A stretch of DNA of 64,000 nucleotides from an uncultured Chloroflexia bacterium (GTDB taxonomy: Bacteria; Chloroflexota; Dormibacteria; Aeolococcales; Aeolococcaceae), in contig CAWJVN010000007.1 of assembly GCA_963846365.1 (NCBI GenBank), positions 400,025 to 464,024 on the forward strand, read 5' to 3'. Shown here piece by piece: positions 1-64,000 of the stretch (the stretch's first letter is position 1; every line of letters begins with the position of its first letter). The notes beneath the pieces are model-generated. The model was not told the DNA's origin. It saw only the letters and a program-made list of their open reading frames with translations, and did not search any database. The position numbers and the translations under genes are program-made.

Positions 1-677
1 GCGCCGCCGATGCCCCAGAGGACGTCGATGCCGGTGCGGTGCTCCATCGCCGCCCACAGCCCGGCGGCGATGTCGCCGTCGGGGATGAGCTTCACCCGCG
101 CCCCGGCGGCGCGGATCTCGCGGAGCAGGCGCTGGTGGCGGGGACGGTTGAGGACCACCACGGTCAGGTCCTCGACGTCGCGGCCCTCGGCCCGGGCGAT
201 CCGCTTCAGGTTGTTGGCCACGGTGTCGGTGATGTCGATGACCTTGTGGGCGCGGGGCCCGACGATCAGCTTCTCCATGTAGTAGCAGTGGGTGTGGAAG
301 AGCGCGCCGCGCTCCGCCAGCGCCACCGTGGAGACCGCTCCGGGGAGGCCCCCGGCCACCAGCCGGGCGCTGTCGATGGGGTCGACGGCGACGTCCACGG
401 TGGGCGGGTTGCCGTTGCCGACGTTCTCCCCGATGTAGAGCATCGGGTTGTCGTCCTTCTCGCCCTCGCCGATCACCACCACCCCGTCCATGTCCACGTA
501 GCCGAGGCTGCGTCGCATCGAGTCGACGGCGGCCTGCTCGGCCTCGTCGAGGAGATCGCGGCCCATGAACCGCGAGGCGGCGATCGCCGCCCCCTCGGTG
601 ACCCGCACCAGCTCGAGCGCGAGGTTGCGGTCGATCGGGGTGCCGATGTCGCGGCGCTGGCGGGCTCTCGGCGGCAT
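1..677 (-). CDS. glpX: Fructose-1,6-bisphosphatase class II (GlpX), partial; C-terminus lies beyond the window start
   Basis: Reverse-strand translation from ATG (rc of 675-677) gives MPPRARQRRDIGTPIDRNLALELVRVTEGAAIAASRFMGRDLLDEAEQAAVDSMRR..., typical GlpX N-terminus. The plus-strand ORFs listed here are antisense shadows. Confidence 0.8.
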   Translation of the reverse strand, partial: MPPRARQRRDIGTPIDRNLALELVRVTEGAAIAASRFMGRDLLDEAEQAAVDSMRRSLGYVDMDGVVVIGEGEKDDNPMLYIGENVGNGNPPTVDVAVDPIDSARLVAGGLPGAVSTVALAERGALFHTHCYYMEKLIVGPRAHKVIDITDTVANNLKRIARAEGRDVEDLTVVVLNRPRHQRLLREIRAAGARVKLIPDGDIAAGLWAAMEHRTGIDVLWGIGG

Positions 678-703
678 GGCAGGCGGGATGATACGCGGAA
701 TCG

Positions 704-1390
704 GTGGCATCCCCGTCACACCTCGGCAGCCCCCGGCCGCCCGCCGCCGGGAGGCGGAGAATCCTTCCGACGATAACTCCCGATCTCTGCAGGCTCCACT
801 ATCGCGAGGCGGTCACCGGCTGCGCCGGCTGCGGACGCGGGCTCTGCGCGAGCTGCCGGAACGAGGCCGGCCTCTGCCCCTTCTGCGCCCGGCGGATCGA
901 GGACGAGGCGGTGCTCGCCCGGGAGCGCCGCCGCTCGCGGATCGCGCTGCGCCGGGCCGGCATCGCCCTCCACGCCGAGGCGGGCGACCCGGTGATCCTC
1001 CGCGAGGGGCGGTTCCGGCTGCTGGTGCCGGTGCTCGGCGGCGGCGCCACCGCCTTCGCGGCCGCCGCAGTGTGCGCCGAGCTGGAGCGGCGGCTGGGGG
1101 TCGACGCCGCCCTGGCCGCGCTGCTCTGCGCCGCCGTGGTCGGGGTCAGCGTGCGCCTCCTCCTCGGCGGGGTCTCGCGCACCGCGGGGGTGATCGCCGC
1201 CGCGCTCTGCGTCACCGCCGCGCTGGCCGGCCGCTGGTGGGCGGGGGCGTACGTCGAGGGCGGCGGCGCCGGGGTGGGGCTGCGCAGCCTCTCCGACTGG
1301 GTGATCGCCCACGGTGCCCTGGTGCCGGCCCTCTACGCGGCCGCCGCGGTGCTCGCCTATGGTGCCGCCGCGGGGCACCGGGCCGTCTGA
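704..1390 (+). CDS. Hypothetical zinc-ribbon (CxxC...CxxC) protein with C-terminal transmembrane helices; start uncertain
   Basis: Track ORF; CAGCGRGLCASCRNEAGLCPFCARR motif followed by hydrophobic helices; third-position GC bias. Confidence 0.35.
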   Translation: MASPSHLGSPRPPAAGRRRILPTITPDLCRLHYREAVTGCAGCGRGLCASCRNEAGLCPFCARRIEDEAVLARERRRSRIALRRAGIALHAEAGDPVILREGRFRLLVPVLGGGATAFAAAAVCAELERRLGVDAALAALLCAAVVGVSVRLLLGGVSRTAGVIAAALCVTAALAGRWWAGAYVEGGGAGVGLRSLSDWVIAHGALVPALYAAAAVLAYGAAAGHRAV

Positions 1391-1463
1391 GTTGGCTCCG
1401 GCTGCTAGCATGCCGGTTCCGGGGAGGACAACCGCCCATCCCGCGACAACAGGGGCACCTTCG

Positions 1464-2297
1464 ATGGCCGACGACATCCTCGACCGGGTGCGCAGCTTCG
1501 CAACCCGCGGTGACGAGCAGCAGCCGGTGGAGGTGGCCGCCGAGCCGGCCGGCACCGAGACGCCCGAGCAAGGAGCGCAGCAGGAGATGGCGATGAGCGA
1601 TGCCCAGGCGGGCGCCGGGGTCCAGGAGGGCGGCGCCGCCCCCACCACCGGCCGCGGAGGCGGCGCGCTCGGCCCGGCGGGGATCATCCGGGCCTGCCCG
1701 ATCCCGTCCGGAGCGGTGATCTTCGGCGAGCTCACCTCGGCCTTCGTCGACGGGGGCCGCCTGGTCCGCTTCCTCGCCGAGCGCCGCCACACCGGCGCGG
1801 TCGTCGACGCCGGTCGCAGCCGGGTGCAGGTCGCCCTCCTCTACGAGGGCGCCGCGGTCGGGCTGGTCGCGGTCGGCGACGGCGCCACCCGCCGGGTCGA
1901 CACCATGACCCTGTCCGCCCCGGGGTCGGCGGACGAGCATCAGCTCACCGTGCTCACCTACCGGCCGGAGATCACCCTGGCGCTGGCCCAGCTGATCAAC
2001 ATGCCGGAGCGCTTCGACCGGATGCACGGCTCCTTCGTCGACCTCCCCGCGCTGCTCTCGTTCCTGCGCCGGGAGCGGGCCAACGGCGCGGTGCGGGTCA
2101 CCACCGGCGAGGACGCGGGGGTCATCCTGCTGCGCGCCGGCGAGGTGCTCGGTGGCTACACCCGGCACCTGCCCGAGCTGGACGACGAGGAGGTCGTGTT
2201 CCCGCTCGCCAAGGCCGCCGACGCCGAGGTCGACGTGTGTGTCGGTGCGCTGTCGCTGCCGCCCCCCTCGATCCCGGTGACGTCGATCCTCGGCTGA
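1464..2297 (+). CDS. DUF4388-like repeat protein (two degenerate DUF4388 modules)
   Basis: Two modules of pattern F.D...LL..L.....G.V......G.ILL..G.V.G.YT (FVDGGRLVRFL...GAVVDAG...; FVDLPALLSFLRRERANGAVRVTTGEDAGVILLRAGEVLGGYT). Same module family as the 987-aa protein at 47079-50042. Confidence 0.55.
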   Translation: MADDILDRVRSFATRGDEQQPVEVAAEPAGTETPEQGAQQEMAMSDAQAGAGVQEGGAAPTTGRGGGALGPAGIIRACPIPSGAVIFGELTSAFVDGGRLVRFLAERRHTGAVVDAGRSRVQVALLYEGAAVGLVAVGDGATRRVDTMTLSAPGSADEHQLTVLTYRPEITLALAQLINMPERFDRMHGSFVDLPALLSFLRRERANGAVRVTTGEDAGVILLRAGEVLGGYTRHLPELDDEEVVFPLAKAADAEVDVCVGALSLPPPSIPVTSILG

Positions 2298-2312
2298 TCC
2301 GGGAGGGCCACG

Positions 2313-2852
2313 GTGCCGCCGCTCCGGCTCCTCGTGGCGCTGGCGACCGCGCTGGTGGCGCTGCTGGCCGCCTGCGGTGGGGGTCCCGCGGGCGGTCCGG
2401 GCAGTCACGACAGTCCCGAGGGAGCGGTGCGCGGCTTCCTCGGCGCGGTGGCTGCCAACGATGTCACCGAGGCGCTGAACTGGATCCCGCCGGCGCAGCG
2501 CACCCAGGCGTCGAACCTCCTCAACGGCAGGGAGGGGGTGAAGGTGTCCTTCCGGGTGGAGCACGTCGACGTCGGCGCCGCCACCCTCGACCGCGACCAT
2601 CCCGACCAGGCCATGGTCCCGGTCAAGGGCCAGGCGTCGGCCTGCGTCAACGGCGGCTCCGGCGACCTCGCCTCGCTGAACACCTGTTTCCCCTTCTCAA
2701 AGTTCGCCCAGACGGCCGGGTCCGACCAGGTCTCCTGCGTGCGCATCGGCGGCCGGTGGTACGTCGACATCGGCTCCGGCAGCGACGCCCCCGCCCCCGA
2801 GCCCTCGCCCGCGGTGAGCCCGGCGGGGCAGTCCCCCAGCCCGCACGGCTGA
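2313..2852 (+). CDS. Lipoprotein (signal peptide plus lipobox LAAC), hypothetical
   Basis: N-terminus MPPLRLLVALATALVALLAACGG; Pro/Ala-rich C-terminal tail. Confidence 0.55.
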   Translation: MPPLRLLVALATALVALLAACGGGPAGGPGSHDSPEGAVRGFLGAVAANDVTEALNWIPPAQRTQASNLLNGREGVKVSFRVEHVDVGAATLDRDHPDQAMVPVKGQASACVNGGSGDLASLNTCFPFSKFAQTAGSDQVSCVRIGGRWYVDIGSGSDAPAPEPSPAVSPAGQSPSPHG

Positions 2853-3012
2853 GCGCCGCGACACCGGCGTCAACGCGGCGCCGAGCGAACGTGACGCGTC
2901 TCGAAGTGAGCGAGGCGTACCATTGACCCTCCGGTCGCACCCCGCGGGGAGGCGCGGGTCGCTGTCGCGGAGGTTGTTGTGAGCCTGTCGGAGCCACCAT
3001 GGCGTCGCTGCG

Positions 3013-4260
3013 TTGATCTTTCTCAGCGACTTCCTGCGCGCCGACGTGGTCGACGTCCATCAGAGGACGGTCGGCAAGGTCCGTGATCTGATCGTGCGCA
3101 TGGGCGATCCGTACCCCACGGTCATCGCCCTCGCGGTGCGCGGTCACTCGTCCCCGGCGACCGTCGACTGGAGCGTGGTCCGCGCCTGGGAGAACCGCGA
3201 GATCAGCCTCGGCGTCGGCGCCGCCGAGCTCAGGGAGCACGAGCCGGTGCCCGAGGAGGTCTGGCTGAGCCGCGACATCCTCGACAAGCAGATCGTCGAC
3301 ACCGACGGCCGCCGGGTGGTGCGGGTCAACGACCTCCAGCTCCAGCAGAGCAACGGCTCGGTGCTGCTGGTGGGGGTCGACATCGGCACCCGCGGGCTGC
3401 TCCGCCGGATCAACGCCGAGCACGTGGGCCGGCGGCTGCGCCGGCTCGCGGGCGGCGACCTCCCCCAGCGGCTGATCAGCTGGGACGCGGTCGACACCCT
3501 GCACAGCGACGAGCGCTCGGTGAAGCTGCGCATCAGCCACCGCAAGCTCTCGAAGATGCATCCCGCCGACATCGCCGAGATCGTCGGCCAGCTCGGCGGC
3601 CGCGACCGGGAGGCGATCTTCGCCAGCCTCGACGACGAGATCGCCGCCGACACCCTGGAGGAGTCGTCCGACGAGGTGCAGGCGCAGATCCTCTCCCGGC
3701 TCGACGACGAGCGCGCCGCCGACATCCTCGAGGCGATGTCCCCGGACGAGGCCGCCGACCTGCTCGCCGACCTCCCCGAGGAGCGCCGCGAGCAGCTGAT
3801 CGCCAAGATGGAGGCCGAGGAGGCCGAGGACGTCGAGGAGCTGCTCGCCTACGGCGAGGACACCGCCGGCGGCCTGATGACCACCGAGTACGTGGCCATC
3901 CCCGCCAGCCTCACCGCCGCCCAGGCGATCGACCGCCTCCGCGAGCTCGAGCCCGACGCCGAGTCGATCTACTACGTGTACGTGATCGACGACGACGAGC
4001 GGCTGCTCGGGGTGCTGAGCCTCCGCGACCTCATCGTCGCCAAGCCGGCGACCCCGATCGCCGACCTGATGATCAAGCGGGTCATCGCCGTGCCCCTCGA
4101 CGCCCGGCCCGAGGACGTGGCCGCGGTGATCGCCAAGTACAACCTCCTCGCCGTCCCGGTTGTGGACGACGACGACCGCATCCAGGGGATCGTCACCATC
4201 GACGACGCCCTCGACACGGTGATGCCCGCCGGCCTGAAGCGGAGGGCCCGGGCTCTGTGA
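3013..4260 (+). CDS. Soluble PRC-barrel / MgtE_N / CBS-pair protein (MgtE-like intracellular domains without membrane domain); TTG start
   Basis: N-terminal PRC-barrel-like segment, Asp/Glu-rich MgtE_N region (DEVQAQILSRLDDERAADILEAMSPDEAADLLADLPEERREQLI) and tandem CBS (VYVIDDDERLLGVLSLRDLI...AVPVVDDDDRIQGIVTIDDAL); ends without TM segments. Confidence 0.75.
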   Translation: MIFLSDFLRADVVDVHQRTVGKVRDLIVRMGDPYPTVIALAVRGHSSPATVDWSVVRAWENREISLGVGAAELREHEPVPEEVWLSRDILDKQIVDTDGRRVVRVNDLQLQQSNGSVLLVGVDIGTRGLLRRINAEHVGRRLRRLAGGDLPQRLISWDAVDTLHSDERSVKLRISHRKLSKMHPADIAEIVGQLGGRDREAIFASLDDEIAADTLEESSDEVQAQILSRLDDERAADILEAMSPDEAADLLADLPEERREQLIAKMEAEEAEDVEELLAYGEDTAGGLMTTEYVAIPASLTAAQAIDRLRELEPDAESIYYVYVIDDDERLLGVLSLRDLIVAKPATPIADLMIKRVIAVPLDARPEDVAAVIAKYNLLAVPVVDDDDRIQGIVTIDDALDTVMPAGLKRRARAL

Positions 4261-4281
4261 CCAGGCGGCGGCGGGGGTGCG

Positions 4282-5625
4282 ATGAAGACGCCCCCTCAGA
4301 CCGCCGCCCTGCGGCGCAAGGCCGAGGAGGCGATCGCGGCGCGCCGTGAGCGCCGGGCCGCCCATCCCCGCCGCTTCGCGGGAGCACGCAGGTACCTGGC
4401 GATCATCGGCCCCGGGCTGATCGTCGCCAACGCCGGCAACGACGCCGGCGGGGTCTTCACCTACAGCAACACCGGGTCCAAGTACGGGCTCAACCTGCTC
4501 TGGACCTTCGTCCCCATCCTGGTCGCGCTGATCGTCACCCAGGAGATGGTCGCCCGGCTCGGCTGCGTCACCGGCAAGGGCCTGATGGACCTCATCCGCG
4601 AACGCTTCGGGGTGCGCTGGACGCTGTTCGCCTCGGTGGTGGTGATCGTCGCCAACGGCGGCACCGTGCTCGCCGAGTTCGCCGGCATCGGCGGGGCGCT
4701 GGGCCTGCTCGGCGTGCCCCTGCCGGTGGCGGTGCTGGGAGCGGCGGCGATGCTCGCCATCCTGGTGCTGCGCGCCAACCGCCGGCTGGTGGAACGGGTG
4801 TTCCTGGCGATGGGGCTGACCTTCGTGAGCTACATCGTCACCGCGATCATGGTGCACCCCCGCTGGGGCGACGTCGCCCACGCGCTGGTGGTGCCCACGC
4901 TCTCGCACCCGCCGCTCAGGCCCGGAGCCACCTCCTTCACCACCGACGTCATCACCCTGATCGGCACCACCATCACCCCCTACATGCAGCTCTTCCTGCA
5001 GTCCTCGATCGTCGACAAGGGCACCTCGGAGAAGGAGCTCAACTACGCCCGCGCCGACGTGATCAGCGGCTCGACCTTCGCGGTGATGGTGGCGATGTTC
5101 ATCGTCATCACCACCGCGTGCACGCTCTTCCCCCACGGATTCGCCGGCCAGGACCTGAGCAGCGCCGCCGACGCCGCCCAGGCTCTGCGTCCGCTCGCCG
5201 GCGCCCACGCCACCCAGCTCTTCGCCGTCGGTCTGCTCGGCGCCTCGCTGCTGGCCGCGGCGGTGCTGCCGCTCAGCACCGCGTTCGTGGTCTGCGAGGC
5301 CTTCGGGGCGGAGCGCTCGGTGCAGAGCCGCTTCGGGGAGGCGCCGCTGTTCTTCATGCTCTTCATGCTCCTCCTCCTCACCGGCGCGGTCACCGTGGCC
5401 CTGCTCGGCCCCGGGTCGATCGCGGCGGTGGCGATCGGCACCCAGACCCTCGACGGCGTGCTGCTGCCGGTGCTGCTGGTGTTCATCCTCATCCTGGCGA
5501 ATGACCGGCGGCTGCTCGGCCGCTACCGCAACGGCCCGGTCAACAACGCGATCGCCGGGGCGCTCACCGTGGTGCTCTCCGGGCTGACCGCCTACCTGGT
5601 GCTGAGCACGCTCACCGGTCTCTAG
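4282..5625 (+). CDS. mntH: NRAMP-family divalent metal (Mn2+/Fe2+) transporter
   Basis: IIGPGLIVANAGNDAGGVFTYSNTGSKYGLNLLWTFVPILVALIVTQEMVARLGCVTGKGLMDLIRERFG is the canonical Nramp motif; about 11 TM helices. Confidence 0.9.
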   Translation: MKTPPQTAALRRKAEEAIAARRERRAAHPRRFAGARRYLAIIGPGLIVANAGNDAGGVFTYSNTGSKYGLNLLWTFVPILVALIVTQEMVARLGCVTGKGLMDLIRERFGVRWTLFASVVVIVANGGTVLAEFAGIGGALGLLGVPLPVAVLGAAAMLAILVLRANRRLVERVFLAMGLTFVSYIVTAIMVHPRWGDVAHALVVPTLSHPPLRPGATSFTTDVITLIGTTITPYMQLFLQSSIVDKGTSEKELNYARADVISGSTFAVMVAMFIVITTACTLFPHGFAGQDLSSAADAAQALRPLAGAHATQLFAVGLLGASLLAAAVLPLSTAFVVCEAFGAERSVQSRFGEAPLFFMLFMLLLLTGAVTVALLGPGSIAAVAIGTQTLDGVLLPVLLVFILILANDRRLLGRYRNGPVNNAIAGALTVVLSGLTAYLVLSTLTGL

Positions 5626-6499
5626 GGTCCCGGGACACCGGAGGCTCGAGCAGGCCCTCGGGCCCGAACCGGGAGATCGCCTGGGCGGCGCGCGCCAGCC
5701 CGGCGTCGAGGGCCTCGACGAGGTGGTCGAGCGGGTCCTCCTCGGCGCGGGCGCAGGCGCCGAGGAAGCCGCCGGCGAGGGCGTCGCCGGCGCCGGTGGG
5801 GTCGACCACCGTGCCCACCGGGTGGGCGGCGCGCTCCACCACCTCGGTGGCGGTGACGCAGGCGGCCCCCAGCGGACCCGCCTTCACCACCACCGCCCGC
5901 AGCCGGCCCCGGCCGCAGAGCGCCGCCGCCGACTCCCGCCACTCGGCGGCGGGCCTGCCGGTGAACGCGGCGAGCTCGGTCCGGTTGAGGAAGAGGACGT
6001 CGGCACGCTCCGCCACCTCGACGACGCGCTCGCGCTCGGGGCCGCCGATGTACACGGTCATGCTGTCGGCGCCGACCAGCCGCGCCCGCGACTGGGCGAG
6101 CGCCTCGAGCTGCGAGGCCGGCGGCATGCTCCCCAGGAAGAGCACCTCGGCGGCGGCGGCGACGCCGTCCAGCCGCGGCCGCCAGGAGGCGTACGCGCCC
6201 GCCTCGGCGTGCTCGCAGGCGGTCACCCAGCGCTCGAAGTCGTGGGTGGCGCGCCAGCGGAAGGTGGGCTCGGCGCTGACCTCGAGGCCGTCGAGGTCGA
6301 CCCCCGCGCCGCCGGCGATCTCGCGCAGCCGGGCCTCGCCGTCACGGCCCACCACCCCGACGATGCGCACCGGGGCGAAGGGGGCGGCGGCGAGGGAGAA
6401 GTAGACCGCCGAGCCGCCCTGCAGCTCGGTGGCGCGACCCGTCGGGGTGGTGACGTCGTCGATGGTCACCGTCCCGGTCGCCGTGATCGCCCAGGCCAC
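5612..6499 (-). CDS. PfkB-family carbohydrate kinase (ribokinase-like)
   Basis: C-terminal PfkB signature DPTGAGDALAGGFLGA; GTG start (rc of 6497-6499) in frame. Upstream part of the 445-aa track ORF is low-complexity and not coding. Confidence 0.75.
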   Translation of the reverse strand: MAWAITATGTVTIDDVTTPTGRATELQGGSAVYFSLAAAPFAPVRIVGVVGRDGEARLREIAGGAGVDLDGLEVSAEPTFRWRATHDFERWVTACEHAEAGAYASWRPRLDGVAAAAEVLFLGSMPPASQLEALAQSRARLVGADSMTVYIGGPERERVVEVAERADVLFLNRTELAAFTGRPAAEWRESAAALCGRGRLRAVVVKAGPLGAACVTATEVVERAAHPVGTVVDPTGAGDALAGGFLGACARAEEDPLDHLVEALDAGLARAAQAISRFGPEGLLEPPVSRDPRDR

Positions 6500-6515
6500 C
6501 CCTCCCGGTTCCGGC

Positions 6516-6941
6516 TCAGCCGGCGTCGGCGGGGCTGCCCGCGACCGAGCGCGCGGGGGCTGCGGGGGCGAAGAGGGGGATGATCCGCGCCGTCCGCGGC
6601 CGCCGCTCGTCGAGCCGGTGGCGGCAGATCTCCGCCTGGGCGGCGAAGAGCGCGTCGCTGGCGTGGTCGGGGCGCCGGCTCGAGCCCAGCCCGTCGCGGA
6701 GCGCCGGGTCGATCTCGCCGACGAAGCGCACCACCGAGGCCCACACCTGGCCGGGCAGCAGCGAGTAGCCGCGCACCCGGCACTCCTCGACGAGGTCGAG
6801 GATGAGGTCGGACTCGCGCAGCCGGCTGTGCCAGCGCAGCTCGCGCTCGCGCCGGAACGACGCCAGCCGGCGGAGGTTCTCGAGCTCGGCCGCGGTCCGT
6901 GCGAGCGGGCCTGCGAAGCGGGACGCCGCGTGCTGGAGCAT
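6516..6941 (-). CDS. Hypothetical protein
   Basis: 141-aa ORF from ATG (rc 6939-6941), immediately upstream of the PfkB kinase on the same strand. Confidence 0.3.
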   Translation of the reverse strand: MLQHAASRFAGPLARTAAELENLRRLASFRRERELRWHSRLRESDLILDLVEECRVRGYSLLPGQVWASVVRFVGEIDPALRDGLGSSRRPDHASDALFAAQAEICRHRLDERRPRTARIIPLFAPAAPARSVAGSPADAG

Positions 6942-6991
6942 CGCCGCATTGTAGTACCCGACCCCGCGGAATCCCCCCTGATCCGAATGCG

Positions 6992-7624
6992 TCAGCGGGC
7001 AGCCGCGGACCGCGGGTAGCAGATCGAACGCCAGCCGTCGGGGGCGGCGACGAGGTGGACGGTCCGTGACACCGTGGCCGCCCGCGCGGTGGACAGCCGC
7101 ACCCGGTAGTCGACCTCCAGCTCGGCGACGTCGCGGTGGACGCAGCCGCCGTCCTCGTCGACCCATTCGGCGAGGTAGCGCACCTCGCGGACCAGCAGTC
7201 CGAGCAGGTTCCCGGCGGACGCGGACTGGCCGGCGGCGAAGGCCTCGGCGGAGCCCCAGCGGTCCTGGCAGGGGGCGGCGAGCAGGCTGAAGGCGCCGTC
7301 GAAGCGGCCCTCCCGGAGCAGCTCGACGAACCGCTCCTCGGAGCCGGCGGGCCCGGCGCCGGGGGCCGTGCCCGCGTCCCGGCATCCCGGCGGCGGCGGC
7401 GGCGCGTCCCGGGCGGCGAGCAGGGCGGCGACCTTGCGCCCCACCAACTCGCCCTCGGCGGCGCCGCCGGAGGCCTCGACCAGGGTGCTCGCCGTGCCCG
7501 TGGTCCGCGACCAGAAGGTGCGGGTCCGGGGGTCGACCAGGACGGTGTCGGGATCGGAGACCGGATCGGCGTCGACGAGAACCGGGAACGCCTCTCGCCA
7601 GCGGCGCAGCAGATCGGTCAGCAC
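6992..7624 (-). CDS. Hypothetical protein with NTF2/SnoaL-like C-terminal region
   Basis: Track ORF, 210 aa; C-terminal ...RFVELLREGRFDGAFSLLA...VHLVAAPDGWRI pattern. Confidence 0.4.
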   Translation of the reverse strand: MLTDLLRRWREAFPVLVDADPVSDPDTVLVDPRTRTFWSRTTGTASTLVEASGGAAEGELVGRKVAALLAARDAPPPPPGCRDAGTAPGAGPAGSEERFVELLREGRFDGAFSLLAAPCQDRWGSAEAFAAGQSASAGNLLGLLVREVRYLAEWVDEDGGCVHRDVAELEVDYRVRLSTARAATVSRTVHLVAAPDGWRSICYPRSAAAR

Positions 7625-7679
7625 GGAAGCCGCGGAACCCGCATGCGGGCCCTAGGGTACCCCGCCCCGGCCCGGGGCG

Positions 7680-7997
7680 TCACCCGCCTCCGATGGCCAG
7701 CACCCGCTGCAGCTCGGCGGAGTCGACGGAGTCCGCGGCGAGCAGCACCTCGAGCTCCTCGCGGAGCTCGATCAGGCGGTCGACGGGGAGGTCGCCGAGC
7801 AGCGCCTCGGCCTGGTCGAGGCGGCGCAGCACCCCCTCGTCGACGCGCACCGGGGCGGCGGGTCGCCGGCGCGCCGCCCGGGCCGGCGGCTTCGGCGTCG
7901 CCGCCGCGGCCCGCTCGCGCGGCGCCCGCCGGGGCGCGGGAGCCGGGTTCCCGCCGAAGAGCGCGTCCGCGCTCGGCACCTCAATCCGTCGGGGCAC
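7680..7997 (-). CDS. Small hypothetical protein (105 aa) translationally coupled to the ParA-like ATPase
   Basis: GTG start (VPRRIEVPS...) overlapping the upstream ParA-like stop by about 17 nt; helical C-terminus LRRLDQAEALLGDLPVDRLIELREELEVLL. Confidence 0.35.
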   Translation of the reverse strand: MPRRIEVPSADALFGGNPAPAPRRAPRERAAAATPKPPARAARRRPAAPVRVDEGVLRRLDQAEALLGDLPVDRLIELREELEVLLAADSVDSAELQRVLAIGGG

Positions 7998-8748
7998 GCC
8001 GCAGCACCTCCTCCGCCAGCTGCCGGTAGGCCTGGGCGCCGGGGGAGCGCCCATCGTACTCGAGGATGCTGACGCCCCCCGCGCTGGCCTCGGGGAAGCG
8101 CACCGAGGTGCGGACCACGGTGTCGAAGACCAGCCCGCCGAAGCGCTCGCGCACCCGGCTGAGCACCTCCTCGCTGTGCACCGCACGGCCCCGCTGCATG
8201 GTGCCGAGGATGCCGCCGACGCGCAGGCCGGGGTTGAGGGTGGAGCGCACCAACTCGACGGTGCCGAGCAGCGCCCTCATGCCCCCGAGGGCGAGGAAGT
8301 CGAGCTGCAGGGGAACCAGCACCTCGCCGGCGGCGGCGAGGCCGTTGACGGTGAGCATCCCCAGGGTCGGAGGGCAGTCGACCACCATCGCGTCGAAGCG
8401 CTGGTGCAGCGGCCGGAGGGCGGTGCGCAGCCGCAGCCCCCCGGCCCGCGCCGACACCAGCCCGGGCTCGACCTCGCCGAGGCGCGCCGAGCCGGTGAGC
8501 AGCCACACCCGGGGGCGGGGGCGCCGCAGCACCTCCTCGGCGGCGGCGGCGCCCTCCAGGCACTCGCCCAGGCCGGGGCCGCCCTCGTCCGCGGACGCTC
8601 CGCACATCACCGTGAGCGCGGCCTGGGGGTCGAGGTCGACGAGCAGGACCCGCAGGCCGGTCTCGGCGAGCGCGAACCCGAGGTTCTGGGTGGTGGTGCT
8701 CTTGCCCACACCGCCCTTCTGGTTGGCGACGGCGATCACCCGGGACAC
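7981..8748 (-). CDS. ParA/Soj-family P-loop ATPase (orphan, not the chromosomal parA)
   Basis: MSRVIAVANQKGGVGKSTTTQNLGFALAETGLRVLLVDLDPQAALT: deviant Walker A and the DLDPQ motif. Confidence 0.85.
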   Translation of the reverse strand: MSRVIAVANQKGGVGKSTTTQNLGFALAETGLRVLLVDLDPQAALTVMCGASADEGGPGLGECLEGAAAAEEVLRRPRPRVWLLTGSARLGEVEPGLVSARAGGLRLRTALRPLHQRFDAMVVDCPPTLGMLTVNGLAAAGEVLVPLQLDFLALGGMRALLGTVELVRSTLNPGLRVGGILGTMQRGRAVHSEEVLSRVRERFGGLVFDTVVRTSVRFPEASAGGVSILEYDGRSPGAQAYRQLAEEVLRRAPTD

Positions 8749-8751
8749 CGG

Positions 8752-9243
8752 CTAGAGCACCGGTGGTGGCGTGGTGGGGAGGGGCGCGGGGCGGCGGGGC
8801 GCCGGCGGCTCGTCGCCGTCGCGCTCCAGCCGGTCGCGGACGAAGCCGCGCATCGCCACCAGCGGCACCCCCATCGGGCAGACCGCGGCCGCGCCGCCCC
8901 AGTCGACGGCGTCGAGCGGGAGGTCGCGGGTCGCCCACAGGTCGGGGAGGCTGCGGGTGAGCTGCGAGGCGAGCCGCTCGGGCCGGACGTAGCCGGCCCG
9001 CGGGGTGGCGAATCCGCAGAGCCCGCAGCCGACGCAGCGCCCGTGGGCGGCGAGCTGCTCGCGCTCGCCCGGGGTGACCGCGGTGATCCGGTCGGGGCCG
9101 TAGAGGGCGTCGAACCGGGCCAGGCCGGCGCCCGTGGAGCGGTGGGTCACGCGCTCGGCGCCGAGGCGGGCCAGGTGGCGGCCGTAGAGCGCGCCGAGGC
9201 GGCCGAGGGCGGTGGCGCGGCGCAGCCGCGGGCGCTCAGACAT
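8752..9243 (-). CDS. Small cysteine-rich (putative 4Fe-4S) protein coupled to glpA
   Basis: CVGCGLC...CPMGVP motifs; start overlaps the glpA stop and the stop abuts the ParA-like start. Confidence 0.45.
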   Translation of the reverse strand: MSERPRLRRATALGRLGALYGRHLARLGAERVTHRSTGAGLARFDALYGPDRITAVTPGEREQLAAHGRCVGCGLCGFATPRAGYVRPERLASQLTRSLPDLWATRDLPLDAVDWGGAAAVCPMGVPLVAMRGFVRDRLERDGDEPPAPRRPAPLPTTPPPVL

Positions 9244-10858
9244 CGCCCATCGCGCAGACCGCGCCCCGGTACAGCTCCTCCTGGGCGAGGGCCGGCCCGC
9301 GGAGCACCGCGGGCCGGTCGCGCCAGCGGCTGTCGAGGAAGTCGCGCACCTCCTCCTCGGTGCGCCGCTGGCTCCATCCCCGCTCCTGGGCCATCACCCG
9401 GGCGGCGGGCCAGGCGCAGCGCATCCCCAGGCAGGCGCCGCCGGTGCAGCGGGTGCGACGGTAGAGGTCCTGGAGCCGCTCCACCTGCTCGTGGCGGACC
9501 GAGTGGCGCACCTCGGCGACGGTGACCGGCTCGCACTCGCAGAGCACCGCGCGCCGCTCGTCCGCGGGGGCGGCGGCGAGCAGGGCCTCGGAGCCGTCGC
9601 CGTGGCGGCCGGCGAGGCGCGCGGCGACCGCGAGCGGCAGCCCGAAGCGGCCGGCGAGGCCGGGCACGTCCACCGGCGAGGCGCCCCCGGGGAGGGGCAG
9701 CAGGTGGGTGCGGCAGGCCACCGGCGGGCGCCCCAGCACGCGCAGGATCACGTCGACGGTGTCCTCGGCCATCTTCCGGAACATCGACATCTTGCCGCCG
9801 ACCACGGTCACCAGGCCGGCCGCCCCCTCGGCGCGGTGGTCGACCACCCGGTAGTCGCGGGTGAGGTCGTCCTCGTAGCGGCGCCACTGGTGGGGGGTGG
9901 GACGGAGCGCGGCGTTGGCGTGGGCGATGCGGTGCTCGCGGATGGTGGGGAGGATCCGCTCGGTGGCCTGGAGGATGTACTCGATCTCGTCGCCGGTGAC
10001 CTCGAGCTGCTCGGGGTCGGCGTAGCAGTCGTCGTCGGTGGTGCCGAGGATGGTGGCGTTGGCGTGGGGCACCAGCAGCAGTCCGCGGCCGTCGACCGCC
10101 TCGAGGGCGAGGGCGACGTTGGTGATCCGCCGGTCGTAGACGAGGTGCACCCCCTTGGCGGGCCGCAGCCGCAGCCGCACCCCCGCCATCGCGCAGAGCT
10201 GGGACGCCCACGGGCCGGCGGCGTTGCAGACCACCCGCGCCGCCACCGTCTCCTCGGCGCCGCCCAGCCGCGAGCGCAGCCGCACCCCCTGCACCGCGCC
10301 GCCCTCCCGGCTCACCCCGACCACCTCGGTCCAGGTGCGCAGCTCGGCGCCGGCCTCGCGGGCGGAGAGGGCGTTGAGGGTGACCAGCCGGGTGGGGTCG
10401 ACGCCCCACTCGTCCATGGTCAGCGCGCCGACCAGGTCGGGGGTGAGCCCGGGCTCGAGCCGGAGCGCCTCCTCCCGGGTGAGGCGAACGTGGGGCCGGC
10501 CCGCCTTGAACGGCTGGTAGCGGTCGTAGGCCTCGAGCCCCACCTCGGTGGTCTCCATGCCCCGCCTCGCGCCGGGGAGGACGGGGATGAGGAAGACCAC
10601 CGGGAAGAGCAGGTGGGGCGCGATCCGCTGGATGTGGCCGCCGTCCACGCAGGAGAGCCGGGTCGTCTCCCAGTCGCGCTCCAGGTAGCGGATGCCCCCA
10701 TGGATCATCCCGCTGCTGCCCCAGGTGGTCCCCGAGGCGAGGTCGCGCTGCTCCACCAGGAGCACCCGCAGACCCCGGAGGGCGGCGTCCCGAGCCACAC
10801 CGGCCCCGGTGATGCCGCCGCCGACGACGACCACGTCGTAGGGCTGAGTGCGGGGCAT
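9236..10858 (-). CDS. glpA: Anaerobic glycerol-3-phosphate dehydrogenase subunit A-like FAD oxidoreductase with C-terminal BFD-like [2Fe-2S] domain
   Basis: MPRTQPYDVVVVGGGITGAGVARDAALRGLRVLLVEQRDLASGTTWGSSGMIHGGIRY; C-terminal CECEPVTVAEV...CTGGACLGMRC; ATG rc of 10856-10858, in frame. Confidence 0.85.
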   Translation of the reverse strand: MPRTQPYDVVVVGGGITGAGVARDAALRGLRVLLVEQRDLASGTTWGSSGMIHGGIRYLERDWETTRLSCVDGGHIQRIAPHLLFPVVFLIPVLPGARRGMETTEVGLEAYDRYQPFKAGRPHVRLTREEALRLEPGLTPDLVGALTMDEWGVDPTRLVTLNALSAREAGAELRTWTEVVGVSREGGAVQGVRLRSRLGGAEETVAARVVCNAAGPWASQLCAMAGVRLRLRPAKGVHLVYDRRITNVALALEAVDGRGLLLVPHANATILGTTDDDCYADPEQLEVTGDEIEYILQATERILPTIREHRIAHANAALRPTPHQWRRYEDDLTRDYRVVDHRAEGAAGLVTVVGGKMSMFRKMAEDTVDVILRVLGRPPVACRTHLLPLPGGASPVDVPGLAGRFGLPLAVAARLAGRHGDGSEALLAAAPADERRAVLCECEPVTVAEVRHSVRHEQVERLQDLYRRTRCTGGACLGMRCAWPAARVMAQERGWSQRRTEEEVRDFLDSRWRDRPAVLRGPALAQEELYRGAVCAMGDV

Positions 10859-10930
10859 GGGCGCATTGTGCCCGCCGCCCTGGCTTCGGCGGCTTCTCGT
10901 CAGCGCCCCGAACCGAGCCGCGTGGGTAGG

Positions 10931-11317
10931 ATGCGGCGGATGGAGAGCGTGCGCGGGGTGATCCTCGTCGCCGAGGACGAGGGACGGGTGGCCCAGGTGG
11001 TCACCAGCCGGCTCGGCTCGGACGGCCACCAGGTCCACTGGGTGCGCACCGCCCGCGACGTGCGCACCGAGCTGCTCGAGCGTCCCTGCGACCTCCTCCT
11101 CCTCGACGTCAGCCTCGAGACCGACGGCCTCGAGCTGCTCCAGGCGCTGCGCTTCTCGCCCCAGGCGCCGCGGGGCGGCATCGTCATGCTCACCGAGCGC
11201 GAGGACATCAGCAGCCAGGAGCGGGCCCAGCAGCTCGGCGCCGCCGCGGTGCTCAGCAAGCCGCTCGACCTCGCCGGGCTGTCGGCGACGGTCCGCGACC
11301 TGCTGGAGTGCATGTAG
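10931..11317 (+). CDS. Stand-alone response-regulator receiver (REC) domain protein
   Basis: VILVAEDE...LLLLDVSL...IVMLTER...LGAAAVLSKPL; only the C-terminal part of the 701-aa track ORF is genuine (the rest is antisense of glpA). Confidence 0.7.
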   Translation: MRRMESVRGVILVAEDEGRVAQVVTSRLGSDGHQVHWVRTARDVRTELLERPCDLLLLDVSLETDGLELLQALRFSPQAPRGGIVMLTEREDISSQERAQQLGAAAVLSKPLDLAGLSATVRDLLECM

Positions 11318-11339
11318 GGCCCTGGGCTTCTCCCGCCCC

Positions 11340-11879
11340 TCAGCCGAGGGCGCGCAGGGCCACGAAGGCGACGCTGGTGGCCGCCCAGAAGGCGATCAGG
11401 CCGCCGACGTGGAGCGGCACCGGGCCGGGCTCCCTGTACCAGGCGGCGATCCGCGGCCCGGTCATCGCCGTCACCGCGCAGAGGTCGATGAGCGCGAACA
11501 GCGCCACCCCGAGCAGCGGCGGGAGGTCGAGGCCGGCGTGGGCGGTGAGCTCGTCGACGGCGACCGACACCACCGCCAGGGCCACGTCCATCAGCAGCAG
11601 GACGATCTGGGCGCGGCGCACCCAGGCGCGGCGGCGGGTGAGCAGGGTGCCGACGACGAAGAGGGCGGCGGCGAGCGACGCCGAGGCGAGCGCGGCGAGG
11701 ATCTGCGCCAGCACGGAGACGTGGACGGTCCTGCCGTGGACGATGACGTCGGCGCCGAAGGCGGTGATCGCCCCGAAGAGGGCGAGGATGCCGCGCACCA
11801 CGTCCCAGGTGTAGACGAGCAGCAGCGCGGTGGGCCGGCGCGCCGACTCCTCGCCGCCGGCGCTGCTGGTGGGCATCAC
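11340..11879 (-). CDS. Hypothetical integral membrane protein
   Basis: 179-aa ORF with about 5 hydrophobic helices. Confidence 0.45.
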   Translation of the reverse strand: MMPTSSAGGEESARRPTALLLVYTWDVVRGILALFGAITAFGADVIVHGRTVHVSVLAQILAALASASLAAALFVVGTLLTRRRAWVRRAQIVLLLMDVALAVVSVAVDELTAHAGLDLPPLLGVALFALIDLCAVTAMTGPRIAAWYREPGPVPLHVGGLIAFWAATSVAFVALRALG

Positions 11880-11896
11880 CCCGCTAGGCTACCGGG

Positions 11897-12979
11897 GTGC
11901 CGCACGCGATCGCCGTCCTCGAGGGCGACCAGACCGGGCAGGAGCTCCTGGAGGAGGCGCTGCGGGTCCTGGACCCGGCGGTGATCGGCGTCGAGCTCGA
12001 GCTGCGGCGCTACGACCTCTCCCTGGAGAACCGGCGGCTCACCCGGAACGGGGTGGTGCTCGAGGCCGCCGCGGCGATGGTCGCCTGCGGCTACGGCATC
12101 AAGGCGGCCACGGTCACCCCCGAGAAGCGTGGCGATGTCGGCAGCCCCAACGCCATCCTCCGCGAGCAGGTGGACGGGCGGGTGATCGTCCGCACCGGCC
12201 GGCGCATCCCCGGGGTGGCGCCGCTGGGCGGGGTGAGCGCCCCCATCAGCGTGGTGCGGATGGCGGTGGACGACGCCTATGGCGCCACCGAGTGGCGCGA
12301 GGGCAGCGGCGTCGACGAGATCGCCTACCGGACCGAGAAGGTGACCCGGTCGACCTGCAGGATCGTCGCCGAGTTCGCCTTCCAGCAGGCGGAGCGCAAC
12401 CGCGCGCGGGTGTTCGGCGGTCCCAAGTTCACGGTCTCGCCGGTGTACGAGGGGATGCTGAAGGAGGAGATGGACGCCGCCGCGCTGCGCCACCCCGAGA
12501 CCGCCTACGAGCCCCAGCTCATCGACGCCACCTACGCGCTGCTGCTGTCCCAGGACGGCGATCCGCTGGTGATCCCCGCCCTCAACCGCGACGGCGACTG
12601 CCTCAGCGACTTCGTGCTCCAGCTCTTCGGCAGCATCGCCGGCGCGGAGTCGATCCTGCTCGGCTTCGAGGGCGACGGCACCACCCCGAAGGTGGTGATG
12701 ACCGAGGCGCCCCACGGCACCGCGCCGGGGCTGCAGGGCCGCAATGTCGCCAACCCGATGGCGATGATCCTCGCCGGTGCCTCGCTGCTCGGCTTCATCC
12801 CCGACCGCCGGTGTCGCACCGCCTCGCGGGCCGTCTACGAGGCGGTGTTCGAGGCGGTCCGCGCCGGGGTGCGCACCGCCGACCTCGGCGGCCACGCGCT
12901 GACCGACGAGTTCACCGACGCGGTCATCGACCGGGTGCGGGGGAAGCTGGAGGTGTGGGACAGCCTCGGCGTCGACTAG
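11897..12979 (+). CDS. Isocitrate/isopropylmalate dehydrogenase-family protein
   Basis: NRDGDCLSDFVLQLFGSIAGAESI corresponds to the N(L)YGDILSD...GS.G.A.SAN family motif; 360 aa. Confidence 0.8.
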   Translation: MPHAIAVLEGDQTGQELLEEALRVLDPAVIGVELELRRYDLSLENRRLTRNGVVLEAAAAMVACGYGIKAATVTPEKRGDVGSPNAILREQVDGRVIVRTGRRIPGVAPLGGVSAPISVVRMAVDDAYGATEWREGSGVDEIAYRTEKVTRSTCRIVAEFAFQQAERNRARVFGGPKFTVSPVYEGMLKEEMDAAALRHPETAYEPQLIDATYALLLSQDGDPLVIPALNRDGDCLSDFVLQLFGSIAGAESILLGFEGDGTTPKVVMTEAPHGTAPGLQGRNVANPMAMILAGASLLGFIPDRRCRTASRAVYEAVFEAVRAGVRTADLGGHALTDEFTDAVIDRVRGKLEVWDSLGVD

Positions 12980-13055
12980 CCCCGTTCGGGTGGGGAGCGC
13001 CGCGGGATCCGCGCCTATACTCGGCCGACCAGCCACACGCCAGCAGGGACCGCCG

Positions 13056-13370
13056 GTGGACATCCTCGCCGTCATCCGCGAACGCGCCGGGGAGTACGAC
13101 TGCCCGGTGTGTCACCGGACCCTCGACGGCTGCGGGCTCAGCCTGGTCAAGGACGAGTCCCCGGTGTACACCGTGCAGGTGTCCTGCGCCCACTGCGGGG
13201 TGACGTTCGTGGTGGTTCTCCACGTGCGCCACCAGCGGCGGCAGCGGCGTCCGCAGCCCCAGCCCCAGCCCCCGCCCCCGGCGCCACCGATCGGGGCCGA
13301 CGAGGTCCTCGACGTCCGCGAGCTGCTCCGCGGCCACACCGGCCCGCTCACCGAGCTGCTCCGCCGCTGA
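13056..13370 (+). CDS. Small zinc-ribbon protein with Pro/Gln-rich linker
   Basis: CPVCHR...CAHCG motifs; GTG start in frame. Confidence 0.35.
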   Translation: MDILAVIRERAGEYDCPVCHRTLDGCGLSLVKDESPVYTVQVSCAHCGVTFVVVLHVRHQRRQRRPQPQPQPPPPAPPIGADEVLDVRELLRGHTGPLTELLRR

Positions 13371-13489
13371 ACTCGCGGTCCGGCGCCGCTCCCTACACTG
13401 GCACGGGGGAAGGCTGTCGTCGACGCAGGAGATGATGGCCTGGGGGAGGCCCCCGCAGCATGGGCGCGTCAGCGCCCGGAGGAGGAATC

Positions 13490-14656
13490 GTGAGCGCGCC
13501 GGTCTATCTGGACCATGCGGCGACCACCCCGGTCGCCCCCGAGGTGCGCGTGGCGATGCTGCCCTTCCTCGGCGAGGTCTTCGGCAACCCCTCCTCGGCC
13601 CACGCCACCGGCAGGGTGGCGCGCGAGGCGGTCGACGACGCCCGCGCCCGGGTGGCGGCGGCGCTCGGCTGCGCCCCCGCGGAGATCGTCTTCACCTCCG
13701 GCGGCAGCGAGGCCGACAACCTCGCCCTTCGCGGCGCCCTCGACCGCCACGCCGGCCGCGGCCGCCACCTCGTGGTCACCGCCATCGAGCACGACGCGGT
13801 GCTGAAGACCGCCGAGGAGCTGGCGGGTTGGGGCCGGTGCGAGGTCACCGTGGTGCCCTGCGACCGGCACGGGGTCGTCGACCCCGAGGCGGTGGGCGAC
13901 GCCGTGCGGCCCGACACCGTGCTGGTCTCGGTGATGCTCGCCAACAACGAGGTGGGCACGGTCCAGGACGTGGCCGCCGCCGCCGAGGCGGCGCGGCGGC
14001 GCAACCCCGCGGTGCTGGTGCACACCGACGCGGTGCAGGCGCTGGGGCGGCTGCCCGTCGACGTGCGCGCGCTCGGCGTCGACCTCGCCTCGATCACCGC
14101 CCACAAGGTGTACGGGCCCAAGGGGGCGGGCGCGCTCTACGTGCGCCGGGGCGTCGCCATCGCCGCCCAGGTGAGCGGCGGCGGCCAGGAGCGGGCCCGT
14201 CGCAGCGGCACCGAGAACGTCGCCGCCATCGCCGGGCTGGCGGCGGCGGTGGGCCTGGTCGAGGCCGAGCGCGAGCGTGAGATGCCCCGCCTGGCACGGC
14301 TCTCCGAGCGCCTCGTCGAGGGGGTGCTCGAGGGCGTGCCCGACGCCGTGCTCACCGGCCGCGGTGCCACCCGGCTGCCGAGCTTCGCGACCTTCGCCTT
14401 CGCCGGCCTCGAGACCGAGATGCTGCTCACCCTGCTCGACCGCCACGGGATCGAGGCCTCGGGGGGCTCGGCCTGCTCGAGCGGCGCGCAGATGCCCTCC
14501 CACGTGCTCCTGGCGATGGGCCTGCCCCCCGGGGTGGCCGGCGGTGCGCTCCGCTGCACCCTCGGCCGCGCCACCACCGAGGAGGAGGTCGACCTCGCCG
14601 CCCGCGAGATCGTCGCCGCCGTCGTCCGGCTGCGCTCCGCCGCCTCCGTCGTCTGA
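13490..14656 (+). CDS. iscS: Cysteine desulfurase, IscS/NifS type
   Basis: VYLDHAATTP...SGGSEADNLALRGA...SITAHKVYGPKG...CSSGA; GTG start preceded by GGAGGAGG. Confidence 0.9.
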   Translation: MSAPVYLDHAATTPVAPEVRVAMLPFLGEVFGNPSSAHATGRVAREAVDDARARVAAALGCAPAEIVFTSGGSEADNLALRGALDRHAGRGRHLVVTAIEHDAVLKTAEELAGWGRCEVTVVPCDRHGVVDPEAVGDAVRPDTVLVSVMLANNEVGTVQDVAAAAEAARRRNPAVLVHTDAVQALGRLPVDVRALGVDLASITAHKVYGPKGAGALYVRRGVAIAAQVSGGGQERARRSGTENVAAIAGLAAAVGLVEAEREREMPRLARLSERLVEGVLEGVPDAVLTGRGATRLPSFATFAFAGLETEMLLTLLDRHGIEASGGSACSSGAQMPSHVLLAMGLPPGVAGGALRCTLGRATTEEEVDLAAREIVAAVVRLRSAASVV

Positions 14657-14708
14657 GCCGCACCCCGCGTCCGAACTTGCGACTCGCAGGCGGACCGGCC
14701 CGAGTGGG

Positions 14709-14714
14709 TATAAT
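14709..14714 (+). promoter_or_regulatory. TATAAT -10-like element about 44 bp upstream of the Rrf2/suf operon
   Basis: GAGTGGGTATAATCCTGACC seen directly; no properly spaced -35 found. Confidence 0.4.
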
Positions 14715-14757
14715 CCTGACCATGGCGGTAGGAAATTCGCGCAATGCCTCCTTCTCG

Positions 14758-15252
14758 ATGCGAGTCTCCTCCAAGGCCCACTACGGGCTGCGGATGATGA
14801 CCGAGTTCGCGAAGGCGTACGGACAGGGTCCGCTCAGCCTCGCCGAGGTGGCCCGGGTCGAGCACCTGCCCCTCGCCTACCTCGAGCAGCTCGCCGGCCC
14901 GCTGCGGCGCGGCGGCCTGATCGAGGCCACCCGGGGCGCCCACGGCGGCTACGTCCTCTGCCACCGGCCCGAGGACATCACCGTCCTCGACGTCATCACC
15001 CTCGTCGAGGGTGAGGTGGCCCCGGTGGAGTGCGTCGCCGGCGACTACGAGTCGGGCTGCTGCGTGCGCGAGACCGACTGCGCCTCCCGAACCCTCTGGC
15101 AGCGGCTCAAGCAGAGCGTCGACGCGGTGCTCAGCGGCACCACCCTCGCCGAGCTGGTGTGCGAGCGTCCGCCGGTCACGATGTTCATCCCGCTCGAGGA
15201 CGTGCGCGACCACTCCTCGGGTGCCCACCTTCACGAGGCAGCTCATGTCTGA
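14758..15252 (+). CDS. Rrf2-family transcriptional regulator (IscR/SufR-like)
   Basis: MRVSSKAHYGLRMMTEFA...GPLSLAEVARVEHLPLAYLEQLAGPLRRGGLIEATRGAHGGYVL; cysteine cluster CVAGDYESGCCVRETDC. Confidence 0.85.
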   Translation: MRVSSKAHYGLRMMTEFAKAYGQGPLSLAEVARVEHLPLAYLEQLAGPLRRGGLIEATRGAHGGYVLCHRPEDITVLDVITLVEGEVAPVECVAGDYESGCCVRETDCASRTLWQRLKQSVDAVLSGTTLAELVCERPPVTMFIPLEDVRDHSSGAHLHEAAHV

Positions 15253-16033
15253 CACCGCCCGGCTCGTCGTCGACGGCCTGCGCGCCAGCGTCGACGGGAA
15301 GGAGATCCTCAACGGGGTCGACCTGGTCGTCCCCGCCGGCGAGATCCACGCGCTCATGGGGCCGAACGGCTCCGGCAAGAGCACGCTCGCCTACACCCTC
15401 ATGGGCCATCCGAACTATGCGGTGACGGGCGGATCGGCCAGCTTCGGTGGCACCGACCTCCTCCCCCTGGCCGCGGATGAGCGGGCCCGGCTCGGCATCT
15501 TCCTCTGCTTCCAGTACCCCACCTCCATCCCCGGCGTCTCGGTGGTCAACTTCCTGCGCGCCGCGCTCAAGGCGCAGGGCAAGGAGATGCCCGCCCGTGA
15601 GTTCCTGCGCACCCTCTCCACGGTGATGCGCGACCTCAACATCGACGAGAGCTTCCGGAGCCGGTACATCAACGACGGCTTCAGCGGCGGCGAGAAGAAG
15701 CGCATGGAGATCCTCCAGCTGGCGCTGCTGCGGCCCCGGCTGGCGATCCTCGACGAGACCGACTCCGGCCTCGACGTCGACGCGCTGCGCACCGTGGCCG
15801 AGGGGGTCGGCAAGGTGGCCGGCCCGGACATGGGCCTGCTGGTGATCACCCACTACCCCCGCATCCTCGAGTACCTCCGTCCCGACGTGGTGCACGTGCT
15901 CCACCGGGGGCGCGTGGTCGTCTCCGGCGGCCACGACCTCGCCCGGCGCATCGAGAGCGACGGCTACGACCCCATCCTGGGTGCCGGCACCGCCGGTACG
16001 GCAGCTCGGAACCAGACGAAGGGAGCCCTGTGA
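15245..16033 (+). CDS. sufC: Fe-S cluster assembly ATPase SufC
   Basis: [25 protein letters not shown]...[32 protein letters not shown]. Confidence 0.95.
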
Positions 16034-17433
16034 TGGCAGTCGAAGCACACGAGCTGACCAAGGACTACAAGTTCGGGTTCCACGACATCGACGTCTCCGT
16101 CTTCCGCTGCGAGAAGGGGCTGTCGGCGGAGGTCGTGGCCGCGATCAGCGCGCACAAGAACGAGCCCGAGTGGATGCTGAAGTTCCGCCTCAAGGCGCTC
16201 GCCCACTTCTACAAGCGGTCGATGCCCAGCTGGGGCGCCGACCTGAGCGGGATCGACTTCGACAACATCTACTACTACGTCAAGCCGACCGAGGAGCAGA
16301 GCAGGAGCTGGGACGATGTCCCCGACTCGATCCGGCAGACCTTCGACAAGCTGGGCATCCCCGAGGCGGAGCGCAAGTTCCTCGCCGGGGTGAGCGCCCA
16401 GTACGACTCCGAGGTGGTGTACCACAGCATCCGTGAGGACCTCGACAAGCTCGGCGTCCTCTTCGGCGACTGCGACACCGGCCTCCGCGAGCACCCGGAG
16501 ATCTTCCGCAAGTACTTCGGCACGGTGATCCCCGCCAACGACAACAAGTTCGCGGCGCTGAACAGCGCGGTGTGGTCGGGCGGCTCGTTCGTCTACGTGC
16601 CCAAGGGGGTGCGCGTCGACATCCCGCTGCAGGCCTACTTCCGGATCAACTCCGACAACATGGGCCAGTTCGAGCGGACGCTGATCATCGCCGACGAGGG
16701 GTCGTACGTCCACTACATCGAGGGCTGCACGGCACCGACGTACTCGAGCGACTCGCTGCACTCCGCGGTGGTCGAGATCATCGCCCACAAGGACGCCCAT
16801 GTCCGCTACACGACGATCCAGAACTGGTCGAACAACGTCTACAACCTGGTCACCAAGCGGGCCGTCGCCTACGAGGGTGCCCGGGTCGAGTGGATCGACG
16901 GCAACCTCGGCAGCAAGGTGACGATGAAGTACCCGGCGATCTACCTGATGGGCGAGCACGCCCACGGGGAGGTGCTGTCCGCCGCCTTCGCGGGCGAGGG
17001 TCAGCACCAGGACGCCGGCTCGAAGTGCGTCCACGTCGCCTCCAACACCACCAGCAACGTGGTCTCCCGCTCGATCTCCAAGGACGGCGGCCGCACCTCG
17101 TACCGCGGCCACATCAAGGTCCACGAGAAGGCCACCGGGGTGAGGAGCAGCGTCCGCTGTGACGCCCTGCTGCTCGACGAGAACTCGCAGAGCGACACCT
17201 ACCCGTACATGGACATCGACAGCCCCGACGTCACCATCGGCCACGAGGCCACGGTGAGCAAGATCGGCGACGAGCAGATCTTCTACCTGATGTCCCGCGG
17301 CCTCAGCGAGGGCGACGCCACCGCGCTCATCGTCAACGGCTTCTTCGAGCCGTTCGTCAAGGAGCTGCCGATGGAGTACGCGCTCGAGCTCAACCGTCTG
17401 CTGGCGGTGCAGATGGAGGGATCGGTGGGATGA
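16030..17433 (+). CDS. sufB: Fe-S cluster assembly protein SufB
   Basis: 467 aa; conserved SufB core (...[26 protein letters not shown]...). Confidence 0.95.
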
Positions 17434-17482
17434 CCGGGTTCACCCCATCCGTCCGCCGGGCCCGGAGGCGGTCGAAGGCCTG

Positions 17483-18832
17483 ATGGCGACCCAGCTGCAG
17501 ACCCCCGGGGCGATCGGCCCGGAGGCGGTCACAACACGTGTGAAGGCGGCCGGACCCTGGCTGGCCGGGCGGCGCCGCGCCGCCTGGGACGCGTACACCG
17601 CGCTGCCCATGCCCGACCGCAACAACGAGGACCACCGGCGCACCGACGTGTCCGGGCTGCGCCCCGAGGAGTTCGTCGCCGACCCGGGCGAGACCGGTCA
17701 CGGGGCCGGCCTGCTGGCGACCCTGCGGGAGATGCGGGCGCAGATCGCGCCCGAGGCCGCCTTCGTGGCCACCACCCGCAACGGGGTGCGCGCCTGCGAG
17801 GGCACCGACCCGCTGCTCGCCCAGGGGGTGCTGGTCAGCTCCCTCGAGGAGGCCGCCGAGCGCGACGACGAGGCGGTGCGCCGGGCGCTCGCCCACGTCC
17901 CCGTCGACGGCACCAAGTTCACCGCCCTCTGGAACGCGCTCTGGCGCGGCGGCGTCTTCGTTCACGTTCCCGCGGGGGTCGAGGCGCGGGTGCCGGTGAT
18001 CGCCGCCCACAGCGCCGCCGGCGAGCAGGCGGCGGTGTTCCCCGCCACCGTGGTGGTGCTCGAGGCGAACGCCTCGCTCACCCTGGTGGAGCTGCAGGCC
18101 TCGCCCGCGGCCCAGGGCACGATGCTCTCGGACTCGGTCACGGTGCTCCACCTCGGCGAGGGCGCACGGCTCGACTACTGCCTGCTCCAGCGCTGGAGCG
18201 CGGCCACCTGGCACCTGGCGACCCACCGCGCGGTGCTCGAGCGCGACTCCCGGCTCCGCTTCTTCGCCGCCACCTTCGGGTCGCGGCTGCAGAAGGCCTA
18301 CTGGGACGCGCTGCTCGAGGGCCCCGGTGCCGACGCCACCCTGACCGGGGTGTGCTTCGGAGGCGGCGACCAGCACCTCGACCACCAGTCGCTCCAGGCC
18401 CACCGGGCGCCGTCGACGCACAGCGACCTGCTCCTCAAGGTGGCGGTCCGCGACCGCGCCCAGAGCGTGTACGGCGGCCTCATCAGCGTCGACCGGGTGG
18501 CCCAGAGGACCGACGGGTACGTGCAGAACCGCAACCTCATGCTCTCCCGCGGGGCCAAGGCGTCGGGCATCCCGATGCTCGAGATCCAGGCCAACGATGT
18601 GCGCTGCAGCCACGGCGTGACCGCCGGGCACATCGACGACGACCAGCGCTTCTACTCCCACTCGCGGGGCATCGAGCCCGAGGCGGCCGACCGGATGATC
18701 GTCCGCGGGTTCATGCAGGACGCCCTCGACCGCTGTCCCCACCAGGGCTTCGCGGAGTTCGTCGGCGGGGTGCTCGACGAGGTCGTCGCCGGCCACTCCG
18801 CGGCCGGCGTCGAGGCGGAGGCACAGGCATGA
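17483..18832 (+). CDS. sufD: Fe-S cluster assembly protein SufD
   Basis: 449 aa; C-terminal SufBD beta-helix motif (HSDLLLK...NDVRCSHGVTAGHIDDDQRFY). Confidence 0.9.
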   Translation: MATQLQTPGAIGPEAVTTRVKAAGPWLAGRRRAAWDAYTALPMPDRNNEDHRRTDVSGLRPEEFVADPGETGHGAGLLATLREMRAQIAPEAAFVATTRNGVRACEGTDPLLAQGVLVSSLEEAAERDDEAVRRALAHVPVDGTKFTALWNALWRGGVFVHVPAGVEARVPVIAAHSAAGEQAAVFPATVVVLEANASLTLVELQASPAAQGTMLSDSVTVLHLGEGARLDYCLLQRWSAATWHLATHRAVLERDSRLRFFAATFGSRLQKAYWDALLEGPGADATLTGVCFGGGDQHLDHQSLQAHRAPSTHSDLLLKVAVRDRAQSVYGGLISVDRVAQRTDGYVQNRNLMLSRGAKASGIPMLEIQANDVRCSHGVTAGHIDDDQRFYSHSRGIEPEAADRMIVRGFMQDALDRCPHQGFAEFVGGVLDEVVAGHSAAGVEAEAQA

Positions 18833-19161
18833 GCGACTGGGTGACGGTGGGCGCCGCCGCGGACATCCCCCCCGGACACGCGGCGCTGGTGGACATCGAC
18901 GGCACCCCGGTGGCGGTGTTCAACGTCAACGGGCAGTTCTACGCGGTCGACGACACCTGCTCCCACGCCGAGGCGTCGCTGAGCGAGGGCGAGCTCGATC
19001 CCGAGGCCTGCAGCATCGAGTGCCCGATGCACGGCTCCTGCTTCGACCTGCGCACCGGTGAGCCGCTGTCGCTGCCCGCCTACGACCCGGTGCGGGTGCA
19101 CCGCGTCGAGGTGGTGGACGGCACCCTGCGGGTCGCGGTCGACGAGGGAGCGCTGCCGTGA
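18829..19161 (+). CDS. Rieske [2Fe-2S] ferredoxin embedded in the suf operon
   Basis: CSHAEASLSEG...CPMHGSCF Rieske boxes; ATG overlaps the sufD stop and the stop overlaps the sufS start. Confidence 0.85.
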   Translation: MSDWVTVGAAADIPPGHAALVDIDGTPVAVFNVNGQFYAVDDTCSHAEASLSEGELDPEACSIECPMHGSCFDLRTGEPLSLPAYDPVRVHRVEVVDGTLRVAVDEGALP

Positions 19162-20450
19162 GCATCTCGGTCCCGCCCCGGACCACCGCGCGGGGCACGC
19201 TCTCGCTGGCGCCCGACTACGACGTGGAGGCGGTGCGCGCCGACTTCCCGATCCTCCAGCGCCGGGTCGGCGACCGGCCCCTCGTCTACCTCGACTCGGC
19301 GGCCACGTCGCAGAAGCCGGTCCAGGTGCTCGACGCCATCCAGGGCTACTACCGCGAGAGCAACTCGAACGTGCACCGCGGCGCCCACACCCTGGGCAAC
19401 GAGGCCACCGAGCTCTTCGAGGGGGCCCGCCGCCGGGTCGCGGCGTTCATCGACGCCGACCCCCGCGGCCTGGTCTTCACCCGCAACGCCAGCGAGTCGC
19501 TGAACCTGGTCGCCTCGTCGTACGCCCGCGAGCTGCTGCGTCCGGGCGACCGGATCGTGCTCACGCTGATGGAGCACCACAGCAACCTGGTGCCCTGGCA
19601 GCTCGCCGCCGAGCGCGCCGGTCTCGACCTCGCCTTCATCGGCCTCACCGCCGAGGGCCGCCTCGACATGGAGGTGGCGGCGCGGCTGCTGACCGAGCCC
19701 ACCCGGCTGCTCGCGGTGACCCACCAGAGCAACGTGCTCGGCACCGTGAACCCGATCCGCGAGCTCGCCGACCTCGCCCACCGCTGCGGTGCGCTGATCG
19801 CCGTCGACGCCTGCCAGAGCGTGCCCCACATGCCCGTCTCGGTGCGCGACCTCGACGTCGACGTCCTCGCCTTCAGCGGGCACAAGGCCTGCGGACCGAT
19901 GGGCGCGGGCGTGCTCTGGGCACGGCCCGAGCTGCTCGAGCGCATGCCCCCGTTCCTCGGCGGCGGCAGCATGATCCAGCGCGTCGAGCTGGAGCGGTCG
20001 ACCTGGGCCGAGGTGCCCGCCAAGTTCGAGGCGGGCACCCCCGACGTGGCCAGCGCCCACGGCCTGGCGGCGGCCTGCGATTACCTCGACGCGATCGGGC
20101 GCGACCGCATCCACGCCCACGAGCAGGCACTCACCGGCCACCTCCTCGAGGTGCTCGACGAGGCCGGGGTCGCCATCCAGGGCCCCCGCGAGGTGGTGGA
20201 GCGGGGTGGCGCCGTCTCCTTCACCATGGGCGAGATCCATCCCCACGACATCGCCACCATCCTCGACCGCCAGGGGGTGGCGATCCGCGCCGGGCACCAC
20301 TGCTGCCAGCCGCTGATGCGCCATCTCGGCACCCCGGCGACGGCCCGCGCCTCGGTGTACCTCTACACCACCCACAGCGAGATCGACGCGCTCGGCGCGG
20401 GCCTCCAGGAGGTCGGGCGCATCCTCGGCCCTCCGGGAACGCCGCGGTAG
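19158..20450 (+). CDS. sufS: Cysteine desulfurase SufS (group II)
   Basis: YLDSAATSQKP...NVHRGAHTLG...FSGHKACGPMGAGVLWAR...RAGHHCCQPL. Confidence 0.95.
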   Translation: MSISVPPRTTARGTLSLAPDYDVEAVRADFPILQRRVGDRPLVYLDSAATSQKPVQVLDAIQGYYRESNSNVHRGAHTLGNEATELFEGARRRVAAFIDADPRGLVFTRNASESLNLVASSYARELLRPGDRIVLTLMEHHSNLVPWQLAAERAGLDLAFIGLTAEGRLDMEVAARLLTEPTRLLAVTHQSNVLGTVNPIRELADLAHRCGALIAVDACQSVPHMPVSVRDLDVDVLAFSGHKACGPMGAGVLWARPELLERMPPFLGGGSMIQRVELERSTWAEVPAKFEAGTPDVASAHGLAAACDYLDAIGRDRIHAHEQALTGHLLEVLDEAGVAIQGPREVVERGGAVSFTMGEIHPHDIATILDRQGVAIRAGHHCCQPLMRHLGTPATARASVYLYTTHSEIDALGAGLQEVGRILGPPGTPR

Positions 20451-20459
20451 GATCGGGAC

Positions 20460-20930
20460 ATGACAGCAGGCGCGACCCCGATCGAGGACGAGCTCTACCG
20501 CGAGATCATCCTCGACCACTGGCGCAACCCCCGGTACAGGGGTCACGTCGACCCCGCCGACGTCACCGTGGAGGGCTACAACCCGCTCTGCGGTGACGAG
20601 GTGCTGCTCACCATGCGAATGCGCGACGGCAGCGTCGAGGAGATCGCGTTCGACGGCCACGGCTGCTCGATCAGCCGGGCCTCGGCGAGCATGATGTGCG
20701 AGGGGGTGGCCGGCCGCAGCGTCGGCGAGGCCGCCGAGCTCGGCCACCGCTTCAAGGCGATGATGCTCGAGGGGGGCAGCGCCGACGACCTCGGCGACCT
20801 CGAGGCGCTGCAGGGCGTCGCCCGCATCCCGCTGCGCATCAAGTGCGCCGTGCTCCCGTGGAACGCCCTTCTCGAGGGCCTGCATCGCGGCGGGGGCAGG
20901 GTGACCACCGAGGAGGGACCCCTCACGTGA
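20460..20930 (+). CDS. sufU: SufU/NifU-like sulfur-transfer scaffold
   Basis: NPLCGDEV...DGHGCSISRASASMM... Confidence 0.9.
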   Translation: MTAGATPIEDELYREIILDHWRNPRYRGHVDPADVTVEGYNPLCGDEVLLTMRMRDGSVEEIAFDGHGCSISRASASMMCEGVAGRSVGEAAELGHRFKAMMLEGGSADDLGDLEALQGVARIPLRIKCAVLPWNALLEGLHRGGGRVTTEEGPLT

Positions 20931-21283
20931 GCGACACCGAGCAGACCACCCCGGTGACGTCGACGGCGGATGCCGAGCGGCCCACCGGCGAGCAGATCCT
21001 CGACGCCCTCACCGCGGTCTACGACCCCGAGATCGGCATCGACATCATCAATCTCGGCCTCGTCTACGACCACGCGATCGACGAGACCGGGCTGCTCACC
21101 ATCGACATGACCCTGACCTCTCCCTACTGCCCCTTCGGCAGCATCATCCAGAGCCAGGCCGACGCCGTCTGCCGGGTGCTCCCGGGGATCAGCGACGTCA
21201 AGGTCAACCTGGTCTGGACCCCGCCTTGGGACCCCCGGACGATGGCGAGCGAGGAGGCCAAGCTCGACCTGGGGATCTTTTAA
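20927..21283 (+). CDS. sufT: SufT-like DUF59 (MIP18-family) Fe-S assembly protein
   Basis: ILDALTAVYDPEIGIDIINLGLVYD...TLTSPYCPFG; GTG overlaps the sufU stop. Confidence 0.8.
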   Translation: MSDTEQTTPVTSTADAERPTGEQILDALTAVYDPEIGIDIINLGLVYDHAIDETGLLTIDMTLTSPYCPFGSIIQSQADAVCRVLPGISDVKVNLVWTPPWDPRTMASEEAKLDLGIF

Positions 21284-21299
21284 CAGGGGGGTGGCCCCC

Positions 21300-22655
21300 A
21301 TACGCGCTAACTTAAGAAATGCCAGAGACGGGGTGGCGGATCAGCTTCTGCGGAACCTGCACGAGGCGTCGCCGTGGCGGGCTCTGAAGGGCCGGAATGG
21401 CGTCGGCGAAGGTATGGACGCAGCGCGGGATAGTGGCACCGCGGAGCAGGGAAGCGCGCAAAACGTCGTACCAGAAGCGGGAGACGCGCCAGGGGCTAAG
21501 CGGGCGCCGCGACGAGTTGGAAGCCCCAGGGGGAAAAATCGCCGGCACGCACGATGAGCTCTTCAGCGAGGAGTGCCGCCAGGATCTTGGCGAGCAGGTA
21601 GGTTTGCGCCAGGTCGGGATCTCGGGCGCGTAACTGGTCGAGGTGGAGCAGGCTCTTGAGGCGCTTGAAGGCGAGTTCGATCTGCCAGCGGAATCGGTAG
21701 GCCTCGAGGATCTGTTCGGGGGTCACTCCTGGTTCGCAGTTGGTGAGGATCACCACGTAGTTTGCGAGGATCAAGGTCTCGTCTCGGACGGCGTGTCCCT
21801 TGCGCGTGCTCTCACGAACGGCCCGGCGAGCCGACTTCTCAGCGGCGTCGGGGCGTTTGCGCACGGCGACGAGGCGGAGAGGCCACGAGGTCGTCTGCGT
21901 GCGCAGCCCCACCCGGCGTTCTGCTGCTTGCGCGTCGGGCAGCTCGCCCAGCCACTCGATCAGTTCTGGTGAGCCACCGCTCGGGTAGGCGGTCAACCGG
22001 ATCTGCTGCAACGACGTGCGGACAATGAAAGTGCCGCCCTGCTCCAGCAAATGCACCAGCCCTGGGGCCAACCCGTAGGCCCGATCCCCGACGTAGATCT
22101 CGTCGGGCTGAACGTCGATGCGGGCAAATGTCTCACCCTGAGAGTTGTCCGTGACCTGAACGCGCTGCAGCTGTAGAGCGAAGAGGTCGTACACAACGTG
22201 CAGCCGCCAGTCAGCGCCAAGGCTCCCCGGCCGACTGACGGTAGTGGCGTCGATCAAGCAGATGCGCAGTGCTGCCCTCGGGAACACCTGCACCCTCCGC
22301 GCGAGCATCGAGGAGATCACCCTGCGCAGGAACTCGGGGCAGGCACGCAGTCGCTTCAGGACGGCGACGTCTGACATGGTGTGCCATCCCATCGCGCTCG
22401 CCATCGCGGCCGTCTGGCGCAACGACCAGTCCTCCGCCGCATAGGCCAAGGCGAGGCGGAGGAGCTCCTGGGCCGACCCAATCGCGCGACGACGGCGGAA
22501 CGCCCCGCTCTCCTCCGCTAACTTGTCGAGGTCGGCAGGGAGGAGACCGAGGAGGTAGGCCCACTCCTCTTCGACGACCTCTCTGACCTGGTCAACCGCC
22601 ACGCCACGACCCTATCACAGGCCAAGCCCAGCGTCAACCTTAAGTTAGCGCGTAT
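21300..22655. mobile_element. IS4-family insertion sequence (about 1.36 kb) with 17-bp perfect terminal inverted repeats ATACGCGCTAACTTAAG and 13-bp flanking direct repeats GGGGGTGGCCCCC (putative target-site duplication)
   Basis: Left end GGGGGGTGGCCCCC|ATACGCGCTAACTTAAGaaat; right end ...CTTAAGTTAGCGCGTAT|GGGGGTGGCCCCCC, read directly. Single DDE transposase ORF inside; G+C visibly lower than flanks. Coordinates +/-1. Confidence 0.8.
21496..22602 (-). CDS. IS4-family DDE transposase
   Basis: 368 aa; C-terminal YRFRWQIELAFKRLKS (Y-x2-R-x3-E-x6-K) motif typical of IS4-family transposases. Confidence 0.85.
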   Translation of the reverse strand: MAVDQVREVVEEEWAYLLGLLPADLDKLAEESGAFRRRRAIGSAQELLRLALAYAAEDWSLRQTAAMASAMGWHTMSDVAVLKRLRACPEFLRRVISSMLARRVQVFPRAALRICLIDATTVSRPGSLGADWRLHVVYDLFALQLQRVQVTDNSQGETFARIDVQPDEIYVGDRAYGLAPGLVHLLEQGGTFIVRTSLQQIRLTAYPSGGSPELIEWLGELPDAQAAERRVGLRTQTTSWPLRLVAVRKRPDAAEKSARRAVRESTRKGHAVRDETLILANYVVILTNCEPGVTPEQILEAYRFRWQIELAFKRLKSLLHLDQLRARDPDLAQTYLLAKILAALLAEELIVRAGDFSPWGFQLVAAPA

Positions 22656-22788
22656 GGGGGTGGCCCCCCTCGCTCCGGCGGCGGAGCCGCCTGCGCTCAC
22701 CCCCTCTCGGCGCCCTCGGCGCCGCCGCGCGCGTTGCGCGCGGGGGTAGGCACCCTCTTCTCGGCCAGGATGGATCGCGGCCGGCCCC

Positions 22789-23337
22789 TCAGGGCCCGGT
22801 GACGAAGCTGCTCGGGACCGGGTTCCGGGCGCTGGCGCTGCGCCAGACCGCGGCGTGGCGGGCGTCGACCCCGAAGATGCTCGCCACCTGTGCCCGGAGC
22901 GACTGCCGCTCCAGCGCCGCGAGCGCGGCGTACTGAGCGCCGAGCAGACGGCCCTCGATCTCCAGCAGCGCCGCCAGCGCCGCCGGCTCGCCGGGGGAGG
23001 TGGGCACCGCGTCGGGACGGGGCCGGTCGGTGCCCGGCGGCGCCGCCCCCAGCCCGCGGATCGCCGTGATCAGGGCGGCGCGGTGGTCGCGGTGGTGGGT
23101 GAGGAACGACTGGGCCAGGCCGGGCAGCGGCGTTCGGGTGAGGCCCGGGCCCACGGTGGTGAGCACGTAGACGGCGGTGTCCTCGAGCATCGCGAGGGTG
23201 GTGAGCAGGGCGGCGTCGTCGCCGGCGGCCAGGACCCGGTCGACACCCTCGGCGACCGGGCCCAGGGCGGCGGCGGTGAGCACGGTCCCGCCCCCGATCA
23301 GCGCGGCCCGGAGCGCGGCCCGGCGGTCGAGGCTCAC
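22789..23337 (-). CDS. TAT-signal ferritin-like domain protein (DUF4439-like), downstream paralog
   Basis: GTG start (VSLDRRAALRAALIGGG...) overlaps the stop of the upstream paralog (GTGA); shared motifs with it (...TV.H.......LP.L.......F...H..HR..L...I..LG..P). Confidence 0.6.
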   Translation of the reverse strand: MSLDRRAALRAALIGGGTVLTAAALGPVAEGVDRVLAAGDDAALLTTLAMLEDTAVYVLTTVGPGLTRTPLPGLAQSFLTHHRDHRAALITAIRGLGAAPPGTDRPRPDAVPTSPGEPAALAALLEIEGRLLGAQYAALAALERQSLRAQVASIFGVDARHAAVWRSASARNPVPSSFVTGP

Positions 23338-23885
23338 GCGGAGACGAAGGAGGCGGGGGCCGGATCCTGCTGGAGCACGGTGCGGAGCACCGCGGAGTGC
23401 TGCGCCTCGTCGCCCATGATCGAGGCCAGCAGCTGGACCACGGCGGGGTCGGCGAGCTGGCGGAGGGCCGCGAAGTGGGCCTTCGCCACCTGCTCCTCGA
23501 GGGTGGCGGCGAGGCTGGTCATCGCACCCTCGTCGGCGGGCGGGGTGCCGAGGTCGTAGCTGTCCCGGGCCGGGGTGGGGGTGCCGCCGAGCCCGGTGAT
23601 CACCTGCGCCAGGCGATCGCGGTGGTCGGCGTGGTTCTGGCGGAAGGCGGTGGCGACCGGGGCGGTCAGCGATCCCAGCAGGGGCAGGCCCACGGTGTAC
23701 GCATGGATGACCGTGTGCTCGGTGACCAGCAGCTGGTTGAGGACGCGGACGGTGTCCCCGGGGCGGGGGGTCGGGCTCGTGCCGGTGCCCGACGGGGTGC
23801 CGCCGCAGGCGCCGAGGGCGGCGCCGGCGGCGGCCGCGCCGGAGGCCCGGAGAAGGGAACGGCGGGTGAGACGCGGTTGCTCCAT
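23334..23885 (-). CDS. TAT-signal ferritin-like domain protein (DUF4439-like), upstream paralog (lipoprotein-like)
   Basis: MEQPRLTRRSLLRASGAAAAGAALGACGG twin-arginine signal; ferritin-like helices. Confidence 0.6.
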   Translation of the reverse strand: MEQPRLTRRSLLRASGAAAAGAALGACGGTPSGTGTSPTPRPGDTVRVLNQLLVTEHTVIHAYTVGLPLLGSLTAPVATAFRQNHADHRDRLAQVITGLGGTPTPARDSYDLGTPPADEGAMTSLAATLEEQVAKAHFAALRQLADPAVVQLLASIMGDEAQHSAVLRTVLQQDPAPASFVSA

Positions 23886-23976
23886 CGCGAGCGGGCATGA
23901 TGACAGGCGGTCCACTGATCCGGCACCGTCTCGTTCACGTATCCACGGGGACACGGCAGCCATCACAGGGGAGACG

Positions 23977-24543
23977 GTGACACCTTCGGACGAAAGGGTC
24001 ATCGACCTCATCGCTCAGGCATCTCCTGAGGGGATCGAGATGCTCTACGACCGCTACGGGCGCCTGGCCTACACCCTGGCGCTGCGCGTCCTCGGCGACA
24101 CCGGTGCGGCCGAGGACGTGGTCCAGGAGGCGTTCCTGTCGATCTGGCGGCGGGCCGCGTCGTACCGGCCGGAGCGGGGCAGCCTGCGCACCTGGGTGTG
24201 CTCGATCGTGCACCACCGTGCCATCGACCGGCTCCGGGGCCGCAGCGGCCGGGCACGGCTCGACCTCTCCCTCGACAGGGCGCCGCCGGAGGCCGCCCTC
24301 TCCGACACCTGGGAGACGGTGGCGGCCGACCTGGAGCGCGGTCATATCCGGCAGGCGCTCAACGAGCTGCCCGACGAGCAGCGCTCGACCATCGAGCTCG
24401 CCTACTACGCCGGGTACTCGCAGAGCGAGATCAGCTCGCTGATGAGCGTGCCCCTCGGCACCGTCAAGGGCCGGACGCGAATGGCGCTGCGCAAGCTGCG
24501 CAGCTCGCTCGAGCACCAGGGTCTGGAGCGGAGCCTGCAATGA
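23977..24543 (+). CDS. ECF-subfamily RNA polymerase sigma-70 factor
   Basis: Region 2 (DVVQEAFLSIWRRAASYRPERGSLRTWVCSIVHHRAIDRLR) and region 4 (LPDEQRSTIELAYYAGYSQSEISSLMSVPLGTVKGRTRMALRKLR). GTG start; the long 5' extension of the track ORF is rejected. Confidence 0.85.
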   Translation: MTPSDERVIDLIAQASPEGIEMLYDRYGRLAYTLALRVLGDTGAAEDVVQEAFLSIWRRAASYRPERGSLRTWVCSIVHHRAIDRLRGRSGRARLDLSLDRAPPEAALSDTWETVAADLERGHIRQALNELPDEQRSTIELAYYAGYSQSEISSLMSVPLGTVKGRTRMALRKLRSSLEHQGLERSLQ

Positions 24544-25301
24544 CCTGTGACGACTGCGACCTGCTGCTCGCGGCGCACGCGGTCGGCGCCCTCGACCCCG
24601 GCGACGACCGCCGGGTCCAGCTGCACCTGGCGGGCTGCGCCCGGTGCCAGGCCGCCGCCTCCACCTACCAGAGCACCGGCGACCTGCTCACCCTCGCCCT
24701 CGACCCGGTGGCGCCGCCGCCGGCGCTGCGCAGCCGGCTGCTGGCGCAGGTGCACGCCGAGGCGGCGGGCATGGCCGCCGCGGCCGCGCGGCGCCGCCGC
24801 GTTCCCTGGCGGGAGCGGCTGTGCCGGGCGCTGCCCGCCGGGCGCGGGCTCACCGTCCTGGGCGGCCTCTCCGCCGCCGCCGCGGTGGCCCTGGCGGTGT
24901 GGTCGTTCGCCGTCCCCCATCAGCAGGCGATCGCGCCCACGGTGCTGGTCAGCCGCGCCTGCGGGCTCACCACCGGTCCATCGGCCTGTGGCCAGCTCAC
25001 CTACAGCCCGGCCACCCACCAGACGGTGCTCACCGTCCAGGGCCTGCCCGCGCTCCCGGTGGTGAACCAGCAGACCAGTGGCGTCTACGCGGTCTGGCTG
25101 ATCCACGGAGACGGCAGCCCCGAACTCGGCGCCTACCTCACCGCCGCCCCCGACGGGCGCACCTGGTCGGCGGTCCTCACCCGGGATGCCGGCGCCTACC
25201 AGGCGATCGCCACCACCCACGAGCCCAGGCCGGGCGGCACCGTCCCCACCGGGCCGGTGCTGCTCCGGATCTCCCGGCCGGTGGCTTCCGCCAGCTCCTG
25301 A
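24540..25301 (+). CDS. Anti-sigma factor (zinc-binding anti-sigma N-domain, one TM helix, extracytoplasmic domain)
   Basis: MTCDDCDLLLAAHAVGALDPGDDRRVQLHLAGCARCQ is a classic ZAS/RskA-like N-terminus; ATG overlaps the sigma-factor stop. Confidence 0.75.
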   Translation: MTCDDCDLLLAAHAVGALDPGDDRRVQLHLAGCARCQAAASTYQSTGDLLTLALDPVAPPPALRSRLLAQVHAEAAGMAAAAARRRRVPWRERLCRALPAGRGLTVLGGLSAAAAVALAVWSFAVPHQQAIAPTVLVSRACGLTTGPSACGQLTYSPATHQTVLTVQGLPALPVVNQQTSGVYAVWLIHGDGSPELGAYLTAAPDGRTWSAVLTRDAGAYQAIATTHEPRPGGTVPTGPVLLRISRPVASASS

Positions 25302-25347
25302 CCCCGGGCTCCGGTGAGCGGGGGTGCGACCGGCGTAGCATCGCCCG

Positions 25348-25722
25348 ATGGCCGACCGGCTCTTCACACGCGAGGAGGCGAATCTGCTGCTGCCCCGGCT
25401 GCGGCCCCTGCTGGAGCGGGCGCGGAAGGTGAGCGCGGTGCTCGGCGACCGCGGCCGTCAGCGCCGGCTGCGCTCGGTGACCGTCGGCAACGGCGGGGGC
25501 GAGGCGGCCCGGGAGATGATGGCCGAGGGCGACGAGCTCGGGCGGGTTGTCGCCGAGATCGCGGGGCTGGGGGTGGTGGTGCGCGACCCGACCACGGGGC
25601 TGGTGGACTTCCCCGCCGAGCGCGACGGCGAGCCCGTCTACCTGTGCTGGCGGCTGGGGGAGGAGGAGGTCGCCCACTGGCACGACCGCGACAGCGGCTT
25701 CGGCGGCCGGCAACCCCTGTAG
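25348..25722 (+). CDS. DUF2203-family protein
   Basis: MADRLFTREEANLLLPRLRPLLE... N-terminus characteristic of DUF2203. Confidence 0.55.
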   Translation: MADRLFTREEANLLLPRLRPLLERARKVSAVLGDRGRQRRLRSVTVGNGGGEAAREMMAEGDELGRVVAEIAGLGVVVRDPTTGLVDFPAERDGEPVYLCWRLGEEEVAHWHDRDSGFGGRQPL

Positions 25723-26066
25723 CCGGCCGGCTACGCCCGGCGGTCGCCCACCGTGGCGCGCACCGGCCTGACCGGGGCGCCGCCGAGCTCGGCGACGACC
25801 GTGGCCTCGCCGGTCTCGGAGCGACCGGCGGCGCCCTGGTCGAGATGGCCGGTGAGGCGGTTGAACGCGGAGAGCGCGGTGGGGACGAGCGGCGCCGCCG
25901 GCGCCACCGGCAGGCCCTCGCGCCGGCGCCCCAGCGGGCCGGGCAACCGCACCGCGGCAGCAGCGTCCCCGTCCTCGGACGGGCGTTCTGCGACCCGAGG
26001 GTCGGTGTCGTCGGACGCCGGGGGGACTGGCTGGTTCATCACCGTGAGCTGGTGCCCGGGCGCGGC

Positions 26067-27378
26067 TCAGAGGTGACGGACCGTCGCCCCGGTCTGCTCA
26101 CCGCGCAGGAGGTCATCCACCGTCTCCCGCCGACGCACCAATCGTGCGATCCCGTCGCGGACAAAGACGACTGCGGGTCGGAGGCCGGCATTGTAGTTCG
26201 ATGCCATGGACAACGTGTACGCACCCGCCGCGGGTACGGCGAGGATGTCACCGGGCGACAGCTCGGGCAGTGGGCAGTCGCGCACCAGGATGTCGGTCGA
26301 CTCGCAGTACCGGCCCGCGATGGTCACCGTCTCCACCGGGGTGCCCTCGGGATCGCGCGCCAGCAGCGGCTGATAGCGCGCCCCGTAGAGCTCCGGGCGG
26401 ATGTTGTCCGCCATCCCGCCGTCCACGCTCACGTATGTGCGAACGCCCGGGATCGCCTTGCGGGCGCCCACGGTGTAGAGCGCCACCCCGGCGGGGCCGA
26501 CGACACTCCGGCCGGGCTCGACGTGCAGTCCGGGCAGCGGCAGGTCTCGCGCGGTGAAGCTGCGCCGCACAGAATCAGTCAGAATCGACATGAACTCGCC
26601 GACCGCGGGGGGTCGGTCGGCGGTGGTGTGGGCGATCCCCAGGCCGCCGCCGGCACTGAGGGTGCGGGTTTCGAACCCGAGCTGCTCGCGGGCGGCGGCT
26701 GCGAACCCGGCCACGGCGTCGATGGCGGCGGCGTGACTTCTGAGCTCGAGGATCTGCGAACCGATGTGCATGTGGAGTCCGCGCACGTCGAGCGCGGCGA
26801 CGTCGAGGGCGCGGCGCAGCGCGGCCATCGCCTGACCGCCGGCGATGCCGAAGCCGAACTTGCTGTCGACCTGGCCGGTGCTGATGTGGTCGTGGGTGTC
26901 GGGGCGAACCCCCGGCGACACCCGGAGCAGTGCGCCCACCCGCGCGCCGCCACCGCGCCCGGCGAGCAGCTCGAGCTCGTGCTCGGAGTTCGACGACGAG
27001 ATGGCCGATGCCGGCGGCGAGCGCGGCGTCCAGCTCGGCCGCGGACTTGTTGTTTCCCGGGAAGGCGATCCGCGCCGCGGGCAGGCCGCCGCGGAGCACG
27101 ATCTCCAGCTCGCCGCCGCTGACCACGTCGGCGCCGCAGTCCTCCTCGACGAGCAGGCGCACCATCGCAAGCGAGAGGTAGGCCTTGGCGCTGTAGAGCA
27201 CGTCGCCGCCGGCGGGCCAGCCGCCCAGGCCGTCGCGGTAGGCGCGCAGCCGGGTGCGGATGGTGGCCTCGTCGAAGACGTACAGCGGAGTGCCGAACTC
27301 CTCCGCCAGCTCGATCAGGTCGCAGCCGCCGACGCTGAGATTGCCGGCGGCCGACCGTCCCGCGGTGTCGGGCAGCAT
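26067..27378 (-). pseudogene. lysA: Diaminopimelate decarboxylase (lysA) interrupted by a frameshift near 26990-27005 (or a sequencing error)
   Basis: N-terminal PLP-barrel part (FGTPLYVFDEATIRTRLRAY...IGHLVVE) is in track ORF 26575-27462. The remainder (NSEHELELL...GRYCESTDILVRD...AGAYTLSMASNYNAGLRPAVVFV) is in ORF 26067-27170, a different frame. The join is at GTCGTCGAACTCC. Confidence 0.6.
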
Positions 27379-27658
27379 CCCGACATCATCATTGTTCCGG
27401 TGCAGGGTTCGGGTGCTGCGGGCGCAGATCTCCGGGTACACTCTGGGTGCGTCTCCGGCCACGGTGCGCCCCGCCGAGTGACCGACGCAGCGGGAGCGGC
27501 CGCGGCACTCTGTGAAAAGGAGGGACCTGCCCTATGCCCGATTCGAGTACAACCTCCGTCCCGACCAGCGCCATGGTGAGCAGCTGACCGCCGGGAGTTC
27601 TTAGAACCAGGAGGCGCAGACCGCAGCTCTGTGGCGGTCACTCACCATCGCGCCCGAA

Positions 27659-27689
27659 CGGGGTGCCGGCATCGCCGGCACCCCGTTTT
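27659..27689 (+). terminator. Rho-independent terminator-like hairpin on the plus strand (GGGGTGCCGG-catcg-CCGGCACCCC followed by GTTTTT)
   Basis: Perfect 10-bp stem, 5-nt loop and T-tract read directly. Lies between the lysA start and the stop of the downstream minus-strand gene. Confidence 0.45.
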
Positions 27690-27730
27690 TCTGTGGAGGG
27701 GTACCGGGTGCCCCGCGGGGCGTGGGACCG

Positions 27731-28363
27731 TCAGCCGTGGAGCGCGGTCGTGACCTGGGCTTCCCGGGTGGCCACCGAGGGGGCGGGGACGAGCTGGTCG
27801 CGCTCGATCCAGCCGGTGGTGCCCTTCTCGGTGCGCACCTGGACGAAGCTGCCGTGGTGGCCGAGGGAGATCAGGGGGGTGGCGGTGAGCACCGCCTCGC
27901 CGCGGGGGGCGTCGTAGCGCGGCTCGGTGAACATGGGGTACGGCGTGCCCGCCCAGGAGGCCACCAGGGTGACCGGGCCGTTGGGGAAGTGACGGTCGCG
28001 GTAGATGGTGCGGCGGTCGCGGTTGCCACGGCTGAGCAGCACCACCAGCTGGAGGCCCCGGGGCACCGCTCCCTTCCCCCCGCTGGCCTCCACCGCCACC
28101 TCGGTGCCGGTCTCGACCAGACGCGCGGTGCAGGTCACCCAGCGGGGACGGCGCACCCTCGTCGACCACTGCCCGAAGAAGCCCTTGCGCTCGACCTCGA
28201 TGGCGCGCGCGCTGTCGGGGCCGGTGACCTCGTAGCGGAACGGCGGGATGCCGACCATCTGCTCCATCACCGCGAAGACCTCGCGCGGCGGCGCGGCGGC
28301 GACGAACCTCCAGCTCTGCCGGCTGGGGGCGAGACGGGCGGGCTCGCCGGAGTTGGGGGCCAT
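27731..28363 (-). CDS. Hypothetical protein (210 aa) with SH3-like C-terminal segment
   Basis: ATG (rc 28361-28363) in frame; ...GSFVQVRTEKGTTGWIERDQLVP. Confidence 0.5.
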   Translation of the reverse strand: MAPNSGEPARLAPSRQSWRFVAAAPPREVFAVMEQMVGIPPFRYEVTGPDSARAIEVERKGFFGQWSTRVRRPRWVTCTARLVETGTEVAVEASGGKGAVPRGLQLVVLLSRGNRDRRTIYRDRHFPNGPVTLVASWAGTPYPMFTEPRYDAPRGEAVLTATPLISLGHHGSFVQVRTEKGTTGWIERDQLVPAPSVATREAQVTTALHG

Positions 28364-28410
28364 GGGCCGGGATTGTACGGATTGGCCCCCTGGACGGCGC
28401 TCAGGGGCGC

Positions 28411-29490
28411 TCAGGTGAGCAGCGGACGGCCCTGGAGGGCGCGGCGCTCGATGAGCCGGGGCAGGCCGCCCAGCCGCGGCCACAGCGGCGCATCCTGGCA
28501 GCGGAGGTGGCGCAGCACCTCGCCGTTCCAGCGGCGCTTGAACTCGAAGTAGCCGGCGCCGGCGGCGGTGGGGTCCTCGTGGTTGGGCACCCCCCACATG
28601 TCGTAGACCCCACAGCCCTGGTCCAGGCCCCACTCGATCGCCCGCCAGTGCAGCAGGTAGGTGGGCTGGAGGGCGGCGTGCTCCAGGGTGCTGCCGCCGA
28701 ACAGGTAGATCAGCCGTGGCCCGGCGGCGACGGCGACCATCCCCGAGACCGGGGTGCCCTCCACCCGGGCGATCAGAGTCGCCACCGCGCAGCTGCCCGG
28801 GAGATGCCGGAGCACGGCGCGGTGGTAGGCGAGGTCGCGGGCCACGAAGCCGTTGCGGCGCACCGTGGCCTCGAGCAGGGGATGGAAGAGGGCGGCGGCG
28901 CCGGGGTCGCGGTGAATCTCGATGCTCACCCCTCCCGCCTGGGCGCGCCGGATGTGCCGCCGGGTGCTCGCCTTCACCCGCTCCAGCACGGCGGCCGCGC
29001 CTCCGCGGAGGTCGACGACGTAGGTGAGGCGATGCTGGACGTCGTAGGCGCTGTCCCGCAGCCCGGCGGCGGCCCGGATCGCGGCGGCGTGGGGATCGTC
29101 CACCCCCCACTCCGGGTCGAGCTTCAGCACCAGGGCGCGGCGGCGGCGGGCGGTCCGTGCGGCCGCCTCGATCAGCGCCACCGCCGGGGTGACGCCCGCG
29201 GCCCCGCCGGCCACCGCGGGCCCCCGGGGCACGTAGCCGAAGCTGAGAATCCCGCCCGGTCCCGGCCGGGTGAGCAGGTGCAGCGCGCCGGCGAGCTCGC
29301 CGGCCGGGCCCTCGGCCACCAGCCGGTCCACCGCCCAGCCGTGCTCGCGCTTCAGCTCCGCCCACGCCCAGGTCTGGAGCAGGTTGCCACCGGCGGCGCC
29401 GAGCACGAACGCGTCCCAGCGCTCCCTGTCGCCGGGGATGGCGGCGCGGACGCGCGGGGCCGCCGGCACAGGGGCGATCAGGCGGGGCAT
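28411..29490 (-). CDS. FemAB-family peptidoglycan interpeptide-bridge aminoacyltransferase-like protein
   Basis: 360 aa; FemAB/MurM-like pattern (...QTWAWAELKREHGW...LIYLFGGSTLEHAALQPTYLLHWRAIEWG...GVYDMWGVP). Confidence 0.8.
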   Translation of the reverse strand: MPRLIAPVPAAPRVRAAIPGDRERWDAFVLGAAGGNLLQTWAWAELKREHGWAVDRLVAEGPAGELAGALHLLTRPGPGGILSFGYVPRGPAVAGGAAGVTPAVALIEAAARTARRRRALVLKLDPEWGVDDPHAAAIRAAAGLRDSAYDVQHRLTYVVDLRGGAAAVLERVKASTRRHIRRAQAGGVSIEIHRDPGAAALFHPLLEATVRRNGFVARDLAYHRAVLRHLPGSCAVATLIARVEGTPVSGMVAVAAGPRLIYLFGGSTLEHAALQPTYLLHWRAIEWGLDQGCGVYDMWGVPNHEDPTAAGAGYFEFKRRWNGEVLRHLRCQDAPLWPRLGGLPRLIERRALQGRPLLT

Positions 29491-29559
29491 CGCGCCATTA
29501 AACGGGGGTGGAGGGGGGCGGGCACGGGGCCGGTCACGGCGGCCTGTATCGTCCCCCCG

Positions 29560-30531
29560 GTGGACGCCAGCTCCCTGCTCACCTACGGCTTCGTCGCCGT
29601 GGTCGCCCTGGTGGCGCAGGCCGCCGAGCGGCGCGGCGTCGACCGCGAGGTGCCGGCGGCCCGGGGAACGCTGGCGATCCTCGACCTCGGCCGGGTGCTG
29701 GTGCTGTTCGTGGTGGTGTACGCGATGCTGCTGGGCGCCGTCGAGATCCTCGAGCGCGGCCACAGCGGCGGCAGCGTGGTCGACGGGGTCCTCACCATCG
29801 TCGCCGGCGCCGTCTCGCTGCTGCTGATGCTCAGCGGGTGGAGCCGCATCCCCGGCCTCCGTGGGCTGCGGCCGCGCGCCCCGATCTCCTGGCTCGCCCT
29901 CTCGCTGTTCCTCCTCGCCCTGGCCCACAACCTGGCTCCCACCTCCGGCTCCTCGTCGGTGGCGGCCACGGTCTCCAAACCCCAGACCACGAGCGACCTC
30001 GTCGCCGGGCAGGTGCCCTTCGTGATGCTCGCGGTCGCCTCGGTGGGGCCGGGGGTGCGCCGCAACCTCCGCGAGACCCTCGAGCGGCTCGGACTGCGGC
30101 CCCTGCGACCGTGGTGGTGGCTGCTCGGGATCGCCACCGGGATCGCGGTGGTCAAGGGCGGGAGCCACGTCTACGACCTGGTGAACTCGTTCACCCCCGC
30201 CGACTGCCGCCTCCAGCAGGAGCGCGTCTTCCAGCATCTCGCCGGGCCGGCGCGGCACTGGTACGGCCAGGTCGCCATCGGGGTCGCCGCCGGGACGGGG
30301 GAGGAGCTGCTCTTCCGCGGCGCGCTGCAGCCGCGGGTGGGCATCCTGGCGGCCTCACTCCTGTGGGCCAGCTTCCACCTCCAGTACACCTGCCACGGGC
30401 TTCCGTCGGCGTCGAACCTCTACATCCTGGTGCTGGGGCTGCTCTTCGGGGCGCTGCGGAAGTGGTTCGGCCTCGGCAGCGCGATCGCCGCGCACATCGC
30501 CTACGACACCACCATCCTGCTCGGGTTCTGA
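29560..30531 (+). CDS. CPBP-family (CAAX) intramembrane metalloprotease
   Basis: EELLFRG...FHLQY...AHIAYD motifs in a polytopic membrane protein; start approximate (GTG). Confidence 0.75.
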   Translation: MDASSLLTYGFVAVVALVAQAAERRGVDREVPAARGTLAILDLGRVLVLFVVVYAMLLGAVEILERGHSGGSVVDGVLTIVAGAVSLLLMLSGWSRIPGLRGLRPRAPISWLALSLFLLALAHNLAPTSGSSSVAATVSKPQTTSDLVAGQVPFVMLAVASVGPGVRRNLRETLERLGLRPLRPWWWLLGIATGIAVVKGGSHVYDLVNSFTPADCRLQQERVFQHLAGPARHWYGQVAIGVAAGTGEELLFRGALQPRVGILAASLLWASFHLQYTCHGLPSASNLYILVLGLLFGALRKWFGLGSAIAAHIAYDTTILLGF

Positions 30532-30861
30532 CCGGGGGATCCGGTAGGTCCGGCACATCGCGTCGAAGCGCCCCAGGGTGTGCTCGTCGAGGAGCCGGCG
30601 GTGGCGGTCGACGAGCGGGGCGAGCTCCTCGCGGAGGAAGCGCCCCCGCGCCATCCACTGGAAGTAGCTGCGGCCGCCGTGGTGATAGGGGCCGTAGAGG
30701 ACGCCGCCGGGGAAGGTGCGCTCCAGCCAGCGGAACAGGCCCTCGTGGCGGATGTGCATCCGCAGGGTCACCTGCGGCTGGCGGCCATCGCCGCCGAAGT
30801 GGCCCTCACCGGCGAGAACGCCGAGGAGGTAGCCCACCTCCAGATCGGGGACGTCGGCCAT
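30355..30861 (-). CDS. Small LAGLIDADG-like (homing-endonuclease fold) domain protein, divergent from parA; 3' extent uncertain
   Basis: MADVPDLEVGYLLGVLAGEGHFGGDG... matches the hydrophobic-LAG-hydrophobic-x-GDG-F core of LAGLIDADG motifs. The ORF overlaps the convergent CPBP 3' end, so the true stop may be a frameshift or shorter. Confidence 0.4.
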   Translation of the reverse strand: MADVPDLEVGYLLGVLAGEGHFGGDGRQPQVTLRMHIRHEGLFRWLERTFPGGVLYGPYHHGGRSYFQWMARGRFLREELAPLVDRHRRLLDEHTLGRFDAMCRTYRIPRSEPEQDGGVVGDVRGDRAAEAEPLPQRPEEQPQHQDVEVRRRRKPVAGVLEVEAGPQE

Positions 30862-30882
30862 GGGGAGAGTGTCGGTCTGTGC

Positions 30883-31017
30883 GTGTTTCACCGTCAAGTT
30901 TCCCGTGCAACCGGGCTGCCGGCGGGCTCGTGGTGTTTCACCGTCATGTTTCCCGTGGAACGTGACCCGCGGAGCGCACTCTCCAGGTTGTTTCACCGTC
31001 ATGTTTCCCGTGAAACC
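30883..31017 (+). repeat. Three composite parS-like direct repeats (about 27-30 bp each, 50-55 bp spacing) in the parA promoter region
   Basis: R1 GTGTTTCACCGTCAAGTTTCCCGTGCAACC (30883-30912), R2 GTGTTTCACCGTCATGTTTCCCGTGGAACG (30933-30962), R3 TTGTTTCACCGTCATGTTTCCCGTGAAACC (30988-31017). Each has a parS half-site TGTTTCAC followed by a near-consensus parS TGTTTCCCGTGAAACC (14/16 to TGTTTCACGTGAAACA in R3). Confidence 0.7.
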
Positions 31018-31094
31018 CCAGGTCCCCTCGTCCACAGCGCCCCCCCCTGATCTCGTCCCCGAACATGTGCGCTCGCCTCGTTCCCCGGGGCGCG

Positions 31095-31100
31095 CATAAT
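31095..31100 (+). promoter_or_regulatory. -10-like CATAATCGG element 9 nt upstream of the parA GTG (possible leaderless transcript)
   Basis: GCGCGCATAATCGGGGCGTCGTG; same ATAATCGG context upstream of lepB (TATAATCGGCGAGGTG at 32966-32981). Confidence 0.3.
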
Positions 31101-31109
31101 CGGGGCGTC

Positions 31110-31928
31110 GTGCCGACCAGGATCATCGCCGTCGCCAATCAGAAGGGTGGGGTCGGAAAGACGACCACGACGATCAACCTGGGCGTCGCCCTCGCCGACC
31201 TCGGTCACCGGGTCCTGATCGTCGACTGCGATCCGCAGGCGAACGCCACCTCCGGCCTGGGGGTGACCAAGGACGAGATCGACGCCAGCATCTACGACGT
31301 CGTCGTGCTCGGGCGTCCGCTGACCGACGCGCGGATCCCCACCATGGTCCCCAACCTCGACCTCATCCCCTCGACGATCGCGCTCGCCGGTGCCGAGATC
31401 GAGCTGGTTGGGCTGGCCCGCCGGGAGATGCGCCTGCGCTACGCCCTGGAGGCCCTCGACGGCCACAGCGACGACTACCTGCTCATCGACTGCCCGCCCA
31501 GCCTCGGCCTGCTCACCGTGAACGCGGTGGTCGCCGCCCACTCCCTGCTGGTCCCGATCCAGTGCGAGTACTACGCGCTCGAGGGCCTCGGGCTCATCAC
31601 CCACACCCTCGAGCTGCTCCGCCGCGAGCTCAACCCGACGCTGCTCATCGAGGGCATCGTCCTCACCCTGCACGACCCCCGTCTCACCCTCTCCACCCAG
31701 GTGGTGCAGGAGGTGCGCCGGCGGTTCCCCGCCGAGACCATGGACACGGTGGTGCCGCGCAACGTCCGGCTGAGCGAGGCGCCCAGCCACGGCCTGCCGA
31801 TCAGCCGCTACGACCCCACCTGCAAGGGGGCGGCGGCCTACGCGCAGCTCGCCGCCGAGCTCCACGAGCGCGTCCAGGGCATCACCCTGCCGCTGCCGGG
31901 CAGGGCCGCCGTCCAGGCGACGTGGTGA
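31110..31928 (+). CDS. parA: Chromosome partitioning ATPase ParA/Soj
   Basis: RIIAVANQKGGVGKTTTTINLGVALADLGHRVLIVDCDPQANATSGLG; GTG start preferred over the upstream ATG at 31065. Confidence 0.9.
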   Translation: MPTRIIAVANQKGGVGKTTTTINLGVALADLGHRVLIVDCDPQANATSGLGVTKDEIDASIYDVVVLGRPLTDARIPTMVPNLDLIPSTIALAGAEIELVGLARREMRLRYALEALDGHSDDYLLIDCPPSLGLLTVNAVVAAHSLLVPIQCEYYALEGLGLITHTLELLRRELNPTLLIEGIVLTLHDPRLTLSTQVVQEVRRRFPAETMDTVVPRNVRLSEAPSHGLPISRYDPTCKGAAAYAQLAAELHERVQGITLPLPGRAAVQATW

Positions 31929-32875
31929 GCGTCGACGGGGGCGGCTCGGGACCACGCCGGCGCGGGCTGGGCCGTGGCCTCGACGCCCTGCTCAGCAGCT
32001 CGGCACCTCCGCTGCCCGACACCACCGGTCTCCCCGCCGGCGACGACGAGGCGCGGCTGCTCGAGGTCGAGGTCGCCGCCATCCGGCCCAACCCGGAGCA
32101 GCCGCGGCGCGACTTCGACGCCGACGCCCTCTCCAGCCTCGCCGACTCCATCCGCGCCCACGGCCTGCTCCAGCCGATCGTGGTCGAGCGCGACGGCGCC
32201 GGCCTGCGCCTGGTGGCGGGCGAGCGCCGGCTCCGCGCCGCCGCCCTCGCCGGGCTCTCCCGCATCCCCGCGCTGGTGCGCCCGGCCACCCAGTCCGGCC
32301 GCGAGGCGCTCGAGCTCGCCCTGGTCGAGAACCTCCAGCGTGCCGACCTCTCGGCGCTCGACGAGGCGGCCGCCTACGCCCGGCTCGCCGACGCCTTCGG
32401 CCTCTCCCACGAGGCGATCGCGCTGCGGGTCGGTCGCAGCCGGGCGGCGGTCAGCAACACCGTCCGGCTCCTCGCCCTCCCCGCCGCGGTCCAGACCGCG
32501 CTCCGCGAGGGACGGCTGACCCCCGGCCACGCGCGCGCCCTCCTCGGCGCCCCCAGCGACACCGACCGGGTCGAGCTCGCCGAGGCGGTGGCGGCGCACG
32601 GGCTCTCGGTCCGGCAGGTCGAGTTCGAGGTGGGGCGCCGCGCCGCGATCGCCGCCGCGCTCCCCTCCACACCGACCGGCGGAGGCCGCCGGCCGGCGTC
32701 TCCCGCGGCGCCGCTCGGCCCCGACGACAGCCTGCTCGAACGCAGCCTCGAGGAGGCGCTGGGCACCCAGGTGCGCCTCCGCCGCCGCCGTCGCGGCGGC
32801 CAGGTCCTCATCGAGTTCTACGACGACGAGCAGCTCGACGGCCTCTACACCCGCCTCGGCGGGGCGCCACTCTGA
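31925..32875 (+). CDS. parB: Chromosome partitioning protein ParB/Spo0J
   Basis: LRLVAGERRLRAAALAGLSRIPALV... ParB box and HTH (LSHEAIALRVGRSRAAVSNTVRLL); GTG overlaps the parA stop. Confidence 0.9.
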   Translation: MSVDGGGSGPRRRGLGRGLDALLSSSAPPLPDTTGLPAGDDEARLLEVEVAAIRPNPEQPRRDFDADALSSLADSIRAHGLLQPIVVERDGAGLRLVAGERRLRAAALAGLSRIPALVRPATQSGREALELALVENLQRADLSALDEAAAYARLADAFGLSHEAIALRVGRSRAAVSNTVRLLALPAAVQTALREGRLTPGHARALLGAPSDTDRVELAEAVAAHGLSVRQVEFEVGRRAAIAAALPSTPTGGGRRPASPAAPLGPDDSLLERSLEEALGTQVRLRRRRRGGQVLIEFYDDEQLDGLYTRLGGAPL

Positions 32876-32978
32876 CCGCACGGCCCGGTCATCCCCGACA
32901 CGAACCGATGTTCGGCCGCCACGGTGTGCGCCGATCCCCCGTCCGGGTCGTCGACCCGCCGCCCATATAATCGGCGAG

Positions 32979-33749
32979 GTGTCTCAGGTAACCACCGACC
33001 CCCCGGAGGTGGAGGTGCCCTCCGCACCGCAGCCTCCCCGGCGCCGGTGGGAGAGCCGCAACCTCCTGCGCGACATCCTCGAGGTGCTCGCGCTGGCGTT
33101 CGCCCTCTACATCGTGATCGCGCTCGCCCTCCAGACCGTCCGCGTCGAGGGCGACAGCATGATCCCGACGCTGAGGAACAACGACCTCCTCTTCGCCGAC
33201 AAGCTCTCGTACCACCTCCACGCGCCGGACCGGGGCGACATCATCGTGCTCAAACCGCCCGACGAGCCCAACCGCGACTTCATCAAGCGGGTGGTCGGCC
33301 TTCCCGGCGACACCATCGAGATCGACGGCCACTATTCGGAGAACGGGCGCCAGCACGCGGCGGTGCTCATCCGGCCCGCCGGTGCCAGCGGCTTCCAGGT
33401 GCTCAGGGAGCCCTACCTCCCCGATCAGAACAAGGACCCGTGGGACGAGATGACGTTCTGCTGCGACTCCGGCGGCCGCGCCACCACCGAGCCTCAGCCG
33501 CTGGTGATCCCCAAGGACGACTACTTCGTGATGGGCGACAACCGCAACCGCTCCCGCAACTCGCGCTTCATCGGGCTGATCCCACGCAACAACGTCCTGG
33601 GACGGGCGTGGATCCGCATCTGGCCGCTCGGCCACCTCGGCTTCCTCGGCCAGGGGCCGTCGCTCGCAGCCGCGCTGCTGCCCCTGCCCCTGTTGGGTCT
33701 CCGCCGCCGCCGGCGCATGCTCGCCGCGCTGCGGCGGCGGGCCGGCTAG
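32979..33749 (+). CDS. lepB: Signal peptidase I (S26 family)
   Basis: [10 protein letters not shown]...GDIIVLKPP...[16 protein letters not shown]...[19 protein letters not shown]. Confidence 0.9.
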
Positions 33750-34207
33750 GCGCCCTCGACCACCCACCTCGACTGGGTCCGGTCCCAGTCGACGAGCTCG
33801 GACGGCTCGAAGAACAGCGCCACCTCCTCGGCGGCGCGCTCCGGCGAGTCGCTGCCGTGGATCACGTTCATCCCGAGGTCGACGGCGAGGTCGCCGCGGA
33901 TGGTCCCGGGCGGCGCGCCCGCCGGGTTGGTGGGGCCCATCATCGCCCGGACCATGGACACCGCCTTCGGCCCCTCCCAGACCATCGCCACCACCGGCGA
34001 GGAGGTGATGAACTCCACCAGGCCGGGGAAGAACCCCTTCTCGCGGTGCTCCCCGTAGTGCCGCCCGGCCAGAGCCTCGTCGATCCTCATCAGCTTCAGC
34101 GCCACCGGCTTGAGGCCGCGCCGCTCCAGACGGCCGATCAGCTCGCCGACCAGGCCGCGCTGCACCCCGTCGGGCTTGACCAGCACAAGGGTTCGCTCGA
34201 CCGTCAT
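33746..34207 (-). CDS. ndk: Nucleoside diphosphate kinase
   Basis: [29 protein letters not shown]...[16 protein letters not shown]; histidine-containing NVIHGSD motif. Confidence 0.9.
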
Positions 34208-35541
34208 GATCCTGCCACGATTGTCATGAACTTCTCCGGGTCTCGGAAGGGGCCGATCACGGCACCGCGGAGGCCACCCTCGAGGATGCTCCCCGCCAGC
34301 CGCCGGACGTCCTCGGCGGTCACCGCCTCGATGCGCTCCACCACGGTCTCGGGAAGGAGGATCTCGCCGCCGAGCAGCTCCTGCTGACCCAGGTAGCTGC
34401 ACATCGAGTTGGTGCCCTCGAGGTGGAGCACCAGCCGGCCGTGGGCGTACTCGCGGGCACGGCCCAGCTCCTCCTCGTCGACCGGCTCCTCCGCGAGGCG
34501 GCGCAGCTCGGCCACCGCCGCGGCCAGGGCGGCACGGGCCTGGCGCGGCTCGCATCCGAGGTAGATCCCCAGCGCGCCGCTGTCGCTCAGCTTCACGGTG
34601 AACGAGTGGACGTCGTAGGCGAGGCCGCGATTCTCGCGCAGCTCCAGGAAGAGCCGGCTCGACATCCCCTCGCCGAGGACGATGTTGAGCACGTCGAGGG
34701 CGAAGCGGTCGGCGTCGCGATAGCCGGGCGCGCGGCCGCCGATGATCAGGTTCGCCTGCTCGGTGCGCCGGTTGACCAGCCGCACCTCGCCACGGGCGGG
34801 CGCGGGCTCGGCGGGCAGCATCGGAGGGCGCGCACCGGTGCCCCAGCCGCCCACCACCCCGGCGACCAGCTCCAGGGCCGACTCGTGCTCGATCGCGCCG
34901 GCGACGCTCACCACCACGCTGTCGGGGTGGTAGTGCTCGCCCAGGTAGCGCAGGCAGTCGTCGCGCTCGAAGCTCCGCACCGTCTCCTCGGTGCCGGCGA
35001 CATCGCGCCCCAGGGGATGGTCGGGCCACATCACCTCGTCGAAGAGGGTGCCCACGTACTCCTGGGGGTTGTCCAGGTACATGCGCAGCTCCTCGATCAC
35101 CACCTGCCGCTCCTTGGCGAGCTCGGTGGCGTCGAAGGTCGAGTGGAAGGCCATGTCGCCGAGCACCTCGACGGCGAGCGGGAACCGCTCCGCGGGCACC
35201 TTCGCCCAGAGCATCGTCAGCTCGCGGTCGGTTGCGGCGTTCAGCACCCCGCCGACGCCCTCGATCGCCTCGGAGAGCGACTTCGCGGTGGGATAGCGCC
35301 GGGCCCCCTTGAACAGCATGTGCTCGATGAAGTGGGACAGGCCGCCCCGCTCCGGCTCCTCGTAGCGGGAGCCGACTCCGAACATCAGCGAGAGCGACAC
35401 CGAGGCGCGCTCCCGCATCGGCGCGGTGATCACACGCACGCCGCTGGGCAGAAGGGTGAGGCGATACGCGCTCCCGGCGCCGGGCACGGGGCGGGAGTGT
35501 ACTCGACCGTGGCCTCCGGCGCCGTTCGACGCGCCCGTCAT
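34204..35541 (-). CDS. M16-family zinc peptidase (insulinase-like)
   Basis: Inverted zinc motif [10 protein letters not shown]; ATG overlaps the stop of the upstream lipoprotein gene. Confidence 0.85.
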
Positions 35542-36125
35542 CAGTGCTCGCCCTCCGACTGACGCCGGGCGATCGCGATCGCGTCGCCCAGCCCGGTGCC
35601 GCCGAGGCGGCCGCGCACCGCCATCTCGTCGACCAGGTTGGCCACCCGCCAGAGCACCGTCACCTGCACCACCCGGGTGCCGTCGGGAGCAAGGGCGTTC
35701 TCGGTCACCGCGTGGGACTCGTCGCCGAGGTCGCCCGCCGAGACCGCGCCGGCACCGGGCCTGGCGTCGAGCTCGGCGGCCAGCCGGCGCATCGCATCGT
35801 GGGCGCCGCTCCCGGCACCGAACCCGGCGACGGTGGCGACAACGTCCAGCGGGCCGTTGGCGGTCGCCAGCTCGGGCACCTGGCGCACGTAGTGGGCGCT
35901 GGCGACCCCGGTGATGCCGGCGGCGCGCAGCGCGCTCTGCACCGCGGTCTGGCTCGAGAGCGCGGCGGCGTCGACCCGCTGCGGCCCCGGCGCGGCGATG
36001 AACCCCGCCGCCGGCAGGCGGTCGAGGGGCAGCACATAGCTCACCGGCGCGCCGTGGAGCACCACCGGCGCCGGCGCCGCCGCACCGCCTCCGCATCCCG
36101 CCAGCGCGCTGGCCGCCGCACCCAT
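35541..36125 (-). CDS. Putative lipoprotein (signal peptide [11 protein letters not shown]), hypothetical
   Basis: In-frame ATG (rc 36123-36125) gives a 194-aa product with lipobox LAGC. This is the 3' part of the 497-aa track ORF that also contains jag. Confidence 0.45.
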
Positions 36126-36145
36126 GAGGCCCGCGCAGCGCAGCG

Positions 36146-36971
36146 CTACCGCGGCGGCGGCCCTCCCGGGCGGCTCGGGAACGGGCGCCCCGGGCCTCCA
36201 CGCGGCGGGCCACCGTAGCCACCGCCACCGCCACCGCCCCGGCGGTCGCCGAAGCCTCCGCGCATCGGCGGCCGCGGCCCACGGGGGATGCCGTGGAAGG
36301 TCGACTCCGGCGGCCCCCCCTGGGCGGGACCGGTGGGATGGATGGTCACCCGCCGGACCGGCTCCGCGCCGGCCGAACTCGGTGCGCACCCCCTCGTCGC
36401 CCTCCAGGGTGATGTGGATCACCCGGCGCTCGTACGCCTGCATCGGATCGAGGGTGTAGCGCTGGCCGGTGCGCTTCACCCGGTGGGCGATGCGCAGGGC
36501 GAGCTCGCGGACGTGCTCCTCGCGGCGGGCCCGGTAGCGCTCGACGTCGAGGATGAGGCGCCGGCCGTCGGCCTCGCCGTCGCCGGTCATCAGGTTCAGC
36601 ACGGTCTGGAGGGCGCGGAGATTCTCGCCGCGCCAGCCGATCAGCATGCCGAGGTCGTCGCCGCTGATGTCGAGGATCACCGGCTCGCGGCCGGCGTCGC
36701 TCTCCCGCACCGCGACGGCGCGCCGCACCGACACCCGGGCGGGGATCTCCATGCGGGTCAGCAGCTCCTCGAGCAGCCCCTTGGCACGGGCCGCGTACGG
36801 ATCGGCGGGCCGCACCCGCACCTTCGCCAGCGCGGACGAGATCCGCTCTCCGGCGACCGCCCTCGTCCCCTCGCTGAGCACCTCGACCTCGGCCGCCTCG
36901 CGGCCGATTCCGAGCTCGGCGAGCGCCGTGGCCACCGCCTCCTCGACGGTGTTCCCACTGGCCTCGACCAT
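36146..36971 (-). CDS. jag: Jag/SpoIIIJ-associated RNA-binding protein (Jag_N-KH-R3H); frame ambiguity at 3' end
   Basis: MVEASGNTVEEAVATALAELGIG...KH...R3H (ERRVIHITLEGDEGVRTEFG). The RG-rich tail (RGGFGDRRGGGGGGGYGGPPRGG) is in a different frame (36146-36349) from the R3H domain, implying a frameshift, sequencing error or fusion. Confidence 0.5.
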
Positions 36972-37056
36972 TCTCGCCGTGGACGCCGGCGCGTCCGTTC
37001 GCGTCTCGCTCACGCTCTCTCCACCACCAACCATCCCTCCGCCCGGCGGGGCCGCC

Positions 37057-38097
37057 TCAGCGACCGCGTCCCCGTCGGCGCACCGATCCCTGAGAAGCCC
37101 GCCCCGCTCCGCCCGGCGTCCGGCTGGTCACCGATCGCGGTGCTCGTCCATTGGTCGTGCCCCGGGGAGCCGTCGACGGCTTCGGCGGGGTCGCCGACCC
37201 GGCGCGCGGTGTGACCGGGCGCCTGGCCTGATCCTTGGCCGGCGTCGATCCCGCCGCCAGCGCGCGGCGCGGCGGGGCGCCGGCACCGCCGTCGGCCCGG
37301 TAGCTGAGCGAGGTCACCCGCCCGGCCCCCGGAAACCACGGTGGCACCTTCAGCCCGCCCCACCCGATCACCAGCCACTGCTGGACGATCATCACCAGGC
37401 TCTGGGTCAGCCAGTAGATCCCCAGGCCGACGGGCAGCTGGTACCCGAAGAGCAGGACCATGCCCGGCGCCAGGAAGAGCATGTTCTTGCTCAGGCTGTA
37501 CATCTTCAGCTCCTGCTCGGACATGTCCGCGCGAGGAGGCTGCATCATCATCTTGGCCTGCACGAAGCTGGCCAGGCCGGCGAGGACCGGCAGGATCATC
37601 ACCGACCAGTGGGTGGCGATCCCCTGGCCGAGGAGGTCCTTGGGGCTCTTGCTCACGTTCCCGATCCAGAGGAACCCGAGGCCCTGGTGCAGGTCCTTGG
37701 TGGCCGAGGTGATGCCCCGGTAGAGCCCGTAGAGGATGGGCATCTGGACCAGCAGGGGGAGGCAGCCGGTCAGGTTGCTGAAGGGGGAGATGCCGTGCTC
37801 TCGGTAGAGCTTCATCATCTCCTCGTTCAGCTTCTGGGGCTCCTTCTTGTACTTCTTGCGGAGCTCGGCAAGCTGCGGGGCGACCAGCCGCTGTTCCGCC
37901 TGGATGCGGCGCTGGGTGCGCACCTGCCAGCCGAAGACGGGGAAGAGGCCCATCCGGAGGCAGAGGGTCACCACCACGATGGCGAACCCGAAGGCGCTGC
38001 CCTTGATCAGGGTGAAGTTCAGGAACCAGTGGGTCAGGTGGGTCAGCGCCCACTCGATCGGCGGCCCCAGCGCGCTGAGGATGTCGAAGGGGTTCAC
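37057..38097 (-). CDS. yidC: Membrane protein insertase YidC/Oxa1 (short Gram-positive type)
   Basis: ...LIKGSAFGFAIVVVTLCLRMGLFPV...QMPILYGLYRG...; GTG start overlaps the yidD stop; Pro/Arg-rich C-terminal tail. Confidence 0.85.
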   Translation of the reverse strand: MNPFDILSALGPPIEWALTHLTHWFLNFTLIKGSAFGFAIVVVTLCLRMGLFPVFGWQVRTQRRIQAEQRLVAPQLAELRKKYKKEPQKLNEEMMKLYREHGISPFSNLTGCLPLLVQMPILYGLYRGITSATKDLHQGLGFLWIGNVSKSPKDLLGQGIATHWSVMILPVLAGLASFVQAKMMMQPPRADMSEQELKMYSLSKNMLFLAPGMVLLFGYQLPVGLGIYWLTQSLVMIVQQWLVIGWGGLKVPPWFPGAGRVTSLSYRADGGAGAPPRRALAAGSTPAKDQARRPVTPRAGSATPPKPSTAPRGTTNGRAPRSVTSRTPGGAGRASQGSVRRRGRGR

Positions 38098-38363
38098 CGG
38101 GTGCCTCCCGCCTCGGCATGGCGGCGGCTGCGCCGGCTCACGTACTCCTCGGGGACGGGGTCGTAGCCGCACCCGCCCCAGGGGTTGCACCGGCCGATCC
38201 GCCGCACCGCCATCCACCAGCCCCGCCGCCAGCCGAACCGCTCGATGGCGGTGTAGCCGTACTCGGAGCAGGTGGGCGTGAAGCGGCACCCGCTCATCAG
38301 CGCGAAGAGCGGGCCGAGGGTCACTCGGTAGAGGCGGATGAGAAGGAGGCTCACTCGGGTCAT
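38094..38363 (-). CDS. yidD: Membrane protein insertion efficiency factor YidD
   Basis: LIRLYRVTLGPLFALMSGCRFTPTCSEYGYTAIERFG; canonical. Confidence 0.9.
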   Translation of the reverse strand: MTRVSLLLIRLYRVTLGPLFALMSGCRFTPTCSEYGYTAIERFGWRRGWWMAVRRIGRCNPWGGCGYDPVPEEYVSRRSRRHAEAGGTR

Positions 38364-38848
38364 GGCGATGCGGGGCGGCTCCCCCCAGGATCGACCCGGC
38401 CGGGCCGGGCGCTGCCGCCGCCACCGCGATTGTCCCTCAGGGCGCGCTCCGATGCGGCGCGACCACCCCCCTCGTTCCGAGTCGTGGCCCGGGCGTCACC
38501 GCGCCGCAGCCGCGCCCGGGCGCCGGCGAGACAGGAGTCGAGGTCGGCGGCGAGCAACTCCCACGGGCACGAGGCCGCGGCGACGCCCGCGGACAGGACC
38601 ACGTCGACGCCGGCGAGGGCCTCGATCCGGGGTCGCATCAGGGCGCGGAGCCGGCGGCGAACCCGGTTGCGGACCACCGCGCCGCCCACCGCGCGGGGCA
38701 CCACGAAGCCCACCCGCGCGACGCCGGCGAGGTTGGGGGCGACCTGCACCCGCAGCGGACCGGCGGACGACGAGGCCCGCCGCTCGCGGACGGCGGCGAA
38801 GGCACCGCCGCCGCGGAGGCGATGGCGCCGGCTCACCGCGAGGCTCAC
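38360..38848 (-). CDS. rnpA: RNase P protein component
   Basis: ...[19 protein letters not shown]...VDVVLSA; start (GTG) approximate, overlapping the rpmH stop. Confidence 0.6.
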
Positions 38849-39054
38849 CGAACGGGCGCGGGCGTCAGCAGCTTGCGGCCCTTGCGGCGCCGCGCCTTGA
38901 GCACCTGTCGCCCCCCGGGCGAGGACATCCGGATGCGGAAGCCATGGGTCTTCCGGCGGTAGCGCTTCTTCGGCTGGTACGTGCGCTTGATGGGAGTGCT
39001 CTCCGTCGATCGATGCCGCCCAGGACGGGGGCGCGTACAGCGCCGCTTCCGCAC
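38845..39054 (-). CDS. rpmH: 50S ribosomal protein L34; the conserved core begins at IKRTYQPKK, so the true start may be internal and non-canonical
   Basis: ...[43 protein letters not shown]; GGAGAG lies about 8 nt upstream of the ATC codon for I. Confidence 0.8.
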
Positions 39055-39285
39055 CGGGGGTGGGGCCCCGGGAGTATAGCAGCGACCCGTTGCGAGGGGC
39101 CGTCGAGAGCCACGAGCGCACCCTCCGCGGCAGGCTCGCCTACCGCGCCGGACAACGCGAATCCGGGGCCGGACCGAAACGTTGTGACCCCCCCTGCCCG
39201 TTGTTAGACTTCGCGTTCACTCCACCGGGTTGCCGGCTCCCGAGGTGCACAACAGTTCGATTCGCACCCGGTGGAACAACGCGTT

Positions 39286-39335
39286 TTATCCACGGATGTG
39301 GACAGATTGTGGGAAACACCCACAAGGGTGATGGA
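39286..39335 (+). promoter_or_regulatory. DnaA-box cluster upstream of dnaA (TTATCCACG, TGTGGACAG, TGTGGGAAAC, CCCACAAGG)
   Basis: Read directly: gcgTTTTATCCACGgaTGTGGACAgatTGTGGGAAACaCCCACAagg. Confidence 0.6.
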
Positions 39336-39411
39336 GCACTCACCCGCGCTCTTCTCGACACGCGCGACGGACAGTTCGCCGCCATACACCCGGGGATCAA
39401 GGGGACGTTCC

Positions 39412-40827
39412 GTGGACATCAAGTTCCGGTCTGGGGGAGAGGCGACGGTCCCCGCCGATGCGCAGCAGATCTGGCTGGCCGCGCTCGAGGAGCTGCGCTT
39501 CCAGCTCACCCGTCCCGGGTACGAGACCTGGCTGCGCAACGCGGTCCTGCTCGACTGCCCGGACGGGCGCACCTTCACCATCGGCGTCCCCACCCGGCTG
39601 GCGCGTGACTGGTTGATCGAGCGCTACTCGCCGGTGATCCGCGAGACCCTCTCGGAGCTCACCACCCGCGACTGCGAGGTGATCATCACCGTCGACCCAG
39701 CCTCGACGCCGCCGCCCGACGAGCCCTCCCCGCTCCCCGACGACATCCCGGGCACGATCTCGGACAGCCTCGACGCCCAGACCACCGGGTCGAGCGTGGC
39801 CCGGCTCAACCCCAGCTTCACCTTCTCCGCGTTCGTGGTCGGCAACTCCAGCCGCTTCGCCCACGCCGCCTGCCGCGCCGTGGCCGCGGCGCCGGGCAAG
39901 GCCTACAACCCCCTCTTCCTCTATGGAGGGGTCGGGCTGGGCAAGACCCACCTGATGCACGCGATCGGGCACGCGGTGCGCGAGGGCCACGTGCGCCGGC
40001 CTCCGAAGGTCGCCTACGTGACCTCGGAGAAGTTCATGAACGAGATGATCGCGTCGATCCAGGAGAACCGGACCCACGACTTCCGCACCCGCTACCGCAC
40101 CGTGGACGTCCTCCTCATCGACGACATCCAGTTTCTGGCAGGAAAGGACAGAACTCAGGAGGAGTTCTTCCACACGTTCAACGCGCTGCACGAGGTGCAG
40201 AAGCAGATCGTGATCAGCAGCGACCGGCCTCCGAAGGACATCCCCACCCTCGAGGAGCGACTGAAGAGCCGGTTCGAGTGGGGGCTGATCGCCGACATCC
40301 AGCCGCCCGACTTCGAGACCCGCCTCGCCATCCTCAACAGCAAGCTCGGCGCCAACGGCCGGCTGGTGCCCGACGAGGTCTGCTCCTTCATCGCGCACCG
40401 CATCCAGAAGAACATCCGCGAGCTCGAGGGCGCGCTGATCCGGGTGCTCGCCCACGCCTCGCTGGCGGGGCAGCCGGTGACCCTGGAGAGCGCCACCAGG
40501 ATCCTCCGCGACATCCTGCCGGACGACGCCGGCGCGCCCCCCAGCGTCGACCTCATCCAGGAGACGGTGGCCGCCTACTACAGCATCCCGCTCGAGGAGA
40601 TGAAGGGACGGCGCCGCGACAAGCACATCGTCTTCCCCCGCCAGGTGGCGATGTTCCTGATCCGCGAGGAGACCGCCTCCTCGCTGCCCGCCATCGGCCA
40701 GGCCTTCGGCGGCAAGGACCACACCACCGTCCTCCACGCCTACGAGAAGATCCTCGAGCTGAGCCGGGAGGACGCCCGGCTGCAGAGCGACCTGCGCCAG
40801 ATCCGCGACCGCCTGCATGCGCGCTGA
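39412..40827 (+). CDS. dnaA: Chromosomal replication initiator DnaA
   Basis: GKAYNPLFLYGGVGLGKTHLMHAIG (Walker A), LLIDDIQFLAGK (Walker B), C-terminal domain IV (VAMFLIRE...HTTVLHAYEKI). GTG start in frame; the track ORF begins at 39271. Confidence 0.9.
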   Translation: MDIKFRSGGEATVPADAQQIWLAALEELRFQLTRPGYETWLRNAVLLDCPDGRTFTIGVPTRLARDWLIERYSPVIRETLSELTTRDCEVIITVDPASTPPPDEPSPLPDDIPGTISDSLDAQTTGSSVARLNPSFTFSAFVVGNSSRFAHAACRAVAAAPGKAYNPLFLYGGVGLGKTHLMHAIGHAVREGHVRRPPKVAYVTSEKFMNEMIASIQENRTHDFRTRYRTVDVLLIDDIQFLAGKDRTQEEFFHTFNALHEVQKQIVISSDRPPKDIPTLEERLKSRFEWGLIADIQPPDFETRLAILNSKLGANGRLVPDEVCSFIAHRIQKNIRELEGALIRVLAHASLAGQPVTLESATRILRDILPDDAGAPPSVDLIQETVAAYYSIPLEEMKGRRRDKHIVFPRQVAMFLIREETASSLPAIGQAFGGKDHTTVLHAYEKILELSREDARLQSDLRQIRDRLHAR

Positions 40828-40829
40828 GC

Positions 40830-41086
40830 ACCGGGCGGACGAGGCTGTGGACTCCGGCGGGAGCCAGCCGTGGGAAACCCCCCGCGACCTCCACACTGTG
40901 GGCGGCCACCGGCATCCCGCCCCGCCGTCCCCAGCCTCTCCCGCCCCCCGGGACCGGGGTTCGATCGGGTGGGACGGGGTTATCCCCGCTGTGCACCCCT
41001 CTACTGGGACGACTGAATACATACACCACTCCTGAGAAGGAACCGCCCTGGTGACAACCGCCTCGCCCATCACCGAGAGCACCCTC
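40830..41086 (+). promoter_or_regulatory. Putative oriC: dnaA-dnaN intergenic region with DnaA-box-like motifs and an AT-richer segment
   Basis: TGTGGACTC, CGTGGGAAAC, TGTGGGCGG, GTTATCCCC, TGTGCACCC, then ACTGAATACATACACCACTCCTGAGAAGGA just before dnaN. Confidence 0.5.
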
Positions 41087-42205
41087 ATGAAGTGCACCGT
41101 CTCCCCCACCGCCGTGGCCGCCGCCCTCAGCCTGGTGTCGCGCGCCGTCTCACCCCGGTCGACGCTGCCCATCCTCAGCAACGTCCTGCTGGAGACCACC
41201 GGCGAGGGCCTGCGGCTCACCGCCACCAACCTCGACCTCACGATCACCACCACGGTGCCCGCCGAGGTGGTGCGGGAGGGACGGGTCACCGTGCCCGCCC
41301 GGCTGGTGACGGAGTACGTCGCCTCCCTCGCCGAGGCGCCGTGCACCCTGGAGCTCGACCCCGCAACCCAGGTGCTGCGGATCACCTGCGGCATCCACCG
41401 CACCAACATCCACGGCATCGACGCGGTCGAGTTCCCGCCGCTGCCGGCGCGGGACGCCGAGGCGGCGGTGATCCTCGACGCTCAGACCCTGGACGCGGCG
41501 ATCGGGCAGACGGCGGTGGCGGCGAGCACCGACGAGGCGCGTCCGGTGCTCACCGGGGTGCTGCTCCAGCTCGAGGGCGACGGGGTGACCCTCGCGGCCA
41601 CCGACGGTCACCGGCTGGCGGTGCGGAAGCTGACCCGGCAGGGCGAGGGCGAGGCGCCGGCCACCAGCGTGATCGTGCCGGCGCGGCACCTGGGCGAGGT
41701 CGCCCGTGCGATCACCGCGGCGCGGCCCTCGGTGGAGGTGACGCTGTCGGCGTCGCGCAACCACATCTTCTTCACGATGCGCGACGTGGAGGTGTCCTCC
41801 CGGCTGATCGAGGGCGCGTATCCGAACTACGCCCAGGTCATCCCCGCCTCCCAGAGCACCACCGTGACCCTGTCGTCGGCAACCCTGCTCCGGGAGACCC
41901 GCACCGCCTCGATCCTCGCCAAGGACGCCGCCAACGTGGTGCGCCTGGCCACCGGCGCGGGCACCCTCACCCTCCACGCCCAGACCGCCGAGGTGGGCGA
42001 CGACGAGGCCCCGCTGGCGGCCACGGTGGTCGGTGAGGGGGTGCAGATCGCCTTCAACGCCCGCTACGTGCTCGACGCCCTCGGGGTGATCGACAGCGAG
42101 GAGGTGGCGCTGGGCTTCAACGGACCGCTCTCCCCCGGGGTGATCCGGCCGGTGGGCCGCGACGACTACCTGTACATCGTGATGCCCGTCCGGGTCCCGA
42201 TGTAG
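41087..42205 (+). CDS. dnaN: DNA polymerase III beta sliding clamp
   Basis: MKCTVSPTAVAAALSLVSRAV...STLPILSNVLLET...LRLTATNLDL; three-domain clamp. Confidence 0.9.
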   Translation: MKCTVSPTAVAAALSLVSRAVSPRSTLPILSNVLLETTGEGLRLTATNLDLTITTTVPAEVVREGRVTVPARLVTEYVASLAEAPCTLELDPATQVLRITCGIHRTNIHGIDAVEFPPLPARDAEAAVILDAQTLDAAIGQTAVAASTDEARPVLTGVLLQLEGDGVTLAATDGHRLAVRKLTRQGEGEAPATSVIVPARHLGEVARAITAARPSVEVTLSASRNHIFFTMRDVEVSSRLIEGAYPNYAQVIPASQSTTVTLSSATLLRETRTASILAKDAANVVRLATGAGTLTLHAQTAEVGDDEAPLAATVVGEGVQIAFNARYVLDALGVIDSEEVALGFNGPLSPGVIRPVGRDDYLYIVMPVRVPM

Positions 42206-42217
42206 GGCGGCGGCGGC

Positions 42218-42562
42218 TCAGCGGGTTCCGGGGGTCGGGCCGCCGTCGAGGGCGCGGAAGCGCAGCCGCTTGACCACCTCGCCGCCGAGGTGCTCGTTGA
42301 GCGACGCGATCAGCCGGGGCGAGTCGAGCTGGAGCTGGTGGGCGAGGGCGCCGTGGGCGGTGGCGATGGTGAGCACCCCGCGGTCGAGGCCGGCGGGGCG
42401 GCAGAGCGGGGCGAGGTGGGATCCCACCAGCACGGCGAGGACGTCGTCGAGCTGGGCGTCGCGGACCTTCCGGCTGATCCCCATCCGGCGCAGGGCCGGC
42501 CAGACGATCGCGTCGAGGCGCTGCTCCGCGGGACGCCGGCCGGGCTCGGCCTCCAAGCTCAT
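42218..42562 (-). CDS. dciA: DUF721/DciA-like protein (replicative-helicase operator candidate)
   Basis: About 114 aa, ...VVKRLRFR... C-terminus; conserved position next to recF at the origin. Confidence 0.6.
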   Translation of the reverse strand: MSLEAEPGRRPAEQRLDAIVWPALRRMGISRKVRDAQLDDVLAVLVGSHLAPLCRPAGLDRGVLTIATAHGALAHQLQLDSPRLIASLNEHLGGEVVKRLRFRALDGGPTPGTR

Positions 42563-43743
42563 GCCGCCGACCCGCCCTCGACGGCCACCGCGGGGGCGCC
42601 GTCGACCCGGCCCGCCGCCACGGAGAGGTGGCGCACCCGGTCGCTGCCGAGGGCGAGGCCGGCGGGGTCGGTGGTGGTGAGCACGGTCTGCAGCGAGGTG
42701 CCGGCGCCGAGAGCGCGGAGCAGGCGCTCGCGGCGCAGCGAGTCGAGCTCGCTGAGCACGTCGTCGAGGAGCAGCACCGGCGCGGTGCCGAGCAGGGCGG
42801 TGAGGTGGCGCACCTCGGCGAGCTTGCAGGCGAGCACCAGGCTGCGCTGCTGGCCCTGGCTGGCAGCCGCCCTCGCCGGGCGGCCGTCGAGGAGCACGTC
42901 GACGTCGTCGCGGTGGGGGCCGGCCACGGTGACCCCACGGGCGAGCTCCTCGGCACGGCGTGCCTCCAGCGACCCGGCCAGCCACGCCGAGGCGTCCTCG
43001 GCGGTGGCCGGCGGGTCGCCGTCCAGCCCCTCGGCGCGGTAGCGGAGGTCGAGCTGCTCGCGGCCGTCGCTGATCTCTCCCAGGGCGGCGGCGGCGAGCG
43101 GGGCGAGGGCCTCGACGAGCCGCAGGCGGGCGACCAGCACCGTGCCCGCGGAGCGGGTCAGCTCGGCGGTGAAGCCGGGCAGCGGCGCCGCGCTGGCCTG
43201 GCCCAGGCGCACCTGGCGGAGGAGCGCGTTGCGCTGCTCGAGCACCCGCCGGTAGCGGACCATCTCGGCGGCGGCGCGCGGATCGGTCTGGGCGACGACC
43301 ATGTCGAGGAGGCGGCGCCGTCCCTCCGGGGCGCCCTTGACCAGGAGCAGGTCCTCGGGCCAGAAGAGCACCACCGGGCACACGCCGAGCACCGCCCGGG
43401 CGGCCCGGGGCACGCCGTCGACGGTGACGGTGCGCACCATCGCTCCCTGGCCGGCCGGACGCTGCAGCCGCAGGTCGATGACGGTGGGGCCGTCGGGCCG
43501 CTGCACCAGGGCGCGCACCCGGGCGGCGTCGCTGCCCCAGCGCACCAGCTCGGCGGCGGAGGCGGCGCGCGGTGAGCGGGTGAGCGCGGCGGTGGCGAGG
43601 GCCTCGAGCAGGTTGGTCTTGCCCTGGGCGTTGGGACCGGAGACGACGTTCAGCCCGGGGCCGAGCTCGACGGTCTGGTCGGCGTAGTTGCGGAAGCAGA
43701 AGAGGCGGAGCTCGTCGACGCGGCAGGCGGGGGCTGTGCTCAC
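42559..43743 (-). CDS. recF: DNA replication and repair protein RecF
   Basis: LNVVSGPNAQGKTNLLEAL (Walker A) ... SQGQQRSLVLACKLAE ... LLLDDVLSELD. Confidence 0.9.
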   Translation of the reverse strand: MSTAPACRVDELRLFCFRNYADQTVELGPGLNVVSGPNAQGKTNLLEALATAALTRSPRAASAAELVRWGSDAARVRALVQRPDGPTVIDLRLQRPAGQGAMVRTVTVDGVPRAARAVLGVCPVVLFWPEDLLLVKGAPEGRRRLLDMVVAQTDPRAAAEMVRYRRVLEQRNALLRQVRLGQASAAPLPGFTAELTRSAGTVLVARLRLVEALAPLAAAALGEISDGREQLDLRYRAEGLDGDPPATAEDASAWLAGSLEARRAEELARGVTVAGPHRDDVDVLLDGRPARAAASQGQQRSLVLACKLAEVRHLTALLGTAPVLLLDDVLSELDSLRRERLLRALGAGTSLQTVLTTTDPAGLALGSDRVRHLSVAAGRVDGAPAVAVEGGSAA

Positions 43744-44969
43744 CGCACCCCGCTGGTGGACCGGGCCGACAGCAGTGCGATCAGCCGGGCGGTGGCGGCG
43801 GCGGCGTGGGGACGGGCGATGCCGGCGAGCGCCTCGCGCATCGCCAGCAGCCCGGTCGACCCGGGACGCACCAGCTCGGCGACGGCGTCGACCAGGGCAC
43901 CGTCACCGGGGACGTGGCGGCCGGCGCCGACGGTGACGACGAGGTCGACGTTGCCGCGTTCCTGCCCGGGCAGGTGGGAGGTGATCAGCAGCGGCACCCC
44001 CGCGCAGAGCGCCTCGGTGATCGTCGCCGGACCCGCCTTGCTCACCAGCAGGTCGCTGGCGCGCAGCCACTCCGCCATGTTGGGCACGAAGCCCTCGACG
44101 TGGACGCTGGTCGGCGGCCGCGGCTCGAGCGCGAGCAGCCGCTCGCGCACCGCCGTGTTCCGGCCGCAGATCACCACCAGCTGGAGGTCGAGCCCGGCGG
44201 CGCAGATCGCCCGGGCGCGGCGGAGCAGCCCGCCCGAGCCCTCGCCACCGCCGGCGAGCAGCACCGTGCGCCGGCCCGGGTCGAGCCCCAGCCGGCGGCG
44301 CAGCTCGCGCCGCTCGACCGCGGTCGGCGGCCGCATCGTGAAGCTCTCGTCGACCGGCATCCCGAGGTCGAAGCAGCGGTCGGCGTCGATGCCCGCGGCG
44401 CGGATGCGGCTGAGCGCGGCCGCCGAGGGGGTGACGATGGCGTCGATGTCGTCGCAGATCCAGGCGGAGTGGACGTCGACCAGGTCGGTGATCACCGTGA
44501 TCAGCGGGATCGCCGGCCCGGTGCGGCGCTGCAGCACCCGGGCGGCGGCGTGGTTCACCAGCGGGTGGAACGACACCACCGCACTCGGGGCGTGGGCGTC
44601 GATCAGCTCGGTGAGCCCTGGCTCGAGCAGCCGCAGCACGGTGGCACGGAGCGCAGCCACCGCGGGGCGCGAGTTGCTGGCGTGGAAGAGCGCGCCCCAG
44701 AGCGGGGGGAGGTGGCGGATCAGCGGCGAGTAGAGGCCGACGGTCCAGCCCACCGGCCGCGGCGCCGCGTGGACGAAGGGGTCGAGGAGGTGGGGGGCGG
44801 GCGCGTCGGGGAGGCGCAGCAGCTCGCGGGCCACCGCCTGGGCGCTGGCGCGGTGACCGCCGCCGGTGTCGGCGAGCAGGAGCAGGACGGTGCGCGGAGG
44901 GCTCGGCGGCCGCGGCGGCGCGCTCGGGGCGGACTCCGAGGAGGCGGCGGTCACGGGGGCGTCGGGCAT
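43740..44969 (-). CDS. GT28-family glycosyltransferase (MGDG-synthase/UgtP-like)
   Basis: LLLADTGGGHRASAQAV... N-terminal glycine-rich motif and C-terminal ...GPATITEALCAGVPLL... Confidence 0.7.
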   Translation of the reverse strand: MPDAPVTAASSESAPSAPPRPPSPPRTVLLLLADTGGGHRASAQAVARELLRLPDAPAPHLLDPFVHAAPRPVGWTVGLYSPLIRHLPPLWGALFHASNSRPAVAALRATVLRLLEPGLTELIDAHAPSAVVSFHPLVNHAAARVLQRRTGPAIPLITVITDLVDVHSAWICDDIDAIVTPSAAALSRIRAAGIDADRCFDLGMPVDESFTMRPPTAVERRELRRRLGLDPGRRTVLLAGGGEGSGGLLRRARAICAAGLDLQLVVICGRNTAVRERLLALEPRPPTSVHVEGFVPNMAEWLRASDLLVSKAGPATITEALCAGVPLLITSHLPGQERGNVDLVVTVGAGRHVPGDGALVDAVAELVRPGSTGLLAMREALAGIARPHAAAATARLIALLSARSTSGVR

Positions 44970-44994
44970 GTGCGATACCCTACCTCCGAGGCCC

Positions 44995-46302
44995 ATGACC
45001 TTCGAGAGCAGGCGTCCCGACGGACCGAACAGCGCCCGCCGGGCAATCGCTGTGCTGACGATGCACGCCTCCCCGGTCGGGCGGCTGGGCAAGGGCGAGA
45101 ACGGGGGCATGAACCTCACCGTCCAGCAGCTCTGCGCCGGCCTCAGCGCGCGCGGCGTCCCCACCGACGTGTTCGTGCGCCGCGACGACCCCCACGCGGC
45201 GGCCGAGGAGCTGATCGCCCCCGGCAGCCGTCTGGTGCGGCTCGACGCCGGGGCCCCCGAGCCGCTCCCCAAGAGCCGCCTGGTCACCGAGCTTCCGCTC
45301 TTCACCCGCGCCCTGCTCGAGCACGTCGCCTCGGAGCGGCGCACCTACCGTCTGGTGCACTCGCACTACTGGCTCAGCGGCTGGGTGGCGCGCCGGGCCG
45401 CCCAGCAGTGGGCGGTGCCCTGGGTGCACTCGTTCCACACCCTGGCGCGGATGAAGGCCGCCGCGGGCATGCCCGACGAGCCCACCCGCGGCGAGGCCGA
45501 GCAGGTGATCGCCCGTGCCGCCGACCGGCTGGTGGCGATGAGCCCGGCCGAGGAGAGCGCGCTCGTCGACCTCTACGGCGTCGACCCCGACACGGTGTGC
45601 GTGGTGCCGCCGGGGGTGGACATGGAGCACTACCAGCCGCGCCCCACCGGCCGCACCCGTGCCCGCCTCGGCCTGCTCGACCGCCGGGTGGTGGTGTACG
45701 CCGGCCGCCTCGAGCGGCTGAAGGGGGCCGACCTCTTCATCGAGGCGGTGGCCGAGCTGCTCCGGATGCCCGGCACCGAGGACGTGGTGGCGCTGGTCTG
45801 CGGTGACGACAGCGGCGACGGCCGCCGTCAGTCGCGTCACGCCGGCGGCGAGCGCGGCCGCCTCGAGTCGCTGGTGCGCGAGCGCGGGCTCGAGGACCGG
45901 GTGCGCTTCCTCGGAGCGGTGCCGCCGAGCCGGCTCGCCGAGCTCTACGCCCTCGCCGAGGTCTGCGTGGTGCCCTCCCACACCGAGTCCTTCGGGCTGG
46001 TGGCGCTGGAGGCCCAGGCCTCGGGCACCCCGGTGGTGGCCGCCGCGGTCGGCGGCCTCGTCGAGGTGGTCGAGGACGGCGTCACCGGATTCCTGCTCGA
46101 GGGTCGCGACCCCGCCGCGTTCGCCGGCCGGATCGGCGAGCTGCTCGGCGACACCGCGCTCCGCGAGCGCATGGGCGCGGCGGCGCGGGAGCGGGCGGCC
46201 CGCTACACCTGGGACCGTTCGGTGGAGCGGCTGCTCGCCCTCTACGATTGCGTCGAGTACCCGGAGGCGGCCGGGACGCTCGAGACCTGCGGCTGCCTGT
46301 GA
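44995..46302 (+). CDS. GT4-family glycosyltransferase, MshA/BshA-like (retaining UDP-GlcNAc transferase type)
   Basis: IAVLTMHASPVGRLGKGENGGMNLTV... matches the MshA-type N-terminal motif; C-terminal E-x7-E region (HTESFGLVALEAQASGTPVVA). Start could also be 44968. Confidence 0.75.
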   Translation: MTFESRRPDGPNSARRAIAVLTMHASPVGRLGKGENGGMNLTVQQLCAGLSARGVPTDVFVRRDDPHAAAEELIAPGSRLVRLDAGAPEPLPKSRLVTELPLFTRALLEHVASERRTYRLVHSHYWLSGWVARRAAQQWAVPWVHSFHTLARMKAAAGMPDEPTRGEAEQVIARAADRLVAMSPAEESALVDLYGVDPDTVCVVPPGVDMEHYQPRPTGRTRARLGLLDRRVVVYAGRLERLKGADLFIEAVAELLRMPGTEDVVALVCGDDSGDGRRQSRHAGGERGRLESLVRERGLEDRVRFLGAVPPSRLAELYALAEVCVVPSHTESFGLVALEAQASGTPVVAAAVGGLVEVVEDGVTGFLLEGRDPAAFAGRIGELLGDTALRERMGAAARERAARYTWDRSVERLLALYDCVEYPEAAGTLETCGCL

Positions 46303-47078
46303 CCGGGCTGCGTCCCGCCGGAGCGCCGCCGCTCCGCACCGTCTTCCTCGACCTCGGCGACACCCTGATGTACATCCATCCCGACGTGCCCACGGTGTAC
46401 CTGGAGACCTGCAGGGAGCTGGGCCTCGAGGTCGAGCCGGCGGGGGTGGCGGCCGCCCTCCACGCCGGCGAGCGCCACTACCGCGAGGCGCTGCGCACCG
46501 GCCGCTCCTTCGAGTCGTCGATGGTCGACGCCCGCGCCTTCTGGCAGGAGTACAACCAGCTCATCCTCGGCGAGCTCGGCGCCGCCGGCGACACCGCGAC
46601 GATGGCCCGGACCCTCTCCGAGCGGTTCTGGTCGCCGCCCTCCTGGCGGGTGTTCCCCGAGGTGCACGAGGTGCTCGGCGCGCTCCGCACCGCGGGGGTG
46701 CAGCTCGCGGTGATCTCCAACTTCACCGACGCCCTCGTCGCCGTCTGCCGCACCCACGAGCTCGACGGCTACTTCGACTGCCTGGTGGCCTCCACCGTGA
46801 CCGGGTCCCAGAAGCCGGACGTCAGCATCTTCCACGAGGCGCTCCGCCGCACCGGCGCCGACCCCGAGACCAGCCTGCACGTCGGCGACAACTACGTCGC
46901 CGACGTGCTCGGCGCCCGCGCCGCCGGCATCGACGGGGTGCTCGTCGACCGCACCCGCCTCGGCGGCCGGGGCATGTTCGACTTCGCCCTGCGCGACGGC
47001 CTCGGCGGCAGCCGCGGCGTGGTGCTCGACTGCCCCGTGATCGGCGACCTCCGCGAGCTGCTGGCGCTGATCGACTGA
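46299..47078 (+). CDS. HAD-superfamily hydrolase (phosphatase-like), translationally coupled to the GT4 gene
   Basis: FLDLGDTLM (DxD motif I), ...VISNF... (motif II), GDNYVADVLGARAAG (motif IV); GTG overlaps the GT4 stop. Confidence 0.7.
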   Translation: MTGLRPAGAPPLRTVFLDLGDTLMYIHPDVPTVYLETCRELGLEVEPAGVAAALHAGERHYREALRTGRSFESSMVDARAFWQEYNQLILGELGAAGDTATMARTLSERFWSPPSWRVFPEVHEVLGALRTAGVQLAVISNFTDALVAVCRTHELDGYFDCLVASTVTGSQKPDVSIFHEALRRTGADPETSLHVGDNYVADVLGARAAGIDGVLVDRTRLGGRGMFDFALRDGLGGSRGVVLDCPVIGDLRELLALID

Positions 47079-50042
47079 CTAGGCGAAGCTGACCGCGAAG
47101 GCCTCGAGGCCCTCGCTGACGAAGCTGGTCAGGGGCGCCGGGTTGCTCCCGTCGGCGTTCTCGATGTAGGCCTGGGTGGTGCCGGACGGGTCGGCGAGCA
47201 GGTAGGCGATCTCGCCGCCGGAGATCGCCGCCGCGATGGTGTCGAGGTCGGACGCCGCCGGGCCGGTGGCGAGGCGGGTGACGTCACCGCCGCGCACCCC
47301 GATGCGCACCAGCCCGGGGGTGTCGCCGGCGGGCCGGTCGATGGCGAGCAGGGTGCTGGCGTCGGCGTAGGCCACCGGGGTCAGGCCGGGGCCGAGGCGG
47401 CGTGGGGTGGGGTCGCCACCGCGCAGCCGGACCACCCAGCCGCCCTCGACCTCGGGGCGGCCCTCGCGGTGCACGGCGAGCTCGCTGCCGTCGCCGTCGA
47501 GCGCCGGCGCGGTGGCCTCGCCGGTGATCCCGGGGACCGGGTAGCGGATGCCCAGCGCGGGATCCGCGAGGTCGACGTGGAGGAGCCCGCCCGGGGAGCG
47601 GACGGGGAGCGCGAGGACGCTGCCGTCGCCGCTCCAGGTGGGCTGGCCGGCGAGCGGGTCACCGGGCGGGAGGACCCGGTCGACGTCGGCGACGGGGTCG
47701 TAGAGGTGCACCGCCTGGGCGGTCCCGTAGGCGAGCAGCCGTCCCGCCGGAGACCAGGCAGGGTGGCTGGCGCCGGTGTGGATGTCGGTGTCGAGCCCGG
47801 TGGCGAGGTCGATGAGGTGGATGTCGGGGGGCGCCCCGGCGACGGTGAGGTCGTGCTCGACCACCGCGATCCGGCGCCCGTCCGGCGACGCGGTGGCCTC
47901 CAGATAGGCGGTCTGGGCCCCCCCTCGAGGCACCTCGCCACAGCTCGCCTGGGCGCAGCGTGCGGCCTGGAGCACGGTTGCCGCGGGCGCGGGCTCGCCG
48001 TCGGCGAGGGCGCCGAGGCCGGTGAGAAGCACCTCGGAGGCGGCCTCGCCGCGGCGGCCGGCGAGCACCAGGGCGTGCTCGCCGCGGCCCAGGCCCCCGG
48101 TCCGGAAGTGCAGCGCCACCGCCTTCTGGACGGGCTGGAGGTGCTCGTTGCGGGCGCCGCCGCCGATGGTCACGGTGTAGCTCGTCGCCGGGTCGAGGAG
48201 CCGGCCGGGGAGCACCAGGAAGCGGCCGTGGTCGCGGCGGTTGCCGACCACCCGGGTGCCCGGCACCGCCGGGGTCAGGTGGATCGCGGCGGCGGTGGCG
48301 GGGCCGTCCATGAGGTCGTTGAACGACACCACCACCGGGCTGTCCACGGGGACGTCGGTGGCGCCGTCGGAGGGGCTGCCGCTCAGCAGCTGCGGGGCCG
48401 GCGCGGTGGTGAGCTCCCAGTGGTGGTCGAGGGAGTTGGCCGCCCCGCCGGTGTCGCGGACCCCCGAGTCGATGTGGAACGTGTACTTGGTGGAGGGGCG
48501 GAAGATGGCGCCGCGGTGCTCGAGCACGAAGGTCGCCGACGCGGGCAGCCAGGTCACCCGGCAGGGGGCCCCGGCGGCGGCGCCGAAGGCGTGCTCGATG
48601 TCGCAGCCGGTGAGCGGAGGCTCCACCCCGAAGCGGCGCGCCACCGAGGCGTGGTCGACGGAGTGGTCGAACACCACCTTGATGGGGGCGTCGGCGGTGA
48701 TGCTGGTGGAGCCGCCGGCGGGGCTGAGCGCGATGATCTGCGGGGGTGCTCCGGCGCAGGCGGGCAGCAGCGCGGCCGCCAGGCCGAGGACGATCCCTCC
48801 GGCGGCGGCTCGCCGCCCGATCCGGGTCTCGGTCAGAGAGGCTTGCGCAGCGCCGACTTCGACGTCGATGCCGGGAGGCGACCCCGCGCCGGCCTTGACC
48901 TCGATGCGCGCCGGGCGCTCCGCCGCCAGCCGGTTCACCGCCAGCGGCGACTCCTGGAGATCCCGCTGGGAGTGGGTGTAGGCGCCGTGGAGCGCGCCCT
49001 TGCGGAGCAGGATGACACCGGTCTCGGTGCCGCCGGCGACCACGACCGAGCCGTCGACCTTCTCCTCCGACAGGTACTCGAGGAGCTGCTCGAAGTTGAC
49101 GAACCGTCCCAGCAGGCCGGTGAACAGCGGCCGGGCGGTGAGCAGCTGGGCGAGCGCGACCACCGTCTCACCGCTCAGCTCGATGACGTCGAGCAGGCCC
49201 TCGCCGCGCTCCATGCGCCGGCGGAGGTGCTGGAACGCGGTCTCGGCCTGGGTGAGGGTGCCGTCGCTGAACAGCGCCTCGAGCACGTGGCCGTCGTGGA
49301 GCAGGAGCACGCCGCTGAAGCCGGGGCCCTCGAGCCGCACGTAGCCGGTGAGCTTGTCGGTGTCGAGGGTGCGCAGCAGCTTGGGGAAGTCGACGAAGGC
49401 GCTCTTCAGGCCCTCGTAGATCGGCTTGCCCGCGGGCAGCGGATAGAGCTCGCCGAGCGGCTTCGCGTTCGGGTTGCCGTAGACCTGCCCCGCGTCCGGC
49501 GAGAGGGTGGGCGGCTGGGCGACGCCCATGGTGGGGATTGCGGTCTCGGTCACCATGGTGTCTCCCGTCGTGATCGGCGGCGGTGGCGGCGGCGGCGAGC
49601 CCCAGGAGGTGGCGGCCGAGGCGACCGGCCTCGCCGGCTCCGCGACCGCGGTGGCCACGCCCGTGGCCCGGTTGTCGGCGACGCCGCCGACGGCCTGGAC
49701 CTCGAGGGGGCGGCCGCTGCCGTTGCTGGGGGCGGCCACCGGCTGGCGGCGCTCGGCCTCGGCGAGGAGCTCGGTGGTGGCGGCCTTGATGGTCTCCTCG
49801 GCGGGCAGCTTCGCCCGCGGGTCGAAGGTGAACTGCCCGTCCTTCCAGGAGAGGGCGGAGATCACCGCCTCCTCTCCCTGGCCGAGATCACCGGCGGCGT
49901 GGAAAAGGTGTCCGAAGAGAAAATAGAGCGAGCAGCTGGCATCCCCGGACGCCACCGAGAGCGTGCCGGTGGCACGCTCCGACTGCATGGCCTCGAGCAA
50001 CGAGGCGAGGCTGTTCTGCGCGAGCGAGCCCTGCGTCTGCAC
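47079..50042 (-). CDS. Large multidomain protein: three DUF4388 modules (cytoplasmic), one TM segment, Ig-like domains and a TolB/PD40-like beta-propeller
   Basis: N-terminus GSLAQNSLASLLEAMQSERATGTLSV...YFLFGHLFHAAGDLGQGEEAVISALSWKDGQFTFD (DUF4388-like). Two further modules (FVDFPKLLRTLDTDKLTGYVRLEG...GVLLLHDGHVLEA; FVNFEQLLEYLSEEKVDGSVVV...GVILLRKGALHGAYT). TM RRAAAGGIVLGLAAALLPACAG; C-terminal PD40-like repeats (SPDGRRIAVV...HPAWSPAGRLLAY...QPTWSGDGSVLAL). Confidence 0.7.
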   Translation of the reverse strand: MQTQGSLAQNSLASLLEAMQSERATGTLSVASGDASCSLYFLFGHLFHAAGDLGQGEEAVISALSWKDGQFTFDPRAKLPAEETIKAATTELLAEAERRQPVAAPSNGSGRPLEVQAVGGVADNRATGVATAVAEPARPVASAATSWGSPPPPPPPITTGDTMVTETAIPTMGVAQPPTLSPDAGQVYGNPNAKPLGELYPLPAGKPIYEGLKSAFVDFPKLLRTLDTDKLTGYVRLEGPGFSGVLLLHDGHVLEALFSDGTLTQAETAFQHLRRRMERGEGLLDVIELSGETVVALAQLLTARPLFTGLLGRFVNFEQLLEYLSEEKVDGSVVVAGGTETGVILLRKGALHGAYTHSQRDLQESPLAVNRLAAERPARIEVKAGAGSPPGIDVEVGAAQASLTETRIGRRAAAGGIVLGLAAALLPACAGAPPQIIALSPAGGSTSITADAPIKVVFDHSVDHASVARRFGVEPPLTGCDIEHAFGAAAGAPCRVTWLPASATFVLEHRGAIFRPSTKYTFHIDSGVRDTGGAANSLDHHWELTTAPAPQLLSGSPSDGATDVPVDSPVVVSFNDLMDGPATAAAIHLTPAVPGTRVVGNRRDHGRFLVLPGRLLDPATSYTVTIGGGARNEHLQPVQKAVALHFRTGGLGRGEHALVLAGRRGEAASEVLLTGLGALADGEPAPAATVLQAARCAQASCGEVPRGGAQTAYLEATASPDGRRIAVVEHDLTVAGAPPDIHLIDLATGLDTDIHTGASHPAWSPAGRLLAYGTAQAVHLYDPVADVDRVLPPGDPLAGQPTWSGDGSVLALPVRSPGGLLHVDLADPALGIRYPVPGITGEATAPALDGDGSELAVHREGRPEVEGGWVVRLRGGDPTPRRLGPGLTPVAYADASTLLAIDRPAGDTPGLVRIGVRGGDVTRLATGPAASDLDTIAAAISGGEIAYLLADPSGTTQAYIENADGSNPAPLTSFVSEGLEAFAVSFA

Positions 50043-50228
50043 CCGGGTCTCCTCCTAGCATGCTGGTCGAGCGGTTACTCCGGGGGGCATCCGCGCGGCT
50101 CAGCCGACCGCGTTGCACCGCGGGCATAGGTCCGGCGACCTGACCTGTGGCAGTGGGCGGCCTATAGTAGCAACGATTCGCGCGCTCACACGCTCGCCGC
50201 CCCCCTCTGACGTCCCCGCGATCATGCC

Positions 50229-51323
50229 GTGACCGCTGCCACATCCGCCAGTTCCGTGTTGCCAGAGCGTCCGCGCGCCCTCGCGCCACCCACCTCGCCG
50301 GCGGACTCCTGGGACCGCGCGCTGGCGGAATGGCCGCGTGCCCACCTGCTCCAGAGCCACGGCTGGGGCGCGGTGCAGGCGGCGACCGGCTGGAGCGTGC
50401 ACCGTCTCCGCGTCGACGCCGGCGCCGGCCGCACCCTCCCGGTCACCGCCCTGTCCGCCGCGGTGGTGCCGGGGGCGCCGCCCCGGGTCTACGTCCCCCG
50501 GGGTCCGGCCTGCGCCCCCGACGACGCCACCGCATGGGCGGGGGCGCTCGCCGCGCTCGAGCAGCTGGCCACCCGTCTGGGAGCGGTGCACGTCACCGTC
50601 GAGCCCAGCGCCTGGAGCGAGGACGTCGTCGAGCTGGAGCGGCGGCTGGGCCCGGGCTGGGCGCCGGTCGACCCGGTGCAGCCCTCCCACACCGCCGTCG
50701 TCGACCTCGCCGGGGGCGAGGCCGCGGTGCTGGCGCGGATGCGCCCGAAGGGCCGCTACAACGTGCGCCTCGCCGAGCGCCGCGGCGTGGTCGTGGAGAC
50801 GCTCACCGACGTCCAGCTCGCCGCCGCCCGGCTGGCGCGGCTCTGCGCCGCCACCGAGCGCCGCCAGGGCATCGTCCTGCCCGGCACCGGCCATCTCCGG
50901 CTGGTGCTCACCGCCCTCCCCGGCGCCTGGGTGCAGATCGCCAGCGTCGACGGCGAGGTCGCGGCCGGCGCCCTGGTGGTGCCCTTCGCCGGCGAGGCGA
51001 TCTACCTCTACGGCGGCTCGTCGTCGGCGCACCGCGAGCGCCAGCCCTCGGCGCTGATGCAGTTCGCGGCGATGCGGGCGGCGCTGGCCGCGGGGTGCAC
51101 CGGCTACGACCTCTGGGGCATCCCCCCGGACGCCGACGCGAGCCATCCCTGGCACGGGCTGCGCCAGTTCAAGCTCGCCCTCGGGGGTCGCGAGATGGTC
51201 GCCGCGGGGGCGTGGCGGCGGCAGCGCCGGCCGCTGGCGGGGCGGATGCTCGAGGCCGCCGAGGCCGCCCGGCTGGCGGCACGGCGGGTGCGCCGGCGGC
51301 TGCACCATGGCGCCGGGGGGTGA
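50229..51323 (+). CDS. FemAB-family aminoacyltransferase-like protein (second copy in window)
   Basis: ...HLLQSHGWGAVQAATGW...AIYLYGGSSSAHRERQPSALMQFAAMRAALAAGCTGYDLWGIP... Confidence 0.75.
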   Translation: MTAATSASSVLPERPRALAPPTSPADSWDRALAEWPRAHLLQSHGWGAVQAATGWSVHRLRVDAGAGRTLPVTALSAAVVPGAPPRVYVPRGPACAPDDATAWAGALAALEQLATRLGAVHVTVEPSAWSEDVVELERRLGPGWAPVDPVQPSHTAVVDLAGGEAAVLARMRPKGRYNVRLAERRGVVVETLTDVQLAAARLARLCAATERRQGIVLPGTGHLRLVLTALPGAWVQIASVDGEVAAGALVVPFAGEAIYLYGGSSSAHRERQPSALMQFAAMRAALAAGCTGYDLWGIPPDADASHPWHGLRQFKLALGGREMVAAGAWRRQRRPLAGRMLEAAEAARLAARRVRRRLHHGAGG

Positions 51324-51362
51324 CGTGCCCATAGAATCGCGCCGCCTGATGCGGATGCTGGG

Positions 51363-52073
51363 ATGGATGTGAACGGACAGCGCCGGGTCCTCGTCATCGA
51401 CGACGAGGCGCTCATTCGCAAGACCGTCCGGCTCGCCTGCGAGCAGGAGGGCTATGCGGTCCAGGAGGCGGAGACCGGCACCCAGGCGCTCACCGCGCTG
51501 GAGAGCTTCCGCCCCGACATCATCCTGCTCGACCTGATGCTGCCCGACATCAGCGGCTTCGACATCTGCCGCGACATCCGCCGCACCGGCTCGAAGGTGC
51601 CGATCCTCATCCTCAGCGCCAAGACCGAGGAGATCGACGTGGTGGTGGGGCTGGAGATCGGCGCCGACGACTACATCGTCAAGCCGTTCCGGCCCCGGGA
51701 GCTGCTCGCCCGCATCGCCGCCCACCTGCGCAAGGCGCGCCAGGACGAGGAGCGCGGCGACGACGGGCGGATGGTCTTCCGCGACCTGGTCATCGACGTC
51801 AACGAGCGCCGGGTGTTCCGAGGGGGCATCGAGGTCAACCTCACCCACACCGAGTTCGACCTCCTCACCCTGCTCGCCGCCCAGGCGGGCAAGGCGCTCT
51901 CCCGGGAGAAGATCCTCAATGCGGTGTGGGGCTACGACCACCCCATCGAGACCCGGGTCATCGACGTGCACATCCGCAACCTGCGGCGGAAGATCGAGGA
52001 GAATCCGTCCCAGCCGCTGTACATCCTGGCGGTGCCCGGGGTGGGCTACCGGTTCACCGCCACCAAGCCCTGA
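51363..52073 (+). CDS. OmpR-family two-component response regulator
   Basis: VLVIDDEALIRKTV...DIILLDLMLPD...ILILSAKTEEIDVVVGLEIGADDYIVKPF plus winged-helix (YILAVPGVGYRF). Confidence 0.9.
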   Translation: MDVNGQRRVLVIDDEALIRKTVRLACEQEGYAVQEAETGTQALTALESFRPDIILLDLMLPDISGFDICRDIRRTGSKVPILILSAKTEEIDVVVGLEIGADDYIVKPFRPRELLARIAAHLRKARQDEERGDDGRMVFRDLVIDVNERRVFRGGIEVNLTHTEFDLLTLLAAQAGKALSREKILNAVWGYDHPIETRVIDVHIRNLRRKIEENPSQPLYILAVPGVGYRFTATKP

Positions 52074-52120
52074 CCGGGACGGTTCACCGTGCTGGTGAGC
52101 ACAGGGATAGACTTCGCCTC

Positions 52121-52390
52121 TACATGTCCATTCCGATGCTCCAGCCGCGGCGGGGGGAGATCCGCGCCGCGCCGCCCACGCCCGCCGACCCCTGGGTCTC
52201 GATCACCGTCCTCCTGCTCGGGCTGACGGTGGTGGGGCTGGTCGCCGGCGGGGTGCTGGCCGTCTACGACTGGACCACCCCGAGGGCGGAGCGGCCGCTC
52301 CTCCTCACCGTGCTCGGCATCTTCGTCGTCGCCCTCGGGATCCCGGTGATCACGGCCGCGGCGCGCTGGGCACGCGCGGGTCAGCGGTAG
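52121..52390 (+). CDS. Small membrane protein (2 TM), hypothetical
   Basis: MSIPMLQPRRGEIRAAPPTPADPWVSITVLLLGLTVVGLVAGGVLAVYDW... Confidence 0.35.
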   Translation, partial: YMSIPMLQPRRGEIRAAPPTPADPWVSITVLLLGLTVVGLVAGGVLAVYDWTTPRAERPLLLTVLGIFVVALGIPVITAAARWARAGQR

Positions 52391-52393
52391 CGC

Positions 52394-53056
52394 GTGGCCG
52401 AGCGCGCACGGCGGGGCGAGAGGTCGAACGGGGCCGCCAGCGACCGCCCCGAGCCCTTTCCCAGCTACGAGGAGCTCGCCTCCGACCTCCTCGAGGCCCT
52501 CGACGAGGCGGGGCTGTCGATCGAGGACGTCCGCCACGAGCTCGAGCCCGGCGCCGGCGAGCGCCGCTTCGACTGCACCGTCCGGCTGCAGCCGAGCGAG
52601 CCGCCCTCCCGCTATCACGCCCACCTCAGCTTCGTCTGGGACGCGCTGATGACCTACGTCGCCGCCTATGGGCCGGGGGCCGACTGCGACCTCTACCACG
52701 ACGACGAGGAGCAGGAGGACTGTCCCCACCGGCGGCTCCAGCCCCAGCCCTTCGTCGAGATCGAGGCCGAGTTCGTGCTCGGCGACGGCGGCTACGAGCT
52801 CCAGGAGCTGGGCGAGGTGGCGGGCTGGCTCGACACCGTGCAGACCCTGCTCGGCAAGGCGTTTCCCACCGACGACCGCCCCAGCGTCCACGTCGGGCTC
52901 GCCGCCCTCGGCGGCTCGGTGCTGGTCGAGAAGCTGACCGCCGAGCACTCCTGGCTGATCGACTTCGACGAGCCCCCCGACTTCACCTCGATGGCGGCGC
53001 AGGTGATGGCGGCGCTGCGGCTCGTCCCTCAGCTGGCCGACCGGCTGCCGATGTAG
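52394..53056 (+). CDS. Hypothetical acidic protein
   Basis: 220-aa ORF with codon bias consistent with coding; no recognisable motif. Confidence 0.4.
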   Translation: MAERARRGERSNGAASDRPEPFPSYEELASDLLEALDEAGLSIEDVRHELEPGAGERRFDCTVRLQPSEPPSRYHAHLSFVWDALMTYVAAYGPGADCDLYHDDEEQEDCPHRRLQPQPFVEIEAEFVLGDGGYELQELGEVAGWLDTVQTLLGKAFPTDDRPSVHVGLAALGGSVLVEKLTAEHSWLIDFDEPPDFTSMAAQVMAALRLVPQLADRLPM

Positions 53057-53540
53057 GCGGCCCGAACACCCCGGCGCGCTCGGCGACCAGCCAGCCGTCG
53101 GGGTGGCGGAGGTCGGGGTCGAGCTCGGCGAGCAGGGCGCAGAGGAAGGGACGGTTGCCGAGCTCGGGATGGGGGACGCACATCCCCGGGCGGTCTGCGC
53201 GCACCTCGCCGCGCTCGCCGAGCAGGAGGACGTCGGCATCGGCGCGGCGCGGACCCCAGTGGTAGGTGGGGCGACGTCCCGCCGCCCGCTGCGCCCGCTC
53301 GCAGTGCGCCAGCCACTCCGCCGGCGCCAGCGGGGCGTCGCTGCGCAGCCGCACCACCTGGTTGTGGAAGTCGGGCTGGCGGCGGACCCCGACCGCGCGG
53401 GTGAGCAGCTCGCCCGAGGCGGCCTCGAGGTGGACCGGCCCGCTCGCCAGCGCCGCCCTGAGCGCCGCCAGGGCCGCGGTGCGGTTGCCCAGGTTCGCGC
53501 CCAGCGAGACCCAGGCCACCGCGGGGCCGCCCGGGGTCAC
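52983..53540 (-). CDS. folK: 2-amino-4-hydroxy-6-hydroxymethyldihydropteridine pyrophosphokinase (HPPK)
   Basis: VSLGANLGNRTAALAALRAAL...RRQPDFHNQVVRL...YHWGPRRADADVLLLGE; GTG overlaps the folP stop (GTGA). Confidence 0.8.
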   Translation of the reverse strand: MTPGGPAVAWVSLGANLGNRTAALAALRAALASGPVHLEAASGELLTRAVGVRRQPDFHNQVVRLRSDAPLAPAEWLAHCERAQRAAGRRPTYHWGPRRADADVLLLGERGEVRADRPGMCVPHPELGNRPFLCALLAELDPDLRHPDGWLVAERAGVFGPPTSAAGRPAEGRAAAPPSPAPPSR

Positions 53541-54772
53541 CCGGTGGGTCCGGGCCGGGGCAGCGCGAGAATCTCCTCGGGGGTGCCGCGGAGCACCGCG
53601 TCGGCGACCCGGAGTGCCCGGGCCACCTCGGCGACGTCGTGGACCCGCACCAGGTCGGCGCCGTTGGCGGCGGCGAGCACGCAGAGCGCCAGGGTGCCCT
53701 CGAGCCGCTGCTCGGGTGGCGCCCCGCCGAGGAGGGCGCCGATCGTCGACTTCCGCGACGGTCCCACCAGCAGGGGGCGGTCGAGGGATCGCAGCTCGCC
53801 GAGCCGGCGGAGCAGCTCGAGGTTGTGGGCCGGGGTCTTGGCGAAGCCGAGGCCGGGGTCGACGATGATCCGCTCGCGCTCGATCCCCGCGGCCTCGGCG
53901 ACGGCGAGGCACTCGTGGAGGCCGGCGCAGACCTCCTCGACGACGTCGGCGTACTCGGGGTCGGCCTGGTTGTGCATCACCACCACCGCGGCCCCGGCGG
54001 CGGCGACCACCGCGGCCATGTCGGGGTCGCGGCGCAGGCCCCAGATGTCGTTGACGATCACCGCCCCGGCCTCGAGCGCGGCCCGGGCGACCGCCGCCTT
54101 CCGGGTGTCGACGCTCACCGGCACCTCGAGCCGGGCGGCCAGCTCGCGCACCACCGGCACCACCCGGGCGATCTCCGCCTCCTCGGACACGGTGCTGCTG
54201 CCGGGGCGGGTGCTCTCGCCGCCGATGTCGACGATGTCGGCGCCGGCGGCGGCGAGGGCGAGGCCGCGGGCGACGGCGTCGGCGGGGTCGGCGCCGGTGC
54301 CGTCGCCGCTGAAGGAGTCGGGGGTGGCGTTGACGATCCCCATCACCAGGGTGCGGCGGTCGAAGCGGAGCACGTGGCCGCCGACGGCGACCGGGGCCGG
54401 CCGGCTGCCGCGGCCGGCGAGGGCGGCCTGGAGGGCGGCGCCGAGCACCTCGGTGCGCCGTCCCCACTCCACCAGCCGCGAGGGCAGGTCGCCGAAGGCG
54501 CTGAGCGGGCCGAGCAGCACCGCCCGGTCGCCCGGCGCCGAGGTCAGCGCCTCGCCGCCGAGGCGGCGGAGCTCGCGGACCAGCACCCGGCACTCGTCGG
54601 GGGCCAGGCCGCTCACCGCGATCGCCTCGGCGCGGCCGTGCCGGGCCAGCGCCGGCAGCGCCGCGGGTCCGCCGCCGAGGGCGAGCACCGCGTCGCGCAG
54701 CGCCGACTCCGGCCCCGGGGTCAGGTGGCGGACGTTGTAGCGCCCCAGCTCGGCCTCGCTCGGGGTGCTCAT
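53537..54772 (-). CDS. folP: Dihydropteroate synthase with an about 140-aa N-terminal extension of unknown function
   Basis: TLVMGIVNATPDSFSGDG...DIVDIGGESTRPG...VSVDTRKAAVARAALEAGAVIVNDIWG... Confidence 0.85.
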   Translation of the reverse strand: MSTPSEAELGRYNVRHLTPGPESALRDAVLALGGGPAALPALARHGRAEAIAVSGLAPDECRVLVRELRRLGGEALTSAPGDRAVLLGPLSAFGDLPSRLVEWGRRTEVLGAALQAALAGRGSRPAPVAVGGHVLRFDRRTLVMGIVNATPDSFSGDGTGADPADAVARGLALAAAGADIVDIGGESTRPGSSTVSEEAEIARVVPVVRELAARLEVPVSVDTRKAAVARAALEAGAVIVNDIWGLRRDPDMAAVVAAAGAAVVVMHNQADPEYADVVEEVCAGLHECLAVAEAAGIERERIIVDPGLGFAKTPAHNLELLRRLGELRSLDRPLLVGPSRKSTIGALLGGAPPEQRLEGTLALCVLAAANGADLVRVHDVAEVARALRVADAVLRGTPEEILALPRPGPTG

Positions 54773-55287
54773 CGTTCCAGGTCGGGCTTGGCCCCGCGCG
54801 GGACGAACGCCTCGTCGGGCGGCTGCACCAGGCCGGCGGATCTCTTCGGCACCATCACCCGCCGCCGGAAGAAGCAGACCAGCTCGCCGCGCTGGTTGTA
54901 GGCGCGGGTCTCCACCGTGATCACCCCCCGGTCGGAGCGCGACTGCAACTCGCGCATCGCCACCACGGTGGACTCGGCGTAGATGGTGTCGCCGTGGAAG
55001 GTGGGGTTCTCGTGCTTGAGCGCCTCCACCTCGAGGTTGGCGATCGCCTTCCCGCTGACGTCCGCGACGCTCATCCCCAGCGCCAGGCTGTACACGAGGT
55101 TGCCGACCACGACGTTGCGCTTGAAGTGCGTCGACGTCTCCGCATAGTGGGCGTCGATGTGGAGAGGGTGGTGGTTCATGGTGATCATGCAGAAGAGGTG
55201 GTCGTCCGCCTCGGTGATCGTCTTGCCGGGCCAGTGCCGGTAGGTGGCGCCGACCTCGAACTCCTCGTAGTACCGGCCGTATTGCAC
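54769..55287 (-). CDS. MaoC-like (R-specific enoyl-CoA hydratase, hot-dog fold) dehydratase
   Basis: ...DDHLFCMITMNHHPLHIDAHYA...NVVVGNLV... Confidence 0.8.
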   Translation of the reverse strand: MQYGRYYEEFEVGATYRHWPGKTITEADDHLFCMITMNHHPLHIDAHYAETSTHFKRNVVVGNLVYSLALGMSVADVSGKAIANLEVEALKHENPTFHGDTIYAESTVVAMRELQSRSDRGVITVETRAYNQRGELVCFFRRRVMVPKRSAGLVQPPDEAFVPRGAKPDLER

Positions 55288-55349
55288 GTGGATGGACCTC
55301 CGGGTGGGTGGAGGCCGCTCACTGTAGCGGGAGGGTGCGGGCCTGCCGC

Positions 55350-56423
55350 TCAGCCGGCGCCGGGCAGGCGGACGATGAACACCGAGCCCCGGCCGGGGCT
55401 GCTCTCCACCTCGATGCTGCCGCCGTGGGCCTCCACGGTGTGGCGGGCGATCGCCAGGCCCAGGCCGGTGCCCTCGCCGTCGCGGCCGCGGGAGCGGTCG
55501 GTCTTGTAGAAGCGCTCGAAGACCCGCCCCAGCTCCTCGGGTGCGATGCCGCAGCCGGTGTCGGCGACGCGCAGCTCGACCAGCTCGCGGCCGCGGTGGC
55601 GCCGGCCCTGGGCGGAGAGGGTGATCACCCCGCCCTCGGGGGTGAACTTGATGGCGTTGTGGACCAGGTTGCGCACCACCTGGCCGAGACGGCTGGGGTC
55701 GCCGAGCACCGCGGGGGTGCCGGGCTCGACCTGGTGGCGCAGCTCCTGGCGGCGCTCGTCGGCGAGCGGTCGCAGCCGCTCGGCGGCGGCCACCAGGTCC
55801 TCCACCGGGGTCGGCACCGGGCGGAGCGGCAGCCGGCCCGACTCGATGGTGCTCAGCTCGATGAGCTCGGCCACCATCTGGGCCATGTGGGCGGTCTCCA
55901 GGCCGATCTTGCTGACGAACTCACCGGCGACGCTGGTGTCGTCGAGGGCGCCGCCGAGCAGGGTCTCGACCAGCAGCTGGATGGCGGTGACCGGGGTGCG
56001 GAGCTCGTGGGAGACGTTGGCGACGAAGTCGCGGCGCACCCTCTCGAGGCGGCGGAGCCGGGTCTCGTCGCGGAGCAGGATGGCGACCTCCAACGGCTGG
56101 GCCACCGCCTCGCCGATCGGCAGCGCTCGGACCACCAGGTGGCGGGAGGCGGCGGGGTCGTCGAGCTCGCGGACCACCTCGCCGCCGCCGCCCAGGCACG
56201 AGGTCACCATCAGGGGGATCCGGTAGTCGCGGACGGTGTCCTCCAGCCGCAGTCCCTCCACCTCGTCGGGGAGGTCGAGCAGCAGCTGGGCCGCCGGGTT
56301 GGCGAAGCGCAGCCGGTGGTCGGCGCCGACCACCACCAGGCCCTCCTCGAGCCGCAGCGCGACGATCTCGAAGAGCCGGACGGGTAGGGCCGGGGGTCCC
56401 TGCGCCCCGGTGTCAGGCGACAT
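55350..56423 (-). CDS. Cytoplasmic PAS-domain sensor histidine kinase
   Basis: FVANVSHELRTPVTAIQ (H-box) ... N-box/G-boxes (VRNLVHNAIKFT, ADTGCGIAPEELGRVFERFYKTD, GTGLGLAIA); no TM helices. Confidence 0.85.
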   Translation of the reverse strand: MSPDTGAQGPPALPVRLFEIVALRLEEGLVVVGADHRLRFANPAAQLLLDLPDEVEGLRLEDTVRDYRIPLMVTSCLGGGGEVVRELDDPAASRHLVVRALPIGEAVAQPLEVAILLRDETRLRRLERVRRDFVANVSHELRTPVTAIQLLVETLLGGALDDTSVAGEFVSKIGLETAHMAQMVAELIELSTIESGRLPLRPVPTPVEDLVAAAERLRPLADERRQELRHQVEPGTPAVLGDPSRLGQVVRNLVHNAIKFTPEGGVITLSAQGRRHRGRELVELRVADTGCGIAPEELGRVFERFYKTDRSRGRDGEGTGLGLAIARHTVEAHGGSIEVESSPGRGSVFIVRLPGAG

Positions 56424-56567
56424 GGTGGGGCGAGTATATGCCGCCATCCGTCCCGGGGCGGGAGCCTGCATAACGACCTGTTCAATATCTGGACAACCCA
56501 CCGGACACGGTACCTCCCGCAGCATGAGAACGAGGGGCGGATCCGGCGCCGAAGGGGGGACACTGGG

Positions 56568-57308
56568 ATGAGCGCCAAACGCATCCTCGTCGTCGAGGAC
56601 GAGGAGAACATCCGGGACACGCTGCGCTACAACCTGGTCAAGGAGGGCTACCGGGTCGACGAGGCACGCACCGGGCCGGAGGCGCTCACCGAGGCGCGCC
56701 GGGTGCGCCCCGACCTCATCCTCCTCGACCTCATGCTCCCCGAGCTGAGCGGTCTCGAGGTCTGCCGGATCCTCCGCCAGGAGATGACCACCCCGATCCT
56801 GGTGCTCACCGCAAAGGGCGCGGAGGTCGACAAGGTGGTGGGTCTGAGCATCGGCGCCGACGACTACGTCACCAAGCCGTTCTCGCTCAGCGAGCTGATG
56901 GCGCGGATCACCGCCATCCTCCGCCGCGTCGAGCTCAGCCGGGGCAGCGCCGTCACCGCCGCCGAGGTCGAGGAGCTGGGCGGTTTCACCCTCGACCGGG
57001 GCGCGCGGATCGTGCGCATGAACGCCGAGGAGGTGCGGCTGGCGCCCAAGGAGTTCGACCTCCTCTCCTACCTCCTCGCCCATCCCGGCCGGGTGCAGTC
57101 GCGGGAGCGGCTCATCCAGGCGGTCTGGGGCAGCAACTTCTTCGGCGACCGGAAGACCGTCGACGTCCACGTGCGCTGGCTGCGCGAGAAGTTCGAGGGC
57201 TTCGCCGCCCTGCCCTTCCGCATCACCACCGTGTTCGGCGTCGGCTACCGGCTCGACCGGCTCGTGGACGCCGCCACCCCCGAGCCCGCGCCCGCGGCGA
57301 AGGGGTGA
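56568..57308 (+). CDS. OmpR/PhoB-family response regulator
   Basis: ILVVEDEENIRDTL...DLILLDLMLPELSG...ILVLTAKGAEVDKVVGLSIGADDYVTKPF. Confidence 0.9.
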   Translation: MSAKRILVVEDEENIRDTLRYNLVKEGYRVDEARTGPEALTEARRVRPDLILLDLMLPELSGLEVCRILRQEMTTPILVLTAKGAEVDKVVGLSIGADDYVTKPFSLSELMARITAILRRVELSRGSAVTAAEVEELGGFTLDRGARIVRMNAEEVRLAPKEFDLLSYLLAHPGRVQSRERLIQAVWGSNFFGDRKTVDVHVRWLREKFEGFAALPFRITTVFGVGYRLDRLVDAATPEPAPAAKG

Positions 57309-57748
57309 GCGAGGCCCCGCCCCAGGTCCGGGCCGCCGGGGCCGTGGTCTGGCGGGCCGGTCCCGGAGGCGAACGCCGCTGGGCGATCATCCACCGCCCT
57401 CGGTACGACGACTGGAGCCTCCCCAAGGGCAAGCTCGAGGAGGGGGAGAGCCTCGAGGAGGCGGCGGTGCGCGAGGTCCGCGAGGAGACCGGGCTGAGCG
57501 GTCGCCTCGGCCCCCACGTCGGCACCACCCGCTACCTCGACAATCGCGGCCGCACCAAGACCGCCGACTACTGGCTGATGGAGGCGCTCGACGGCACCGA
57601 CGGCTTCGAGCCCAACTCCGAGGTCGACGAGGTGCGCTGGCTCGACTCCGCCGAGGCGGCGGCGATGCTCAGCCACGACCACGACCGCGAGATCCTCGCC
57701 CGGGCTGCCGCCGGCCCGCCACCGCAAGAGTGCGTCGGGGGATCGTGA
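57305..57748 (+). CDS. NUDIX hydrolase
   Basis: Nudix box GKLEEGESLEEAAVREVREETGL; GTG overlaps the regulator stop. Confidence 0.85.
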   Translation: MSEAPPQVRAAGAVVWRAGPGGERRWAIIHRPRYDDWSLPKGKLEEGESLEEAAVREVREETGLSGRLGPHVGTTRYLDNRGRTKTADYWLMEALDGTDGFEPNSEVDEVRWLDSAEAAAMLSHDHDREILARAAAGPPPQECVGGS

Positions 57749-57852
57749 CCGGCGTGTCATCGGATGCGCGCCCGCCTGCTGCGACAGTTCGGCTGCGTCC
57801 CCGGTCCTCCGCCCGGCACGGACGGGACGCCGAGAGAGGAGGTGTCACCGTC

Positions 57853-57966
57853 ATGATCCGTCGCGCCGCGTCGTGGATGGGCGAGACCGCAGTGGCCATG
57901 CTCCTCGCCCTCACCGTGATCGCGGTGAGCATGCCCGTGACCACCGTCGAGGCCGCGCTGCGCTGA
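57853..57966 (+). CDS. Candidate small (37 aa) hydrophobic peptide with strong RBS
   Basis: GAGAGGAGGTGtcaccgtcATG; MIRRAASWMGETAVAMLLALTVIAVSMPVTTVEAALR. Confidence 0.3.
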   Translation: MIRRAASWMGETAVAMLLALTVIAVSMPVTTVEAALR

Positions 57967-57973
57967 GGGCGCT

Positions 57974-59140
57974 CTAGCCCCTGGCCCGCTCCAGCAGTCG
58001 CTTCGCGATGATGATCCGCTGGATCTCGTTGGTGCCCTCGCCGATGCAGAGCAGCGGCGCGTCGCGGTAGAGCTGCTCGATCTCGAACTCGCGGCTGAAG
58101 CCGTAGCCGCCGTGGATGCGCATCGCCTCGTTGACCGCCTCCATGCAGGTCTCGGTGGCGAAGAGCTTGGCCATCCCCAACTCGAGGTCGGTGCGCTCGC
58201 CGCGGTCCTTGGTGCGGGCGGCCTTCTGGGTGAGCAGCCGGGCGGCCTCGATTTTCGTCGCCATGTCGGCGAGCTTGAACTGGATCGCCTGGTGCTCGGC
58301 GATCGGCTTGCCGAAGGTCTGGCGCTCCTGGGCGTAGGCGAGGGCGAGCTCGAAGGCGCGCTGGGCGACTCCGACACCGCGGGCGGCGACATTGATGCGG
58401 CCGACCTCGATCGCGGCCATCATCTGCTGGAAGCCGCGTCCCTCGACGCCGCCGAGGAGGTTGGCCTCGGGCTGCCGGTTGGCCTCGAAGACCAGCTCGG
58501 TGGTCTCCACGCCCTTGTAGCCGAGCTTGTGGATGTGCTTGCTGGCGCTGAGCCCCGGGTACCTCTTCTCGGCGAGGATGCAGGCCATCCCCCGGTGCGC
58601 CGGCCTGGCGCTGGGATCGGTCTTCACCAGGGTGGCGACGACGGTGGAGCGCTCGCCGTTGGTGACCCACATCTTGGTGCCGTCGATCACGTACTCGCCG
58701 TTGTCGCGCACCGCCCTGGTGCGGATCGCCTGCACGTCCGAGCCGCAGTTGGGCTCGCTCATCGAGAAGGCGGCGTGGTACTCGCCGGTGGCCATCTTCG
58801 GGAGAAAGCGCTGCTTCTGCTCGTCGGTGCCGAACTGCTGGAGCAGGAAGGCGACGATGAAATGGGTGTTGATCACCCCGGTGATCGACATCCAGCCGCG
58901 CGCGATCTCCTCGCAGACCCGTGCGTAGGTCTCCATGTTCAGCCCGGCGCCGCCCCACAACTCGTCGATCGCGAAGCCGAAGAAGCCGAGCTCCTTCATC
59001 TTGGCGACGATCGCCTCGGGATAGGTGTCGTCGTACTCGAGGTGGTGGGCGACGGGGATGATCTCGCGCTCGACGAAGTCGCGGACCAGGGCGATGACGT
59101 CGCGCTGCTCGGTGGTGAGTCCGTCCAGGGTGGTCGCCAT
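57974..59140 (-). CDS. Acyl-CoA dehydrogenase
   Basis: ...AAFSMSEPNCGSDV...WVTNG...; C-terminal ...HGGYGFSREFEIEQLYRDA... Confidence 0.9.
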   Translation of the reverse strand: MATTLDGLTTEQRDVIALVRDFVEREIIPVAHHLEYDDTYPEAIVAKMKELGFFGFAIDELWGGAGLNMETYARVCEEIARGWMSITGVINTHFIVAFLLQQFGTDEQKQRFLPKMATGEYHAAFSMSEPNCGSDVQAIRTRAVRDNGEYVIDGTKMWVTNGERSTVVATLVKTDPSARPAHRGMACILAEKRYPGLSASKHIHKLGYKGVETTELVFEANRQPEANLLGGVEGRGFQQMMAAIEVGRINVAARGVGVAQRAFELALAYAQERQTFGKPIAEHQAIQFKLADMATKIEAARLLTQKAARTKDRGERTDLELGMAKLFATETCMEAVNEAMRIHGGYGFSREFEIEQLYRDAPLLCIGEGTNEIQRIIIAKRLLERARG

Positions 59141-59162
59141 GTGGCTCTCCAACTGCCCCTGC

Positions 59163-60101
59163 TCAGGAGGCCGCGGCGGTCTGCCGGGGCTCGAGGCCGG
59201 CCGCGCGTCCACGCAGGTGGAACTGCGTCGCCATCTTGCGCGACGCCTCGTCGATCATCTCGTCGCCGAGCATCACCGCCCCCTTGCGCTCGACCTCGGT
59301 GGCGTGCCGGTAGGCCTCGAGGATGGCGGCGGCGCGCTCGAATTGCTCCTGGCTCGGGGTGAAGGCGGCGTTGCAGGCGTCGATCTGGCCGGGATGGAGC
59401 ACCCACTTGCCGTCGTAGCCGAGGGTCGCCGCCCGGCGGGCCGCCCGGGTGTAGCCCTCGACGTCGCGGATCGCCAGGTAGGGGCCGTCGATCACCTGGA
59501 TGCCGGCGGCCCGGGCCGAGACGGCGAGCTTGAAGAGCACGTAGTGGAAGGCGTCGCCGGGGTAGTCGGGCGAGCCGTTGGCCACCGTCAGCGAGGGCAG
59601 CTGCATCGCCGCCGAGAAGTCGGCGGGACCGTAGGTGAGGGTCTCCAGCCGCGGGCTCGAGAAGGCGATCGCATCCGAGTTCATCAGGCCCTGGGCGTCC
59701 TCGATCTGCGCCTCGATGCCGATCCTCCCCGGCTCCAGCTCGAACTCCTGCTCGAGCTGGGTGAGGGCGCGGTCGACGAAGGCGATGTCACCGGCGTTCT
59801 GCACCTTGGGGACCATGATGCAGTCGAGCACCGAGCCCGCCCCGCGGATCACCTCGAGCAGGTCGAGGAAGGCGTATCGGCTGCCCACCTGATTGATCCG
59901 CACCACCCGCGTCCGGGTGCCCCAGTCGTGGGTGGTGAGCGCCTCGACGATCTTCGCCCGGGCCCCCGGCTTCTCCAGCGGGGCGCAGGCGTCCTCGAGG
60001 TCGAGGAACACCTCGTCGGCGGCGCTGGCCGCGGCCTTCTCCATCATCCTCGGGTTGCTGCCGGGACAGGCCAGAACCGACCGGCGAAGGCGCTGGGGCA
60101 T
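59163..60101 (-). CDS. HpcH/HpaI-CitE family lyase (citrate lyase beta / malyl-CoA lyase-like)
   Basis: RRSVLACPGSNPRMMEKAAASAADEVFLDLEDA... matches the CitE N-terminal pattern. Confidence 0.8.
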   Translation of the reverse strand: MPQRLRRSVLACPGSNPRMMEKAAASAADEVFLDLEDACAPLEKPGARAKIVEALTTHDWGTRTRVVRINQVGSRYAFLDLLEVIRGAGSVLDCIMVPKVQNAGDIAFVDRALTQLEQEFELEPGRIGIEAQIEDAQGLMNSDAIAFSSPRLETLTYGPADFSAAMQLPSLTVANGSPDYPGDAFHYVLFKLAVSARAAGIQVIDGPYLAIRDVEGYTRAARRAATLGYDGKWVLHPGQIDACNAAFTPSQEQFERAAAILEAYRHATEVERKGAVMLGDEMIDEASRKMATQFHLRGRAAGLEPRQTAAAS

Positions 60102-60236
60102 GGACGGGGACCTCCTCGCCCCCGGGGCCAGACGGCGGGGGCGCGCTGGACGGCTCCGTACGGCCGTCCCGGACATTCTAACGAGGCACCGTCAAATGAC
60201 GCGTTGCGTCAGACAAGCGTCGCCGGCGGCGGCCGG

Positions 60237-60701
60237 TCAGTCCTCGCTCCGCGGGCGCGGCGGTGAGGGCGGCCGGTCGTCGGGCGGTGTGCCGGTGTCG
60301 TCCGGGGGCGTCTGACCGCCGAACCCGGGGAAGCCCGGGAAACCGGGGAAACCGCCCATGCTCCCGAAGAGCCGCTGCAGGTGCTCGGGACCGCCGAGGT
60401 CCTCCTGCACCCGCTCGACCAGCTGTCCGAGCAGCTCGTGGAGCCGGGGGTCGTCGACCAGCTTCTCCTGGATGCCTCCGAGCTGGGTCATCAGGTCCTT
60501 GACCGCCGCCTCCTGGGCCACCTGCATCAGCACCGGCTGCGAGGCCGCGGCGGCGACCATCTGGGACTGCTCGCGGAGCACCTCGAAGCCGCGGCAGGCG
60601 AGGCACTCACCGCTGTGGTTGCAACGGCACAGCGAGGTCTTGAGCCGGTCGAGCTCGCGATGGAGGCCGCTGAGGTCGAGCGACGGCGGCTGCGCGTCCA
60701 C
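60237..60701 (-). CDS. Hypothetical protein with Cys cluster and C-terminal GFPGFPGFPGF repeat
   Basis: CRCNHSGECLACRG; ...GSMGGFPGFPGFPGFGGQTPPDD... Confidence 0.4.
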   Translation of the reverse strand: MDAQPPSLDLSGLHRELDRLKTSLCRCNHSGECLACRGFEVLREQSQMVAAAASQPVLMQVAQEAAVKDLMTQLGGIQEKLVDDPRLHELLGQLVERVQEDLGGPEHLQRLFGSMGGFPGFPGFPGFGGQTPPDDTGTPPDDRPPSPPRPRSED

Positions 60702-60749
60702 ACCGCCAGTATGGCACCGTCTCGCCGCCCCGGCCGGAGGAGGGCCGGC

Positions 60750-61928
60750 TCAGCCCAGGAAGGAGAAGTGGGTGAACCGGGCGATCAGGGCGCCGAGCAG
60801 GACCGGGAAGGTGACCAGGACCAGCCGGTCGACCCAGGGCCGGCGGCCGGCGCGGGCGAGGAGCACGAACACCGGGAAGACGGTGAGCAGGTAGCGGGCG
60901 CTGCTCTCCTGCGGGGTGACCAGCGACTCGCGGCAGACGATGGGGATCGCGCTCACCGCCGCGAGGGCGAGGTAGGAGGCGGGCACCCGGCCCCACATCA
61001 GCGGGATCGAGATCAGCAGCGCCAGCGAGGCCGCCAGGTTGACCACCTCCTCGGGGTGGCCGCCGTCGAGGACGGTGCGCAGGCTGTCGTGGAGCGCGGT
61101 CCAGGGCGCCACCGAGTGGTTCCCCCAGACCTCGCGCTGGAGGCTGAGCACACCGCCGTCGACGCCGAGGCGCAGCCGGATGTAGAGGTCCCAGCCGGCG
61201 ATGGCGATCAGCGGCAGGAGCACGGCGAGGTGCGCGACCCGGAGCGGCGAGCGGCCGTCCGCCCGGCGCCGGCGGGCGTCGGCGACGACCTCGACCAGCA
61301 GGGCGGCGACCAGCAGTGCCCCGGTCGGGCGGCAGAGGGCGGCGAGCGCCGCCAGCCCCCCCGCACCCGCGATCCTGCCGCGCCGGGCGGCGAGGACCGA
61401 GGTGGTGGCGAGCAGGAGGAAGAGCGACTCGGTGAAGGCGGCGAGCAGGAAGAACGCCACCGGGGCGATCGCGAGATAGAGGATGGTGCGGTCGGCGGTG
61501 CCCCGGTCGAGGTCGCCGGCGACGAGCCGGTGGAGCACCACCAGGGCGGCGACGAGGGCGGCGGTGCTGAGCAGCAGCCCGGCGAGCGCGGGGTTGCCCC
61601 CGACCAGGGGGGAGAGCACGTGGACGGCGCCGGGGAAGAGGGGGAAGAAGGCGGCGTCGGGGTCGCCGCGGCCGTAGCCGCTGCGGGCGATGTGCTCGTA
61701 CCAGAGCGCGTCCCAGCGCTGCCAGGGTCCCACCCACGGCCAGAGCCGCGAGCCCTGGGGGGTGAGCAGCTCGAGGTGGTCGCCCCCCACGCCGGTGATC
61801 GGGTCGACGATCACCGAGCCCCAGGCGACCAGCCCCAGGGCGACGCGCAGGCCGAGGACGATGGCCAGGACCTGGCGCAGCGCCGGGTCGGCCAGCGCAG
61901 CCCGGACCCGGGTCAGCCCCCGGACCAC
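60750..61928 (-). CDS. PIG-V-like polytopic membrane mannosyltransferase-family protein
   Basis: ...WQRWDALWYEHIARSGY... (PIG-V family hallmark); many TM helices; GTG start approximate. Confidence 0.55.
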   Translation of the reverse strand: MVRGLTRVRAALADPALRQVLAIVLGLRVALGLVAWGSVIVDPITGVGGDHLELLTPQGSRLWPWVGPWQRWDALWYEHIARSGYGRGDPDAAFFPLFPGAVHVLSPLVGGNPALAGLLLSTAALVAALVVLHRLVAGDLDRGTADRTILYLAIAPVAFFLLAAFTESLFLLLATTSVLAARRGRIAGAGGLAALAALCRPTGALLVAALLVEVVADARRRRADGRSPLRVAHLAVLLPLIAIAGWDLYIRLRLGVDGGVLSLQREVWGNHSVAPWTALHDSLRTVLDGGHPEEVVNLAASLALLISIPLMWGRVPASYLALAAVSAIPIVCRESLVTPQESSARYLLTVFPVFVLLARAGRRPWVDRLVLVTFPVLLGALIARFTHFSFLG

Positions 61929-63229
61929 GTTCGGAAGGGATAGAGCGCCTCGAACCAGTAGCCGAGGATGCAGGCGTGGCCGGCCAGCACCGCCCGGGGC
62001 AGGCTCGGGTGGGAGAGCAGGCGTGCCACCGCCAGGTAGACGGCGGGGAGCACGATCACCATGTAGTAGAGGTAGCTGATCCGGTTGCCGAAGGAGCCGA
62101 GCGGCGCCGCCGCGACCACGAAGGGGACGAAGGTCCCCAGGAACCAGGCGACGGTGAGCAGCGAGAGGTCGTCGCGGTCGCGACGCGCGGTGTGGACCGC
62201 GAGGAAGAGGGCGGGCAGGGCGAGCAGGACGATCGCCGGGTTCATCAGCCCCTGGAAGGCCACCACCGGGTGGGTGGCGGTCACCTTGCCGTCGCTGAGG
62301 ACGTTGGTGTTCACCGTGTAGTAGTTGATCGGCTCCTGGTTGAGCAGCCACTGCCAGGGGTAGGAGGCGATGCCCTCGGGGCCGTGGGGGCTGGTGAGCT
62401 TGGCGGCGTAGTCGAACATCGCCCGGGTGTGCACCAGGGGGTTGTGGTACGCCGACCAGAAGTGGTCGAGGCCGTAGAGCACGCCGAGGTAGACGAGCAT
62501 CGCCACCGCCGCGCAGGTGGCCAGCGGGGCCAGCCGCTCGACCGTCCGGCGGCGCGGCGAGAGATCCGTCCCCCGGGTGCGCAGCAGCACCCGGCCGGCC
62601 TCGAGCAGGGCGAGGGCGATCAGCGCGTAGGGGGCGACCAGCTTCACGCAGCCGCCGAGCCCGAGCAGGGCTCCGGCGAGAACCGGGCGGTCGCGGAGGT
62701 AGAGGGCGGCGCCGGCGAGCATGAAGACGACCACGAACACGTCGAGGGTCGCGATCCGCCCGTGCACCAGCGAGAGGTTGTCGGCGGCCATCAGCCCGGC
62801 CGCGCCCAGCGCCAGCCAGGCGCCGCCGCCGGCGGCGCGCACCACCCAGAACATGGCGAGGACGGCCAGGCTGCCGAAGATCAGCGGGAGGACGCGCCAG
62901 CCCAGCGCGCCGTCGCCGAAGACGCGCATCCCCAGGGCGATGAGCAGCTTGCCCAGCGGCGGATGCTCCTGGTTGGGGTCGAGCCCGGCTGGCGAGCCCG
63001 CGTAGTGGTCACCGCCGGGGACGTGGAACCCGAGGATCACCCGGGCGGCGTTGACGTAGTAGGCCTCGTCGAAGATCAGCGCCCTGGAGGGGTGGTCGAG
63101 CCACCAGGCCCGGGCCCCGAGCGACAGCGTCGAGACCAGGGCCAGCAGCGCGAACGGCGCGCGGGGGCTGGCGAGCAGGGCCGCGCCTCGAGCCCACGAG
63201 CGCCGGGCGAGGGAGGCGGGGGCGGGCAC
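61913..63229 (-). CDS. GT39/PMT_2-like (ArnT/dolichyl-phosphate-mannose protein mannosyltransferase-like) membrane glycosyltransferase
   Basis: ...IFDEAYYVNAARVILG...DPNQEHPPLGKLLIALGMRVFG...; the N-terminal Arg-rich 110 aa of the track ORF is rejected. Confidence 0.6.
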   Translation of the reverse strand: MPAPASLARRSWARGAALLASPRAPFALLALVSTLSLGARAWWLDHPSRALIFDEAYYVNAARVILGFHVPGGDHYAGSPAGLDPNQEHPPLGKLLIALGMRVFGDGALGWRVLPLIFGSLAVLAMFWVVRAAGGGAWLALGAAGLMAADNLSLVHGRIATLDVFVVVFMLAGAALYLRDRPVLAGALLGLGGCVKLVAPYALIALALLEAGRVLLRTRGTDLSPRRRTVERLAPLATCAAVAMLVYLGVLYGLDHFWSAYHNPLVHTRAMFDYAAKLTSPHGPEGIASYPWQWLLNQEPINYYTVNTNVLSDGKVTATHPVVAFQGLMNPAIVLLALPALFLAVHTARRDRDDLSLLTVAWFLGTFVPFVVAAAPLGSFGNRISYLYYMVIVLPAVYLAVARLLSHPSLPRAVLAGHACILGYWFEALYPFRTWSGG

Positions 63230-63522
63230 GGTCGCGGTCTCCGGCGTGGCGCGGCTCCTTCTGGGATCGGGCGACCGGGGATGGTAGCGAGGCCGCCGCT
63301 GGTGAGTTCGTTGCGAGTGAAAGATTGGTGGGGACTCCGCGTTACATGAGCGCCGGGTCCGCGAAGCCCTCGTCCCGTTGGTAGCACGGGGGGCCTCGCG
63401 GCATCGGTGGAAGGGTGCAGGCCGGCGGGACTGCCATAGCAACCGTTGCGTGCTCGAGAGAGGCCGCACAGCGAGGTGACGTCCCAGTGGTCCGACCGAC
63501 TGTTTCTCCCATCCAGGCGCGC

Positions 63523-64000
63523 GTGCTCGGCGTCGTTCTCGGCGTGTCCGGGTTCGCGTTCGCATCCGTCTCAGGGTTCGCCGCCAGCCACGTCTCGGCG
63601 GACACCAAGATCGCTGACAACAAGGTGTGGGTGACCGCCGAGGGGTCCGACAAGGGTCCCGCCGCCGGTGACTTCGTCCGGGTGATCAGCGACTGCAAGG
63701 ACGTCCTCGTGTGGGGGAACGACCTCCACAACAAGAGTGGCGACTTCACCGTCTACTTCGACGATCACAACGGCAAGGACAAGCAGGTCGAGGAGATGTC
63801 CTGGAAGTACGACAAGGGCGGCAAGGACCAGCAGGTCATCGCCACCATTGACGCCAAGGAGCTGATCAGCGACCTCAAGGACAAGGGCTTCCACGCCCAG
63901 GACAACGGCTGGCACATGGACCTGAAGTTCTCCGACCCCGACCGCCAGGTCGAGTTCATCCTCGACGAACTCGTGCAAGTCCGACCACGGCGGCGGCGGC
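63523..64000 (+). CDS. Secreted hypothetical protein (signal peptide), partial at window end
   Basis: GTG start; VLGVVLGVSGFAFASVSGFAASHVSADTKIADNKVWVTAEGSDKGP... with strong third-position GC bias; open to the window end. Confidence 0.45.
   Translation, partial: MLGVVLGVSGFAFASVSGFAASHVSADTKIADNKVWVTAEGSDKGPAAGDFVRVISDCKDVLVWGNDLHNKSGDFTVYFDDHNGKDKQVEEMSWKYDKGGKDQQVIATIDAKELISDLKDKGFHAQDNGWHMDLKFSDPDRQVEFILDELVQVRPRRRR

What the first reader, a model, noticed from the sequence alone, without database searches (positions are those of the whole stretch)
47079..50042. 987-aa transmembrane protein with three cytoplasmic DUF4388 modules and an extracytoplasmic Ig-like plus TolB-like beta-propeller
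The N-terminal segment matches the DUF4388 pattern closely (G.L...L..LL......TG.L.......YF..G...HA.....GEEAV...L.W.DG.F.F), followed by two more degenerate copies. A single TM helix follows, then repeated Ig-like segments and PD40/TolB-like repeats. DUF4388 has no established function. Linking it through the membrane to a periplasm-facing propeller suggests a trans-envelope sensing or scaffolding role. A second, soluble two-module DUF4388 protein is encoded at 1464-2297 next to a lipoprotein. The 987-aa gene is divergent from a FemAB-family gene, so a cell-envelope role is plausible.
Basis: partly seen in the sequence, partly recalled or inferred. Interest (0 to 1): 0.65.

Follow-up and report, generated by a model that had tools for sequence, protein, structure and literature searches.

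The report
Two genes joined by one base
The 987-residue "transmembrane protein" is really two neighbouring genes, a cytoplasmic PATAN-domain protein and a cell-surface lipoprotein, read as one because this sequence has a single extra base just before the first gene's stop codon; all 27 related loci examined keep them separate, so the proposed membrane-spanning architecture is not an evolved design.

Summary
It has three PATAN (DUF4388) modules, one hydrophobic segment, two Big_5 Ig-like domains and a TolB-like beta-propeller.

It is nevertheless a run-together of two genes. One extra base (GAAG instead of GAG, window 48858/48859) lies eight codons before the PATAN gene's conserved stop (TGA 48835-48833). 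It shifts the frame into the downstream lipoprotein gene.

All 27 related Candidatus Dormibacterota loci have the stop and hold the two genes in different frames. This includes the closest genome, at 98% and 94% protein identity. No fused form appears among hundreds of homologues of either half. The "TM helix" is the lipoprotein's signal peptide with a lipobox (LLPAC).

The fused protein is recorded from one 1.83-Mb contig only. I cannot tell a consensus error from a very recent mutation. I estimate about 60:40 in favour of error.

What is real is a conserved pair, PATAN gene then lipoprotein gene, set among cell-envelope genes near oriC. One oddity remains: most relatives lack a canonical start codon for the lipoprotein gene. 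Interest is low.

The parts
47079..50042 (-). The 987-codon ORF as it stands in the window. It is a read-through of two genes.
   Evidence: It is held in the protein collection as P0347, from a single 1.83-Mb contig.
48833..50042 (-). PATAN (DUF4388/PatA_N) gene. The product is about 402 aa once the extra base is removed, and it then ends ...GIDVESALRKPL-stop as in the relatives.
   Evidence: 98% identical (388/395) to the 402-aa HEY2704243.1 up to residue 395. The alignments show the conserved tail and stop.
49746..50033 (-). PATAN module 1 (residues 4-99)
   Evidence: Pfam PF14332, 67.5 bits, E=1.4e-18. pLDDT is above 93.
49497..49733 (-). Disordered proline-rich linker (residues 104-182). 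Its length varies among relatives.
   Evidence: pLDDT is below 50. PATAN homologues range from 370 to 608 aa.
49137..49445 (-). PATAN module 2 (residues 200-302)
   Evidence: Pfam scores 21.8 bits alone and 30.7 bits together with module 3. The AlphaFold model is confident here.
48873..49136 (-). PATAN-like module 3 (residues 303-390)
   Evidence: It has no Pfam hit alone. hhalign against module 2 gives E=2.9e-12, probability 97.6%. It has the same secondary-structure order.
48858..48859 (-). The extra base. The window reads GTCGAAGTCGG, where relatives read GTCGAGTCGG, GTCGACTCGG or GTCGAATCGG.
   Evidence: DNA alignments A1 and A2. Sequence read.
48833..48835 (-). The PATAN gene's conserved TGA stop. 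In the window it is out of frame and is bypassed.
48756..48836 (-). Lipoprotein signal peptide: (L)TETRIGRRAAAGGIVLGLAAALLPA-C429. It includes the lipobox, and a CTG that overlaps the old TGA stop. No canonical start codon is present.
   Evidence: PGAP annotated the orthologue HEY2704242.1 from a non-canonical ATC start.
48429..48749 (-). Big_5 Ig-like domain 1 (residues 432-538)
   Evidence: Pfam 40.2 bits. The model is confident. It resembles the Ig domains of LdtMt2.
48099..48398 (-). Big_5 Ig-like domain 2 (residues 549-648)
   Evidence: Pfam 46.8 bits. The model is confident.
47082..48074 (-). TolB-like beta-propeller (residues about 657-987)
   Evidence: AlphaFold pLDDT is about 90 or higher. 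The top Foldseek PDB hits are TolB, E=5e-13. A profile search of PDB sequences finds TolB at E about 6e-11. PD40 scores 23.5 bits on the fragment.
50211..51323 (+). Divergent FemAB-like gene, a conserved neighbour
   Evidence: Pfam FemAB 97.2 bits. Syntenic in L001, L027, L029 and L030. Absent in L028.
51363..52073 (+). OmpR-type response regulator, a conserved neighbour
   Evidence: Pfam Response_reg plus Trans_reg_C. Syntenic in all contexts examined.
1464..2297 (+). Paralogous two-module PATAN-like gene
   Evidence: tblastn gives 35% identity to modules 2-3, E about 1e-20. Pfam gives only E=0.004.
2311..2852 (+). Small lipoprotein gene directly downstream of the paralogue. It has a GTG start, a GGGAGGG Shine-Dalgarno motif and the lipobox LLAAC.

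Best explanation
**What it is**
The window holds two adjacent, co-oriented genes of a Candidatus Dormibacterota genome.
1. A cytoplasmic protein of about 402 aa. It has three PATAN (DUF4388/PatA_N) modules and a disordered proline-rich linker.
2. A lipoprotein of about 580 aa. It has a signal peptide with a lipobox, two Big_5 Ig-like domains and a TolB-like beta-propeller.

**Why they read as one (shown)**
- One extra base (an A at 48858/48859) sits eight codons before the PATAN gene's stop. It shifts the reading frame, so the conserved TGA is bypassed.
- The shifted frame happens to be the frame of the lipoprotein gene. That produces the 987-codon ORF.

**Origin of the extra base (inferred)**
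- It is either a consensus error of a long-read metagenome assembly or a very recent strain-specific mutation. My estimate is about 60:40 in favour of error.
- Either way, the fused architecture is not an evolved, conserved design.

**How the real unit probably works (inferred, not tested)**
- The biological unit is a conserved two-gene operon.
- The lipoprotein gene follows the PATAN stop by a few nucleotides. It has no Shine-Dalgarno motif and usually no canonical start codon. Its translation is therefore probably coupled to termination of the PATAN ORF.
- The lipoprotein would be anchored on the outer face of the cytoplasmic membrane. There its propeller and Ig-like domains would bind a cell-envelope ligand or partner.
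- The PATAN protein would act in the cytoplasm as a protein-protein adaptor at a membrane-associated machine. Characterised PATAN domains do this at the type IV pilus motor and at the divisome.
- Both genes would be co-regulated with the neighbouring wall and glycolipid genes: FemAB-like, GT4, an MGDG-synthase-like (UgtP-type) glycosyltransferase and an OmpR-type regulator.
For: **Two genes in every relative**
- All 27 related loci end the PATAN gene with a stop 74-170 nt before the lipobox Cys codon, and they hold the two genes in different frames. Lipoprotein identity in these loci ranges from 38% to 94%. Only the window is in frame.
- The single-base insertion is visible in alignments A1 and A2.
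- The displaced tail SALRKPL-stop is still encoded intact in the other frame.
- The closest genome has separate proteins: HEY2704243.1 (402 aa, 98% identical to residues 1-395) and HEY2704242.1 (600 aa, 94% identical to residues 395-987).

**No fused form elsewhere**
- Full-length lipoprotein homologues among 1.84 billion representative proteins are 528-613 aa.
- The best 120 PATAN homologues are stand-alone proteins no longer than 472 aa; the full-length ones are about 350-470 aa.
- The fused protein is on record from one contig only, of 1.83 Mb.

**Nature of the two products**
- Signal peptide and lipobox are shown.
- Structures and folds are shown.
- The neighbourhood is conserved.
- PATAN literature: bioRxiv 10.1101/2021.06.11.447907 and PMC7380572.
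Against: **Against an assembly error**
- 17 other syntenic genes between 41 and 56 kb align at full length in a single frame. The assembly is therefore not generally riddled with indels.
- AA versus A is not a long homopolymer.
- The window, like most relatives, has no canonical start codon of its own for the lipoprotein. A real fusion would therefore not destroy an obvious independent start.

**Limits of the functional model**
- It rests on domain analogies and gene neighbourhood only. No member of either family from this phylum has been studied.
Confidence: 0.88

Rival explanations
1. A genuine, functional fused protein. In this strain the PATAN protein is anchored by an internal signal-anchor and is covalently linked to the extracytoplasmic Ig/propeller part, forming a trans-membrane sensor or scaffold.
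For: - The ORF is open and codes well throughout.
- The hydrophobic segment scores as a TM span (Kyte-Doolittle 2.0).
- No other frameshift occurs in 17 neighbouring genes.
- The lipoprotein gene lacks a canonical start of its own.
- The two genes are always adjacent, so a functional link is plausible.
Against: - The fusion is unique to one contig. All 27 related loci and the 98%/94% identical genome are split.
- No fused homologue appears in very large searches.
- The 22 nt between the extra base and the bypassed stop, and the stop itself, are identical to those of the closest relatives. The conserved C-terminal tail SALRKPL is lost from the product but remains intact out of frame. The change is therefore very recent or an artefact.
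- The hydrophobic core is short and is followed by a lipobox, as in a cleavable signal peptide.
Confidence: 0.07
2. Recoding: the relatives naturally make a PATAN-lipoprotein fusion by programmed ribosomal frameshifting near the end of the PATAN ORF. This would explain why the lipoprotein ORF usually lacks a start codon. The window would then be a hard-wired, in-frame version.
For: - About 20 of the first 24 loci tabulated have no ATG, GTG or TTG between the PATAN stop and the conserved signal peptide.
- Gene callers therefore truncate the product to 520-545 aa, or use an ATC start.
- The lipoprotein frame is open for at least 45 codons upstream in every locus.
Against: - The frame relation is -1 in some lineages and +1 in others.
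- By eye I found no X-XXY-YYZ slippery heptamer and no prfB-like +1 site in the last codons.
- L002/L003, L008/L020, L027, L029 and L030 have ordinary GTG or TTG starts. L029 and L030 have a stop in the lipoprotein frame at or one codon before that start.
- Open alternative frames are expected at 75% G+C.
- Rfam finds nothing in the window.
Confidence: 0.04

Closest known systems
PATAN-domain proteins (Pfam PF14332 DUF4388/PatA_N), e.g. Synechocystis PixE/PixG and Anabaena PatA
   Same: The N-terminal module matches the family model strongly. Stand-alone and multi-module PATAN proteins are common in environmental bacteria. Characterised PATAN domains are cytoplasmic protein-interaction modules that act at membrane-associated machines: PilB1/PilC and ZipN/SepF.
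   Different: It has no REC domain, so it is not a PatA-type response regulator. It has three tandem modules with a disordered proline-rich linker. There is no evidence here for pilus or divisome partners. No solved structure is available for comparison.
TolB (Tol-Pal system periplasmic beta-propeller protein)
   Same: The C-terminal propeller is the best structural match (Foldseek E=5e-13). It also matches at profile level.
   Different: - The TolB equivalog model scores 15.9 bits against a cut-off of 343.
- The TolB N-terminal alpha/beta domain is replaced by two Big_5 Ig-like domains.
- It is a lipoprotein rather than a soluble periplasmic protein.
- No tol or pal genes were identified among the ORFs I scanned.
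- Whether Dormibacterota have an outer membrane was not established.
LpqB of the actinobacterial MtrAB-LpqB system
   Same: By analogy only, from my own knowledge: a beta-propeller lipoprotein encoded beside an OmpR-family two-component regulator, and implicated in cell-wall and division homeostasis.
   Different: Pfam reported no LpqB family (Gmad1 or GerMN) at E up to 1. The partner gene here is a PATAN protein, not a histidine kinase.
Ig-like (BIg) domains A/B of the L,D-transpeptidase LdtMt2
   Same: The two Big_5 domains superpose on the N-terminal Ig-like domains of LdtMt2 (Foldseek E about 5e-10).
   Different: There is no YkuD catalytic domain. The similarity is limited to generic Ig-like spacer domains.

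Membership tests
PATAN / DUF4388 (PF14332) | Score above the Pfam gathering threshold | tested here: met
   86.2 bits against a cut-off of 25 for the whole ORF. Module 1 alone scores 67.5 bits.
   - Module 2 scores 21.8 bits alone and 30.7 bits in the two-module fragment.
- Module 3 has no Pfam hit but is homologous to module 2 (hhalign E=2.9e-12).
- Module 1 against modules 2 and 3 gives only E about 1e-3.
- All three share the same secondary-structure order in the model.
PatA-type response regulator | C-terminal REC receiver domain fused to PATAN | tested here: not met
   There is no Response_reg hit in the ORF. Homologues carry PF14332 only.
Big_5 bacterial Ig-like domain (PF13205) | Score above the gathering threshold | tested here: met
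   80.5 bits against 23.6, in two stretches.
PD40 / WD40-like beta-propeller repeat (PF07676) | Score above the gathering threshold | tested here: inconclusive
   14.2 bits for the whole ORF (below the 20.9 cut-off). 23.5 bits for the C-terminal fragment, with no individually significant stretch. The propeller is supported at fold and profile level.
TolB (NCBIfam TIGR02800 equivalog) | Full-length match above the curated cut-off, including the N-terminal TolA-binding domain | tested here: not met
   15.9 bits against 343.15. Ig-like domains occupy the N-terminal part.
Bacterial lipoprotein | N-terminal signal peptide ending in a lipobox [LVI][ASTVIP][GAS]C with an invariant Cys | tested here: met
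   RR n-region, hydrophobic core and LLPA-C429 in the window. Relatives have LPGC, LTGC, LSAC, LSGC, LAGC, LTAC or LAAC at the same place. Lipidation itself cannot be tested here.
Single bitopic transmembrane protein (the finding's architecture) | One gene, conserved as one reading frame in relatives | tested here: not met
   All 27 related loci are split by a stop and a frame change. No fused homologue was found.
Programmed ribosomal frameshift site | Conserved slippery sequence and one constant frame relation | tested here: not met
   The frame relation is -1 or +1 depending on lineage. No slippery motif was seen by eye. Rfam gave no hit.

The most novel reading that the evidence does not exclude
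In most Dormibacterota the lipoprotein ORF has a conserved signal peptide but no canonical start codon and no Shine-Dalgarno motif. Its synthesis may therefore depend wholly on ribosomes finishing the PATAN ORF. This could work by termination-reinitiation at a near-cognate codon, such as the CUG that overlaps the UGA stop. Less likely, it could work by low-level frameshifting that makes a PATAN-lipoprotein fusion. On that reading, the window's in-frame fusion would be a natural hard-wired variant of an obligatorily coupled cytoplasm-to-envelope gene pair.
Probability: 0.1. Interest if true: 0.55.

Novelty: not a real feature. Interest (0 to 1): 0.15.

Why it matters
- The result removes a false lead. 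A seemingly new trans-envelope architecture, PATAN modules wired through the membrane to a TolB-like propeller, is the product of one extra base.
- It shows how such a fusion spreads into databases. The fused protein already bridges PATAN proteins and lipoproteins into one 90%-identity cluster.
- What remains is modest but real. A PATAN gene followed by a lipoprotein gene is conserved across an uncultured soil phylum, among cell-envelope genes next to oriC, and a second PATAN-like/lipoprotein pair lies in the same window.
- That pairing hints that PATAN proteins act with envelope proteins outside the cyanobacterial pilus context.
- The frequent absence of a canonical start codon for the lipoprotein gene is a small, testable puzzle about translation initiation in this phylum.

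Tried and rejected
1. **The long ORF on the opposite strand (47469-50129, +).** Its translation is Arg/Gly/Ala-rich nonsense typical of high G+C. Rejected.
2. **A generally error-ridden assembly.** 17 syntenic genes align at full length in one frame. An apparent sufC/sufB overlap turned out to be normal. No support was found.
3. **Programmed frameshifting.** The frame relations are inconsistent and there is no slippery site. Rfam is empty. Rejected as unlikely.
4. **Independent assemblies carrying the fused form.**
   - An exact look-up by gene position found nothing.
   - The cluster look-up found it on one contig only.
   - The short cluster members P0353 and P0354 are N-terminal fragments and do not span the junction.
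5. **A solved PATAN structure.** Foldseek against the PDB gave only insignificant sliding-clamp matches. A profile search of PDB sequences gave none.
7. **Envelope type of Dormibacterota.** One paper was checked and says nothing about it.
8. **My initial guess of Myxococcota**, made from the G+C content and the presence of DUF4388. It was wrong; the relatives are Dormibacterota.
Full report
**1. Is the observation in the sequence?**

Yes. The window has about 74% G+C, so long spurious ORFs are common. The minus-strand ORF 47079-50042 has the expected coding signature: G+C of 0.75/0.54/0.96 at codon positions 1/2/3. It also has a protein-like translation. The overlapping plus-strand ORF translates to Arg/Gly-rich nonsense.

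Pfam finds PF14332 (DUF4388, renamed PatA_N in newer releases) at 86.2 bits and Big_5 at 80.5 bits. PD40 reaches only 14.2 bits. The NCBIfam TolB model scores 15.9 bits against a cut-off of 343. A Kyte-Doolittle scan finds exactly one hydrophobic segment, at residues about 411-435.

**2. The ORF is two genes joined by one base.**

A search with the whole protein returned two kinds of homologue and no fused one:
- proteins of 565-581 aa that cover only the C-terminal 57% at 80% identity;
- PATAN proteins that cover only the N-terminal 40%.

In the syntenic contigs of the 80% relatives, a 398-aa PatA_N gene is followed by a separate Big_5 gene of 565-581 aa.

DNA alignment of the junction shows one extra base in the window. 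It reads GACGTCGAAGTCGG, where the relatives read GACGTCG-AGTCGG. The site is window 48858/48859, eight codons before the relatives' stop. In the relatives the PATAN protein ends ...GIDVESALRKPL-TGA.

In the window the frame shifts after ...GIDVE395. The TGA at 48835-48833 is then bypassed, and translation runs on as VGAAQASLTETRIGRRAAAGGIVLGLAAALLPAC..., which is the frame of the downstream gene. The displaced tail SALRKPL-stop is still encoded intact in the other frame.

I then collected more loci:
- 14 from species-representative genomes, all Candidatus Dormibacterota or MAGs labelled Chloroflexota;
- 9 from metagenomes;
- 4 more by exact protein look-up.

In all 27 loci that span the junction, the PATAN gene ends in a stop 74-170 nt before the lipobox Cys codon, and the two genes lie in different frames. 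Only the window is in frame.

The closest genome on record has two proteins:
- HEY2704243.1, 402 aa, 98% identical to window residues 1-395;
- HEY2704242.1, 600 aa, 94% identical to residues 395-987.

An exhaustive HMMER search of 1.84 billion representative proteins with the C-terminal half found full-length homologues of 528-613 aa only. The best 120 homologues of the PATAN half are stand-alone proteins no longer than 472 aa; the full-length ones are about 350-470 aa.

The fused 987-aa protein is on record (P0347) from a single contig of 1.83 Mb. That length suggests a long-read assembly, which is my inference.

**3. Error or mutation?**

I cannot decide this from the sequence.

For an error:
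- The fusion is unique to one contig.
- The 22 nt between the extra base and the bypassed stop, and the stop itself, are identical to those of the closest relatives.
- A tail that is conserved from 41% to 98% identity is lost from the product.
- The fused precursor would carry a 400-residue domain in front of a cleavable signal peptide.

Against an error:
- 17 other syntenic genes in the window align at full length in one frame.
- AA versus A is not a long homopolymer.

I estimate about 60:40 in favour of error. Either way, the architecture is not an evolved one.

**4. What the two genes are.**

PATAN protein:
- AlphaFold with 42 homologues gives mean pLDDT 83.9.
- It shows three confident modules (residues 1-100, 200-302 and 303-390). 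All have the order beta-alpha-beta-beta-beta-alpha-beta. A disordered proline-rich linker spans residues 104-182.
- Pfam recognises module 1 strongly and module 2 weakly.
- Module 3 is homologous to module 2 (hhalign E=2.9e-12). Module 1 aligns to both in register at E about 1e-3.
- No solved structure resembles it.

Lipoprotein:
- AlphaFold gives mean pLDDT 90.7 and pTM 0.81. The model has two Ig-like domains followed by a beta-propeller.
- The best PDB matches of the propeller are TolB proteins (E=5e-13). The Ig-like domains match those of LdtMt2.
- A sequence profile also finds TolB blades at E about 1e-10.
- The hydrophobic segment is an N-terminal signal peptide. It has an RR n-region, a short core and a lipobox. 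The lipobox is LLPAC here and LPGC, LTGC, LSGC, LAGC, LTAC or LAAC in relatives.

**5. Context.**

The window is the replication-origin region. It carries parA, jag, yidC, dnaA, dnaN, dciA and recF.

The gene pair is flanked as follows:
- on one side, divergently, by a FemAB-like gene and an OmpR-type response regulator;
- on the other side by a HAD hydrolase, a GT4 glycosyltransferase and an MGDG-synthase-like glycosyltransferase.

The core of this arrangement (HPPK, OmpR-type regulator, FemAB-like gene, the pair, GT4 and the MGDG-synthase-like gene) is kept in relatives at 70% identity. It is also kept in distant ones, where the PATAN protein is only about 39% identical. One lineage lacks the FemAB, HAD and GT4 genes.

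A paralogous two-module PATAN-like gene at 1464-2297 is also followed directly by a lipoprotein gene. That gene is unrelated and small, with a GTG start at 2311, a good Shine-Dalgarno motif and the lipobox LLAAC.

**6. How it most likely works (inferred).**

The unit is a two-gene operon and not one polypeptide. Characterised PATAN domains are cytoplasmic interaction modules that dock onto membrane-associated machines:
- PilB1 and PilC in Synechocystis (bioRxiv 10.1101/2021.06.11.447907);
- ZipN and SepF in Anabaena (PMC7380572).

The lipoprotein would sit on the outer face of the cytoplasmic membrane and would bind an envelope component through its propeller. The conserved neighbours point to wall or glycolipid biogenesis, or its regulation.

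A direct trans-membrane link between the two products would need a third, membrane-spanning partner. None was identified.

**7. An unexplained detail.**

In about 20 of the first 24 loci tabulated there is no ATG, GTG or TTG in the lipoprotein frame between the PATAN stop and the conserved signal peptide. Gene callers therefore predict truncated products of 520-545 aa without a signal peptide. PGAP used an ATC start.

A CTG overlaps the TGA stop (CTCTGA or ATCTGA) in every locus where the frame relation is -1, and other loci have a CTG just before the RR. L010-L013, L021 and L022 have no CTG upstream of the RR. Other relatives have ordinary GTG, TTG or ATG starts.

The frame relation differs between lineages and no slippery site is evident, so I consider programmed frameshifting unlikely. 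Termination-reinitiation at a near-cognate codon is the simplest idea, but it is untested.

**8. Comparison, novelty and verdict.**

- The N-terminal gene is a member of the PATAN family but is not a PatA-type response regulator, because it has no REC domain.
- The C-terminal gene is a Big_5 lipoprotein with a TolB-like propeller. It is not TolB.
- It is only analogous to the actinobacterial lipoprotein LpqB. Pfam reported no LpqB family.
- The claimed 987-aa bitopic protein is not a real, conserved feature.

Interest is low (0.15). The residual interest lies in the conserved PATAN-lipoprotein pairing and in the start-codon puzzle.

Noticed in passing
window 48756-48836(-); loci L001, L004-L007, L009-L019, L021, L022, L024: The lipoprotein gene has a conserved signal peptide, but most relatives have no canonical start codon (ATG/GTG/TTG) between the PATAN stop and that peptide. 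A CTG overlaps the TGA stop in all loci with a -1 frame relation. L010-L013, L021 and L022 have no CTG upstream of the RR. Gene callers consequently truncate the product or use an ATC start.
   Followed up: partly
window 1464-2297(+) and 2311-2852(+): A second pair of a PATAN-like gene followed by a lipoprotein gene. The first gene is a two-module paralogue, 35% identical to modules 2-3. A small unrelated lipoprotein gene follows 13 nt later, with a GTG start, a GGGAGGG Shine-Dalgarno motif and the lipobox LLAAC.
   Followed up: partly
window 31014-43743: The window covers the chromosomal origin region: parA, jag, yidC, dnaA (39208-40827), dnaN (41051-42202), dciA and recF. The PATAN/lipoprotein pair lies about 3 kb beyond recF, and this placement is kept in relatives.
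   Followed up: no
window 28522-29457(-): A second FemAB-like paralogue lies inside a longer ORF (28411-30354). It is 34-36% identical to the FemAB-like gene next to the PATAN gene.
   Followed up: no
window 52124-52384(+) and 52394-53053(+): Two genes without any Pfam match (about 88 aa and 220 aa) lie between the OmpR-type regulator and the HPPK/DHPS genes. They are conserved in that position in the four Dormibacterota contexts examined (L001, L027, L028 and the window), the larger one at up to 97% identity.
   Followed up: no
protein collection, cluster of P0176: The fused 987-aa protein bridges unrelated PATAN proteins (401-402 aa) and lipoproteins (531-600 aa) into a single 90%-identity cluster. 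This is a database side effect of the one-base fusion.
   Followed up: yes
window about 48800-48815(-) and the same place in relatives: The n-region of the lipoprotein signal peptide almost always contains two consecutive arginines (RR). The protein could therefore be exported by the Tat pathway. This was not tested.
   Followed up: no
window 2983-4260(+) and 4261-5625(+): A protein with PRC-barrel, MgtE_N and CBS domains, but no MgtE membrane domain, is encoded directly upstream of an Nramp-family metal transporter.
   Followed up: no
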